A stretch of DNA of 64,000 bases from Amoeboaphelidium protococcarum X5 (Eukaryota; Fungi; Aphelidiomycota). Every line of letters begins with the position of its first letter. Within the stretch, counting starts at the first letter, position 1. The stretch covers positions 186,001-250,000 of the forward strand of contig JALDTO010000192.1 of NCBI GenBank assembly GCA_023515725.1, read 5' to 3'. The translations under genes were made by a program, and so were the position numbers. Positions 1-64,000 of the stretch are shown here, piece after piece. The notes beneath the pieces are model-generated. The model was given only the letters and a program-made list of their open reading frames with translations, was not told the origin of the DNA and searched no databases.

Positions 1-696
1 ATCACCAATAAATTGCTCAAGAACATCATGGGCTTGAAGAGGGAGAAGACTGAGATGTTGACTCAGATGGAAAAGGAGGAGGAGTACATTACCAATAAAT
101 TGCAGAGGAAACTGAAAGAATTGCAGAAGGAGAAGATTGACCTGGAAATAGCCATGGAGCAAGAGCAAGAGTTTATAGTTAACCGATTAACTAAGCAATT
201 GGATGAGATGAAAAAGAACAGGTCCACCACATCTCCCTATGCTTCCATAAGCAGGTAAGTCTTATTTATATAGTGGATAGTAATGTCAATTCAATTGAAT
301 TTAAATTATCAATCTTGATTGTGTAGTTTGAATGCGGCAACAACTGGTAAACTGTCTCAGATCTCCCGCAAACCATCAGAGACTCTGTTCTCTAGTCCCT
401 CTTAGCAATAGATGCAGTAATAGCCACATCAAGTGCCTACGCAGTAATCTAATCATGCTCAGTAAAATCAGCACAGTGTTGGTGCTGGAGGCGCGTCTAG
501 TCATTCAGTGATGATGAGAGACTCTAATGAAGAGATTGCTCAACTCAAAACTCAATTTGCCCGGATGGAGAGAGATCATGAGTAGAAGATTGCCAAGTAC
601 CAGACTGAGATTGAACGTCTGAAATCTGATATCAAGTAGTAATAGTAGTAATAATAGTAATAGGTTGTAGTGGAGAAGAAAACTTCTCAAGTGTGA
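1..696 (+). CDS. CCDC6-like coiled-coil protein, 5'-truncated by the window; intron 255-326
   Basis: EKEEEYITNKLQRKL / EQEQEFIVNRL repeats typical of CCDC6. A GTAAGT...TGTAG intron removes an in-frame TGA; with TAR=Gln the frame runs to TGA at 694-696. Confidence 0.75.
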
Positions 697-1215
697 TATA
701 GTCATCCTCTGTCCTGTCCTGTCTCTAATAATAGTAATGAGTGAATAAATATGCGCGAATTCGTATTTAATGCAGCTTTTGTTAATAAGCGAAATTATTC
801 TCTTTATACATCTGTTTCTGTAATCTATACTATGTATGGACAAGTCTGACCAATCAGTTAACTGCACTTGAATAAACGCGCGATTTTTAACAGGATATTT
901 AGTCCATGGATATATATGTACTGCTGGAGTAAATTGCACAAACAGACAGGTCGGATGATGAAACTTAAAACGACAAAACTCGCCTCCGTTTAAAGTCCTG
1001 TCCTTTTAGTCGTTTGTTCACTTTCTCCTTTTGCCGCATTTTCAACTCGCTGCTCTTTCCCTCTCGTTCTCGTTCTCTCATTCTTTCTCCCAATTCAGTG
1101 TGTGTTTCTCTCTCTCTCTCTCTCCCCGTTTTGTCCAAGAAGTAAAGTGGCAAGTTGCTCTTATACTTGAGAAAAAACATCTTTTTACTATTTGAATAAT
1201 CATTTTTAGATAGAT

Positions 1216-4062
1216 ATGAACTTCTTGTCCAGTCTGGTGAAAGCTGCTCCATCACCTGCGTAGTAAGAAGTGTCTCCACATGAAATTATTGAAAAGCTGT
1301 GTGACCGTCTGAGGACATCCACCATGATTGAGGACAAGCGTGCTGCCATTCTCAGTCTTAAAGGACTGTCTAGGTAGTATTAGCTGGAAGTTGGTACTTA
1401 GGCTACTTAATTACTACTGGAAATTCTGCATGATGAGTACTGTATGGAAGATGCGGAGATTGTAAAGTCTGTTCTGGACACTTTTATCAACTTGTGTTAG
1501 GGAGATTATCAAGAGAGCAGTGTTGTTAGCTCATTTAATACAGACACTGCTGGCTAGAGTTCATAACAAAATTTGGGTCTCTAGTTTAGTCAAATTTTAC
1601 TCAAAAACTGCGAAAATGTTCCTTTTATGATTAATACCTTACTGCAGGATTACTCGTTTCATGTCCAGTTTGCTCTGATTGAATTACTGCGGATTTTGGT
1701 GCGTAATGATTTGACTCTGTTCTAGAAGAATATCATTAATGGCGCCGGTTGCATTTCTCATATCATGAATCTGTTGAGTGATAGTAGAGAGGTGTTGAGA
1801 AATGAAGGTATTCTGTTGTTGGTAGACTTGACATCTCCATCATCACATGGATCTTTTGCAGACATTCAAAAGATTATTGCATTTGATAATGCATTCGAAT
1901 AATGTCTACATCTGGCTATTGAGGTTGAGGGTGGAATTTATGGCTAGGTGGTAGTTGAGGATTGTCTCTGCTTGATTTATAACTTGCTGAAAGACAACTC
2001 CAGTAATTAGAATTACTTCAGAGAGAGTGGTCTCATTCCGAAATTGTTGACTTTCTTCAGATATGATCTTTCAGTATTACCTGCAGGTGGTAAGTTGCCC
2101 AGTAGACTCACGTTGGGCACTCCTCCAAAGTTGACGCTGAATGGTGATGAAGAGTTTTCCGTTCAGCAGTGTCGCAATCTCAATAAAATGTTGGATGTAA
2201 TGGATCTGTTAGTGTTCAGTGGCTCTCAATCTGCATCATCGGGTATTGTAAATAATTAGGTGGTGTTTATTAATTGTGGCCTATGGTATCCATTTCTGAT
2301 GTTTGGGCTATTTGGACCGCCAGCTGATTAGATTTAAAGCGGATACGATATTGTCTGTCTATTGAGATCGAGGTGCCTGTATACTCTTGCTTACTCAATA
2401 CAAGAACTTCCTGCTGGGTAGTCACTAATCAATTGTATTGCTATCAAAAGTCAATAGCCTACAGAGATGCCTACCGCTCTACTCACATATTGCATGTAAA
2501 TGGCATTTCAGTCTACCCATGTAGATCTGCCACAATCTGTTGGTGATGACAGACTTCGTTCCAATTGTTAGCTTAGATTAAGATTTGGAGCGTTTGAACT
2601 TATAAAATCGTCAGTGGTTGGCAATAGTGATTTGATTCAAGTGTTGGTGAATTTTGTAAAGTTGGGAATTTAAAGTGGTGGTAGTGGAGGAAGCATTATT
2701 GGTGATAATGGCTTTGGTGATTTGCTGCTGGATTCTCTTCTTGATTATTAGTATGCTAGAAAGCGCAATGATATTTATCGTGTCTGGTTTGCCTCTTGTA
2801 TATTCTCTTTGCTTATCAGTAGTTCCCCAGAGAATAGAAATATCTGTCTATCTGCAAAGATCTCCAGTCCTAGTGATTTAATAGACGGGGAGAAGGATCT
2901 ATTCACATCCATAATTAATTGCGTGATGGTCTGCAGCAGAGACTCCAGTTCTGATTATCGTCTGCTCATTACGTACCTATCGATGCTATCTCTTTGCCTG
3001 GCAGATTCTTCTGAATGGTGCGGCAAGTTTATGAAAGAGTCGTCACGGTTTGCATTTCTGCTCGAGTAAATCCAGTCTCATCCATCACAGGTTGTATAAG
3101 GACTTTGTGCGTACTTGATTGGTCTTTTATTTGAGTACAATGATGGACAAGTAAAAACATTGGGCCGCGCAGAGATTTCTAATGTTGTAATCACCAGAGT
3201 CGGTGTGGAGTCATATTCGAGTAAAATGAACAGGCTCAGAGACGCTGTAGTGTCTTACTAGCCCATCTATGCTGCCAATAGAATCCCATCTGCAGTCTCT
3301 AATGAAGATGAACCTGTGCTATTTATTGAAGAATTCATTGAACAGTTCAAAAGCCACTCTGACTCTATTCAAAAGTCTGTAGTCAATCCGAAGTCTGTCA
3401 AGTTGAAGCAGCGGTAGTAAGAGGAATCGAAATAGCACGAGAATGCAATGCAGAGCTATAAAGTGTTAATCAGCGAGCAAGATTAGACTATTGCGTCGTT
3501 AAAAGCAGAAGTATCGCAGTTGAAATAATAGCTGAGTTCTAAGTAATAATAGATTTAACAGTAGTCATCACCCCAGAGTAATAATCATAAACAATTGGAG
3601 TAAATTGATATTGAAAAGCATCCAGTTATGATTGATCTGAGATAATAATTGTCTGAGGCGAATGAGTAATATTAATCTGTTAATTAGGAGATGGAGGATC
3701 TGCTTGTCTGTCTAGCAGAATAGGACGTGGAAATGAAGAAATTAAAGTAGAGATTGAAAGAATTGGGAGATAACGTAGTGGATGTTGAGAATAGCTTTGA
3801 TGGCGAGTAATTGGGTGTTACGGCGCAAGTACATAGTCTGGCTCTTAATGATGAATAAGAGTAATAAGACAAAAAAGGAGAAGAAGTACACAGAGCGCCT
3901 ATCGATATGCCATCACCTGGTGAATAAAAGTAAGAGATTGACAATGTCTTCAACAATTATCAACAATACAATGATAAGCCATTTGCCTTCGATTCTAATC
4001 CAGAGATCAAAGATGGCCTTACTGATATCTTTGATACCATAGAAGAACCATCATTATTGTGA
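1216..4062 (+). CDS. USO1: Vesicle tethering protein Uso1/p115
   Basis: N-terminal IEKLCDRLRTSTMIEDKRAAILSLKG, internal DSREVLRNEGILLL, C-terminal QEMEDLLVCLAEQD. One frame from ATG 1216 to TGA 4060-4062 with TAR=Gln. Confidence 0.92.
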
Positions 4063-4233
4063 GATATAAAATGAAATATACTCTGCGTTTATACTATAAT
4101 ATTAAATGTTCCATTTTGATTATTTATAACTGATGATGATGTTGGTAGCATGGCAGGCGGTCTTTCGCTTTACTTCGTTTTAAACACTTTCACTTTTGAA
4201 ATTCGTGCTAAATTACGGTAGTGATACAATTTA

Positions 4234-4830
4234 ATGATGAATTCTAATAAAGGCGATGATATTCAGCAGGAAGTGTTAGCTGGCTCTTTTAGATAAGCTG
4301 CGACAGCATTGACTAAATTGTACAAAGATGCATTAGAGATGTAATAATATAGTAACTAATCTGTATAAGAGGGTGGTGATACGGAATCATTTAAAGCTGG
4401 ATATCAGAGCTGTCTCCAAGACATCATATAGCTTATATTGTCTGTACCCATGACTGATATTAATTGCCTCGGTGCTGGTTAATAATAATAATTATATTCA
4501 AGCGGAAGTACTCCATCATAATCTGCATCTCAGCGATAATAGTAACGATTAATCAATGGGGATGTAATGATTGATTACCTCAACGGGCGACAAGACGTGA
4601 TGATGAAGGAAGCAATGCAGAAGTAGCAGCAGGAACGGCGTACCAGCTCTCAATAAGTAAATAGGAATATCAGCGATGATATCAGTTTTGCCGATTTTGA
4701 AATGATCAGATAGTTGAGACCAAGTATTGTTGCATAATCTACGACAATGGACGCCGAAAATGGTCACGCCGCTGTTGTTGGTCAAATTTAACCATAGTCT
4801 CCGCTCAAGAAGAGATCCCGCCAATAATGA
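4234..4830 (+). CDS. HAPSTR1/C16orf72-like (fungal YJR056C-like) small protein
   Basis: SFRQAATALTKLYKD followed by FKAGYQSCLQDI, a low-complexity middle and a basic tail PLKKRSR; open ATG to TGA. Confidence 0.55.
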
Positions 4831-5203
4831 ATGTCTAGAATGTGTTACTTATCAGATGTTGATTTGTTTTAAAATATTATATCTATTACAACTGCCTCAT
4901 GGCATTATACGAAGAGGCTTAATTGAAACTCTACTCAATGATCAGGTGGGTGGATGCACATCAGCCCAGTTGATGTCAATGCGCCGCTAATCGATCAAAG
5001 ATCAACCGAAACGAACATCTTGAAGGCGCGCGCTCATCTTTCTTCATCTTCTCGGCCTTCCTAGGCTTCTTTCTAGTTTTCATCAGTGATAAATGCTTAG
5101 AAACTTTATCTCGCGACATTGTAGTATTCTATAAAGCTTTGGCACGGCACACAATCTAAATTTATTGCATAGTTCACATAGTAATATCATAATTAAGAGA
5201 GCG

Positions 5204-7042
5204 ATGGCTGATAGTGGCAAAGATATTGCAAAGTAGATGTAGAACGCGACTCTAGATGGATAGTAAGGCGCAAAGACTACAGCAGCAGGTGGCGAAGAGA
5301 GACAACTGCTGGATCCGGTAACTGGAGAGATGGTTTCCAAATCAGAGTTGAAGCGTCGCGAAAAGAAACGCGCTAAAGATGCTGAGAAGGCTGAGAAGTT
5401 GAAATAGAAGGGAGCTGGTAGTGGTGGTAGTGCACAGGCCGCCGTCAAGGAAAATGTGGTGGATGAATCGTCGCTGACACCTGCTCAGTACTTTGAGATG
5501 AGAAAGAAGATGGTGGCTGATTTGAAAGATGCCGCATATCCGCACAAGTTCCATGTATCTACATCGGTGAAGAACTTTACTCAATAATACGATTATTTGA
5601 AGCCTGAAGAGGTGTTGCAGGATATCAAGATCCAGGTGGCTGGTAGAGTGTAGTCTATTCGTACGGCTGGTAAGAAGTTGAAGTTTTACGATTTAATTTC
5701 TGATGGATCTAAAGTTTAGATTCATGCCAATGCTTCGGACTGCCCGACTGACTTTGTTGCTATGCACGATATCATTAGAAGAGGCGATATCATTGGTGTC
5801 GTTGGATATCCTGGTCGTACGCGTCATGGTGAATTGTCTGTCTTTGCGCGGGAGGTTACTCTATTGTCGCCATGTCTTCACATGCTTCCTAGTGCTTTCT
5901 ACGGATTCAAGGATTAGGAGTTGCGATACAGACATCGCTACTTGGATTTGATCATGAATGAGTAAGTGCGAGATAAATTTATTACCAGAAGCAAGATTAT
6001 CTAGTTCCTGAGATAGTTTCTCGACAACAGAGGCTTCATTGAGGTGGAGACTCCGATGATGAGTTAGATCGCTGGAGGTGCAACTGCCAAGCCGTTTGTT
6101 ACTCATCACAATGATTTGAATCTGGATCTGTTTATGCGCATTGCTCCAGAGTTGTATCTGAAGATGTTGGTTGTCGGTGGTCTTGATAGAGTTTACGAGA
6201 TTGGTAGACAGTTTAGAAATGAGAGTATTGATATGACGCATAATCCAGAGTTTACTACGTGTGAATTTTATCAGGCGTACGCTGATTATGAAGATCTGAT
6301 GCGCATCACTGAAGAATTTCTGAGTGGTGTCGTCATGGCTGTGAAAGGAAGTTATGAAGTGAAGTATCACGCGCATGTCGATGATCCCGAGCCTATGGTT
6401 ATCAACTTCAAGCCTCCGTTCAAGCGTATCAACATGTTCGAAGAGCTGGAGAAGGTGCTGAAGGTCAAGTTTCCACCAGCCACTGAGTTGGGTACGGAGT
6501 CTGCGCGCCAGTTCTTGGATAAGTTGTGTGTTGAGAACAAGGTGGAATGCGGTGCACCGAGAACTGCAGCCAGACTGTTGGATAAGCTGGTGGGTGAGTA
6601 CCTGGAGTCTCAATGCATTTCGCCGACATTCATTGTGGGTCATCCGCAGGTTATGTCTCCTCTGGCCAAGAAGCATCGTTCCATCCCGGGACTGTGTGAG
6701 CGCTTCGAGTGCTTTGTCGCCACCAAGGAGATTTGTAATGCTTACACCGAGTTGAACGATCCTATGGACTAGCGCGATAGATTTGAGTAGTAGGCCAATG
6801 ATAAGGCTGCAGGTGACGATGAGGCTCAGCTGATTGATGAGACATTTTGTACTGCTCTTGAGTATGGTCTGCCTCCTACCGGTGGTTGGGGTCTTGGTAT
6901 TGATCGATTGGCAATGTTCTTGACTAATTCTGCCAATATTAAAGAGGTGTTATTGTTCCCTGCTATGAAGCCTGATATTCAAGCCATGCATATCTCGGAA
7001 TAGTAGTAGCAGTAGGCTACTGCTGAGAAGTCGAATCATTGA
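5204..7042 (+). CDS. KRS1: Lysyl-tRNA synthetase (class II, cytosolic)
   Basis: [58 protein letters not shown] occur at conserved Gln positions. Confidence 0.98.
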
Positions 7043-7108
7043 TATTGTAGTGAATAAAGTAGACAGATTTATTCCTCATCACTATTACTGCGTATAGTTT
7101 CATTCATT

Positions 7109-9088
7109 TCACTATTCAGCTGTTCTTTAGTTTAAATAAGATATTGCCTGCTAGAAGTTCTCGACAATGTGCTGTTACTGCGCAGAGTCTTCCGTCGACA
7201 CTTCTTCACTCTTCATAGCTTCCTATTGACTCGTAACATAAGCTTAAAGCACCTAATTAATAACTAAAATATCAGAGTCACTGAATACTTTGGCGAATAC
7301 TGGCTCTAATGTTAACTACTATTTCATGGCCAATAATACAATGAGGTAGCATAAGAATGAGGCTGAAATCAGTAAAGATTCGAGCAGAGGATGAGATTGC
7401 AGCTGGTCCAGTAATCTTAAAGTCTAAAGGCAGTCTTTAACAATTGACTCATAAAGAGCTACATCGAATATGTGCGGATCATTACATTAGTATAAATTAA
7501 TTAATGAGCAAGCGGACATTGTGATATGCGAGCATATAATCTCGGCCTCACCAATCGATCCATGGTCGTCATTCACAACAAGAGATATTTTCTAAATGGC
7601 TTCGCTGATTCTAGCAATTGAAGAGGACATCCAAGCATTATCCGGTTATTAATGAAGCCACGCTATAAACTCTTTCCAGTCATGCGTAAGTTTTAAGCAG
7701 ATATTTAGATAGATCGTGCACAGTTGATGATTGCACAAAGCAGATTCATCATTGAGAGACTTCATCATGGGCAAGATGATATCGTATGCACATTTTAAAA
7801 GCTTAAGATTATGCAGACATACTCTACCCAGCACAGTAAGAATCTAAGTCTTTAGCTATGTATTAATGCACGGTAATTTAAGAATTAATTGATCAAACCA
7901 TTCCTCTGCTATACCATCAATATGACCGAGAACAGTTCTCAGATTACTATCACAACAGATATCGTGGCAGCATTTAATTAAAATTATTTACATGTCAGGA
8001 TCATCAACCAGTTCATGAAGTTCGTGTAAAAGTTTCTATTGCTTTTTACTGAGACTGGTCACGGATTGTTAGTCCAGAACATCAGGCAACTTAGTTAAAG
8101 CATAACTAATCAGCGACGGTGATATAAAATTCTTAGCACTCAGATACACAAGTCTTATCATAACAATTAAAGCACACACGATCACCTACACAAATACAAG
8201 CAATCTAACAGCTCGTTCATCATGTATCGAGTCAATCATACCTAGTCTTTATATCCGCCGAGTAGGCCCAAAATTTTCTCATGATTCTGAGTGATGCAGA
8301 GTCTTTCAAGAAATTCATTATCCTTGCACTTTAACATGATTTCAACTATACTACCTTAAACGCTCATATAATAATTCTAGAACAAACCATAGTTCAATTT
8401 ACCTATTTTGTTGTACAGATAGACTTTGATCAGACTGAAGACCATCAATCAGAAATGATATTCCATCAGAGAACCGCTAGAATTCACCATTAAATCGGAG
8501 TTCACTTACAGTCTTGACTTCAACGCACTGAGCCAATTAAGCTTAGTCATCCTATGAAGAGACACCAAGACATGATGATTATGAACGTTAAGATGCACAT
8601 GGCAATTACTACTAATCAGAGTTCAACTGAGACGCGTTGTGACTTTTGACCAGATACTCTTCTCCCAGTCGCGTTTCAGTTTCTTGCGTTTCAGTCGTCA
8701 ACGAGTCGTCGTTGTCGTTGTCCAAGGTGGTAATAGAACTGCTCTGAGATGATGCTTTGAACACAGATTTTAATCCATAAAGCTTGACACCAACACTTTC
8801 AGTAGAGACACTACTCTCAGTTCTACTGAAGGAATTCATAGTAGTGGAACATTTGACACTTTGAATGGTTCTTCTCTTCTGCACTGGCTAAGTAGAAACG
8901 GAGGAATTTTGAGAGCTGTGCAGTTAAAAGTCATTTTCTTGAGAGGACCTTGAACACCCCTGGGTATTCACATCAGTAATATCATCCTTATATACCTTGA
9001 TCTTTTTCTTACGATAAGTGGATTGAGTTTTAACACTATTATTACGTGTTTAGTTCAGCATATTTCCATTTGATGAGGTATTGAACAT
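7109..9088 (-). CDS. WAPL: Wings apart-like cohesin release factor
   Basis: Disordered N-terminus, then VKTVSELRFNGEFQRFSDGISFLIDGL (start of the WAPL domain) and ICLKLTHD; continuous frame with TAR=Gln. Confidence 0.65.
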
Positions 9089-9229
9089 TATGTTTCAACT
9101 GCTCTCTTACAGTAGAAAGGAGAGAAGTCCTGAATATTTCACGGTAAATTCCTCTTTGAAATGAAAACGCGATCTTTTCCAAGTAAAGCTCACATATAGC
9201 GCGTTAAAACGTTAATCAAATTCAAAATT

Positions 9230-10228
9230 ATGACCAAGTGGGGACCAGATAGTGAAAAGCTCGTAATTCCGGGATTTCCGGCAATTATTCCAATGTATAT
9301 GAACGATGACTAGCTAAGGTAGTACATGCGCATTATTAGAATTGAGGAAATTACATAGATGCTTCGTACCGGTAACGTGTTTCCAGAGTATAACGAGAGT
9401 AGACCGCGATCACCTAGTCCTGAGCCTGAATATGATGAGGACATGAAGAGAATTAATACTAGGGATGTAAGATATCGGACGCGACTGGAAGAGGAGAGGA
9501 ATTAGTTAATAGAAGAGGAATGTGATGCTGATCACTTGTACAAACCGCCAGCAGATTATCGCCGGACGCCTAAATTGAATGAGCGGATATACATTCCAGT
9601 GCAGGACTTCCCCGAGATTAATTTTATGGGATTGCTTATAGGTCCACGTGGAAAATATCTTTAAAGTCTCGAGTAGTAGGCTGGAGTGAAAATATCGATA
9701 CGTGGTCGCGGTGCTGAGAAGGATAGAGCCGATGCTCGCTCTAATGCTGGTCAAGAGGGAATGGATGACGATCTGCATGCTCTTATAATGGCTGAGAATG
9801 AAGAAAATCTAGTCGCAGGTGTTAAATTAGTTAATGAGATTCTCGAGAAGGCATGTACCGATCCAGAGTCTGTAGTTGAGATGAGGCGGTAATAGTTGGT
9901 GGAACTTGCGAAACTCAATGGTGTCAACGTAGATGAAAGTGGTAAGCTGGCAGTTACAGGTTGTCAGATTTGTGGCGATACAGCACATCAATAGAATTAG
10001 TGCCCTCTCTCTAGTGATCCTGATCATATAAAGAAAGCAGAGGAACGATCTAGGAAGATGGAAGCAGATTATGAAGAATTTCTGTTGTCGATTGGTGGAT
10101 AGAGCGCGTTAAAAGGTGCCGTTGAAGTAGAGAAGCCTGTGGTGCCTGAGAATGTTGAAGTTGAGACTTCTGTTGATGGGGATCTTTAATACGCTCCATG
10201 GAACTATTAGGCCAGATAAACAAGATGA
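9230..10228 (+). CDS. MSL5: Branchpoint-binding protein / splicing factor 1
   Basis: [23 protein letters not shown] domain [12 protein letters not shown], zinc knuckle CQICGDTAH. Confidence 0.93.
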
Positions 10229-10286
10229 GTTTTGAAAGTTGTATCGTGGTAAAGAAACATATTGATATCTTGAATGATTTCAGTTA

Positions 10287-11291
10287 TCATTAATCGTTTC
10301 CTTATTGTTGCAAATTTTCGAATGACTGTAGCTGCTGGTTATAGTTCTCAACGTCCGCCTAGTGATAGTAAATGTTGCATAGTGCTGTGTAGTACGCAAT
10401 CATAAATAGGCATAGAGTAGGTACCCAGCCAGCTAACACTGTCACCAGTTGATTAGCACTCGAAACGGTCGGCGCGAATCTGACTTCGATCGCGTAACAA
10501 ATGCAAACTATCACAAAGATAACATTGAGATTGATCTACACCTAAGAACAATCAAATATCTAATAATGACTGTATCACAAAATGAAATTACCATTTGCTG
10601 AGCTAATTTGCTAGATTTCGCAGACTTAATGGTTTACAGACGTAAATCGTGCAACTAATCTTGAATCCTCTCCCTTAATTCAGCTTTAAGTTATCCGATT
10701 TAAGCAGTGTTGTAACTAATTTCGTTTGATAAGCCGTCATAATCGTTCTTCAATTAGGCACTATTTTTCTTGAGATAAGCCAGCTCCTACTATTACGCGT
10801 TCAGCTCCTTCTTATTCGCGTCCATTTGTAACTTGTTCTCGTCCAGCTATTATTAGTTCTTGTTCAACTGCACTTGATTCTCAGCAAACTGTTTCCATAG
10901 AGCATCAGTCTTACTCTACAGTCTTTTCAAATATTCCATTTAAGATTGGCATTCAGACATCACGTCCATCAGGGGAACTTTAATTATTCAAATGATTTGA
11001 TGAAACTTAACAGTGTGATGCAATAAGCGATATACTGTAGAGACTAAAGTTGCTGATTGGAATTTCTGAAACAGGCAGACTACAATCGATTGCCGTGACG
11101 AGGAAAAGTGGCTTAACGCGCATAGCTGAAACAGGCTCATGCGGACGTCTCACTCTCCTTACAAAATGATCAATGGCGTGTTTCAGGCATTTCTGTAGCA
11201 ATTTGAGATCAAGCAAAGGGGTTCCAATCATTCGAAATTTTGTGTTCAAAGACATGAGCTAAATCATCGATGGCCACTTTACTTTTTGCAT
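10287..11291 (-). CDS. Hypothetical coiled-coil protein with two C-terminal hydrophobic segments; intron structure and start uncertain
   Basis: Heptad-rich open frame at ~10620-10975, then a likely GTAATT..TAG intron and an exon with two TM-like stretches ending at TGA 10287-10289. 5' exons are not resolved. Confidence 0.4.
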
Positions 11292-12669
11292 AACAATGAA
11301 ACAATTAAAAAACAGTGAGTAAAACCGCGTGAGATACAATTGTTATCGCATTCATGCCGTCAAAGACAACTTGAAGCACACAGCATCTGATGGATCAATG
11401 TCAGATATCGCGTGAACTAAACTCCACATTGTGATATTGAAGAATGTCTTGAAGATATTGAGATTACAAAACGATATAAAAAAGTTATATTAACCTTAAT
11501 TTTACAACACATTCATTAGTTTCAATGAAGCTATTGTGCTTAATCAGCCAGAGATCGCGAACGCATCAATCTTCACTTGGAAACTATCACTCGCGACTTT
11601 AAATATAGCCAGCATTTAGGAAGTATTAGCAGCGGCTAACAGTTCTCTTAATACGGTTAACTACGCAAAAGACCCTACTGATAATAGTGTCAATTGTACA
11701 AAGACTAAGTTTTTACCACTAATTTAGCTAATTTACTAGCAGTAGCAGATAAACTTACAGCAAAGCGCGAATCGCACAGCTTGTTGCGGAGATCCTTATA
11801 CTCCTCCGCTATCTGAGAAATTCTTCTGTCCTTAACAGAGACTTCACCTTGCAATTAGACATTTGTCTTTCCAGTTATATATTTTCTTCTCTCAGCGCCG
11901 CATTTTCTTTTTTTTACATAAATATCTGGTTATCTTTGTCTACAATGTCTACTCTTGCGCGTCAAGCTTCTTTTGCTGTATCTCTCTCTCTACCAGTTTC
12001 TGTAATCTTATAAACTACTGCATCAACGATTGATTATCCAAATTTTAGCTCTGATTTAAAGATTTTACAGATTCGAGCGTTTTACTATTCAATAGTTTTA
12101 CGTGGGCTATTCGTGTTAGGCAAATATGAGCCTGATACAGCACAGTATATTGCATATGTCATCAATGGCGACACGTTAACCTCCGTCCTAATTTTTCTCA
12201 GTCAAGCAGACAATAGCTGTATTCTATAAAGCACTCCGTCTTTTATTGTACAAAAGTCATGAGCAACGAAGGAGAGAAAGAGAAACTTATGAGCTCAGAT
12301 CACTTATCATCGCTATCGATCTTTACAAGTCATCACATCAAACTACAACCTGATTGATGGAAAGTTACGATCCTTGGCGCAAGACTGATCAGGGCGTTTT
12401 GGAAGTGAAAACAAATGGTTTGATTTATTTGCCTATCTGAAAATATGTTTAGTATCCTTGCCAATAATGTCTGCAATTAAACAGGACGCAATACACGGTA
12501 CCAAATGATCAAATCGAATCTCTATACTGCAAGACAGTGCTTTGTTTCATGTGAATATTCGAGTATTGTGCCAATCTCTATTGAAGTTTTCTCTTACGCG
12601 ATCTCAAACTCTGCCGTTAAATTAGTCTACTCTATCCGCCATTAATATCTATTGACACAGACATTTAAT

Positions 12670-13359
12670 ATGAGGAGAGGAGTGGGTATAGCTGGGTTGC
12701 AGAAAATGAAGCAGGACTAAAAGTAGCTCAAAGAGAAAGGCTCAGAGTTAAAGCAAACATAGATTGAGGATATAAAGCGAGATTTGGAAATGCTCAAAGG
12801 CCAGCTGTCACAGTTTGCCGTCAAGTACAAGAAAGAGATCATGTCAGATCCAGTGTTCAGGGACCAATTTCACCAGATGTGCAATAATGTGGGAATAGAT
12901 CCACTACACAGCAGCAAGAGCGTGTACAATGTCATTCTGGGAGACTTTTATAATGAACTCGCCGTCAAAGTTATAGAACAGTGTATCCTGCACAATCAAG
13001 GCGGACTCACAGATATGGATACTCTGTTAGGCAATCTGAACGTTGAGAACGTAAGCAGCGGTGACGTAAGACGCGCCATCAAGACGCTGAAACCGTTCGG
13101 TAATGGCTTTGAGATCATCCAGATTGGTGGGCGAGACTTTGTGCAGAGTGTACCGCGTGAGATGCAGCAAGACGACCGTAAAGTTTTAGATCTGGCGTCT
13201 TTGAATAAAGGACTGTTAAATAAGAATCTTATAAAGAAGGCGCTGCAATGGGATGAGCCGCGGATAGAGTTAATACTTGCTCGTCTATTGTCCGAAGGCA
13301 TCCTATGGCTTGATCAAACTGACGATTATTACGCGGCATCCCTGATTTTGAAAGATTGA
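12670..13359 (+). CDS. SNF8: ESCRT-II subunit Vps22/Snf8
   Basis: MRRGVGIAGL, FRDQFHQMCNNVGIDPL, LGDFYNELAV, FVQSVPREM. Confidence 0.95.
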
Positions 13360-13423
13360 ATTTACTAAATATATATATCTTTTTCTTCTCTCTTTATTTC
13401 CAGTGTAAGATATAAGAATATCA

Positions 13424-14419
13424 ATGAATAAATTGTAATTAATTAAAAAGTGTCTTCCAGCGACGCAATTTGATGCTATAGTAGCCTACGGTTCAGGCGT
13501 ATTCAATCAACATGGTGGCCTAGTTCCAAGATCTAAATCTGAACGCAGATCCAAGGCGTCTAATAATCATCAGACTACTAACAATGAAGGAGAAAAGAAG
13601 ATGATTGATTATATCGTGGCTGTTCCTGACACCAAAAGTTTCCATAAACTCAATCTATAAAAGAACGCCAGTCATTACTCGTCCATTGCTAGATCTCTTT
13701 CACCGCGTGTATTGTCATATTTGACTGATCAAGTAGGAGGTGGTATCTATTACAACACTGGAATACCGTTCGAATAGGAGACTCTAAAATATGGCGTTAT
13801 ATCAACTTCTATGCTGGTGAGTGATCTTACAAATTGGGATACTTTATACGTGGCTGGTAGACTGTAGAAGCCGGTGCTATTTGAATCGAACAGCTAAGAA
13901 GTGCTCTCTGCGTATAAGCAAAACTTGAACAGTGCTCTCACAGTGGCTGTGCTAATGATGCCTCAAACTGTGTTTACAAAATAAGAGTTATTTACATAGA
14001 TCTGTTAACTGTCATACATGGGAGACTTTAGAATGTATTTCAAGGCTGAAGATCCAAAGAAAATCCATAATATTGTATCCAACTAGTATTAGCAGTTTGA
14101 AGAACTATACCTCGAGACGATTAAATCAAGTCCACTACTCTCATAATCCACTCAAAATGGCGAACAGTTGTTGATGAGAGTAGACAAGGACGATACTGCC
14201 ATAAAGGACGCGTTATTATCTCTACCGTAGAATCTTAAAGCGGGAAAAGCTCCTCTCAATGATTATTCATAATTAGCCAGCTATTTACGGAAGAGGATCA
14301 TCTCAATAAGTCGCGATCCGGCAATAACGCAGGCTGTGAAGGGAGTTCTCACTGCTGGCGCCACCAAATCGTTCAACTATGCACTACGAAAGATTCAAAA
14401 AGCATATCAAAAGCAATGA
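13424..14419 (+). CDS. TAM41: Mitochondrial phosphatidate cytidylyltransferase Tam41
   Basis: AYGSGVF, MIDYIVAV, LKYGVIS, WDTLYVAGRLQKPV, LSYMGDFRM. Confidence 0.93.
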
Positions 14420-14466
14420 TATTATTATGAATGTATCTAATTAAAGTATCCATTACAACAATATAG

Positions 14467-14775
14467 TCATAATTATTATTAAACTTTGTAAACCAAATTT
14501 TATCCTATCAGCCGATTACCAATGTAAGATCCAATACCGAAAAATACTCCAATCAGCATTGGAAACACCACCAGATTTCGCACATCCCGCATGAGCCACG
14601 CATAATCTCTCAAGATCTTTTTTATCCTCTAATTCATTATTATCCTTTCAGTTACGCGAATCCTCACAAAGTAGTAGTTGATCAGAATTATAAAGTATCG
14701 CGGCGGTATATACGGTACTCCAAAAGAAACCTTTTAGAGTTGTGGGCGCTTGATCATCATCGCTCTTTTCTTCAT
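14467..14775 (-). CDS. Small single-TM protein, weakly Mim1-like
   Basis: 102-codon frame with hydrophobic LVVFPMLIGVFFGIGSYIG; resemblance to the Mim1 TM helix is impressionistic. Confidence 0.3.
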
Positions 14776-14908
14776 TTTACTGATTTCACCTTGTTGTAGG
14801 TTTACACCAGATAGATTTACCGAGTAAAAAACTTATCAGAAATCTTTAAATACTTATCATTAGTCATATTTAATTAGATTGGGATCTGGATATTTTGTAT
14901 CAAGAGCA

Positions 14909-16702
14909 ATGTGGAGCAGAATTAAGCGTATGATTAGTGTAAATATTGTGGGAATGTTGCTCTGTATTGCGATTGCTGTGGTGTTTAGTTTGATTGAACC
15001 TTTAGATGGTCTAACTCATTCAGCCATGCGTCTTATGGGTATTTTTATATCAACCATAGTGGCTCTTATTATTGTGGATTATCCTATATCGATGGTCACC
15101 GGTCTTTCGCTGTGTATTTTGGCGCTCACAAATTCATTGCAATGTCAGAGTGTTGATGGCGCGATGATACTGGATTGCTCACAGTGTAATCCACAAATCT
15201 GTCACCATGATGCTCCAGAGTCTTAATTGCTGGCGGCTTTGCAAGGATTTAGTAATGATGTCAATTGGTTGGTATTTTGCGCCTTCCACATTGGCACTGC
15301 TGTAGAGTACTCGAATCTGGGCAAGCGTGTATCACTGCTATTGATGAAAGTGCTCGGTTCGTCTGTACTCGGTCTTGGCTATGCCGTGATGCTCTCTGAA
15401 CTTATACTGGCACCTTTTGTTCCCAGTAACACTGCCAGAGGTGGTGGTATTGTTCTTCCCATTGTATACTCTATAGCGACCACTCTGGGCTCATTCCCGG
15501 ATATTGAGAACAGATCCAAGGGTGGTGAGTTTTTGATACTGGTCGGCGCGCATGCCAATCTGATTAGTGCCTCTTTATATCCCACTGGAATGGCTGCGAA
15601 TCCCACAGTTAGTGTTAAAGCACGGCAAGTATTCGATATTGAGTTTGGCTACCTCCAGTGGGTTGGTGGTAGTCTGGTGCCTGGTCTGTTGTCTTCTCTC
15701 ATAGTTCCATATCTCTTATATAGGCTTTCATTCAAATCTGCATAATCAGTTTAATCATAATAAAGATAATCGATATAGTCAGCTAGCGGGGATAAATTTG
15801 GTAATCTTATTGGTCGATTGTCTAACAGGATAAAAAGTAAATTTGGTGTCGATCTAGGAGATAAAGATTATATTGCATTGCCAACTTCCACCTCGGCCTC
15901 TTCCAGCTTGCCGCAGTCTCAACAAGTTAGAAATAGGAGCTCAGAGGTGATTACAGATTTTCTATTAGATGACGAGACTTCAGAACAGTAAGAATTGGAA
16001 GACACTGCTCATAAATTTCAAACTCTTCGAGCATAAATCAATTCAGAGTTACAATCTCTTGGTCCACTGTCTATTAGGGAATGGAAATTGATATTTATAC
16101 TCGTGGCCATGTTGACTCTGTGGCTTACAAAGAACTATAATAGATTGGATACAACTCTGGTTGCGTTCATTGGACTCATGGTCATGTTGTTCATGAATGT
16201 CATCTCTTGGGATGATGTGATTAGGAATTACAAGAGTCTGGATACTCTCTTCTGGTTGGGTATTCTGATTATGATGGCAAATCAGTTATCCCTGGCCAAA
16301 GTATCGGATGTACTGGGAATATAGATTAGTCGTCAGATTTCTCAATTTGATATTCCGCCTATTGCAGCAACGATCATCCTTGCCACGATATATTTTTACT
16401 CAATGTACATGTTCTCATCTCTGACTGGACACATTCTGGCTTTTGTGGGGCCATTTATGAATGCTGGCAAGTTGTTGAATCCAGGTAGTCCATTCCTCAC
16501 CACTGCTCTACTCGCCTACTTTTCTACTCTCAGTGGATGTCTAACTAATTTCAGTAGTGGCCCTATTGTAATCTACTTCTCACAAGGCTACTGTAAAGGC
16601 AGACTTAGGTGGTTTGGTATTGGCTTGACTGTTAGTTTTGTGTATATTGTCGTCTACTTCTCTATTGGTCTTGCCTGGTGGAAAGTGATCGGTTGGTGGT
16701 GA
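14909..16702 (+). CDS. DASS-family di/tricarboxylate transporter, DiT1/CitT (2-oxoglutarate/malate translocator)-like
   Basis: LAPFVPSNTARGGGIVLPI, ASLYPTGMAANP, YMFSSLTGH, C-terminal IGLAWWKVIGWW. Four supplied ORFs join in one frame; no intron needed. Confidence 0.9.
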
Positions 16703-16714
16703 TACTCATTTACT

Positions 16715-16754
16715 AGATTGATTTTTTTTGTATCTATAAAAGTGTATACATCAT
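16715..16754 (+). repeat. Left copy of ~40-bp imperfect direct repeat bounding the integrase/protease insert
   Basis: agattgattttttttgtatctataaaagtgtatacatcat; matches 19524-19566. Confidence 0.8.
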
Positions 16755-16980
16755 ATATGCATGGTGATTTCAAACGTGTCAATGTTAATAGAGCCTCAAA
16801 GCAACAACTGACAACTTTAGCATTTTGAAACTGGATTCTTTTAGCCAAATAAATCAACACTGTGCGATGGGAGAGAAGACACTTCATTGGTAATGAATGA
16901 TTCAGTGCCCCATTTCCGTGCATCTATTCCTTCAAATAAATAATTTTTATCAGGAAAGATTATCTTTTTTGAAATATACC

Positions 16981-18004
16981 ATGATGGCAAGTGATAATCA
17001 AGTTCTAAATCAATTCTTTAATGATCCCAAGACTGGCTTTGTGGGTGCCGAAAAATTGTGGAGACGTGCAAAAGTCATCAACTCAAAGATTACCATGAAA
17101 CAGGTGAAGGAATTCCTCGCCCAGAATCCATTAAACCAAGTGTTTCAGAAGCCAAAGAATGCGAAGCTCACACCAAAGATTCATGGTAAGTTAGGCCATT
17201 ACCAGGCTGATTTAACCTTTATGACGAGATATCAGAGACAAAACTCCAACTATCACATCTTGCTAGTCGTGATTAACGTGAATACAAAGTATGCATATGT
17301 CGTAGCCCTGAAAGATAAAGCACAAGAAACCGTATTGAACGGATAGGACAAAATACACAGAAATCAATTAATGATGGGCGACCATTTAAAGTTCTTCAGA
17401 CGGATAATGGTAAAGAGTTCCAAAACAATCGCATTGCAAATTGGATGAATGAGCATAGCATAACATCACAATATTGTGAAAAGGATGATAAGAAGTGTCT
17501 AGGCGTAGCAGAGAGGTTCAATCGCACTATAAAACTCATGATTGAAAAGTATCTGACAAGTAAGAACACGAATAGATGGATTGATAAGTTGCAAGACTTT
17601 GTTCAAAACTACACTCATCTTTTCATAATAGCATACCCGAGCGGCTAGAAATGTATGATGAAGCAGAACTGATAAGGAAAAGCATTGCTCACAATAATCG
17701 TGTCACCAATTCTGTAATCAAACGAGGTGACTTTGTAAGGTTACTGAATAAACGAGGCGCATTTGAGAAAGAGGGTCAACTGAAAGTTTACGTTGTTGAA
17801 GAAGTGAGGTTGAATAGTGTGCGGGTAGAAAGCAAACATCAAAAGTTCAATTTGTTTGAAGTATTGAAGGGTTCCCCTCTAAGTCAAGACATTGACAACT
17901 CATTAATGCAGAAGCAAATTGACAGCTACAGAGCTGATAAACGTATACGCGAACGTGAAGGTATTGAGCCCGATAGAAGACAAAGTAAAAGATTACGAAA
18001 GTAA
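16981..18004 (+). pseudogene. rve/DDE integrase of Polinton/Maverick (c-integrase) type with two frameshifts
   Basis: FNDPKTGFVGAEKLW, YQADLTFM (D), LQTDNGKEF (D), AERFNRTIK (E), WIDKLQDFVQNY, GDFVRL..FEK. Frame changes near 17345-17365 and ~17611. Confidence 0.88.
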
Positions 18005-18053
18005 CGGATTTATTGACACCATTAAAACCAGTAGGAGAGGTATGCTATTAAAA

Positions 18054-19359
18054 TCAAATATCATTACAATGTCGTTGTTGGCAAACATAGGCAATAGCAG
18101 CAGCGTCTTCAGGAATTTGGCCAACAATACACAATTCCTCAACAGCATTCATCAACGGAGTCGCCATGGAGCAGTACGGCAAGTTTTTAGGTGCTCTTTC
18201 CTGATGCGTGAAGCCTCGACCGCGATGAATGGCAAACGGAATGAACTTGCAACCTCTACGAGCAAAGTACAAGCTTCCGCTATCCCCACCCTGGCAAAAT
18301 GCCTCGCCAGATGTCCAGACAACTTCAATCATATCAGTCCATCGTTGCCTTGTTTTCGAAAACTCCACAGAACTTGAGAGACTATGCAGATAACCAAGTG
18401 TCAATCCGGATGCATTGCCAAACTTGTAGACAGGCGTTCCCAATTCAAACACTGTGTGATTCGGTATCCGATTAATACTTTCATCCTCATCACCAATGCA
18501 AAATATCGAGTCGTGATCAACCGCATCCACCAATTCCACCGCAGCAGCATCAATAGAGTCAGTCTCAACCCTGAGTGCAAGAGTCTGAGGAACACAATGT
18601 GCGGCCGTTAATGCAAACACTTTCGAATTCACATGTAAGAATCCTCCAACGGTGCCATTACCAAAGGAATTCCCAAAGTGTTTGGTCGACTGCCCCCCCC
18701 CCCTGAGAACAATCAAGAGTAAAGTCTTGGCGCGGACCTCGATTAAAGCTGATTATTTCCAAAACAGATTCGGCAGTAAAATCTTTGCAACTCCAATTCT
18801 TGCGAAAAGCCTCCTCAAACTCCTGCTGATGGACATCAGAAGTCGCCAAGATCCGCCTGTGGCGCGTGCCGGACACTCTCCACGAGTGAACACCTACTTT
18901 GCGAAATATATCTTCAATAATCTTCGAGACACCAAGAATTGTGAATGCGTATGCTACTTCTTCAGCAGTCCAAGTAAGTTCGTTTGACATTGTTCGGCGG
19001 TTATTATCTACAATGTCTTCCAAACAAGACTTGATCTCCAGGCGGCTTCCTTTTGCAATGTAGCCTGGTTGCAAAAGACACAACTTCGACTTTCGATATG
19101 AAGAAATCTTTTCGATGTTAGACGGCGACTCGAACAGTACGTCAAGTCCATGATCGATAATCTTGATCATAAACCTGCGGAATGGCATCGGCACAAAGTA
19201 TCCGTCCAATTTCAGCAGTGCCTTCTCTCTGGCGAGCTTCACGGGTTCGGTGTTCAGCCAAGCAAAGAATCGGTCGGATAGTAAAGTGTTATTTATTTCG
19301 GTACCATCTTCCGTTGAAGCCACAGATAAGCTATTCAGACCACCGGTAATCGCATCCAT
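18054..19359 (-). pseudogene. Trypsin-like (S1/PA clan) serine protease with unknown N-terminal domain, split by a frameshift at a G11 tract
   Basis: GTVGGF, LTAAHCV (His), IDAAAV (Asp), FCQGGDSGSL (Ser). The two supplied ORFs overlap at the C11 run, 18693-18703. Confidence 0.75.
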
Positions 19360-19523
19360 TTCTGTTAGAATAAGCAAAACAGAATAGATAAAAGTCAATT
19401 AAATAGTATACGTGCCGTGTGGCTGAGCTCTATTGATCAGAGATCAAGAAACAAAGTGGCGCAGCAAATTTCTCCTTATCCGAGACGACGGTCAAGGTTA
19501 GCGACAGAACATAAAACCCAACA

Positions 19524-19566
19524 AGATTGATAGTTTTTTTGTATTTATAAAAAGTGTATGCATCAT
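19524..19566 (+). repeat. Right copy of ~40-bp imperfect direct repeat
   Basis: agattgatagtttttttgtatttataaaaagtgtatgcatcat; matches 16715-16754. Confidence 0.8.
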
Positions 19567-19631
19567 TAATAATTCTATTCTCAAATCACTCTTTGATAAA
19601 GTGCTTTTATCTACCACTGATACTCAATCTA

Positions 19632-21355
19632 TCAATACTGTTTCTACTCGGCTGATGGTGGAATAAACATGGATTGGATCCATGCGAGTATAGACAATAT
19701 AGATAATGCGACAAACACCAGGTGATGATTGAATGGATACGACATGCCACTCTTTAATGAGTACTGATACATGATACCACCAAGCACGGGACCAATCGCT
19801 CTAACAAGACTCGCCAAACTCTGAGATATTCCATTGATTAGACCAAGACTGCCCAGAGTCGCCGAGTTGTTAATCATAACCATGATGGTGGTGAAAGAGA
19901 AGCTACCAGCAGCAACTCTAACCATGTGATGCACAGCAGTCAATGACCATAGCATGATATTACCAGACTGTCCTCCGTACTTCTACTGCGCATGCTACTT
20001 GGCATCTGTAAGGAAGGCTGTCACAAATATAACTGCAGATTGTACCAGCAAAGAGTCTCTAAACAACAATCTTCTTCTACGACGAGCCTCAGCCCAAGGA
20101 TACACAAAAATCTGGAATAATAGCAACAAGACACCAGCCATGGCCATGGATATACCAACCTCACTACTGGACCAGCCAAGTCCATTATATTGCTCATCCG
20201 TCTGGCAGTATAGGATATAAACTTCCTGGAATATGATTGTAATAAACGCCAGCAATATATACGCCATGATTGTCATTACCGGAGCATAGTTGGCTCCAGA
20301 ACAACACCATTTATATTCACCAGATTTAACTTCTTATTGTTGCAGCAATTGGGATTGAATTAAAACGTCTTCATCATCATCTGCATTCACATTAGATATT
20401 GCAGAGTGAAAGAGTCCATCAGTAGCTTCCTTACTGTCTTCATAACCAAGTAGCCGTTATGATTCGCTTTATAAGTACTCAGCCTCTGTATCACTGACAT
20501 TATCTTGCTAAGCATCAATTCTCCGGACTGAATTAGAAGCTTATGCCATTCTGTTTAGAGATTAAGCAATACTGAGCGATGTGCGCGGGTTAATCAACAC
20601 TTCATCATCACCATAGCCAACGGGGATATTGAGCCCTTGTCGTCGTCGTCGTCTATTGTGAAGCGACTCTTTGAAATACACCAGACCGATTATGAATCCA
20701 ACTAGCGACACTGTAGCAGACACTAGACACGGTAATAGATAGGGATAGGCGGCAAAAAGAGAACTACCTCCAAATACGCGCGGATACTTTGCAGCAGGTT
20801 CAGCCAGGAGACCACCAATGGCAGAGCCGAGGAGTGAGCCGATGCCAAACAAAAGGCCAAATATACTAAATCCTATAGTCTGCGTACTATCATCAGAGAT
20901 CTCACCCAGGACACACTTGGCCACACCGATATTTCCATTCAAGAATCCACAAGCAAAGCGACATACCAGCGCCCATGTAAATGACTTTGACACGCCAAAA
21001 AGGATCGATGTCAGAACGTTACCAAACAGGCCGAATAGGATAACCGGCTTCCGACCTATCCTATTACTCAGCTAGCCCCAGAATATAGATGTGAGGAATT
21101 GAGCGAACGGGAACGCTGCAGCTATAAATCCAGCATAGAATCCAACATCTCGCACATCTTCACTCAGATTGAAACTTTTGATCATGGGCACCATAAATCT
21201 ACAAATTGTGATTACACACGTATACTGTATTCCTTTAGATGTCATCAAGAACTCCTGCAATAAGATACTTACGGATACAAGATTGTAAGCGAGAGTGGCT
21301 CCGAGAATATGACGCAAGAAAGCACCACCAGCTATTTTATAAAATCCCTATTCAT
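19632..21355 (-). CDS. MFS transporter, ZIF-like/YCR023C family; intron 21199-21272
   Basis: FSEPLSLTILYP|FMVPMI, VGFYAGFI, LSNRIGRKPVIL, LNGNIGVAK, LVRAIGPVLGG. Confidence 0.9.
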
Positions 21356-21562
21356 TTTATTCTACCACCAAGGTATTATATAGAACGCTACTTGTCCGAT
21401 ACAGTTCTGTGTAATCAAAGTTGAAGAGAAAATTTAAAAAAAATTGTTTGAAAATTTGGATCGATCGTGAGTTCCCCTGTAGATTTGAGAATTTACTCAC
21501 AGTACAGTAGTGGAAGCTATCCTTTTTTTAATAATCTTAACTATCTACAAGAGGACTGAAAT

Positions 21563-22714
21563 ATGACTAAGAGTCATGCATCACTATATAGAGATACGGC
21601 GATATTGGCCCCGATGGTGCGCACTGGGTCACTTCCTATGCGTCGACTGTGTTTAGATTATGGCGCCGATTTGGTATATTCACCAGAGTTTATAGATCGA
21701 GCCGTGCTGAATTTTGAACGCGTCGTCAATGATGAACTGGGTATTATCGAGTACATTGACCGCGATAAGAGGCGACGTGTATTTGCACTAGATCAGTCTG
21801 TGGAGTAGGGGAAACTGATATTCTAGATGGGCACCGCTGATAAAGATCTGGCTGTGCGCGCCGCTAATATGGTCATTGATGATGTCACTGGTATTGATAT
21901 CAACTGCGGTTGCCCAAAGCATTTCTCTATCCATGGCGGTATGGGCAGTGCATTGTTAAAGAATCCTGATAATTTATGCTCCATACTCAGTGCTCTGGTG
22001 GAAGATGTAGTACATGGTCGTAAATCAAAGCCGGTGACTTGTAAAATTAGAATAGTGCCGCCTCCGCAAGGGTAATAGAACGTTAAAGGCGAGCGTGAAG
22101 AATTTAGCACATACCTACAAGATCGGATCTAGGATACAGTTAAGCTGGTGGGTAGATTGCAAGATACTGGAATATGTGCACTGGCCATTCACGCAAGATT
22201 GCCATCGGAGCGATATGAGACTGATGCTCATTAGGAGGTGTTTAGACGCGTGAAAGAAGCTCTGGATATTCCCGTGATTGCGAATGGAGATGTCTTCTCA
22301 TAGGAGGATATCAAGCGTGTCAGGGAAGATTACGGAGTGGATGGTGTGATGATTGCCCGGGCAGCCTAATCTAATGCCTCGGTATTCAGGCGAGAGGGAC
22401 CATTGCCAGTTGTGGAAGTGGCGCGTGAATACCTGCAACATTCAATCAGGTACCATAATGCATATCAGAATACCAAGTTTGTTCTTAATGCAATGATGCC
22501 GCAGCGAAAGCGGATGACTGCAGAGCAGAGGGAACTTCCGTTAAAATTACAGCGCGCTAAATCTATGCAGGATTTGATGAGTGCTCTCGGCGTATCGTAA
22601 GACTAAGATGCTCTGCTGAATGGAAGTGATCGAATGCACAATGCAATCAATGATGATTTGTGCCCATATATCCCTAGAGAAACTTATATGCCACCACAAA
22701 AAGGAGTAGAATGA
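21563..22714 (+). CDS. DUS2: tRNA-dihydrouridine synthase 2
   Basis: ILAPMVRTGSLPMR, GIDINCGCPKHFSIHGGMGSALL, PVTCKIR, PVIANGD. Confidence 0.93.
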
Positions 22715-22762
22715 TAGTTATGATTATATAATACTTTTAATGAGTTCAAATCACTTATAATT

Positions 22763-24118
22763 TCATTTGGATATCCTTTCAAGTTCCTGGCAATATCGCT
22801 GAAATTCTCCAGTTCCCTTTTTACACTCTTTAGTAAGTGCGCTGATGTATTACTCTTCCACTTGCTTTTCAAATTGTATCACTTGACCGGATGATCCGCC
22901 AGTATTAGTATTGCGATTAGCATCAGTTGATTATTATTACTTTGCTTGCATCCATGCCTGAGGAAAGTTATAAGGATTAACGTAGTATGGCACATTTCTC
23001 TACTATGTAAACAGCTTGTAATTGTACGCAGAAGATGGATGGAATGAATAGGATGGAGCCCCACCGCTACCGTATTAGCCAGAGGGAGACAGGACTGCAG
23101 AGTACATTGTTGATATTAAACCGTTCAATATCTACGCCACAATGACAATTATGAAAGGCAAAAACTGAATATATCTAAACCAGGAGGCAGCTGCAGCATT
23201 AGCTCGTTCCTCTTCATTATCATCAAGTGATGATTAACTACTTCCCCTCCTACGACCGCCTCTGTTCATACCACCATGATTTCCAAATGGATGATGATGC
23301 CTCTATCGAATGATCCTAGGCCTACCATCAAGACCAATAGTAACACCGGCACCACCAAATCCACCAGATGACATGAAAGGATTATCCATAGAAGATGTCA
23401 TACCGCCAAAGAACATGTTGAAGATATCTTCCGGGCTCATCTCTGGCACATATTCATCCTAACCGTAATGCGCATACCTGCCGCGAGTTCCACCAGCAGC
23501 TCCGAATGGGAATTGAGAACCGGCATTACTACTAAAAGGTGATGATTGTGAAGGACCACCGCGCTTTAAACCATCAACACCAAACTAATCATAAATCCTC
23601 CGTTTATCATCATTACTCAGCACTTGGAATGCAGTGCCAACTAATTTAAACGCCTCCGAAGCATTAGGCGCACCATTCTTATCAGGATGGACTTATAAGG
23701 CAATCTTGCGGTAAGATTTCTTGATCTGAGCCTCTGTCACTTGTGATGAAGATTTATCGAGTTGTAGTATTCCATAATAGTCATTCTTATTCTACAGGAT
23801 CCGCTGCACCACCGCGACATGCTCTTCTGTATAAGTTCGCTCTTACTCCGCCTAATTGCTTAAATCTTCATTGTTACTATTACTCCTACTCTATTCTCCA
23901 TTTGTTCGCTACTAGGAGTTATCGCCATTCAGAGTATCGCTTGATTAAGATTTCAATTTAGTCTCACATAGTCGCACCACCGAGTCCGCTTCATCCAACG
24001 AGGGATACAAAGACTATGATTTCTTGGCAAATTTTAACGCTCTAGCATAATCGCCATCTTTATAATATCCTTTAGCTATATCAATGCACTTTATAGCCTC
24101 GTCTTTATTAGACTCCAT
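22763..24118 (-). CDS. DnaJ subfamily B12/B14 (Hlj1-like) ER co-chaperone
   Basis: [16 protein letters not shown]-domain [28 protein letters not shown], a TM segment and a DUF1977-like tail. Confidence 0.9.
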
Positions 24119-24601
24119 CCCTCTCTATACAGTATTGTGATTCGATTAGCTTTACAGCAGTTAAATTGGAAAGAAGCGTTACAATTGGCGAAAGAGAAGA
24201 TTAACGGGCTCTAAAATTGCCAAAAGTTGATTATCACATTGCAGGGGGAAATTATGCTCCAGATGAACTGGTGCTCATCCACAGGATGAAAGCATGTCAA
24301 TATAAGTGATTATAAGGAAATCGCGGCGATCTTCTAAGAGCTATCTACGGCGATAAGTGAAGCTGATTGTTAAGGTGAGGATTAATTCAAAGCGTCAACT
24401 GGGTGAGTGTATGGATTTCTCGAAATATTAAAGCTATAGCTACGTACTACAGTATGAAATGTCGCGGAAATGCATGCATCAAACAAGCGTGGGCCGATTT
24501 GCATAAACACTTGTTTATATACTAGTTAGCGTAACGTATCGCGGTCGACGAAAATAATTACGGTGGTGACAAGCAGCTATTTGCAACGTGAAAAATGAAG
24601 A

Positions 24602-27600
24602 TGAAAGGTGAAAACAAGAGAGACAGCACTGTGTTGGTAGTAATTATTTTACTGATTGATTTTTTATTCATTGCTCTAGCACTGAACAGCGCTTTCGATT
24701 TATATTGTAGTACAGTAGTAGCCATGAAATGCGGCCAATGGATTCAGAATTGTCCAGAGAGATGAGGTGGAGGAGGTGGAGGAGGAGGAGCTCTTGTTAA
24801 ATGTGTTGACTAGATGGAGACTGACCATACCATTAGAAACTTTAAGAAATCATAACACAAAACTCCAGAGGGGACAATTCATGAATGTGATGAGAACCAC
24901 AGCAGCAAAGCAATTCAGACTACCAGTGTAGGGGGAAACTCTTGCCAGAGGACTCGATCAACTCTTGACTATTGACTACAGAGCAGATACGGGGGGCCTC
25001 GGCAACTTTCGAATGGAACTTCTATATATTCTATATTCTATGAGATGTGACTGCTGCGCCTCCAATGAGATGACTATATATACAAATGACATGAGACTAC
25101 GGAGGACGCAGAAAACTCTTGCAATGACGCCTATGATCTAGCTACGGCGCCATGTACAAAGGATGATGATGATGACATGCAGCCAAAGGAGCCTATGGAT
25201 GGGGACTACGGCACCAGTGGCATTGAGATGAGGAACTACTCTTGCAGACTACGCCTATGATCTAGCTACGGCGCATCTGCAAAGGATCATGATGATGATG
25301 TGAAGCCAAACGAGCCTATGACAATAAACTACGGCCCGATGGCAGTGGGATGAGGAACTACTCTTGCAAATGACGCCTTGATTGACAGACTACGACGCCA
25401 TTTGCAAACTATGACAAGCAGCCGCCAGAGGAGTCTAAGAATTTTCACTGCGACTCCAGCGGCAAATACACAAGACGAGATGACTCTATTCTATCCAACG
25501 CAACTAGCCAGTCCAACGAGAGAGAGAGATATATATATATATGTAGAGGCAGGACCGGCCAAGATGCGCACAGAGAGTGGATAGAACAGAGATAGAGAGA
25601 GGACAACCACAACACAGTATGCCTTGTATTGCAATTGTCCAGAGAGGGAGACTTACGGAGAGGAAACGGAGACAAAGACAGGTGCAGATTTTTAGCCTAG
25701 GACCATGATTGAAGTCCAGATGATCAATGAGATGAGGCAGCACCACATATTTTATAGTCTTGTCAGCTTCCACCAGCTCCAATATAATTTTACTTGGCAT
25801 TGGCATTACGAGAACAATGATTGAATTTTTTTTCATTTTCCTGCCAATGCCAAGGCGGTGCGCGGGTCAGGCATACCAGTTACTAGCTACCATTGCATTT
25901 GTAGTACCAACCAGGCCAAGCCAACCAGACGAAGATTACTTATGGACATTCAAAGAGTGAGAGAGAGAGAGAGTCCAGCGGTTGGCGAGGCAGAGTTGGC
26001 AGATGAATTATTATTATTATTATTATTTATGGCAATTAGCTATCTCAGAGACCCGCGCACCAGAAGATACCAGCTATAACCTATGACGGTTATAGCATTT
26101 TGATTATGAACCCAGCTCTTTGCTGGGCAGACTTTTCTTTACTGGCCATACCAGACCAACACCACCACCCCCTCTTTTCCAACTCCATGTGGGCCATCAT
26201 GGCCCACTCCCAGTCACCAAATCACCATCTTCACGGCCAAAGACGGCCAGGTCCAGCCCAAGATGACACTGGACAGACTTGTTCGCAGCCTTCTATACCA
26301 CGACGCCAAAGACCAATACCCACTGGCCAGCTGCAGGTCCAACAGAACGACAACACAACCTCTGGTGTCGTCGTGACACAAGCCAGCACTAATGGACCAG
26401 CACAAGCTCCTTCATCCAGAAAGGGACCGAGAGGAAAGAGACCGCCAGAGATACGACTTTGACTAGGCGAAGAGGCAGTAAACAAGCAGAGAACAATTAA
26501 TTTCTAGAAGCAAAGAGCAGAGGACTCCTTGCTGAGATCTAATAAGAACAGCCCAACAAAAATGAGGGCATTATTATAGAGAGCCAATCGCAGCCAACTA
26601 ACAGCTGCGAGGTTGACCAAGTTCTTTTTTGAAGCGCCAACAATTAGACGCCATGCTACCGAGAGCGTTCTATACTTTAAAGCCATATTTTCGGCTAATA
26701 ACCTGGACTTTGCAACCTCAATCCTCATAACGCCAACTAAATACTCACAAACTTAGAAGCTGATGGTCTGATAGCATGGAAACACAACCTCTGGTGCTTC
26801 CATAGCACAAGCCAGCACTACAGACCAGCACAAGCTCCTCCGACCAGCTTCTTGACCAGCGGACGAGACTCCCAGAAGTGAGATCTTTGACAAGGTAGTA
26901 GAGGTTCAATCAGGACTGTAATGACAACTTTTCATTTGATTTACTCATTTGCACAGAGCAGAGGACTCTGTGTTGCTTTTTTTATAATCACCTCATCCAT
27001 TAGTGCAAGGATGGGTGCTTTAGATATGACGACATCAATTCTTATTAAGTTAATATATAGGTGAATCACCACGTTCTTTTAAGGATTCTAGCAATATTTT
27101 AGGATACTTTAACTCCAGTATTACTGTTGGGCAGTAGACAGTTCAATGCTTATCGCCAGCACAATCCGCACTCATAAACGCAGCAGATGCAGTTTTTTCA
27201 TTACAACACAGACGTCATACAAGACAACAATGACAATTACATATCTTCAGGCGACTAACACGCAGAGAGAGATTCTATTCTATCTAGTACAGAGTAAGAG
27301 CCAGTCAGAGAAATAAACGATATGTGACTTTTTTCTCCAAATCGGTGTTAACAACAGGAATTAAAGAACCAGCATAACTTGAGTTATTGCGTAGAGTTCC
27401 ATGTTCAATAAGAAGGGGTGTATGGTCAGCAGACACACCAAGCAAAGTCTGATTATCCTTAGTAAAATAGCAGCGTTTTCAGCTTGTAAACAATGAGCCA
27501 GAGAGACATTTCCCAATTGAGCTTTATCAACCAGCAGCAAACCAGAAGACGATATCAATTGACTCTACAAGCAGTTGTAGTACTGCGGCTCAATGACCAG

Positions 27601-29062
27601 TCAGCAGTTTCAAGTCAATGACCATTCACAAAAGGACAGTAGTTCTCTGACGAATACAAGCATCAAATGAGACCATAGTTCAGGACTCACCAAGTTGGTA
27701 CTGCATATAGCATGAACCTTGTTAAAGAAAAGCAAACAACAACAATTACAACTTCACAGACACCCAAAACCTTGTGAGAGCAAAGCAAACACAGTCGACC
27801 CCAAAGTCATGTTCCGATATCACTAATAAAGAAGAGCGCAAAACCCATGGAGCCAGCCTCTTCTATTGCTTTTGTATAGTAAACAGCTACAACCAATTAT
27901 GAATTGAAGACACAGCCAGTACCTTGTCATCGAAGCATTCTTGATAAGTCAAAGTAGCATGAACCTACACACATAGAACTACATAAAATGAATAAAAGAG
28001 CTAAATCTGTTAAATATATACATACCGGATTAGAGACAATGACCATGAGAGTAGCTTTGAGAGGTCAGCCACAGATGGATAAAGAGAGAGAGAGATGAGC
28101 CTTGACAGTATCTTGTGACTAAGAGAAGTTCCAGCAAAGAGGACAGCGATTAAACACAAGCTCGACATCATGGGCCATAGTAGAGGAGCAGCATTCTTCA
28201 CCAGTAAGGATCCGGAGGATTGTCCAGAGACCATCATCATAGAGCTGGAACGAGCGAGCAGGAGACGGATTGTTTCAGGTGCAGAGTAGAGGAGACAGAC
28301 AGCCAAACTGAGCAGATAGCAAGCGAGCACCAGAGCCATCACTCAAGCAAGTAGCTAGGACACCATACTGGCATATCGGATGAGATAAACGCATAGCGAA
28401 CATATGAGTGTAATAATCGATTGTTATCATAAGAGAAGAAGAGAGTGTGATATGGGACAGTGGGAATGTTTGATTCTTCCCCCACACTTTGTTTCAGATC
28501 TGAAACGTGGCTTGAGTGAAACGGGGACCACCAAAAGGCAACCGGGTCAGTTCTTGATCAATTTCTTTGGGAATAAGCTCATCTGCCGTTTCAGAAAACG
28601 ATCTATCGATTGGTACTAATATTATATGTACTCGAGTTTGGTGAGTTATATTAAGTAAGCTATAGGATTGAGTGGTTGTCCGGATTAGGAAGCTCGCGCG
28701 CGCTCCGTCGCTGAAACGAAACCGGTCTGGACCGAGGGCCGATATCGAACAATGCGGCCGCCAGAGTAAAGGAAAGTGCACAATATAAAACTGGTAGTCA
28801 GTGAGGACTTAGTACTGTATTATCGCTGATATCAATGGTATATCTGTAACTTTTTATTCCCAAACATTGGTATTCCTGTTAGTTTGAAATGTAATCTAAT
28901 AGGCCAACCTTCACCTTCCAAAAACTATTTTCAGGAAGCCAGACCGCACCCTCTTGTACACATACTTGTATTTTTACTAACCTTATAGCAGTTTTATATA
29001 GTTTTTATCTGTCACTTGTATTATTCACAGCTTCTCCCAGCTGTATTATGCAACTATGAACT
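24602..29062 (+). repeat. Left arm of ~4.4-kb inverted repeat
   Basis: Reverse complement aligns along its length to 39108-43566; mirrored ORFs in the supplied track (e.g. 25378-25584+ = 42586-42792-). Ends approximate. Confidence 0.95.
25095..25410 (+). repeat. ~125-bp degenerate tandem repeat (~2.5 units) inside the IR arm, mirrored at ~42760-43075
   Basis: Recurring actcttgca..acgcctatgatctagctacggcgc..caaaggat(gat)n..gccaaa.gagcctatg units. Confidence 0.75.
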
Positions 29063-29179
29063 ACTTGCTGTTCATGATTTGAATGAGTGGTGAAAATACA
29101 CTACAGTATAGGAGATGTAGATGGAGAAGACGCATAAACGCATGATATGAAATATACCAACACTGAATGTATTATACTT

Positions 29180-30259
29180 TCACTGCATACTTTAAGTTGC
29201 GCCAAATTCTTCCTCTTACTATTTATCGGATAAAGACTATTAAACATCTGTATCAGTGATAGAAGGGGGATTCTCTAGAGAGTAAGAGGTAAATCCACAT
29301 CCAGTGGCGCGATCGATTTGCATTTACAGGTCCAACATCTAGTCTTTATTATCGATACTGAGCGGCTGGAATGTAACCAACTTGAAATCTTCTATGAGTC
29401 CAACTAGAGATTCATTCAGTCGATGGTAAGAAGAATCTTTAGTCTGTTTTAGATGATCCAAAAGATATGATGTATCCCCAACCTGTGTATAATAGTCCAC
29501 ATCAAATGCCAGGTCGTCTTTAAACGTGCTGATCAAATCGAACTTCGACATTACGTTGATGAACGGGAATTCTAAGCACAGCATCATCCTGAGAGATAGC
29601 AAAACGGATGATATATATTTCCCCGAGTCGGCACAGTGTGTGACATCAGTCAGACTGACAATGCACACCTGTAGATCCATCTCTCTTTATAGCCATTATA
29701 TCAACATTGGAGTGGACATGTTGGTATCGGTAAATAATTCAACTTGTCCCGGAAAATCAATTAAAAAATGTACTCTTGCATCTTGGTCATCATCTTCTTC
29801 TTCTTCCGCTGTGTCATTCTTACTACTTTTACTATCATTATTATGAGAGTTTGCATGCGTATTAATATCGCCAGTTGGAGCAGTCGCGCTATGCTAGTGC
29901 TTGTCGTCTTCAATAGCGGAGGCTGCAGATTCCAACTACTGCATCAACCACTCTTTATTTTCATACAAGAAATCCATACAGTACAGCAGACTACCATTAG
30001 ATCCGAGCTAATACTTATCCATCACATCCTCTAGCGTTATCAAATCTCTAATATCAACATCGTACATGATATCCTAGGACTCGCCATTTTATTGATCAAT
30101 GGGTTGATTAACAAGTTCATTGGCAGGATCCAAATTTACAAGAATTACGCGTCTCTTTTTATATTACTTGGGTAGAGCTTCCATAAACTATCTGACGCCT
30201 TGACAGTATGTGCTCTTGCCACTACCAGCAGTCCCTATAACAATTTGCGCGTATGGCAT
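29180..30259 (-). CDS. GPN2: GPN-loop GTPase 2 (divergent)
   Basis: MPYAQIVIGTAGSGKSTYC, VNLDPANE, LIDFPGQVELFT, LEFPFINVMSKFDL. Confidence 0.88.
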
Positions 30260-30787
30260 GATTATCTTCAATGATTACTTCTTTACTAAGGTGCTATTCG
30301 AGCGATGGAGATGAAAATGAGAAGAGAAAGGGGCCATTTCGATGCTCTTTGATGTTATCAATACTCTTTTGAGTCTTATAACTAAATTGAATATTTTTTT
30401 TAAATATATTATTGATAATAATCTTAGATAAAACTGCGCTTCTGTGACTATTAGTTGCAATCGCATAAACTATTATAGTTAAACCAGTGTTACGACTTCC
30501 GTCATCAAATTCAACGATCTCACGATTTGTAATAGAAAGATTGCAATTATAACTACCGTGTTACATAGTCTCACTATATAAGTCATTATAAAAGCCTATA
30601 GAATTATCTGAGATTTTTAATTATTGCAGTGGAGAAAAGCTCTGATATAACGGTAAGCCATGTGGGTGTTTTTGTTGAAGTTGAAACGTTGATCCGCGAT
30701 GCGATGACCAATCCATCATTTGTCACTTTTTAATGCCCCTTTAGTTCTTGTGCATGTTAGTTTTATGCACACTCAACTTGCCAGCCA

Positions 30788-31534
30788 ATGCCACATAAGA
30801 ATAGTATTTTGTATTAACAGCTTAAGGACAGCAGCCTGAAAACTGGAGATCTGGTGTTGTTTAGTGACAGTTGGTTCATCACATCGCGAATAACGCGTTT
30901 CACAACAAGATCAAGGTGGACTCACATTGCAATGATTATTAGGTATCCGCTTAATATTCCATTTTACGAGCGAGATTTATACATTTGGGAAATAAGCAAT
31001 GGTGTATGGACCCACCAAGATCTAATATCTGGAGAGAGTAAGACTCGAGGGTCGCGTGTCATTTTACTAACTGATAAGTTTCAAGACTTTCCGCAATGGC
31101 ATTTCAACTATGTGGCCTTTGAGCAATTGCAAAACGTACATATTCCATTAATGACTGTGTTTGAGTATGAGAGATATGAATTGCAGATACATGCATAGAT
31201 TATGCCCGTTTTGGAGCAATGGTCGACGCTAAACTTTAAACACGATACGTGGACGTTTATCAAGGCTGTCATTTCTCAGCGTCCATGGCTATAAATGGAC
31301 CATATTGGACATCGTCGCGTAAACTTGGAACATGAACAATTGTTCTGTTCAGAAGCTCTGACTATCTTACTGCAGCATATTGGTCTGGTAGATGCACGCG
31401 TTAAGCCTCAACGAATCGTCCCAGGAGATTTCGCTCACGTATTCTAAACGATATCTCACGGAATCGGTAAGTAACTCCCTTTACTCAATGGTTGGTATTA
31501 CCGCCCCTTCATGATTCTTGACAAATGGAAATGA
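30788..31534 (+). CDS. Permuted papain-like (NlpC/P60, YiiX/YaeF-type) amidase
   Basis: LKTGDLVLF, RSRWTHIAMI (His), LFCSE (Cys), IVPGDF, with His before Cys as in permuted NlpC/P60 enzymes. Confidence 0.75.
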
Positions 31535-31612
31535 AATATACAATCTAGTAAGTAAAGATATCAACGTTTATCATCATCATCACCATTTCCATCACAATCA
31601 TACACAATAGCA

Positions 31613-32155
31613 TCACATCAACTTGTGTCCAATGGAATCATACTTGAACAGATTCAGCTTCTTGTCGGCATTGACCAGAGTCTGCAGATGAAACGGACGG
31701 TCGATTCTTCGATGTTTCTCCGGCTTCGTAATGGCCGCGTAATCTTTATCAAAACCGACAGACTTTCGGCTCAACTCCTCGTGGATCATCGTCAGTTTCG
31801 TGGAGATGAATTGAACGTTTGTTTCACAATCTTGCACTGATCGCTTACACTCATTCACCTTCTGCTCGTAGCTTCCCATAGCCATATTGAGATTCTGTAC
31901 AAATGTTGATAGACCATCTGCAGCGTAGCTTCTTACTTTCATATCCACCTAGTCGTACTGATCCTTGTTCATAGGCGGCTATGCGTACAAGCTTCGACAG
32001 TACTAGGCAATCTGTGCCAGTTGCACACTTGTGTTTTTGAGCATTTCAATATGATCCTGCATTGTTTTCTGAGCCTCCACAGGTGCTCCAGGTATCATCT
32101 ACTACTATTAATATTGTACTTGTTATTGCTAATTATTGTAATTATTATAATCCAT
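31613..32155 (-). CDS. ABI: Abl-interactor (ABI) WAVE-complex subunit, short form
   Basis: LAQIAQYCRSLY, RSYAADGLS, IHEELSRKSVG, YDSIGH match the Abi N-terminal/HHR region; ends at TGA 31613-31615. Confidence 0.72.
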
Positions 32156-32373
32156 ATTAGTCTGTCTAAATAAAGTTCTCGTTCTATCGAATGCAATCGT
32201 TAGTGAGGCAATAAATATCGCAACTTTGGTAAAGAATGATGAAACTGAAACTAAGAAAGAGCCCCAGAGAACGAGGAGCGGATTCCTTAAGCTGTCAAAA
32301 GTCAAGTGATTTTCGTTAATTAAATAATAGTGATATAAACTTCAATTTATATTCAAATGCTTATTGGAGTAAA

Positions 32374-34320
32374 TCAACGTCTATCAGTTTTACCGTTCTT
32401 ACGCTTGCCTGCAAACAGATGCTTCGGCATTGAGGTGAGGATTACACGATCAGCCTCACCAGCCTTGGCCAACATGTTATTTCTTCTCTCGTTCAACTTC
32501 TTGATGTTTGTGACTTCAGACTTCTGTTTGTTATCCCTCAGTCCCATAACGCTACGATCACGCATAGGAATGGATCTGAACTTGGACATCGATCTGGCGA
32601 TTGAGACCTCGCGACCACCCATACGCACGTCTCCATCTTCATCTTGTTGCTGCGTGATACTGCGAGTTCTCTTTCTACCACGAGCACTCTCTTCAGCTTC
32701 CACAGTGTCTAATCCAAGCGGCTGCAATTGCTTACCAATTTCGCTTGCAGAACGCAATCTAGCTCTAGCTTTCAGACCAATCTTGGATGTCTGCTTGGTG
32801 GTTTTCATTCTATGCTGCACAACCATCATCTTTCTCTTCTCCTTGATCTTATTGGCTAATGTACGGGCATTGATAGCAGTTGGATCAGTAACTTCTCCTT
32901 CTACAGCATAATGTCCAGCATCTACCAGTCCCTCCTCCTCGCGCTCCAGAGCCTCCAACTTGGCAGCAATCTCAGGATCAATAAAGTCTGCCACATTATG
33001 ACCATCCATAATCTCGGGAATAATATCATGCTTCCACTCATCGCTAGCCAGGATATATTTCTTCTTCAAATCAATGTTGTAAACACCAGCACCGCCATTC
33101 TCAACTTCAATATCGCGCTCGGTGCGCACCTTCTCCGGAACTGTTACATCCTATCTAACTTTGTGAGCCATCTAAGGTGGAATGAAAGGCTGTCGCTCAG
33201 TGTCATCACGCTCCACAGGCATTGCAACATGGATCCTATCTAAAATGTCTCCAACCTTGTTGTTGGACTGACGCAGCTTACTCTCAACGCGCGCAGCCAG
33301 CAACTTATCACAGGCCAGCTACTTTGCTTCCATCAGACCAGTCTCATTGAAGCAGCTCACTTCAATATATTCAACTCCGCTACTCTTTATGAGCTGATCC
33401 ACTTCAAGCTTCTCATCTTCAGACAGATCTGCCAGCGTTCTCTTATCGCTCTTGTTAAAGACCAACACCAAAGGCTTGTTGGCGAAAAGTGGCTAAATCG
33501 ACTTGAACAATGATGCCTGCAGTTTGATAGAATAGCCACACTCCTCGGACAGATCCATAAAGTACAAGATACAAGATCTCAAATGAGCCAAAGCAGTGAT
33601 GGAAAGCATCTCAATAGTGTTACGCTCTTCCAACGGATGATCCAAAATTCCCGGAGTGTCAATCACCTACCAACGGAGATACTTGTAATCCATATGACCA
33701 ACGAATAGACTCTTGGTGGTGAAAGCGTAAGGTTGCACATCAACTTCAGCACGCGTCAATTTGTTGATAAAGCTACTCTTGCCACAATTTGGATAACCAC
33801 AAATGAGCAACGTACGCGTGTTAGGATCGATGGCTGGTAGACGCGCCAAATGCTATCTAACCTGCTCCAAGTACGCGAGAGTCTCCTTCTATTTCTTCAT
33901 GATGGTGGCCATTCTACCCAAAGCTGCGCGCTTCAACTGCTTACATCTGTACAGAGAATCACCAAACTTCAACAAGCGAACATAATCTCTACCTACACCA
34001 CTGATCAAATTCTTGGCAGCAAAGATGTGACCCAAGGCGATCTTGTAATGATCGCGGTCATACAGCACATTGATCAGATCAGAGTAGAATGGATGCACAT
34101 CATCTAACTTGGGGAAATCAGTCAAAATCTGCTCCAATTTCTCTTCAAAACTCTGCTGCGTATACTTCACCTTGCGCATGTAGAATGCTCTAATACGCGA
34201 GATCTGATAAGACTTGTGCACCACAGTCGGCGTCTTTCTCATGGTCTTAGACAGCACAATATCAATGAATTCATTAGCGGTAGGCACCGTCTGTATTCCT
34301 TTCAAATTATACACAGACAT
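32374..34320 (-). CDS. NOG1: Nucleolar GTP-binding protein 1
   Basis: [54 protein letters not shown]. Confidence 0.98.
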
Positions 34321-34571
34321 TTTTAATTTCCAATTTTTGTATGCGTGTAAAAATGACAATTAAAAGTTCCAAGTATTGTTATGATGAAGAGGAAACGAAA
34401 AAATTAACTTTGCGCAATTTTCAAATCGCCACACTGATTTCGGCTATGCTTGATACTAAGTGTTGCAGATGCTTAACTATCGCTGTATTCAAATTTCAAG
34501 GAAAATGGATTGCAAACTGAAAATTACATCTATAGATATATTAAAGCAAATAGTAATATAAAATATGAGAG

Positions 34572-35927
34572 TCATAGCTAATCAAGCAATTTACGCTATC
34601 GCTTCCGTTTTAACTTGCACTTGACGCAGTTACACTGACTTTCCGTGTCGGTCTCACTCTCAGTGGATGAAACGCTTAAAGCGGCTCCCTTCATCACGGA
34701 TTAGGACGAGGATGATGACGAAGAGCTAGAGTCACTGTCAGAGGAGGAAGAGGAGTAAAGATTAGGAACATATTTCAACTCTTCTATAGAATTGATTACC
34801 ACAGAGAATTGATTACACCTAGGATCACAGTCAGGATTCTTGGAGATATTCATAATAGCTTGTTTGAGCTTGGCGGCAAATTTAGGACGTGCATTACGCG
34901 TCTTCAACCAAGAGTATTCAGCGTTGAGAGGATGTGAGAGATTCTGAGTAACTGCAATCGAAAAGTCTAAATTTATAACAACATGATGCCACCCGGGAGG
35001 AACATAAACACACTAACCACGTTCTTGAATAAAGTCAACAATGCGCAAAGACTTTTACTACTCCGGAGTAAGACTCAGTATTTTGTTGTACACCGTGTGG
35101 AACCATGTAATACCTTCATTATCAAGATGGGTTGCATATTGAGAATAGTCATCACCAGGCTAACGAGATAAGAGCTCTTTACGCGTCTTTGGAGGAAACA
35201 AAATCCATCTCTTACGACCTTGGATTAATGCATTCCAAGCAGATGTCCCGAGTGGATCTTGATGAAGATTAGTACCAGACCTCGCAGGACCAATAACAAT
35301 CCAGCGATGAGGTGGCCGTTTACTGCGGACCTCTTCCAGATCGAATAGATCTTACTAAAAGAACTCGGGCACTCTAAAATCATCAACCAGTTTACTATTA
35401 GTAACATTTAACTTCAACTTTGATCTAGTCGTTGAAGAAGACTCTTAAGTAGTATTGCTCAATTTTTAACGCCCAAAAGAAGAGTCAAATATGTATAGAG
35501 GCGAATCTTCCTGGGGTGCCAAGTGCTTACAGTATCTCAAGTAGTCTTTCATAGACAATCGCACAGGTCGGCCACTGTCATCCTCACCAACGCGAAACAT
35601 CAGATTTTGACAGGTGGGAGATGATTTAAAGAATTGCTTGTTCCATTTACGCATAGCTGGCCACCAGTTCATTATATTATCAATAAGTACAGGCTGTGAG
35701 TTGACGATATACTTCCTCTCAAATTTTTTGAGTGATATTGCAGAGCCATCAATACGAGTGATATCGTGAGCATAAGCACTTTTGTCAGGCAGAGGACGAC
35801 TGGCATAATCATTTCGTGTCCAACCATTCAAGATATTCAATGAAGAGCGGCATTTCAATTTAGCCTCATTCACCCACGATATCCACCTCTTATTCTATCT
35901 CTTTCTCTTCCTCTTTATTCCAGCCAT
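34572..35927 (-). CDS. JMJD6: JmjC arginine demethylase / lysyl hydroxylase JMJD6
   Basis: [54 protein letters not shown]-type motif, AVTQN, poly-Ser tail. Confidence 0.9.
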
Positions 35928-36095
35928 ATTCCTTGATAATTTATTCATTCAGTTTTCTCACTTTTTACTGACAGTTGTTATGAACGCGTTACTTCACACC
36001 ATCGATCAAGGGGAACTAAGGGCGGTCGAGCTTTAGTGTTTCATCTCTTTCTTCACCACTTTATAAATTTAACTAGACGTAATTACCAGTTTATC

Positions 36096-38935
36096 ATGTA
36101 TTTTGCGACTGACACTATTAGAATATATAAGCATATTCCGTGGTAGGATATCAGTTAGCGGTAGTGGTCTGTCAGCTCTAGCAGAAATTACTTTTGTATA
36201 CTCTAATCAAATGGCTAGCTTGAACTGTATGTGTCTAAGGTATGATAAATTACTCAGAGTTCTCTCTTATGATTTTGAATCTATCTGTGTAGAATTTGAT
36301 TAAAGTATGTTCAATATAGCTGGATTCTGTAATTGTCTAGCAAGTGAGTAAGATTATATGGAGTCATGATGATAACTGTATACTATTACTTTGCGATTAA
36401 TCCGCTACTCTGTTATGGCTGAGCCCAGAAAACAATGATGATGATTAATATGGTGGTGGCATGAATAGATACCAGTTTGCTTTCTAAACAGATGAGACTA
36501 TAGATGCAGGATTTAATATTGCCTCTGTAAAGTTGGCGTTAGCTGGTCAATACAGCTTGAGTCATACCATATAAGATGCAGCGTTCCTGTCTCCTGAATG
36601 TGTACTTGTCTTTCTGAAAGACTCTCAGTCGATACTTAAATTATCTACATCAGATGGAGTTATTAGTGAAGCTAGCAAGGACTTATTTCAGGACTTGATG
36701 TATCATACTGATAATACCGGCAGCCATCTGCTATCTGTACATGTTGATACTCTTATGGATATTGCCGTACTATGCCTGGATGATGATTCAATGTTCTTAT
36801 ACAAGGTGTCTTCATTGCTATCACCTGCTGATAAAGATGCATAATATAGAGAGTTTGCTCATCTATCATGTCGCGATGTTGATGATGTGGACGTTGTATT
36901 GAAAATTAAATCTATTGCTTTTAATGCTCCTTTTAGGTTGCTAACTGTTCTTACTTCCGATGGCCTGCTTATTAATTATAGAGTCTCTGAGTAATTGAAG
37001 ACGAAATAAGTCAATAAGATCAAATGTCCGAGTTATGAATCTGGTGGATCAACTAGCGCATTTAGTTGGACACACGATGGATATGCTATGGCGCTGAGTT
37101 ATGCGGCAGGTGGATTTGCTGTTTACTCTGTCTTTGGCAAATGTATATTCAGTACGATTACGAATAGAGGTGAGTAATTTACAATTAGTAATGGTAATAA
37201 TAATGAAAATTAACCAGTTATCATGAACAACGGTAATGCATTATTTTGGGATTTCATGAGCTACTCTTTGAATATAGTATCTCGCGCTGACAGTCAGGTG
37301 GTGTAAATGCAATTTGGTAAGAATTCATTGACCACATGCAATGTTAAAGATAACATGAGAAATCCATTTCTAGTATCTGCTGATAGTTTACATCTATATA
37401 ATCATTCAGATGTTGATGTTAAGTAGAATGTTGAGCCTGTTCATCCTGTAAGTGTATACAAAGTGGTGCTTATTCCGTAACAATATATTCAGTTGCAAGG
37501 TCCAGTGCGTTATGCATGTGCTAATAATGATGGCAGTCGAATCGCTGTGGCCGGACGCAGAGGCTTTGCTATATATCAAAAGTCTTCTAATAAGTGGAAG
37601 TTATTCGTAAATGAAGAATGCGAGAATAGATATGAAGTATAAAGCGGCCTTATTTGGTTTAAGCATTACTTTATAGCTGGTGTTTTTGATCATATTTAGA
37701 AGCAGAAAGCATTGATAGTGGTGGACTCAAGATAATCACTTGATCCATCAAAAGTTCTGATTTCAGTTCCTCTGTAGAGTCAACTTATTAAGCTGAACAT
37801 TCTCTATAATCATTTGCTAGTGGTTGATGATGAACTCTAAGTGATGCATTATGTGCTTGAAGATGCTGCGGCTAGTGGTAATTCCTTCCTGTAGATGCGA
37901 TTATTATCAGAGTAATCTTTAAATACTTTATCAACTTCACCGCTGTGCTTATAGTTTATAGATTGGTTTCTGCCTATCACGGATTATTCGAATCTCAATG
38001 AGCGTATTAAAGATGCTCCTTATATTGTCCTTTCTGGAGGTGATTTATCACTCGTTAATCCACCATACCCCCAGTCTATCGATAGCAGTTAAAGCCCTTA
38101 GTCTTGTTTGATTGCGTAAAAGATTGAATTTTGTTGGCCGTTCTATCCGCGCAAACCAATTGGGACCATGTTTAACGCTTTATGGGCTTATGACGGGCAC
38201 AGAGTTAGGATTTGGATTAATTTGCTTCTATAGACATCTGCGGACTTTAGATGGGCTCCTCGAAAGCCATTAGAATTGAAGCTCGACTTTTACCCGTTTG
38301 GCGTTCTGTTCCATAAAGGAATCATTGTTGGCGTAGAATAGTCTTTGACGATGTTGTCTAACGCAGGTTCTAATACTGGTGAGAATTTGCATTCACTTTA
38401 ATTCCAGTCGCATGGAAAGACATTTCTATTTATTCACTATTTTGTCAAGAGTCTTTTGGATTAGTAATTCTATCAGGAAGCTCTGGAATTTGGTGCCTTC
38501 TTTCAAGACTTTGAGTATTTCGGTCACTCGATGGAGATAATGCTTCATAAAGTGGTGGCACAGGAGTTTTAAATGTTCTCAGATAACCAAGTTGTATCTC
38601 CATCAACCAAGAATATGCTTCCTCGGTTGATCTAGTATCTCTAGAATTTCTAGCAGTATCGCAAAATTGTTGTGAATTGCGCAAGGAAGACAGAGTTTAC
38701 GATGTGGGATTACCTCTTCTCTGTGGTGGGTAGTCCTCTCTAGTTGTTCTAACAATGTTTAGAAGCTGAAGAGGTGCAGGTGGCCGCATCTTGTCTGATT
38801 ATATTGCAAACTCAATAGCCAACGGCCGTCACCAAAGAACTGTAAATATCTCTCCTCAAAAAAGCTCTCAATTCCAATGAACTGGAACTTGTCGGTGATA
38901 TTGTGCGGTACTTGACTAGAGTAAATGAGCTTTGA
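36096..38935 (+). CDS. RIC1: RIC1 (Rab6/Ypt6 GEF subunit); intron 36240-36292
   Basis: MYF start, IAVAGRRGF, KWKLFVNE, LDFYP, EYFGHSMEIMLH, VVNCARKTEFTMWDYLF. Confidence 0.9.
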
Positions 38936-39107
38936 TTTTCACTGTGATACTCTGACGTCCATGGTGGTTTACTTGAAAGCTAAGATGTTGCAAGTGTAGT
39001 ATATTTATTATTGTATTGTACATTTATCACATTTTACAGATACTCTATTGAACCTCTCACATCCAGCATATCTACTTGTTGCAACCAGACATATGACACA
39101 TCAGATC

Positions 39108-42100
39108 CAGATCATAGTTGTAAAATACAGCTGGGAGAAGTTGTGAATAATACACGTGACAGATACAAACTATATAATACTGCTATAACGTTAGTAAAAC
39201 TACAAGTATGTGTACAAGAGTGTGCGGTCTGGCTTCCTGAAAATAGTTTTTGGAAGGTGAAGGTTGGCCTATTAGAATATATTTCATGCTTACAGGAATG
39301 ATAGTGTTTGGGAATAAAAAGTTACAGATGTACCATTAATATCAGCGATATTACAGTAACAAGTCCTTACTGACTACCAGTTTTTTATTGTGCACTTTCC
39401 TTTACTTTGGCGGCCGCATTGTTCGATATCGGCCCTCGGTCTAGAACGGGCTCGTTTCCGCGACGGAGCGCGCGCGAGCTTCCTAATCCGGACAACCACT
39501 CACTCCTATAGCCTAGCCAATAGAACTCACCAAGCTGGAGTGCATATAATATTAGTACCAATCGATAGATCGTTTTCTGAAACGGCAGATGAGCTTATTC
39601 CCAAAGAAATTGATCAAGAACTGACCCGGTTGCCATTTGGTGGTCCCCGTTTCACTCAAGCCACGTTTCAGATCTGAAACAAAGTGTGGGGGAAGAATCA
39701 AACATTCCCACTGTCCCATATCACACTCTCTTCTTCTCTTATGATAACAATCGATTATTACACTCTTATGTTCGCTATGCGTTTATCTCATCCGATATGC
39801 CAGTATAGTGTCCTATCTACTTGCTTGAGTGATGGTTCTGGTGCTCGCTTGCTATCTGCTCAGTTTGGCTGTCTGTCTCCTCTCTCTGCACCTGAAACAA
39901 TCCGTCTCCTGCTCGCTCGTTCCAGCTCTATGATGATGGTCTCTGGACAATCCTCCGGATCCTTACTGGTGAAGAATGCTGCTCCTCTACTGTTGTCCAT
40001 GATGTCGAGCTGGTGTTTAATCGCTGTCCTCTTTGCTTGTCCCTCTCTCAATCACAAGATACTGTCAAGGCTCATCTCTCTCTCTTTCCATCTGTGAATG
40101 ACCTCTCAAAGCTACTCTCATGGTCATTGTCTCTAATCCGGTATGTATATATTTAACAGATTAAGCTCGTTTTATTCATTTTATGAAGTTCTATGTGTGT
40201 AGGTTCATGCTACTTTGACTTATCAAGAATGCTTCGATGACAAGGTTCTGGCTGTGTCTCCAACTCATAATTGGTTGTAGCTGTTTTACTATACAAAAGC
40301 AATAGAAGAGGCTGGCTCCATGGGTTTTGCGCTCTTCTTTATTAGTGATATCGCAACATGACTTTGGTGTCGACTGTGTTTGCTTTGCTCTCACAAGGCT
40401 TTGGGTGTCTGTGAAGTTGTAATTGTTGTTGTTTGCTTTTCTTTAACAAGGTTCATGCTATATACAGTACCAACTTGGTGAGTCCTGAACTATGGTCTCA
40501 TTTGATGCTCGTATTCGGCAGAGAACTACTGCCCTTTTGTGAATGGTCATTGACTTGAAACTGCTTACTGGTCATTGAGCCGCAGTACTACAACTGCTTG
40601 TAGAGTCAATTGATATCGTCTTCTGGTTTGCTGCTGGTTGATAAAGCTCAATTGGGAAATGTCTCTATGGCTCATTGTTTACAAGCTGAAATCGCTGCTA
40701 TTTTACTAAGGATAATCAGACTTTGCTTGGTCTGTCTGCTGACCATACACCCCTTCTTATTGAACATGGAACTCTACGCAATAACTCAAGTTATGCTGGT
40801 TCTTTAATTCCTGTTGTTAACACCGATTTGGAGAAAAAAGTCTCATATCGTTTATCTCTCTGACTGACTCTTACTCTATACTAGATAGAATAGAATCTCT
40901 CTCTGCGTCTTAGTCGCCTGAAGACTTGTAATTGTCATTATTGTCTTGTATGACGTCTGTGTTGTAATGAAAAAACTACATCTGCTGCCTCTCATGAGTG
41001 CGTATTGTGCTGGCGATAAGCATTGAACTGTCTAATGCCCAACAGTAATACTGGAGTTAAAGTATCCTAAAATATTGCTAGAATCCTTAAAAGAACGTGG
41101 TGATTCACCTATATATTAACTTAATAAGAATTGATGTCGTCATATCTAAAGCACCCATCCTTACACTAATGGATGAGGTGATTATAAAAAAAGCAACACA
41201 GAGTCCTCTGCTCTGTGCAAATGAGTAAATTAAATGAAAAGTTGTCTTTACAGTCCTGATTGAACCTCTACTACCTTGTCAATGATCTCACTTCTGGGAG
41301 TCTCGTCCGCTGGTCAAGAAGCTGGTCGGAGGAGCTTGTGCTGGTCTGTAGTGCTGGCTTGTGCTATGGAAGCACCAGAGGTTGTGTTTCCATGCTATCA
41401 GACCATCAGCTTCTAAGTTTGTGAGTATTAAGTTGGCGTTATAGGGATTGAGGTTGCAAAGTCCAGGATATTAGCCGAAAATATGGCTTTAAAAGTATAG
41501 AAAGATCCTGGTAGCATGACGTCTAATTGTTGGCGCTTCAAAAAAGAATTTGGTCAGTCTCGCCGCTGTTAGTTGGCTGCGATTGGCTCTCTATAAAAAT
41601 GCCCTCATTTTGTTGGGCTGTTCTTATTAGATCTCAGCAAGGAGTCCTCTGCTCTTTGCTTCTAGAAATTGATTGTTCTCTGCTTGTTTGCTGCCTCTTC
41701 GCCTAGTCAAAGTTGTATCTCTGGCGGTCTCTTTCCTCTCGGTCTCTGGCTGGATGAAGGAGCTTGTGCTGGTCCTCTAGTGCTGGCTTGTGTCACGACG
41801 ACACCAGAGGTTGTGTTGTCGTTCTATTGGACCTGCAGCTGGCCAGTGGGTATTGGTCTTTGGCGTCGTGGTATAGAAGGCTGCGAACAAGTCTGTCCAG
41901 TGTCATCTTGGGCTGGACCTGGCCGTCTTTGGCCGTGAAGAAGGTGATTTGGTGATTGGGAGTGGGCCATCATGGCCCACATGGAGTTGGAAAAGAGGGG
42001 GTGGTGGTGTTGGTCTGGTATGGCCAGTATAGAAAAGTCTGCCCAGCAAAAAGCTGGGTTCATAATCAATTTGCTATAACCGTCATAGGTTATAGCTGGT

Positions 42101-43566
42101 ATCATCTGGTGCGCGGGTCTCTGAGATAGCTAATTGCCATAAATAATAATAATAATAATTCATCTGCCAACTCTGCCTCGCCAACCGCTGGACTCTCTCT
42201 CTCTCTCTCTCACTCTTTGAATGTTCATAAGTAATCTTCGTCTGGTTGGCTTGGCCGAGGTGGAACAATAAATGCAATGGTAGCTAGTAACTGGTATGCC
42301 TGACCCGCGCACCGCCTTGGCATTGGCAGGAAAATGAAAAAAAATTCAATCATTGTTCTCGTAATGCCAATGCCAAGTAAAATTATATTGGAGCTGGTGG
42401 AAGCTGACAAGACTATAAAATATGTGGTGCTGCCTCATCTCATTGATCATCTGGACTTCAATCATGGTCCTAGGCTAAAAATCTGCACCTGTCTTTGTCT
42501 CCGTTTCCTCTCCGTAAGTCTCCCTCTCTGGACAATTGCAATACAAGGCATACTGTGTTGTGGTTGTCCTCTCTCTATCTCTGTTCTATCCACTCTCTGT
42601 GCGCATCTTGGCCGGTCCTGCCTCTACATATATATATATATCTCTCTCTCTCGTTGGACTGGCTAGTTGCGTTGGATAGAATAGAGTCATCTCGTCTTGT
42701 GTATTTGCCGCTGGAGTCGCAGTGAAAATTCTTAGACTCCTCTGGCGGCTGCTTGTCATAGTTTGCAAATGGCGTCGTAGTCTGTCAATCAAGGCGTCAT
42801 TTGCAAGAGTAGTTCCTCATCCCACTGCCATCGGGCCGTAGTTTATTGTCATAGGCTCGTTTGGCTTCACATCATCATCATGATCCTTTGCAGATGCGCC
42901 GTAGCTAGATCATAGGCGTAGTCTGCAAGAGTAGTTCCTCATCTCAATGCCACTGGTGCCGTAGTCCCCATCCATAGGCTCCTTTGGCTGCATGTCATCA
43001 TCATCATCCTTTGTACATGGCGCCGTAGCTAGATCATAGGCGTCATTGCAAGAGTTTTCTGCGTCCTCCGTAGTCTCATGTCATTTGTATATATAGTCAT
43101 CTCATTGGAGGCGCAGCAGTCACATCTCATAGAATATAGAATATATAGAAGTTCCATTCGAAAGTTGCCGAGGCCCCCCGTATCTGCTCTGTAGTCAATA
43201 GTCAAGAGTTGATCGAGTCCTCTGGCAAGAGTTTCCCCCTACACTGGTAGTCTGAATTGCTTTGCTGCTGTGGTTCTCATCACATTCATGAATTGTCCCC
43301 TCTGGAGTTTTGTGTTATGATTTCTTAAAGTTTCTAATGGTATGGTCAGTCTCCATCTAGTCAACACATTTAACAAGAGCTCCTCCTCCTCCACCTCCTC
43401 CACCTCATCTCTCTGGACAATTCTGAATCCATTGGCCGCATTTCATGGCTACTACTGTACTACAATATAAATCGAAAGTGCTGTTCAGTGCTAGAGCAAT
43501 GAATAAAAAATCAATCAGTAAAATAATTACTACCAACACAGTGATGTCTCTTGTTTTCACTTTTCA
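39108..43566 (-). repeat. Right arm of ~4.4-kb inverted repeat
   Basis: Reverse complement of 24602-29062; ends approximate. Confidence 0.95.
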
Positions 43567-43726
43567 CTTTCAAGTCGCAGTTAATCGCGACTTCATTCCA
43601 ATCTAACCACAGTGAAGCGTTTGCGCGGCGATTTCGCGCTAATTCCCTCTTTATCACTCTTTGATCAGTCTTGCACATACCACCATTTTATGAGCTAGAG
43701 TCACGTTAAAGGTGTTGCAGGTAACG

Positions 43727-45262
43727 ATGGAAAGAAAGCGAAAGTAGTAGAATGATGATTCCGCGTTGTAAGCGGATAATGTAAAGAAGAGCAAGCTGAC
43801 TGAGCTAAGCGATGGGAATAAGCAATTTTAATCATAATCTAAAGCCTCTAATTCCATCAAGGACAGACTGGCAGATGTAAAGAAGCGTCTAGCTGAACGC
43901 AAATAGTAGAGCTCACAGTTAAAAGATTCTACTGGCGATTTAGGCAGAGGTGATTCCCATTAAACCATCCTCAATGTTCCCATCCATCCTATAATCGCTG
44001 GTACCGCTGCTCCATCCAAGAAAGATGAATCTGGTAGTAAATAGACTGCAACTTCTCAGCAGAAGAATCCCTACGTGACAAAGAATGGTCCTAAAGATCA
44101 GAGATTGAATGCCAAGCTCAAGTTTATAAGGAGAGGTAAATTGAGTAAAAAGGCTGATTATGTTCGTTAGACGTTATAGCTGGAAATGGTTAATAATCAG
44201 TCAGAGTTGGAGCGATTGCAGTCACATTCACAAGACTTTGAATTGGATCTTGTGGGAGATGACGCGTATGACCAAGTCCCTTCTTTAACTGGATTTGATA
44301 CTGTTGCTGTCTCTGAGGATTTAGAATCTGATCAATATGTCGAGTGGTGGGATAGTTAAATTTTGTCTTTTCCGCGATATGATTTGGAAAGTATAAAGTA
44401 TGACTAGATTACATCTCTCATTCAGCATCCAGTGTAACTGAGACCTTTCCGAGATGATGAATTCGGTTCAGATAACGCTTAGATATAAAAGATCCATCTG
44501 ACTAGGAAGGAGATGCGTAAAGCTAGACGTCTTCGTCGAATAGACGCAGAAAAGGAGAGGCAGTTGAAAGTACAGCTAGGACTTCTACCTCCCGTGCCGT
44601 AAAAGTTGAAAATGTCCAGCGTGATGAGGTTGAACGCGGCTGGTCAATTGTTCGTTCAAGGTGAACCTACGGCGATTGAATTGCAAGTGATGTAGCAGGT
44701 GAAGGAGAGACTGGAGAAGCATCAGCGTATGAATGAGGAGCGTAAATTGACGCAAGACCAGAGGAGATTGAAGTTGGTGTATAAGAACTCTGATGACACC
44801 AACCACGGGGCAGTGATTAATGTATTTGTCATTTTTAAGGATCTATCGCTACATCCTAAGAGTAGATTTAAAATCAAAGCTAGTGCGTAAGATTACCATC
44901 TCAGCGGACTGTGTCTTCAATGTGATGGATATGCTCTTCTTGTGGTTGAGGGAGGCTAGCGGACTTTATCAAAATTTAGACATGTCATTCTCAATCGCTT
45001 AAACTGGAATATAGACTAATCATCGAAAGATAGTGACTAACTCAATACTAGGAAGGCGGAAGTGAATGGCTTGGATGAAAGTACAGCATAATCAACTCTA
45101 ATGCTATTCGAAGGAGAAGTAGCCTGTCCTCATTTTGACAGATTCTAAATGCTGGAGTGTTACTTACCATCAGAGGTGAAGTCTCATCTTGGCGAGTATT
45201 ACCGGAATTTCTGGACTCTATCACAGAATATCAAATATATATCTCAGCACTAAATCGAATGA
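43727..45262 (+). CDS. PRP3: U4/U6 snRNP protein Prp3
   Basis: VEWWD, ITSLIQHPV, LTRKEMRKARRLRR, LGLLPP, RLEKHQRMNEERKLT, VVEGG. Confidence 0.92.
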
Positions 45263-45332
45263 ACTTAACCCAACTAAGCGTACTATGTATAAGATGGAGA
45301 ATATATTTATCAACTCATAAATCACAAAGTTA

Positions 45333-46721
45333 TCACACGCGTAGCATTTCTAGAATATTATCATGAGAAATGGCTAACCACTCTGGCTACGTGGTGGACC
45401 ATGAGACTTGATTTATTTCAGCTTGCGCATTGTAGCAGAGAACCGGCTCAGGACTATAATTGGATAACTATTACTATTACTATTAAGCTTGTTATTCTTG
45501 TTGATATTATTATTATTATGATTGTAGCTGCTTTGATGAATTAACGTTATCCAAATCCCAGACCAGAGCTTATCCATCCTGACCGACTGAGCATAGATTA
45601 TGAGCAACACCAGCGGACCATTCTATACCATTGACATTCTACTAACGTTTATACTGTTAATGTTGATGATGTTGATTACCAACACTATCAGATGTCTAAT
45701 GCATCATCTAGCCTTTAGGTACCAGGTTGATACCATGAGACAATTCACAATACGCCGTGGCAGGCATCCGAATATCAACAACAACAACTGCACCAGAGCT
45801 ACCATGCTAGAACGTGGCAATAAGATTAGAATCTAGCTTATTCCAACACAGTCGCAGTAGAGGTGACTGATCGACAGTCTCATAGAGAATATTAGAATGC
45901 TCCAAGTTCCTCAGATCGAACATACGCATAGATCCATCTGCTCCAACTGAGGCAAACACCTCTGGATTGAAAGAGCTAAATGCCAGATCATACACCTCAC
46001 GATCATGCGCAATCAACTGAGTCTTCACCTACTGCCTTTCCACATTCCATATAGTGCATGTGGTATCTACACTGGCCGTACCCAAGACTGAGATATCCAT
46101 AGAATTCCAATCAAATGATGTAATAGGAGCACAGTACTCGTTATTCTTATTGCTATTAAGAACGGCAAGTCGACTCAATTTATTATAATTGGTATCCTCA
46201 GAGTAACTGCCATCAGAACCGGAGCTTCCATCCTCATCACTATTAAACTTCCACAATCTAAGATAATCTCCACTAGTAGCAAGCATATTAAGATTAGCCT
46301 AGTTCTACACATTATAATAAATAAAGGCATAATTATATTGAAATCCAACTCTAGTATAAATCAAATTACTTCGTTCACGGGACACCATTAAACCTTGGTC
46401 ATTGGATATGGGTGATCTGCCTGAGCGAGGCAAGTTAACTGTACTTGATCATCCTACTCATCCTCCTACTCCTCCATATCATTCTATGAGTGTTGTAATC
46501 CAACAATTTACATCTACATGATATATACATAAATCAAATTTCAAGGAGGTAGCGCTTATAATACTATAGTGGTGATGATGATAACACATTCATACCTTGT
46601 TCTAATACTCTTCAATGAAGGATCCAATGGCCATACGAAATCGTTCAGGGTGAGACGAGTTGGCCCAGCCCATAGCGTACACTGGCCATGGGGCCTCATA
46701 AAGCAATCGTTCTCTCTGCAT
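45333..46721 (-). CDS. DCAF7: WD40 protein DCAF7/WDR68 (AN11/TTG1 family); one intron at ~46514-46596
   Basis: [67 protein letters not shown]. Confidence 0.93.
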
Positions 46722-47162
46722 CAGGATGACCACTAGTAGACTCTTACAACAGAAGTAACGCTTAAAATGATACGGACAATTAATACAGTAAATAGGAGAT
46801 TCCAAAACAAAAATAAAAGAAGAAGAAAGCGACGACCGTTAGATGTAGCTCAGTAAGAAAGCAAGTGGTAAATGAGTTCACTACTTTAATAAGTGCGTGT
46901 CTACGGCTGAGTGTCAAGTCCCTGGAACCGAGTTTAAATCTCACAGTCTGGAGTGTGCCATCTACTACTCATTTGAAAGTGCTAAGAAGCGACTCTAAAA
47001 AGTATCGAGCATTTGCCACAGTCACAGTCGCGACTTTAAGCGGATCGTTTTTCTTCGTTTCATCTGCAGAGGCAGGGGCAGAGCGTACTGTACTCGCGCG
47101 CGAATATTTTTACCTTTTGCATCTTAAATGAAAATTTACAACAAACATATCACCACCACAAA

Positions 47163-48085
47163 ATGGATTCTTTATTTCAACAACTGGCTGCCGTAGAACA
47201 AGATATTAAAGGCCTTATCGATCAGAGAGCAGCTTTGAAAAAAGTGGAACGAAAGTAGGTGCTTGACTCAGATTAACAAGAGGAATTGGTTCGCCTCGAC
47301 ATGCGTCTTGCTGATGCTAGTGCCTCTGCCAAGCGCTACGAATCGTTCATCAAGCTCGCAATGAAGGAGCAAGAGCCAGAAGCCATGACATTTAAAGATG
47401 CTGACGAAGAATGGACTCAGTCAGTTACCGGTGTCAATACTTCTCCTGGACCAGCTTCGTGATTGATGAAAATATTCAGCCGCGTCCTGGATTCCACACT
47501 GCGTTCGAAGAGATACGTAAAGGTGTCCATCAGTTTACTGAAGCCGGCCGTCGCTTTTTTCTTAATCTTTTTCTTCTGGATATCATTCATCGTCCTGAAT
47601 TCGAGGGAGATTTGCGACTATTTCCGGAGTTGGAATTGTCGGTGATCGAGACAACTGGGGCTAAAAAACGCAAGCTGAGCGGAAGGACAGATTATACAAT
47701 TGGATTTGGAAAAGGAAAAGATATTCTATCCAAAGCAATTCCTCGTGAAGTCCATCTGGTAGCTGTGGAGGCAAAGACAAGCATTGGAACATTGGACCTG
47801 TTGTAATGTATTGCTGAAGCAGCTACTTTATACAAGATTCGTGTGGACGCTCGTAAGCCTAAAAAGAGCGTGTGGGGAATTCTTTCAAATGCCGAAACTT
47901 GGAGATTCATTTTTATCGACGAAGCTGGATTGTTGTGGAAATGTGACATAATGCCTTTGGACTATTACGACGAGTCGAAGGTGTTGTAAGTGTATAGGAT
48001 GGTTTATCATATGATTAAGTGTTGTCATGAAGCTTGTACCCCACCTCCATTCACGGCTTCTCCGGTCGTTTCTCTCAATCAGTGA
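47163..48085 (+). pseudogene. Crinkler(CRN)-like PD-(D/E)xK nuclease-fold protein with N-terminal coiled coil; one frameshift at ~47430-47445
   Basis: TEAGRRFFLNLFL, FPEL, LSGRTDYTIG, VAVEAK, QCIAEAA, VWGILSNAETWRFI. The N-terminal frame differs from the nuclease frame. Confidence 0.7.
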
Positions 48086-48136
48086 TCACAAAATACTATC
48101 TACAAGTCGATTGATTAATTTGATATTCTAGTTCAC

Positions 48137-51100
48137 TCACTCATTAGTCTAATTCGAACTAATTTGACTATTGCCAGAAGTAGAGACGGACAGTAGAGTC
48201 ATGACATGGACAGGCTCGTCGTAAAAGTCCACTGCAGGCTCAATAATCTTACTAGCTTTCCATAGCTTATCCTCATCCAGGGCGAACGCGTCATGCTGCA
48301 GGAACCGCTATGTGAAATGATCCACAGAGAACATATCATACTTGGTCACCTTCTACAGATATACAAACTGGCGGAATGTCTAAGCAACTAATCGCATCTT
48401 GGTGAAATTAACCAGCGTTACATCGCTATTAAATGGATCCGGAATGATGTCTTTACCATGAGCCTCCTCAATAAATACCAAGTCTGAGAGATGGAGACCC
48501 ATAAAGGGGATGCCGCCCACTATTGGTTCTTTCATTTTAGCGTGCGCCGCCTTACCAGACTAATCATCTTTATCATCACCATCAGCTGCATCGGGCACCA
48601 AAGAATCTTATTAGTACAACTTGGTTAGAATATCCTATCGGTAGGTTGAGTAATTGCATGCAGCAGAGAATATACGCGATAGTTCTCGCCAATGCTGTTC
48701 ATACTTTCGCGGCAGTAGCTTCCATGTCTTCTTCAGCCGTCTAACACACGTCATACTAAGAGCGGCCACAATTTACAGACAAGTGTTGTAATTGTGCCAC
48801 TTATAACACAGATTCGCTATTCTGATGAATCTCTTGATAACCTCAGCTCTTGTCTTGGCAGATCTGCACATGCAAATCTCAGTGGCAATCCAGTAAGAGA
48901 CATGATTGAATCTTTCAATGAGAGACTGCAGATTCTTGGCCTTGCACAGCTATCCACGCTACTTGTAATACAGATCCAGTGGCTTAATCTTGAGGAAATA
49001 TTCCATCTCCATTAGAGTCAACTATTTAAACAACTCCATCTCAGATAATGATAGCAGCGATGCGTGAGTCTTCTCCGGATTTGTACCTTTACGTGGTCTT
49101 GTTGATTTAATGCCACCCACTCCTTTGATAGGGACAGTCTATGAACGTCTATCCATTACAAGATTCTATTTAAATCCAAATGCATCAAACTTTTTCTTTA
49201 ATGCGAGTCTGAATGATCCACTCCACATCCTAATCTGCTTCAATTTGCTCTTATAGATGCTCTACTCTACAAATGATGAAACTTCATTCAGTAAGGCAAA
49301 ATCGCATAATCTCTCCTGCTTCAGATCTGACGCGTCTGCAGTAAAGCTCCAATCGGCAAAGTAATCCAAATAACTATACTCATCCAGCCATTAATGGAGG
49401 AGAGATACTATACGCAAAAGTACAGGAAATGGCTCTTTATCGTCCAATATCCACAATCGGCCAATTCTAGCCTCGCTTGCATTGACTCCACTTAGTTGTT
49501 GCTATTACAGCTACTATGATACCTGCGGCGTCTTGTTCTCTTCGCCAGTTGTAACACCTAGCCAATGGATAAACTTGTCCCTCAAGAGGTAGAACAGCTC
49601 CTTCTCAGACATAAAATATCTGTAAGTAAGCATAAAGTCTGATGTAAAGTTCTCATAATGGTCATCAACTTCCGGATTGACCAGTAGATTGCTCAATATT
49701 TGGATATCAGCGGCAATAATTAGCCTCTTCAAGTCAGCGCTCATCTCTTCAACCAGCGGCACATCAGATTATTTCATCTAATCCAAAATGGACGTGACAT
49801 TGCGCCTATTAGGTGAAAGAGGAGAGGTACGAGGTACGGCCAACTTGGAATCGCCACCACTGTCAACATCTTCCTCAGGTGGTATAGGAGTATCAGGCCT
49901 CAAGATAGGATCCGCAGAGGACACATTCTTAATCACCGTAGATACAGAGTCATTGGATTACTTGTTGCGCAGCGACACAAAGCCGCTGTCAGTGCTGATC
50001 GGGCGCAACTATCCCGCTGCTGCACCTATTCCACGCCTCTTCTTCAACACGGTAGGCATCCTGGACACCTTGGCGGGCTAGTCATTAGTGTCATTAAACT
50101 ATTTACTATTATTATTGACGGGAGACTGACGCGTAAAACTGGAACCAGATACACTTTATCTTGGCGATATAGGGCTGCTTAGACGAGCAAGACTGATAGT
50201 AGATGGTCTCTACAGCATCAACTTGCGAAATGACGATCGTTGGTTAATCTTCTCCTACTTACCGCTGCCACCATAGCTAACTATATATCCAGTCTGGCTT
50301 CTACGCAACTATGACTGATGGTTAGCCGGCGATTTACCAGCGACGCCGGTCATACTTTACCGCAGCAGCATATTCTCCTCCGATTAGCGAATAGAAGTCA
50401 ACTTCTCCTCAAACAGCTTAAAGAGCGACGTGCTCTGAGGCTCAACATCAAATAATCCGTTAGGACTTGCCTGGCGCGACGGATAAGCACTATCATATAA
50501 ACTATCTCGCGAATTATCATTATTAATACCACCACCAGCGCCAAAGGTGGCATCATTATCAGAATCGGAACTATGATAGCTCATGTATGATTATGGACTA
50601 TCAGGACGCACAATCTGCTGGCAGCTACCAACATCCAAAATATCCGATGGGATCTCGTTCAACGCCTTCTCTGTCATCTTGTCCACATGCAGAGATTTAT
50701 TACTCAAAGCGGGAGATGCAGGCTTAAACAATCTCTTGATAGACTACTTTGGCGACAATTTACTCTATTTACCATGTGATTATTATGAAGAAGTTGAAGA
50801 TGAAATAATATTACTACCATTATCCCCCGGCGACTCTTGAATGCTCTCCAGAGACGGCTTTCCGCGGAGACTAGACGTTGAGATGCGCGGTATAACAGTA
50901 GTATTTCTCCTTGACAGACCGGCAAAGCTAATGACACTCTACTTGCGCATACTCTCACTCCCCATGTAGGCGTTAGACTAATCATTTGCTCGTACATTGC
51001 GGCGATCATCCAAATCCTAGCCGTCCATTGAGCCATCTGATGTGAAATAGTCTTTGATCATGTGCTACTTTCGCCATGGCCATTAGAATAACTTGTGATG

Positions 51101-51139
51101 GTGATTATAATTACTATCTTCGCCCTTCATACCAGTCAT
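48137..51139 (-). CDS. Ras guanine-nucleotide exchange factor (REM + CDC25 domains)
   Basis: FMLTYRYFM, WHNYNTCLQIVAALS, VRRLKKTW, IPFMGLHLSDLVFIEE, LVNFTKMR. Confidence 0.9.
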
Positions 51140-51680
51140 AATAGATGTTAATCTCAAGGTGGTATTTAGTTATTACAAAGAATAATGTAAAAGTAGAGAA
51201 TAAGATTACTACAGCTGTTAAAAGCGTGTTGTATTCAATCCAGGGGCTCAATCTAAGCTTGACCATGATCACACACACTCTCTCTTTATCTGTTAATTCA
51301 CGCGCAATTCAGACAATCACAGGTAGATTATACCGCGTCCTTCTATCAAGGCCAAATATTAAACTTTTTTATTTATGAAATTCAGTATACTATCAAGTTT
51401 AGCTTTATATAGAGTACTTGACACAAAGGTCCTGGAGAGCGAATAACATTAGTGTACATACAACTACACCGATTCAAAAATCGCTTGCTGTAGTCACTAT
51501 GAGATGAAACAAATCTAATCTATAGCATTGTGCCATTACTTTATATTAAACCTATACTCAAGTTTTGATTTAAACATTGGTTATTGTTATTATTGGCCGA
51601 GCCGCAATTTATTATTTAATTCTTTTACTCTTTTATCAATAGTTTTAATCTGATTGTGAGAGAATAAAAAGAGCATTAAG

Positions 51681-52568
51681 ATGCCCAAGCAGAAGAGATA
51701 ATTAGTGTATCGGAGTGGTAGTATAGTAGCTAGTTAAAGAAAAGACTACAGTGGGCGAGAATAATCGTCATAAGCGCACAAGATATAATCATAATAATAT
51801 AGCTAAGCGTAGACTCAGAGAATTATATCGCGTTTCCACGTGTTGAAGAAGTAGATGCAAAGATGCTCAGGTGATGAGGAGGAGATGACGCGTCTATAGA
51901 GGGAGATTGAGTCACTAGGCGGAATGGACGCGTATTAGAAAGCTAGTCTACTCGGTCAGAGTAAATAGCGTGGAGGAGATTCTTCTAAATGGCTCATCAA
52001 AGCTCTGCCTCAGGGAATTAAGCCCGCGGATGGTACGAGATTACGCTTATTGGACGTGGGCGCTCTAGATGACAATTACTAAAGATATCGCTCATGGCTG
52101 CTGGTGACTGCAATAGATTTGAATCCACAGAATGCGTTTGTATAAAAGTACGATTTTATGGAGTATTCATTACCTGATTAGCGTGATATCAATGAACATT
52201 TTGATATTCTGTGCTTATCATTGGTGTTAAATTTTGTGCCGGATCATGCACAACGAGGTGAAATGCTTCGAAAGGCTGTACTGCATTTAAAAATCAGTGG
52301 ATATCTTTTTATCGTCCTACCTAGACCATGCGTTGATAATTCACGGTATTTTGATATAGATCTGCTGCATCGATTGCTGGAATCGCTTGGGTTTGTGACT
52401 GAGTAAGAGCATACAAGTCTAAAGTTATATTACGGTCTTTATCGATTGATGAAGAAAGTGCCACCATAATCTTAGCAATGCTTCAATAAAAGCGAAATCA
52501 AGACTGGGGATAGATTAAACAATTTCTGTATTACGCTCAAGGCAGCCACCGAACCGTAAGAATCATGA
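51681..52568 (+). CDS. BMT2: 25S rRNA adenine-N1 methyltransferase Bmt2
   Basis: LGGMDAYQKASLLGQ, RGGDSSKWL, LLDVGAL, SLVLNFVP, PCVDNSRY. Confidence 0.93.
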
Positions 52569-52570
52569 TA

Positions 52571-54328
52571 TCATTGTTAAATAGCAGACGATTACTTCTT
52601 TACGCGATCCCTCATCTCATCCGTCAGATATCCCAAGTTTATAGAGGTCCAATAATTGATGGCGAAACGCATATCTTTCACCATTCTATCAGGAAACAAG
52701 CCTTTATAGTGTGGGCGCATTATTCTATCCTCCAGTAGTCGTTCTTTCAGTTTATCTTTGCCCATAGACTCGTTGAGCTCTTGGAACAGGACTTTCAAGA
52801 AGATTCTTGAGGATGAGGTGGTGCTCTCCTCAGTTAGTTTCACCTAGTCCAATACATTCCAAGCTAGAGCATCAGTATGAAGGAGATGGGCGAACAGCTT
52901 GGCAATTATCCTAACACGATTAGTCTCGTATCTGTGAATAGTCGAATAGTACTAGTGGAACTGATCTGCAAAAGAGTCTGACCACTTTCTGTTCAGTTTA
53001 CACAACCGTTCAGCTATCAGGCCATAAAACTTTTCATAAATAGACTCTTGGTACGCGCACTCTATAACCATTGCAGATACCAGTTGATCTTGTCCTAATT
53101 TCAACTTCAGTTGAAGCAACTTATGACAAGCCTCTTCAAAATCCAGACTGGATCTCAATGTTAAGTAAATCTTCTTCCTCAACGCAACACTCTCCGCATC
53201 AGTCTTGTCATAGATTACAACTTTACCGTCTTGAGTAGTCGTTGGTTGGACATCCGACTCATTCTATTGCTATTACTACACTGACGAGTTCTACTCATCC
53301 AATGTAATGGATTAGTCCACTTCGGAACGTAGAGTATCATCTTCTTAGTGCTCATCAACATCATCTTCCTCCTCTTCGCCAAGAATTTCCTTCTTAATAT
53401 CCTCATACTGTTACTCATTCTCAGCATAGTTGTCGTCATACATGAACATGTCCAAAGTCTCCTCTGTATCAGCGGAACCTATAACATCATCAAGCCCAAT
53501 GAAATGAGTAATTTACTCCTCCTCCTCAATCAAATCTAGATCTTCAATCTTGCATGGATACTCTTTAAATCTATCCTTGCGAATCTAAAATAATACCTCC
53601 AAAGAGTACTGGACGCGTTTAGATATCGAAGCGTCTTCATGCAGAATATCCTTCAACTGATCAAAAGTGGCATTAAAAGCCTTGGGACTGACTTCAACAA
53701 GGAAGGCACCCACTTCCTTCAATAAAGCGACTGTCATCTCAACCGAGTCATCAGTAGGCTTCTCTAGAAGCAGAGCAATAATTTACAATGCTACAATTTC
53801 ATGAGCCACCTACTGATTGATCAAATGAGCTAAAAACGTGAGCGATGTATTAAGCATCTTCTTATCACTTCTCTAATATCCTCGCTAGAATGTGTAGATT
53901 AAGCGCTTGATTAAAAGCTAGCCTATGGCCGGTAATTTCGAATTAATAACAGAGATGAGAGCAGCGTAGATATTAGTGTAAGCAGGACTGGCCACCTGGG
54001 CCTTCATCAAGCTCTTACACAAAAGACCGCGACCACGAACTAAATTGACACTGAACAAATCCACCACAATATCTCTCAAATTGCCCACATTGACTCGGTT
54101 AATGAGCCCATTGATACTCTTCTTCAAAGATTCCCATTGCACTCTCTAAAACTGTTCATTCGACGCGTCTTGAGGCACACTCTAACGTTATTGTTATTAT
54201 AATGCAGGCGGTCTGTATGCAGCGGCGATAGACTTCATGTCTCCCACTTTCTATCGCTTAATTTCACCATCCTCTAAATCTTGGTCTTATTCATTGCTTT
54301 AATGATAGTCTTGAGCGGATCTTTTCAT
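52571..54328 (-). CDS. CWC22: Pre-mRNA splicing factor Cwc22
   Basis: [53 protein letters not shown]. Confidence 0.96.
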
Positions 54329-54726
54329 TTTAAATACGCTGCTTCAACAACAACAAGCCCGTAAACAAAGAAGAGAAGCTAGGGACCTCGCTCAGAAGAA
54401 AAGACATTTAAGAATTTTAAGATTTGAACAATGTTTTGCATAATCCTTTGAATACTATATATAAATCATATTTTGAAACTGCTTCAATGTAGAAAGTAAA
54501 GTAAAAGTCCAGTAATTGTGGTATGAATAATATCCGCTAATTACTCATCCAAGATGATCTTCATTGAGATCAACTTTCGTTGCCACGTTACGATTATAGA
54601 ATTCGGCAACCGCGCAATGCGTGACAACACAGCAATCTAGGGATTGTTTAAGACTGCAATTACAGATTCTGCTCATTCTTCTCTTCATATTAGATTTTAA
54701 TTACTCTGGCCGTGGCTTTTACGTAA

Positions 54727-55338
54727 ATGAAAATGATGATGAACATTGGTGCATTGATGGTCTCTATGGCCCTGTTTCAAGTTGCTGCCCAAGAGAATTG
54801 TCTAGATTTGAGTCAATCTGTGTGCGGTAAGTACGGAATCAATGTGAAGTTGCCTACTCTGATGTATAAGGATATTGCTGCGTTCAACAAGCCATATGAA
54901 GTGCCGGACATTCCAAGCAATGCAACTGCTACTCCTGATAATCCTTGCCCAAATCTTGATCCATCCGGGTTGAAGGACAACACTGTGCATTTTATGTGTT
55001 TAACGCTGACTCCATTAACATATAGTTTATCTGCTCTGTTACCGAATGGAACTGACGCATTGAGCAAGTGCAACGGCGGCAAGGTAGAGTATCCTTAAGA
55101 GCTGTTGATGTGTAAAAGTAGTTGCGAATCCTACTTCAAGGCAACAGTTGATTACGCTGCGAAGAGAGGCTGTTCTGCTTTGGGCACCGTAGTAAATGCC
55201 ACCAGCATTGAAGAATCTTGCAAATTGTATCCAACCAGTAACTGTAAGGCTGTCACATTTTCCTCTGCCTTGTCTCAGGCGAAGGTTAGTGTTGTGTCTA
55301 TTGTGATTTTGGCTGTAGTAAGTTACTTGATGATTTGA
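54727..55338 (+). CDS. Secreted Cys-rich, probably GPI/TM-anchored surface protein (paralog 1)
   Basis: Signal peptide, CLDLSQSVCG, CKSSCES, KRGC, hydrophobic C-terminus. Confidence 0.8.
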
Positions 55339-55723
55339 TGAAATTGGGTCGTGATGATGATTTATGAAAATGATGAACATGTTAGAATTTATAAAGCCAT
55401 CTTTGTCGCAACTTTCAAATTTCCTTTAATGCTTAACATGAGGCGTATTTTGAATATGAACCACAACATCACACGCGCGCAGTCTAGCAGTAGAATGTAC
55501 TTTTGATTAAAATGCTCTTGAATCTCAGTCATATCATTATACTGTATTACAAAATTACCTATTCTGATCGGAGTTTTAATTGACGCGTATAGATAGCCTT
55601 GAGATTAAGGGACATGTGATGTGATTAAAGATTGTTTAAGCTGTCTCATGATCTATATTGACATTTCAGCCCCATTTTTGTTTTTAAAAGTGTTGACTAA
55701 AGTTATTAATATTTGGTTACAGA

Positions 55724-56326
55724 ATGTTTACCTCTTTGGTTATAGCTGTGGGAGCCTGCATCGCGTTGTCTGCAGTATCTGCTACTGGTGGCTGCATTGA
55801 TTTGAGCCAGTCTGTTTGTGGTCAGTATGGAATCAATGTGAAGCTACCTACAACTGTCTATCCTAATATCAGCACTTTTAATGCAGTATTTGGTCAGCCT
55901 GATGACAATGGTCCTGCAACAAGAGTTCAGAATGGTGATTTGTGTCCTAACATTGATCTATCTGATTTTAACGATCAAGCTTTGCAATATCAGTGCCTGA
56001 CATTCACCCCAACCACTTTTGATAACATTAATTAGACTGAAGCGCGTGCACAGTGCAATGGTGGCAATGCCGAGTATCCACAAGAGTTGATAATGTGTAA
56101 AAGCAGTTGCGAATCTTACGCTAAGGCAACTGTTGAATACGCGACCAAGAGAGGCTGCTCTGAGATTAGCAAGAAGCTGAATTCCACCTCTATCGCGGCG
56201 GCTTGTCAGGCACTTCCTACTACAGGTTGTAACGCGATCACCTTTACATCGTCTGCATTGAATTAGGCTCAAGTTGGTATTGTCTCAATCTTGATGATTG
56301 CTTTTGGTAGTTATCTGGTGATTTGA
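55724..56326 (+). CDS. Secreted Cys-rich surface protein (paralog 2)
   Basis: Signal peptide, CIDLSQSVCG, CKSSCES, KRGC, hydrophobic C-terminus. Confidence 0.8.
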
Positions 56327-56673
56327 AGACAGTGAACTGATTAAGTGCTTCGGTACACCGACACTTTTGAATATGAAATATTAATTAACACTCACTTCTT
56401 TAATCTATCACTTCAAACTCTTAATTGCACAGGTATTTATCAATCTGGCCATGTATGTATTGATTATCACTCAACTGATTTAAAAGAAGGATCAAGGTGT
56501 AACATAAGAATGCAACGCGTGATCACACCTTAGGTGGTACCTAGTGGTCAGCTTTAATGCCTAGATATAATTTGTGCTCTTCTTTTGTTAAGTATTTTCA
56601 ATCACTAAAAAGTATTGCTTTACTCTTTAATATCATTTCTGTTGAATATCAAAGTATCCGTCTATATCTTACA

Positions 56674-57312
56674 ATGAGCTTTATTAATCTGTGTGCTTAC
56701 ATCGCGGCTGCGCTAATGGCTGTTTCAAGTGTTGATGCAAATAATAATACCACCAACGCCACCACCCCTACTTCTAATGCTTGTGTTGATTTGAGCAAGT
56801 CAGAGTGTGGTCGCTTTGGCATTTCAATCAAATTGCCCGCTGATCAGGCGATTGCAAATGTCTCCGCCTTCAATGACTTTGTCAAGTTGGGTGGGAAGGA
56901 GCTGAGTAGTGGCTGCGAGAATATTGATCTGAGCGGCGTCCAAGATCAGTTGATGGAATATTCGTGCATGACTGCCTCCTATGTCGCTTATAATGTGACA
57001 TCTAGTAATGCGACTATGAGCTCTTAATTGAACACCTGCAATGGTAACAAGAATGTCACTTACTCTCAGGATTTGATTCCATGTAAGAGCACTTGTGAGT
57101 CCTTTTTCCAATTCGCCGTGGCAAAGCTGGAAAAGAAGGGTTGCTCTACTATCAAGTAAAATTTCAACTCCACTGTTATCAATGATGTCTGCTCATTCTA
57201 TCCAGAGTCTAATTGTAAGGCGATTCCATATGCCTCTTCCGCGTCTAATACTATAGCATCGGCAAGCGTTGCTCTGTTCGTAATGGCATCTACCATGTCC
57301 CTAATTGTGTGA
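56674..57312 (+). CDS. Secreted Cys-rich surface protein (paralog 3)
   Basis: Signal peptide, CVDLSKSECG, PCKSTCES, KKGC, hydrophobic C-terminus. Confidence 0.8.
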
Positions 57313-57481
57313 TCATAATGCAAATGGATATTAATATTCGATTTATTATTGCATTTTTATTTTTTACTCTTTTAGTAAATCCAGATTACAGGCATTTTCA
57401 GACTGATCAATTAGGGATTAATAAAATTCATAAATTCCAAAATTAATTACGATATTGAATGCTAATCGCTTATGTAATTCA

Positions 57482-58573
57482 TCATGAAGTACTTTATTCA
57501 CCGGGCAATACTTTGAAGGATTTTGGAATGATGGATGACGCAGCAGGCTCCAGTATTTTCAAAGCCTTTCTTATGGTGTACTCACTAAGCTGCACAATCT
57601 TTGGCAGTTTAGTTTACAACTCCTCTTTATCATTTTCAGGCAGAGTGGCTGATAACTTGACCAGAAGAAGAACCGTAGAGCCGGCGATTGTATTAGGATT
57701 GCGACCAGTCAGCAATTGCTATTACTCAATGTTCTTGACTGTCATTTACACAGCTTATGAGAACTGTGCATCAAGTCCCAACTAGGCACACAGACGCGGC
57801 ACCAATAATTCCGCACTGGCTCCAGCAACATGAGCCTGTGATTCTGTAGATTGCACTACACCTGCCGCAGATTATTGGGACGATGAAGACGTGGCACTGG
57901 CAGCGTGTTATTGCTTTAAGAAATTCAAAAGTAAATTCACAGCCTTCTTCAAATAACCAATTTCCACCTGCGTCACCTTTGAAATCTCTGCAAATGTCCG
58001 ACCAACAGCTTCCTATCTACAAGCTATGAATAGACATCCAGCAATTAAGTGCTGGTTATTCTTCTTCTTCTATAAATCGGCATCCCAAATCTTTTTGTAC
58101 AGCTACTTCGATCTATCAGCGACTACTTTAGGCAGTGATGCTCTTTCGCAGAGATTTGATATGACTTTAAAAGAGTCCATCATGTCTTTATCACCCTTTA
58201 CTGTGCCACTCACTTTGCCATGCATCCGGCTCAGTGAGGAAGTCATTGCATTGCGCACCACTGATCTGTTGATGGAGGTGGACAGATGGTCAATCACGCC
58301 CTCCATTAGAGGATTCTCAACCTGCCCGATACGGCTAGGATCATCACCTCCATTCCCATTATCATCATTAAAACTTCTCCACTCAGAGTGCATATCAATA
58401 ATACGACCAGGATATACGAGGCCACAATCTCCGCACACGAGATCACCAGCACGATAATCTTCAACAATATTCGGTGGATTCTTTTTGCAGTTCTTACATA
58501 TCAGTCTGAATGCTAAATCTATAGACTACTGGGAGTTGCCACTATTACTTTACTATGAATTTTACTGACTCAT
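57482..58573 (-). CDS. SUA7: Transcription initiation factor IIB
   Basis: Zn ribbon CKNC...GDLVCGDCGLV, IDMHSEWRSF, DDPSRIG, ACRQEAVGRTFAEI, GRNPNTIAG. Confidence 0.96.
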
Positions 58574-59032
58574 TTCAAATATTAATTATATATAATTAGA
58601 TTCTTGAGTGACTTCAAAAAGAATCGCTGCTTAAATTTTACGAAAACGACAAAGGAAAGAAAGAGAGATGGGAAAGGAGAGTGACTGAAATTCTGTGCTG
58701 AGTATCAAATGTGATCATTCCAAACTCTCTTAGGACGCCGGGTTCATACTAAACTATATGGATACAATTTACTAGCTATAGCGTAAGCTTAACAAGCTTA
58801 TTTATTGGAATTTCAAGTTTTTTAAACGCGTAACATCAACGTTGATGTCTACGAGGAAACACAGAGCCATCATCATAAAAAGGAGCATAAGTGGGGAAAC
58901 CTCGTGGCTCTTCGTAAGATTGATTTTTCGTAGAATCACCTGTTCAATTCATTCTAAGCCACTTTAATTTTGATTATTTTTTTACTTCACATCAATCAAT
59001 ATTTTTGTGTGTGAATTGAAGTGTATTAAAGT

Positions 59033-59671
59033 ATGTTCCAGCAGCTGTAAACTGTATTTCAAATCTTTGGCCTGTTTGCATCTTAAAAGTGTCCGCCTGA
59101 CTCGATCAAATACTTGGACAATCTGGATCTGAACGCGTATATTCGCAATCCATGGTACGTTTAGATGCAGCAGGTTGTGATTTACACTCCTCATGATGGC
59201 ATGTATTGTATACGCGATCACATTTATCCTGAACATCCCGACTAATCATTATCTAATCTATGGCTCGCCACCACCTGGAACTAGAAGAGTGTCGACGGTG
59301 CGCTAAAGACATTCAAAGTTCACGGTCACATTAAGGATATGTAGACTCCGAGTAGAATGAAAGTTGGACCGAAATTAGTTCCCACCTTCATGAGAGGCGA
59401 GTATTGGGTTGTGGCTGCCAGTGACCGTGATCACGTAAATGGATATGAGTGGGTAATAGTTAGCGGTGGATTACCTAAGAAGAAGGGTCAGAATGGAAAG
59501 TGCAAGATGGGCACCGGATTCAATGGAAGTGGCTTGTGGCTAATGACAAGAGAACCAATCGTGCATTAAAGTGTGATCGACAATATGTTGTAGATTGTTG
59601 ATGATCTCGGCTATGATAAGTCGATCTTGGAGAAGGTATATCACGAAGGATGCACTTATCCCGCTATTTGA
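59033..59671 (+). CDS. Lipocalin-fold protein
   Basis: LDLNAYIRNPWYVQ (SCR1-like), GEYWVV..YEWVIVSGG, SGLWLMTREP (SCR3), terminal HEGCTY. Confidence 0.75.
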
Positions 59672-59787
59672 AATTAAAGGCTGTCCCGGGATATAATCCA
59701 CAGTTTTAATGAAAGCGACTCTTTATAATGATCTATAAACTCATTCTATAATTTTTAACAATTATCATTCAGTGTATAAAGCCCTCT

Positions 59788-61233
59788 TCAAAATCCATCT
59801 TTGGCTAATAATTCCATCACCTCAAGGTAGAACACACGCGCATCAAAACTAGGCTATGCTGCCAACTTCTCTCCCTGTAAATCAACGTTATGATCATGCA
59901 CCTTGTCCCTATTATCATTATTGGCCTGATTGTTCACAGCTTTAGCATTAGCAGATTCATTTTCATAACCATACACGTACTCGGTCCAACTGCTCGGTCC
60001 GTGAATTTAATTAAGTAGACCATGAACTCTTTTCAGGTATGGGTGTTGATCTTGCTGTTGCTACAGTTGTTACGATTGCGCTTGTTAAATGCTATTACTA
60101 TTTCCAGATGATGATGATGATGATGATGGAATAATCTTTTAGGATAAATTCAAAATTGGAGATGGAACTGACAGTGATGGAGTAGGAATAGCTTTCACTA
60201 TAGGATCCAGATACGAGGCCAAGCTAACCAGAGGGCCCAATACATGATTATCAAATGATGGTAGAGACCAACTCTCATAAAACTTTTTAGTTCGGTTCAA
60301 ATCAAAATGATCAGCTTTTAGTGTCTGCACATACTACCCCCATCGAGCACTATAAACAGATACAACACCGTCATTCTCTCCCTCTTTAGCCTTGACAATA
60401 TCCCATGGTATTCTAAGTGGTGATAGATAACTGGCATTGTCAATAGTGGCACCGTATGAATAATACTTTACATATGGATTATCAGGTGTGGATGGATTGA
60501 ACTTCTGCGTCAAAAACTCTGTAGTCAGATTATAATAAGCAGGAGCATCGAGGATAGCCATAACTTTAGCCATAACATCCTGCTTGCGTGCATCCTCTGC
60601 CAGGCCGACTCCAACGTGATCTCTAATCCAATCCATAAATGGACTCCCGCGATGAGGAGTACTCAAAGTGACCAGAGATCGAACTTTGAATGTATGCTTC
60701 TTCAGGTGCGCTATAAGATGTCGAGCATCCAGACCTCCCATAGAATGACACACCAGATTAACATCTTGACCAGCCAGATTTTACTCCAGAAACCTTTCCA
60801 ACTCAATGGCTCTCTACTCAATGCCGCCGACTGCAGATACTCTCGCCACATACACTTTGGCACCCTGGGATTCCAATACATCACTTATACCAGTCCAATA
60901 ATTAATCGGCCCAATTCTATCATAACCAAATAGACCATGGCATAAGACTATTGGATGCTTGGTCGCCTGATAGTGTCGATCAGGTGTAAATGATGGTTTC
61001 TTCAATTTTCTCTGATTGTTACTGTTGTTATCTTCATTAGGATCATGCTCTTTTACAACACTCGGCTTCTTGGCCAGCTGACTGAACAGCTAAGCTTAAG
61101 ACGACACCAGCGGCGCAATAATATTCTACAGCGTCCGTCCAGTATTATTGAGCCATGCCGATGATGATGCCCGACTCTACTTTACTGCAGCGGTGTTAGT
61201 GAGCCAGACCAGCCTAGAAACGGAGGAGAACAT
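59788..61233 (-). CDS. Triacylglycerol lipase, Tgl2-like
   Basis: PIVLCHGLFGYD, VCHSMGGLDAR, TLSTPHRGSPFMDW, ENDGVVSV, DHFDL. Confidence 0.9.
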
Positions 61234-61865
61234 TTTCACAGAAGAGAAATTTAATCGCGAGTATATCATTCTTAATTATATATCACTTGGTTATTCTTAC
61301 AAAATATAGATAGCTGTTGTGCTTTTGTATAAATATTTTACTCTGAAGTAAAAAATAAACTTTATTAAAGTGAATCATGAGACTTGATCAGAATCTCGGC
61401 TGAATCGAGTCACATGGCGAGCATCTTTGTATTGAAGATGAAAAATCTCTCAGATCCAATTATACAAAACTTTCGGGATGCTTATAAAAAACTACCATTA
61501 TAAATAATAATATTTTACTCGGTAATTGAGAAGTTCTCTTTGTTTACGTTAAATTAATTGAAATTTGATAGAGTTTGTACAGTGCATTCATTGAGTGTCG
61601 ATATATTAACAAGGCGCGCGTTACCGTAGATCGATTTATTGTAATCAGAAAGGAATCTATGCGAATACTTTGGGCAATAATAAGGGGCTTACTATCATGT
61701 TTGCGCGTAATCTATAAAAATGTGAACGTAAAGTAGATGGCTATCATGATACTGAGTTATGAAATCAACAATTTCACCTTAGATTGAGAAAGTTAGCGTT
61801 CTCTAGGCCAAAATGAATACTAGTAAGTAATAAAAAGTTAGCATCATGTATGATACTGGCATTGA

Positions 61866-61939
61866 CTCTCCCGGGCAGGATTGAACTACCGACCTCTCGA
61901 TTAACAGTCGAACGCTCTAGCCAGCTGAGCTACAGGAGG
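61866..61939 (-). tRNA. tRNA-Asn (GTT)
   Basis: Cloverleaf CCTCCTG-TAGCTCAGCTGGCTAGAGC-G-TTCGA-CTGTTAA-TCGAG-AGGTC-GGTAG-TTCAATC-CTGCC-CGGGAGA-G. Confidence 0.93.
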
Positions 61940-62257
61940 TTTACTGCTTCAGTTGCAGATTGATGCCATGTGACTCTTCGTAGCCACTATCATTCGCTTT
62001 TGCATGTGAATATGGCGTATAAATTTGAATTCAAGCACTAACATTATGGTTGTTGCTAGGGAACCGAGTAATGTGGCAATGTATAATGGTTGAAGTTCCT
62101 GGTGATTGTTTGATCATTTTATTTATCCACCCTCTGTTGCTAAGCAGCGTTATTTTCCTTGGTTTTATTGTTAGTTAGTTGCTATAGTAGGCATTTCTCT
62201 TTAACATAATCTGTTATAAGTGGTTATAATTTGGCATATTGCTTTAATTAACATATC

Positions 62258-63575
62258 ATGTTGAGGTATGGTCATTGTTTAGTGTTGAGAAGTATATAAA
62301 TCTAGCATTAAGTGTAGACAGTCGTTGAACAGATTCGGAGTCATATCGCCGTCATTATGCTCCATGCAGAGGGTGACATGTGGCAATTATTAATGGCAAT
62401 AGATGAAATAGATGAGCGTATCATCAAAGATTGATGGTAACAAGGTTGATGTGCATTTTGAGGGTAACGTCAAGAGCCGTTTTGATGCATTTTGGCTGCG
62501 TGACCACTGCAAATGCGAGTAATGTTTCCATCCAACTACGAAGTAACGGCTGGTGGACACCTTCTCCATCCCACAAGATATCACTGCAAAGTCTGTGAAT
62601 ATCAGTGCTAATAATGTTTCCGTGACATGGCCGGATGGACACGTAAGTACCTATGATATTGGTTGGTTGAAACGCCATGCGTACGATCCTCCGACCGGGG
62701 TTGCTAAACTGGTGCAAGCTCGTACGAAAATCTTGTGGGATGTGAAAAAGATCAAAGCCGAGCCTGAGCCAGTTACTCCCTATGATCAGGTGATGGGATC
62801 TGATGATGGTCTGGCTAAATGGCTGAAGAATATCGATATCTACGGATTTGGATACGTGTCGGGCGTCCCTGTGGATCCAGTCAAGACTGAGGAGTTGGCC
62901 AGACGTATCGCATTCATTCGTGAGACTCATTATGGTTAATTTTGGGATTTCACATCCAATCTGGCTCATGGAGATACTGCATACACCAATTTAGCTATTG
63001 GTGGTCACACAGATTCTACTTACTTTACTGACCCAATTGGCCTGTAGCTATTTCACTTGCTGCATCACCACGGCGAAGGCGGTAAAACTCTGCTGGTTGA
63101 TGGATTCAGAATTGCTAATATCATTAAAGATAAGCATCCACAGCATTTCAAAACATTGTCCACGTTCAGAATTCCAACCCACAGCGCTGGAGATGAGTCC
63201 ATTCTCATTCGTCCTACGCCAACAGTTGGATATCCTTTGATTCAGGTAGATCCAACTACTAAGGAAGTTTATCAGATTCGTTATAACAATCACGATCGCT
63301 CGGTGCTCTCTGGACAGAATTATACAGTCGGTCAGATAAAGGATTTCTACGCTGCTCTGAAGGTGTGGAGAGATTTGGTCGTACATAAAGATAGTGAGCA
63401 CTGGATCAAGATGTAGCCTGGCAAAGCTATCATTGTCGACAATTATCGCGTTATGCATGGTCGCAGTGGATTCACTGGTAAGAGACGCTTATCTGGAGCG
63501 TATATCAATTGGGACGATTATAGATCGCGTTTAGCTATGGTGTTAGAAAAGGGTAAAGAGAAGGAGGATTTATGA
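62258..63575 (+). CDS. TMLH: Trimethyllysine dioxygenase (carnitine biosynthesis); intron 62266-62317
   Basis: WLRDHCKC..CFHPTTKQRL, IRETHYG, GDTAYT, HTDSTYFTDP, DNYRVMHGR. Confidence 0.9.
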
Positions 63576-63804
63576 ATAGATTTACTAGAATAGAAGAACA
63601 TCATACTGTAATTAACAGTTTTAGTCTTTCGCAAAGATATTTAGGTGACAAAGTTGGCCCTCTAATGATTGAATTGACTCACATGTCGGAATGACCAGAT
63701 TGTGCGACTCTTCGCAGACACTATGTTTTGCATTATTTTGTACCATTAAAAGATTTTACTTACGCACTTGTCGAATACTTTTTTGTCAAAATAGTAACAT
63801 AAAA

Positions 63805-64000
63805 ATGTAAGGACTTTGCTGGTAAGATATCAAGTATCGAGTGAGGGAGCGATGTCGTGTACGAGTAACATCTCGCGGTCTACGCGATGAAACAACAAAC
63901 AAGTCAATCTTGAAAGGAGTTGATGGACATGTGGAGCCAGGAGAACTTGTGGCCATTATTGGAGCCAGCGGTTCGGGAAAAACTTCGCTGTTGAATGCAT
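63805..64000 (+). CDS. ABCG-family transporter, 3'-truncated by the window
   Basis: LCWQDIKY...ILKGVDGHVEPGELVAIIGASGSGKTSLLNA (Walker A). Confidence 0.85.

What the first reader, a model, noticed from the sequence alone, without database searches (positions are those of the whole stretch)
16715..19566. Compact integrase + serine-protease cassette, possibly a new small mobile or viral-derived element
Seen: a Polinton/Maverick-type DDE integrase with all three catalytic residues but two frameshifts converges on a ~430-aa protein ending in a trypsin-like domain with an intact His/Asp/Ser triad; their ends are ~50 bp apart. Established: this integrase class normally travels with pPolB, packaging ATPase, capsid and an adenoviral-type cysteine protease in 15-20 kb elements. 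None of those is here, and the protease is of a different clan. Inference: either a minimal integrase-plus-cargo element spreading an effector-like protease or a captured fragment of an endogenous virus.
Basis: partly seen in the sequence, partly recalled or inferred. Interest (0 to 1): 0.8.

Follow-up and report, generated by a model that had tools for sequence, protein, structure and literature searches.

The report
Broken Polinton fragment carrying protease cargo
This 2.8-kb insert in an algal parasite's genome is a broken piece of a Polinton-type jumping element (polymerase tail, integrase and a passenger protease) present on some chromosomes and absent from others, and it points to a likely undescribed compact element family that probably swaps passenger genes and moves between fungus-like parasites with different genetic codes.

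Summary
The genes are real, but this is not an intact two-gene cassette. The protease is itself frameshifted upstream of its triad. The host reads TAA/TAG as Gln and matches Amoeboaphelidium protococcarum. The insert uses 1 such codon in 35 Gln positions against 251 of 436 in host genes, so it is foreign. Empty alleles occur in 5 of 7 runs. Relatives (53-96% identical) occur in A. occidentale, Amoeboradix and metagenomes. pPolB lies directly upstream in 9 of 12 informative loci, and convergent ORFs of several kinds lie downstream in 5 of 5. The pPolBs form one clade nested among Polinton-like viruses, but no capsid, ATPase or cysteine-protease gene was found near them, on short contigs. The copy has no TIR or TSD. 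It is cut inside pPolB, flanked by a 43-bp host duplication, and capped by a separate 161-bp LTR-like repeat. Verdict: a dead fragment of an apparently undescribed Polinton lineage with a cargo slot. Capsid loss is plausible (about 45%) but unproven.

The parts
14864..16702 (+). Host DASS (sodium:sulfate symporter family) transporter reading frame, left flank; code 6
   Evidence: Pfam PF00939 E 1.7e-97; open only under code 6
16712..16754 (.). Left copy of a duplicated host intergenic segment
   Evidence: 87% over 46 columns to 19521-19566; 0 of 1946 random pairs reach the score; empty alleles carry one copy
16755..16943 (+). [quoted passage not shown]
   Evidence: tblastn to the pPolBs of L001 and L002, E 3e-8 to 4e-8; 67% nt identity over 232; other copies in runs X4 and X8 continue leftward beyond 16755
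16981..18004 (+). Polinton-type rve (DDE) integrase pseudogene: two frameshifts and two 3-codon gaps; catalytic D, D, E retained
   Evidence: Pieces 81-93% identical to intact 347-aa A. occidentale P0046; relative P0006 hits PF00665 at E 1.8e-11
18005..18046 (.). Short tract behind the integrase shared with other copies, after which copies diverge (inferred cargo junction)
   Evidence: Loose ends behind 18029 in X1 and X9 continue into other sequence; similarity to about 18046 read by eye
18054..19359 (-). NAL1/S64-like trypsin-fold serine protease pseudogene (likely cargo); frameshift at 18693-18703
   Evidence: Weak Pfam hits Trypsin_2 and Nal1_C, below cut-off; triad motifs aligned; model of intact homologue P0224 matches rice NAL1 (E 4e-7; Z 15.2) and alpha-lytic-type proteases (Z 17.4)
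19363..19523 (.). 161-bp multicopy repeat with TG...CA ends, solo-LTR-like, no target duplication; begins 3 bp from the protease start codon
   Evidence: Ends and flanks; varied flanks on both sides and high summed depth in X1, X5, X8, X9; single copy in the window
19524..19566 (.). Right copy of the duplicated host segment; right junction
19632..21347 (-). Host MFS transporter, right flank; code 6
   Evidence: Pfam PF07690 E 5e-30

Best explanation
This is a broken 2.8-kb piece of a Polinton-type element (polymerase tail, frameshifted integrase, frameshifted serine protease facing it) inserted between two transporter genes of an aphelid on some chromosomes only, and its parent is likely a compact polymerase-integrase unit that probably came from a standard-code host and likely swaps the gene behind its integrase. 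Shown: the three genes, their breaks, the empty alleles, the foreign codon use and the pPolB-then-integrase order in relatives. Inferred mechanism of the parent: it would copy itself by protein-primed replication and insert through the rve integrase, as Polintons are thought to, carrying one or two convergent cargo genes (here a NAL1-like protease, elsewhere P-loop NTPases and unknown ORFs). It may have lost the capsid module (about 45%). A standard-code element would still be readable in this host, because its TAA stops would only add a few residues before the next TGA. Inferred origin of this copy: not a normal two-ended integration, since it has no termini. A separate LTR-like repeat had inserted next to the protease start, and the segment most likely reached this site by recombination or one-ended insertion at that repeat. 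Repair then joined the other end inside pPolB and duplicated 43 bp of host DNA. Both genes have since decayed.
For: pPolB remnant, with longer copies in runs X4 and X8. pPolB directly upstream of the integrase in 9 of the 12 loci (of 19) that have 400 bp or more upstream; three of the nine (L011-L013) are 98-99% identical, so seven are independent. pPolB and integrase on one Amoeboradix contig, NODE_156. pPolB on a 112-kb A. occidentale contig. 13 of 48 pPolBs form one clade, FastTree support 1.0, inside the Polinton-like-virus pPolBs. Convergent minus-strand ORFs in 5 of 5 loci with 700 bp or more downstream; L012 and L018 share one, the rest differ. Copies diverge just behind 18029. Gln codons: insert 1 TAA/TAG of 35, protease alone 0 of 13, ten host ORFs 251 of 436, Fisher p 2e-11. 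Empty site in X5, X8, X9 (joints) and in X6, X10 (loose ends); not listed for X1 or X4. L019 runs integrase, cargo, about 1 kb, then a pPolB start, with no morphogenesis gene between. Ten morphogenesis-module proteins of the nearest viruses gave 0 hits at E 0.1 in 19 loci plus the window, although their counterparts detect each other at E 1e-20 or better.
Against: No complete element was seen. The 19 loci are 1.1-5.4 kb long and only L011 (78 bp), L013 (about 800 bp) and L019 reach upstream of a pPolB start, so capsid genes may lie in an unsampled arm. PMC7805220 (passages) reports that a Polinton once thought capsid-less, in Phytophthora infestans, proved to have a divergent capsid gene. Three of the 12 informative loci (L014-L016) have no pPolB upstream. 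The protease is beside the integrase only in this species' alleles and, judged by equal contig length alone, on one 5742-bp metagenome contig. Its A. occidentale homologue MP638_003591 has no locus tag adjacent to the integrase or pPolB tags seen. The downstream ORFs of relatives could be host genes at insertion sites. The integrase clade has only 0.80 support. In X9 the left junction is missing while the protease contig is present, which is unexplained. The route by which this copy arrived is inference only.
Confidence: 0.6

Rival explanations
1. The insert is the right-hand fragment of an ordinary 15-20-kb Polinton virus whose capsid, ATPase and cysteine-protease genes lie left of pPolB and were lost by truncation; the serine protease is cargo, as in nematode Mavericks.
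For: The nearest viral relatives L020-L022 have the same pPolB-then-integrase order, with an A32 ATPase (L020, L021), a C5/C48-like protease (L021, L022) and a ~580-aa protein upstream or nearby; a low-confidence model of that protein (pLDDT 40) has jelly-roll capsids as its best matches. Family contigs of 12-15 kb exist but could not be opened. Precedent for overlooked capsids and for serine-protease cargo.
Against: Five IMG/VR scans found no relative above 43% identity. L013 has about 800 bp without an ORF of 110 aa or more before pPolB, and L019 has cargo there. No morphogenesis hit in any locus.
Confidence: 0.27
2. The family is one half of a split or helper-dependent Polinton: pPolB and integrase on this unit, capsid genes on a second unit with the same ends.
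For: Fits the absence of morphogenesis genes in 19 loci. Earlier unchecked notes of this scan describe such a split in a flatworm; this is a lead only.
Against: No second unit was seen; no genome was available to look for one.
Confidence: 0.08
3. The protease is not cargo but a gene that lay next to one insertion in a donor genome and was dragged along when the segment was rearranged; or the integrase and protease form an autonomous two-gene transposon.
For: Protease homologues in 0 of 19 loci; free-standing-looking homologues in A. occidentale and in a Thecamoeba transcriptome.
Against: The protease stop abuts the point where copies diverge, it lies in the same convergent position as the other downstream ORFs, and it shares the foreign codon use. 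The two-gene version is contradicted by the pPolB remnant and by the lack of TIRs.
Confidence: 0.05

Closest known systems
Polintons/Mavericks (Polintoviricetes) and pPolB+RVE Polinton-like viruses of protists and fungi (PMC11161782, PMC7805220, passages)
   Same: PF03175 pPolB directly followed by a zinc-finger-less rve integrase; the pPolB clade is nested among such viruses; integrated in eukaryotic chromosomes.
   Different: No capsid, A32 ATPase or cysteine protease seen in any close relative; a variable convergent gene sits right behind the integrase; this copy has no TIRs or TSD.
Nematode Mavericks carrying WASP serine-protease and KRMA kinase cargo (10.1101/2022.07.12.499685, passages)
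   Same: A Polinton-type element with a variable cargo region that holds a serine protease, moving between species.
   Different: [quoted passage not shown] Here the protease is NAL1/alpha-lytic-like with a mostly helical N-terminal half, and the hosts are aphelids and Amoeboradix.
Ginger1 and Ginger2/Tdd DNA transposons (PMC2836005, passages)
   Same: Small units with a retroviral-type integrase; Ginger1 also carries protease domains; TG...CA ends.
   Different: Gingers have an N-terminal zinc finger, 40-270-bp TIRs, 4-5-bp TSDs, cysteine proteases fused to the transposase, and no polymerase.
Transpovirons and linear pPolB plasmids (PMC11161782, passages)
   Same: Capsid-less replicons related to Polintons.
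   Different: As described there, transpovirons encode a pPolB-helicase fusion and are not defined by an rve integrase; this family keeps a full exonuclease-containing pPolB plus the integrase.
Rice NAL1 / peptidase S64-like trypsin-fold proteases
   Same: Best Foldseek matches of the intact homologue P0224; His, Asp and Ser motifs conserved.
   Different: Only 13-20% identity; Pfam scores below cut-off; the N-terminal half was barely tested and has no assigned fold.

Membership tests
Polinton/Maverick | [quoted passage not shown] | tested here: met
   Remnant at 16755-16943; full-length 1053-aa relative P0094 hits PF03175 at E 4e-47
Polinton/Maverick | rve integrase with DDE triad and no N-terminal zinc finger | tested here: met
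   no H2C2 motif in the 26-row alignment
Polinton/Maverick | Double jelly-roll capsid, minor capsid, A32 ATPase, cysteine protease | tested here: inconclusive
   0 tblastn hits in 19 loci plus the window, but the contigs are 1.1-5.4 kb and no full copy was seen
Polinton/Maverick | Long TIRs and a 5-7-bp target duplication | tested here: inconclusive
   Absent from this truncated copy; termini of the parent family were not reached
Polinton/Maverick | Size of 15-40 kb | not testable with these tools
   No genome held; L019 hints at a unit of about 8 kb if it is a tandem or circular join (n = 1)
Ginger DNA transposon | N-terminal H2C2 zinc finger | tested here: not met
   Not in alignment A1
Ginger DNA transposon | TIRs of 40-270 bp, 4-5-bp TSD, no polymerase | tested here: not met
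   No such TIR; pPolB linked
Trypsin-fold (clan PA) serine protease | His-Asp-Ser triad in a chymotrypsin-like fold | tested here: met
   Motifs aligned in homologues; Z 17.4, rmsd 3.0 over 169 residues to 5mrt_B for the model of homologue P0224
Trypsin-fold (clan PA) serine protease | Intact reading frame in this copy | tested here: not met
   Frameshift at 18693-18703
Crinkler-type effector | Crinkler N-terminal header domain (recalled; the defining paper was not held) | tested here: inconclusive
   No Crinkler Pfam hit for the protease or the 7 downstream ORFs scanned
Solo LTR (161-bp repeat) | TG...CA ends and many copies | tested here: met
Solo LTR (161-bp repeat) | 4-6-bp TSD; link to a gag-pol element | tested here: inconclusive
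   No TSD at this copy; parent element not seen

The most novel reading that the evidence does not exclude
A lineage of Polinton-like viruses has shed its capsid module and become an ~8-kb self-synthesising transposon (pPolB, integrase, one exchangeable cargo slot) that ferries effector-like genes among aphelids, Amoeboradix and other freshwater microbial eukaryotes, crossing from standard-code hosts into a host that reads TAA/TAG as Gln.
Probability: 0.35. Interest if true: 0.75.

Novelty: new variant of a known kind. Interest (0 to 1): 0.5.

Why it matters
Whether Polintons ever live as purely capsid-less transposons is unsettled; at least one earlier case was overturned when a divergent capsid gene was found. 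This family is young, multicopy and has intact integrases in a cultured aphelid, so the question can be settled from existing assemblies. It would also give a route for gene exchange among algal parasites, and a natural test of how a mobile element copes with a host of another genetic code. The locus itself is a dead fragment and probably has no function.

Tried and rejected
Intact 430-aa protease: rejected (frameshift). Intron at 19411-19362: first suspected from a GT...CTAAC-AG pattern, dropped because the motif is the reverse complement of the 161-bp repeat's end and the upstream frame is closed. The 161-bp repeat as the element's own TIR: not favoured, since it has no partner at the left end and its summed depth does not follow the integrase's across four runs (the tool warns that such depth is no copy number). 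An 8-bp inverted match around the integrase (I4): rejected as a TIR, because the left arm lies inside pPolB coding sequence. The 43-bp repeat as mini-LTRs: rejected, since empty alleles hold one copy. Exact search for the repeat's end: 0 hits in viral and 0 in metagenome contigs. Integrase and pPolB in prokaryote genome contigs: 0 of 46 and 0 of 41 candidate stretches. Close relatives in IMG/VR: none. No RNA holder was listed, so expression is untested. The protein atlas gave no result. A first tree timed out and was redone on the last 620 residues of 48 sequences chosen from the 85 hits plus loci. The protease N-terminal half has no Pfam hit and was not folded alone. Nine literature searches showed no paper describing this family. 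The aphelid genome paper did not come up and the Crinkler survey was not held; either, or supplements I did not open, may mention it.

Full report
Host and setting. The window's genes are open only when TAA and TAG are read as Gln. The integrase's best named match is 96% identical and labelled Amoeboaphelidium protococcarum, a species reported to use this code (PMC5304391, passages). No whole genome was held. The finding lies between two convergent host transporters, a DASS-family gene ending at 16702 and an MFS gene ending at 19632.

What is in the insert. From left to right: a 43-bp copy of host intergenic DNA (16712-16754); a frameshifted pPolB C-terminus (16755-16943); the integrase (16981-18004, +); 49 bp; the protease (19359-18054, -); a 161-bp repeat (19363-19523); and the second copy of the host segment (to 19566). 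The direct repeat is beyond chance (score 59; maximum 33 in 1946 random pairs). The integrase keeps its D, D and E codons but has two frameshifts and two 3-codon gaps against the intact 347-aa A. occidentale protein P0046, with pieces 81-93% identical. The protease keeps His, Asp and Ser, but the C run at 18693-18703 shifts the catalytic half out of frame. A contig of run X1 spanning 17841-19409 has no difference from the window. Two metagenome relatives, P0002 and P0220, are in frame at that point, while P0003 is broken there differently. The pPolB remnant matches the polymerases of L001 and L002 at E 3e-8 to 4e-8 and at 155 of 232 nucleotides. Contigs of runs X4 and X8 continue leftward from 16755 into sequence that, read by eye, fits the preceding pPolB residues. 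The copy is therefore cut inside pPolB, exactly where the host duplication ends.

It is an insertion, and it is foreign. Seven distinct runs from four studies were laid. Joints that skip about 2.8 kb appear in X5, X8 and X9, and equivalent loose ends appear in X6 and X10; none is listed for X1 or X4. X5, X6 and X8 hold both forms. The insert has 1 TAA/TAG among 35 Gln-type codons (protease 0 of 13), against 251 of 436 in ten host ORFs (p 2e-11). Both genes therefore look recently derived from a standard-code organism; that A. occidentale and Amoeboradix use the standard code is recalled, and fits the intact proteins listed for them. In this host the integrase's TAA stop would read through four more residues.

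The family. The integrase search gave 39 proteins, 59-96% identical, including full-length copies in A. occidentale and one in Amoeboradix gromovi. A metagenome scan returned 19 loci. Twelve have 400 bp or more upstream, and nine of these carry pPolB directly upstream on the same strand (seven independent); L014-L016 do not. Five loci have 700 bp or more downstream, and all five carry a convergent ORF: P-loop NTPases in L018 and L019, unknown ORFs in the others. None is a homologue of this protease. The pPolB search gave 85 proteins, with a group at 60-72% identity separated from the rest at 47% or less. This group includes an Amoeboradix protein on the same contig as its integrase and an A. 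occidentale protein on a 112-kb contig. In a FastTree of 48 pPolBs, the 13 family members included form one clade with support 1.0, nested among pPolBs that include the viral contig L022. The aphelid and Amoeboradix integrases group with support 0.98.

Capsid question. The nearest IMG/VR relatives (33-43% integrase identity) are Polinton-like viruses with the same pPolB-integrase order plus an A32 ATPase, a cysteine protease and a ~580-aa protein whose weak model best matches jelly-roll capsids. Ten such proteins found nothing in the 19 loci or the window. L013 has about 800 bp without a long ORF before pPolB. L019 runs integrase, cargo, about 1 kb, pPolB start, which would be a unit of roughly 8 kb if it is a tandem or circular join. 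Against this, the contigs are short, no terminus was reached, and a Polinton once held to be capsid-less later proved to have a divergent capsid gene (PMC7805220, passages). I put capsid loss at about 45%.

The protease. Only 3 close homologues came from the word-indexed search and 15 from the profile search. They include A. occidentale MP638_003591 (45%) and a Thecamoeba transcriptome protein (25%). The model of intact homologue P0224 (pLDDT 75) matches rice NAL1 best by Foldseek and alpha-lytic-type proteases and NAL1 by the wide search, over residues 226-471 only. An effector role is a guess. No Crinkler header was detected, and secretion was not tested. Serine-protease cargo on Mavericks has a precedent in nematodes (10.1101/2022.07.12.499685, passages).

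How this copy arose (inferred). The right junction is a clean CA end of the 161-bp repeat. That repeat has varied neighbours on both sides in several runs, and in X8 it also adjoins an integrase tail. Other copies of the element are cut at 16841 and 17007 by different sequences with the same CCAACA end. This suggests LTR-type elements inserting into these copies. The left junction is a blunt fusion with a long host duplication, which a two-ended integrase reaction would not leave. Recombination or one-ended insertion at the repeat, with repair of the other end, fits best; long duplications after one-ended retroviral integration are recalled, not checked.

Literature seen. Passages: PMC11161782, PMC7805220, PMC5751038, 10.64898/2026.06.19.733378 (78), PMC5304391, PMC2836005, 10.1101/2022.07.12.499685 (93), 10.1101/2025.06.16.659975 (95). 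Abstract and outline only: PMC12957317. One reference-list line: PMC11342252. No supplements were opened. Nine searches showed no description of this family; Polinton-like viruses in chytrids and Glomus/Rhizophagus are already reported.

Verdict. A real but dead fragment of a Polinton-type element with probable cargo. Its value lies in the family it exposes: a new variant of a known kind, interest 0.5.

Noticed in passing
window 24596-29062 and 39109-43572: A 4.5-kb segment present twice in inverted orientation, 96.6% identical, with internal ~123-bp repeats; five ORF pieces gave no Pfam hit above cut-off. Probably another decayed mobile element.
   Followed up: partly
window 16841 and 17007: Other copies of the element in runs X4, X6 and X10 are cut here by two different sequences ending in CCAACA, the same end as the 161-bp repeat.
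   Followed up: partly
window 15480-15884 and 20184-20455: Run X1 holds two alleles of the flanking host genes that differ at 37 of 405 and 22 of 272 bases, as expected of a hybrid-like genome.
   Followed up: no
L001:2079-2263, L002:2327-2515, L005:1234-1417, L019:405-950: Long imperfect palindromes (about 185 bp; 545 bp in L019) directly behind the integrase stop in relatives; none in this copy. They could be terminators or scars of cargo exchange.
   Followed up: no
L003:250-402, L011:3414-3566, L012:2690-2842, L013:4117-4270: A ~150-bp segment with an inverted repeat between pPolB and the integrase, also matching parts of L005 and L010; MITE-like.
   Followed up: no
L020, L021, L022: Three IMG/VR contigs with pPolB, rve integrase and a ~580-600-aa capsid-like protein that has no significant Pfam match: a divergent Polinton-like virus group.
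   Followed up: partly
L019:1036-3386: Cargo of a P-loop NTPase (AAA_22, E 2e-6) followed by a 186-aa domain; resembles NTPase plus nuclease effectors by recall only.
   Followed up: no
window 54805-55177 and 55799-56162: Two neighbouring paralogous small ORFs, 81-85% alike in patches.
   Followed up: no
window 16722-17006, runs X9 and X10: The left junction is absent, yet X9 holds the protease contig at 99% identity: a second site or a different truncation.
   Followed up: no

Follow-up and report, generated by a model that had tools for sequence, protein, structure and literature searches.

Amoeboaphelidium protococcarum is an aphelid and a parasite of algae. In the window analyzed here, the whole 64,000-nucleotide stretch of contig JALDTO010000192.1, two kilobase-scale inverted arms enclose a block of six genes. 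This arrangement raises the question of whether the block has been inverted between its arms in nature, as an earlier note on this DNA had proposed, and, if so, whether the inversion is a controlled switch or a by-product of the way the arms evolve. Four haplotypes of two strains were compared in two public assemblies, that of MIR68, the genome of the window (homeologous contigs C192 and C235), and that of MP228 (GCA_023515745.1; haplotypes H3 and H4). The features of the locus are collected in Table 1.

Table 1. Features of the inverted-arm locus, in positions of the window.
Feature	Position	Strand	Description
Left arm	24602-29062	-	4,461 bp; one ncRNA gene copy, minus strand, towards DnaJ
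Right arm	39108-43566	+	4,459 bp; second ncRNA gene copy, plus strand, towards PRP3
Invertible 10-kb block	29063-39107	.	Six genes between the arms
Left transcript	24634-28680	-	~4.0 kb, unspliced, polyadenylated, non-coding; 3' end 24634, 5' end approximate (28600-28700)
Right transcript	39491-43536	+	Mirror of the left transcript, by symmetry; reads of both arms lie together
AATAAA signal	24663-24668	-	29 nt upstream of the poly(A) site; within the conserved 3' block of the family
Best-conserved family block	28494-28625	-	~94% across paralogues otherwise ~63-70% alike; near the RNA 5' end
Reciprocal crossover interval	28994-29047	.	H1 (this window) vs sister H3 (MP228); four-gamete pattern
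Crossover mirror interval, right arm	39124-39177	.	Mirror mapping
DnaJ	22766-24274	-	Left outer flank; across the arm from GPN2 in MIR68 and from RIC1 in MP228
GPN2	29183-30715	-	TGA-delimited frame; Pfam ATP_bind_1
Papain-like gene	30416-31531	+	TGA-delimited frame
161-aa gene	31616-32341	-	TGA-delimited frame
NOG1	32377-34488	-	TGA-delimited frame; Pfam NOGCT
JmjC gene	34575-35948	-	TGA-delimited frame; Pfam JmjC/Cupin_8
RIC1	36224-38932	+	TGA-delimited frame; MP228 (other-strain) annotation
PRP3	43694-45259	+	Right outer flank; across the arm from RIC1 in MIR68 and from GPN2 in MP228

Architecture of the Locus

The inverted pair described previously (24602-29062 against the reverse complement of 39108-43566) was recovered both by a repeat search and by MAFFT alignment of the two arms. 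The repeat search found collinear inverted segments (24619-29062 vs 39109-43551) that were 91-99% complementary, and the alignment gave an overall identity of 97.0%, with arm ends at 24602/43566 (outer) and 29062/39109 (inner). Identity reaches 99% in the outer 1.35 kb and is about 94-98% in the inner parts. Both inner junctions, from arm to GPN2 and from arm to RIC1, are present in read-derived contigs of three independent runs, indicating that the repeat is not a duplication created by assembly. Three unplaced contigs of the same genome (C123, C288, and C31) match arm segments with 100% identity, and the two arms of C235 are 100% identical to each other. Given these perfect matches, assembler collapse may partly explain why the C235 arms, and the outer 1.1 kb of the arms in C192, show no difference at all.

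The arms are separated by 10,046 bp of unique sequence that forms the gene block. Open frames were delimited with TGA as the only stop codon in this genome, and Pfam searches of stop-free pieces confirmed GPN2, NOG1, and the JmjC/Cupin_8 gene. RIC1 was identified from the MP228 annotation, which also backs the identities of DnaJ, PRP3, Dus, and MFS. These assignments agree with the gene content first read from the sequence. The 161-aa and 200-aa products had no Pfam match.

The Arms Are Non-coding RNA Genes

About 9 kb of the locus had been described as lacking any recognizable gene. This is correct for protein genes, but each arm is a complete, outward-transcribed, polyadenylated non-coding RNA gene of about 4 kb, without coding constraint. 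In run X6, the depth was 240-840 within the arm and dropped to 3.7 at 28676-28874, a region that DNA runs cross without a dip, and a loose poly(T) end lies before position 24634. The poly(A) ends and the dip in depth suggest that X6, a run of unrecorded type, is RNA. Four of the five contigs of the metatranscriptome X15 also fall in the arm, and the transcribed strand matches that of the genes called in the MP228 annotation.

Frames closed only by TGA, with lengths of 400-1036 codons, fill the rest of the window, and no such frames occur in the arms. Indels between the arms are multiples of three in 5 of 35 cases, substitutions are flat modulo 3 against a strong periodicity in the spacer genes, and amino-acid identity across arm copies is equal in all three frames. 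By these indel, codon-periodicity, and frame-identity tests, the arm RNA has no reading frame under purifying selection. The family has conserved blocks near both ends of the RNA. The conserved 3' block (24633-24700) contains a small hairpin in addition to the polyadenylation signal, and the best-conserved block near the 5' end carries the palindrome GTTTCAGATCTGAAAC and, on both strands, repeats of CTGAAACG. In this latter block, the only one that looks peptide-like, no Met-initiated frame, covariation, or Pfam match was found.

Orientation of the Block and Position of the Crossover

Gene order was compared with the homeolog and with the other strain, as had been suggested earlier. C235 has the same order as C192 (DnaJ-arm-GPN2...RIC1-arm-PRP3), and both MP228 haplotypes are flipped (DnaJ-arm-RIC1...GPN2-arm-PRP3). 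The outer flanks DnaJ and PRP3 are kept in both orientations, and each arm sits at the same position in every one of the four haplotypes. As the two sequenced strains have opposite orientations, we conclude that the block was inverted in nature, through recombination between its arms. The proposal that it can be inverted without gene breakage was supported by the presence of both orientations in four natural haplotypes of two strains and by one crossover located inside the repeat.

The closest pair of haplotypes, which are 2-3% apart, has opposite orientations. Informative sites joining C192 with MP228-H3 and C235 with MP228-H4 number 192, compared with 63 for the grouping by orientation and 55 for the third grouping. 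The haplotype tree based on the 192 sites needs two orientation changes, given C235 as assembled. At least one inversion separates the four known haplotypes of A. protococcarum, and probably two do, the second if C235 is correctly oriented. Both haplotypes within each strain share an orientation, for which the chance expectation is about 1 in 4 to 8.

The crossover was mapped between the haplotype of the window (H1) and its sister H3. It lies at the end of the GPN2 3'UTR, 15-70 bp inside the inner repeat edge. One arm switches at 28994-29005 and the other at 29016-29047; the exchange was reciprocal and took place inside the repeats. Because the crossover is so close to the inner edge, the arms stayed with their own outer flanks; in the mapped event, the DnaJ and PRP3 contexts did not trade inner arm halves as had been predicted. 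Arm identity in the crossover interval is 90.6%.

Under a uniform expectation, a crossover would fall at most 70 bp from the edge of this repeat (4,460 bp) in about 1.6% of cases. Such a position, where the arms are also least identical, is odd for ordinary homologous recombination. The interval of about 55 bp in this single mapped event also contains a 6-bp palindrome (ACAGCT..AGCTGT), which is not conserved in C235.

The difference in orientation could in principle be an assembly artefact, produced by a wrong path through an unspanned repeat. The assembly of the window's genome still contains collapsed repeat contigs that match arm segments exactly, the C235 arms are fully identical, and H3 of MP228 is also split by a second rearrangement. 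However, one 2.17-Mb MP228 contig (L024 and L025) spans the whole locus in the flipped order, and L023 and L026 carry the same two flipped junctions, so that three separate contigs agree. The MP228 arms are 2-8% different and are therefore not ambiguous for assembly. In addition, the H1/H3 exchange lies where about 1 base in 10 differs between the arms, outside the identical tracts of H1 and of H3, in which a mis-join would need to lie. An artefact is very unlikely in light of these observations.

Concerted Evolution of the Arms

The arms belong to a family of 11 copies at four loci. Elsewhere in the genome, members of the family form another inverted pair that also faces outward, around a 34-kb spacer; the orientation of this second pair is the same in both homeologs. 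In the tree of copies, the sequences cluster by haplotype or chromosome with a support of 100/100, and the flanks show positional orthology. Every haplotype has its own tract of 100% arm identity, 0.3-1.2 kb long and at differing positions (24879-25748 in H1, 25748-26900 in H3), and the arms are mosaics of each other with conversion tracts. Judged from these sequence patterns, the arms clearly evolve in concert, exchanging sequence with each other.

In the earlier note, a single orientation together with many dispersed copies would have pointed to two chance insertions of a repeat family. On a related reading, the arms are two insertions of a mobile repeat family and the block between them is incidental. 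Copies do exist elsewhere, and one of them, on C264, is recent and nested among dispersed repeats in a nest that is missing from the homeolog C154. However, the C264 copy has imprecise ends, including 193 bp of the PRP3-side flank and missing the inner 100 bp, and for this reason resembles captured DNA and not a product of transposition. The copies carry their own conserved promoter region, showing that they are not retrocopies. The statement that the arms contain no transposase, TIR, or TSD was upheld, and no LTR or Helitron ends, terminal direct repeats, coding capacity, DNA poly(A) tail, or autonomous partner were found for them either. Together with the identical arm positions in the four haplotypes, these results make two mobile insertions a most unlikely origin of the arms.

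Regulated Switch or Neutral By-Product

An ancestral inverted duplication may have set two outward-facing copies of the ~4-kb ncRNA gene around six housekeeping genes. The copies would have kept recombining by homology, mostly through gene conversion that keeps the arms alike, and an occasional crossover between them would invert the 10-kb block. A flip whose crossover lies within the repeat, between arms that are both complete genes, alters no gene and no promoter-gene pairing and is therefore most likely neutral; a regulatory effect is not supported. We infer that inversion proceeds by this recombination mechanism, neutrally and at a low rate. In our judgment, the locus is likely a natural flip/flop region in which inversion is a neutral by-product of arm homogenization and no regulated switch operates.

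A programmed reversible switch would act differently, with a trans-acting factor or an induced break near the inner edges of the arms flipping the block on a signal, as in Ogataea and Komagataella or with a site-specific invertase. Several observations are compatible with this. The homeologs are concordant within each strain and sister haplotypes differ between strains, which could hint at a trans-acting cause. The only mappable crossover lies at the inner edge in the least identical part of the repeat, and another outward-facing inverted pair is formed by the same RNA-gene family. For aphelids, no sexual cycle is known, and this too is compatible with a switch. However, the concordance within strains concerns four haplotypes only, the palindrome in the crossover interval is not kept in C235, and the second pair shows no difference in orientation between homeologs. 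In the precomputed Pfam lists for genes in and beside the block, no HMG, homeodomain, alpha-box, or recombinase domain was present; this agrees with the earlier remark that no mating-type or recombinase gene is visible and speaks against the analogy with a programmed mating-type flip-flop. A nearby 'integrase' cassette (16754-19537) has no integrase domain by Pfam, with only a weak Trypsin_2 match, and is missing from MP228. The unchanged promoter-gene links also argue against a switch, and the Saccharomyces analogue has the same pattern and is not programmed (PMC9731477). Taken together, a programmed switch is unlikely.

Somewhat less likely again is a controlled aphelid cell-state switch, in which a break or recombinase would act on a favored site within ~70 bp of the inner end of each arm (28994-29047, 39124-39177) and set both homeologous copies alike in each strain, with the outward RNA genes serving as a recombination or chromatin platform. 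If true, the controlled flip would give a lineage with no known sexual cycle a switching system, and the RNA-gene family underlying it also encloses a second block, of 34 kb.

Comparison With Known Systems

Plastid inverted repeats resemble the aphelid arms in that they carry highly expressed RNA genes, are homogenized by conversion, and recombine to flip a single-copy region. However, the plastid genome is a multicopy organelle genome whose isomers are equimolar in each cell, whereas the aphelid locus is nuclear and shows one orientation per assembly.

The closest analogue is the 24-kb flip/flop region on Saccharomyces chromosome XIV (Salzberg et al., 2022; PMC9731477). In both systems, a block of ordinary genes, some 10-24 kb long, lies between inverted repeats of about 4 kb, and the repeats are expressed genes of a fast-evolving, duplicating family whose arms are homogenized within strains. 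In Saccharomyces, orientation has changed repeatedly on the strain tree; in the aphelid it has probably done so too, as judged from four haplotypes and not from a population sample. Neither system has a recombinase or a known regulatory consequence. The Saccharomyces arms are two sporulation protein genes around 15 genes in 24 kb, whereas the aphelid arms are a polyadenylated ncRNA gene around 6 genes in 10 kb, in a host that has a duplicated (homeologous) genome.

The mating-type flip/flop of Ogataea polymorpha and Komagataella phaffii is similar in having kilobase-scale inverted repeats around a block of comparable length (19 kb in O. polymorpha) that is inverted by homologous recombination (PMC5720833, PMC6692504). 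In contrast, the ends of the aphelid block have no MAT genes, no known silencing centromere or telomere adjoins it, and its flip, known here from two assemblies, changes no visible expression context. Human inversions at inverted segmental duplications, which arise by non-allelic homologous recombination, are recurrent, as is probable for the aphelid block; in both cases, gene conversion keeps the arms in concert and the breakpoints lie within the repeats (PMC3961182, PMC6748972). The aphelid case differs from these in its compact microbial genome, in arms that are a defined RNA gene family, and in the sampling of two strains.

Implications

Outside the primary genome paper (doi 10.1016/j.cub.2022.08.071), a literature search found no paper on this locus or RNA family in aphelids. 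Our results provide a sequence-resolved flip of a nuclear gene block between inverted repeats in the sister lineage of Fungi, with a crossover mapped to 55 bp, and they extend the architecture of the Saccharomyces chromosome XIV region, in which expressed, homogenizing copies surround a re-invertible block, beyond the yeasts. They also reveal a family of ~4-kb polyadenylated ncRNAs in a very compact genome, at places where the current annotation has hypothetical proteins. The orientation of the locus is usable as a strain marker. Inversion locally suppresses recombination in heterozygotes, which matters when the hybrid or duplicated A. protococcarum genome is interpreted.

Inverted Repeat and Gene Content

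The inverted repeat claimed in the earlier note was confirmed by a repeat search, a five-copy alignment and read-derived junctions. In the repeat search of the window, collinear inverted segments paired 24619-29062 with 39109-43551 at 91-99% complementarity, and the five-copy alignment, from which the arm ends in the table were taken, gave an overall identity of 97.0%. The spacer is 10,046 bp long. Both inner junctions (arm-GPN2 and arm-RIC1) were present in read-derived contigs of three independent runs, so the inverted duplication did not arise in assembly. The innermost 140 bp of the repeat (28920-29062) form the 3'UTR end of GPN2, and at the opposite side that of RIC1.

TAA and TAG are sense codons in A. 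protococcarum, and standard-code ORF lists, in which no frame of the window exceeds 271 codons, were therefore set aside as misleading. With TGA taken as the sole stop in a new scan, the window was filled outside the arms by open frames of 400-1036 codons. Pfam searches with stop-free pieces confirmed GPN2, NOG1 and the JmjC gene, and such a piece of a spacer gene was 99% identical to hypothetical protein MP228_008832 of Amoeboaphelidium protococcarum. RIC1, DnaJ, PRP3, Dus and MFS were confirmed through the annotation of strain MP228.

Coordinates of the locus, its counterparts in strain MP228 and related features
Feature	Sequence	Coordinates	Correspondence
Arm pair	C192 (window)	24602-29062; 39109-43566	family copies
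Arm pair, homeolog	C235		family copies
Single copy in island (L021, L022)	C264	2219775-2228234	family copy
Second sub-family, three diverged copies	C136	187400-192100 (+); 225563-229783 (-); 310641-314856 (-)	homeolog of C244
Second sub-family, three diverged copies	C244	58694-63246 (+); 97344-101407 (-); 242025-246119 (+)	homeolog of C136
H4 locus, MP228 (BLAST)	L024	1-17513	window 42093 backward to 24596, then forward into 39109-46569
H4 locus, MP228 (BLAST)	L025	1-17466	window 26122-43572, then backward 29062 to 19537
H3 exchange point, MP228	L023	6105
H3 exchange point, MP228	L026	11611
ArfGAP-PDEase-VDE block	C179	463931-470028	joined to JMJD6 in H3
Truncated histidine-kinase gene	C215	4079 to about 11697	joined to RIC1 in H3
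123-nt tandem repeat	C192 (window)	25115-25382; 42788-43055
2.8-kb cassette	C192 (window)	16754-19537

A Non-coding RNA Gene in Each Arm

The earlier note had regarded the arms as lacking any recognisable gene. This is borne out for protein genes, but the arms are transcribed RNA genes. A protein gene was ruled out on several grounds. Only 5 of the 35 arm indels between homeologs were multiples of three, and the substitutions (n=434) were flat across the three phases; in the same comparison, five spacer genes showed a strong third-position excess. Translated searches with the arm gave matches in all frames on both strands, on the transcribed strand all three frames had equal amino-acid identity in every copy comparison, and the long TGA-free frames shift from copy to copy. 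The sole peptide-like block had neither a methionine nor a Pfam match. In its 3' third, the arm RNA also contains a 123-nt tandem repeat (2.2 copies); this region is TGA-free in two or three frames of every copy without any sign of coding constraint.

Contigs of sequencing run X6 end in a poly(T) run immediately before 24634 on the plus strand, which corresponds to the poly(A) tail of a minus-strand RNA, and AATAAA at 24663-24668 lies 29 nt upstream of this poly(A) site. X6 depth was 240-840 in the arm, as opposed to 43-109 in the flanking genes, and went down to 3.7 at 28676-28874, a dip absent from the DNA runs X1 and X9. We infer that X6 is RNA-seq from its year and sample structure, which fit a dual RNA-seq study of Graesiella infected with A. 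protococcarum (PMC8657485). In the environmental metatranscriptome X15, four of the five contigs fall in the arm, and no splice joints in the arm RNA were seen in the run contigs. Given the lack of coding constraint together with the poly(A), depth and metatranscriptome evidence, and taking X6 as RNA-seq, each arm constitutes a gene whose product is a non-coding RNA, unspliced, polyadenylated and roughly 4.0 kb in length. The RNA starts close to the inner end, at about 28600-28700, and is read outward, in the direction of DnaJ from the left arm and of PRP3 from the right. The genes called in the arms by the MP228 annotation share the strand of this RNA. In addition, one X6 contig stops at window 24639 (+), 5 bp away from where the minus-strand RNA is polyadenylated, and is followed by a plus-strand poly(A) run, suggesting that a short convergent transcript comes from upstream of DnaJ or PRP3 and ends back to back with the arm RNA.

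A snoRNA cluster or other known RNA was rejected as the identity of the arm: apart from a chance miRNA-like match, Rfam yielded nothing, whether at gathering thresholds or with E values as high as 5, and no covariation or compensatory changes were found on the transcribed strand. The motif CTGAAACG occurs on both strands in the 5' block of the arm, and the window has 7 matches to it where 1.5 are expected; a metagenome scan with the conserved arm motif gave no match. Two more copies of CTGAAACG, 15 bp apart, are located at window 8672-8694 (-), distant from the arms, and may be another site for the same putative binding factor.

The arm family comprises 11 copies in the 23.6-Mb genome. Homology across the family spans 24633 to about 28750 and peaks sharply at 24633-24700 and 28494-28625. 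A transposon origin of the arms is unlikely because they lack termini, a target duplication and coding capacity. The idea of a centromere or dg/dh-like repeat was considered and dropped, as the spacer contains expressed housekeeping genes and three copies lie inside 130 kb of one contig.

Inversion of the Block between Strains

The window genome is that of strain MIR68, in which C192 (haplotype H1) and its homeolog C235 have the same order, DnaJ-arm-GPN2...RIC1-arm-PRP3. The MP228 locus (assembly GCA_023515745.1) was found via the small spacer gene and RIC1, and the orders were compared by BLAST. In MP228 haplotype H4, a single 2.17-Mb contig reads transporter, MFS, Dus, DnaJ, arm, RIC1, JmjC, NOG1, 161-aa gene, papain-like gene, GPN2, arm, PRP3, WD40. 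The other MP228 haplotype, H3, carries both junctions of this type, GPN2-arm-PRP3 on contig 256 and RIC1-arm-DnaJ on contig 11. MP228 thus has DnaJ/RIC1 and GPN2/PRP3 junctions in both haplotypes where both MIR68 homeologs have DnaJ/GPN2 and RIC1/PRP3, and therefore the 10-kb block is cleanly inverted between the two strains, with both flanks conserved.

A haplotype tree was derived from four unique segments, comprising both flanks and both spacer parts. The grouping of C192 with H3 against C235 with H4 was favoured by 192 informative sites, compared with 63 for grouping by orientation and 55 for the third grouping. C192 and H3 are just 1.9-2.9% apart and opposite in orientation, and the favoured tree requires two orientation changes. 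One inversion is secure. The second is probable, provided that the orientation assembled for C235, whose arms are identical, is correct. The two MP228 haplotypes are about 4-5% apart and both 2-5% from C192, while C235 is 7.5-9% from all three. The "homeologs" at this locus are thus not equally old in both strains, so the strains carry different sub-genome combinations here.

Haplotype H3 also shows a base-precise reciprocal exchange (AACGCGTT followed by ACTTCAC) in the JMJD6/RIC1 intergenic gap, at window 35990/35991. It joins JMJD6 and RIC1 to segments from elsewhere in the genome, which explains the annotated 1,500-aa HisKA+RIC1 "fusion" MP228_003704. This exchange may be a genuine translocation or else a chimeric join.

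Crossover and Mechanism

The crossover was mapped at sites at which the two H3 arms differ. The DnaJ-side arm of the window matches the H3 DnaJ-side arm to 28993 and the H3 GPN2-side arm from 29006; in the reciprocal arm, the switch lies between 29015 and 29048. All four combinations are shown by block X (28867-29015) and block Y (29048-29060). Arm identity at the crossover is only 90.6%, and a mis-join by the assembler would fall in the identical H1 or H3 tract, so the orientation difference is real. The earlier suggestion that recombination between the arms could invert the block without breaking a gene is thereby supported, both by the opposite orientation in MP228 and by a crossover inside the repeat.

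The crossover lies 15-70 bp from the inner edge of the 4,460-bp repeat, which has about a 1.6% chance if crossovers are uniformly placed, although this is a single observation. Its position at the very edge, like the concordant orientation within each strain, would also fit a programmed switch. However, the Pfam results for the genes inside the block and next to it include no mating-type or recombinase domain, in line with the earlier note, and the small palindrome of the crossover interval is not kept in C235. In the four standard-code ORFs of the 2.8-kb cassette near the locus, Pfam gave no integrase domain, only a weak Trypsin_2 match (E = 0.004), and the cassette is an insertion polymorphism, being missing from MP228 contig 254. 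Homologous recombination between the arms is the best-supported explanation of the exchange, with conversions between arms frequent and crossovers rare. Flipping has no evident consequence, since the arms are complete genes and no gene is parted from its promoter.

Concerted Evolution and Other Family Loci

Positional orthology between homeologs was established by flanks for the entire locus (C192/C235) and for copies A and B of C136/C244. The copies nevertheless group by chromosome with 100/100 support: C136 A+B+C, C244 A+B, the two C235 arms and the two MP228-H4 arms. At fine scale, each arm is a mosaic of the other, and the tract of perfect arm-to-arm identity differs by haplotype (24879-25748 in H1, 25748-26900 in H3 and 27520-27814 in H4). 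Three unplaced contigs, C123 (903 bp), C288 (2085 bp) and C31 (2030 bp), match arm segments of C192 or C235 at 100% identity, which points to collapsed repeat nodes and calls for caution over perfect identities elsewhere in this assembly. Part of the perfect identity between the C235 arms, and perhaps of the C192 "identity step", may therefore stem from assembler collapse. The evidence for concerted evolution from the second sub-family and MP228 is independent of this caveat.

The second RNA-gene sub-family is 63-82% identical to the window arms in the aligned parts, and forms an outward-facing inverted pair round a 34-kb block on each of C136 and C244. An inversion between homeologs at this pair was rejected, because copies A and B keep their collinearity. 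In the case of copy C, the inversion also takes in at least 2 kb of flanking sequence, so its breakpoint is not at the repeat. The single recent copy on C264 is 94-98% identical to the window arms, with 193 bp of PRP3-side flank and the inner 100 bp missing. Together with a 510-bp piece from elsewhere, it sits inside a dispersed repeat of about 2 kb that is contiguous on C146, C233, C162 and C211, and the whole 8.5-kb island is missing in the homeolog C154. From its imprecise ends and a repeat nest absent from the homeolog, the copy looks like host DNA captured by a mobile element.

Comparison with Known Systems

By analogy, the closest known case is the flip/flop region of Saccharomyces chrXIV, a 24-kb region with 4-kb inverted repeats of expressed genes from a duplicating family, in which the arms are homogenised within strains and re-inversion is repeated, with stability in the laboratory (PMC9731477). 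The Centroid genes of yeast are located near centromeres. Recurrence, which is probable for the aphelid locus, is also seen in human inverted-repeat-mediated inversions (PMC3961182). The analogy with programmed mating-type flip-flop drawn earlier was not sustained, as the locus has the mechanism in common with Ogataea mating-type switching but lacks its defining mating-type content (PMC5720833). Compared with these systems, the features of its own are the RNA-gene arm, the aphelid host and the base-level crossover map.
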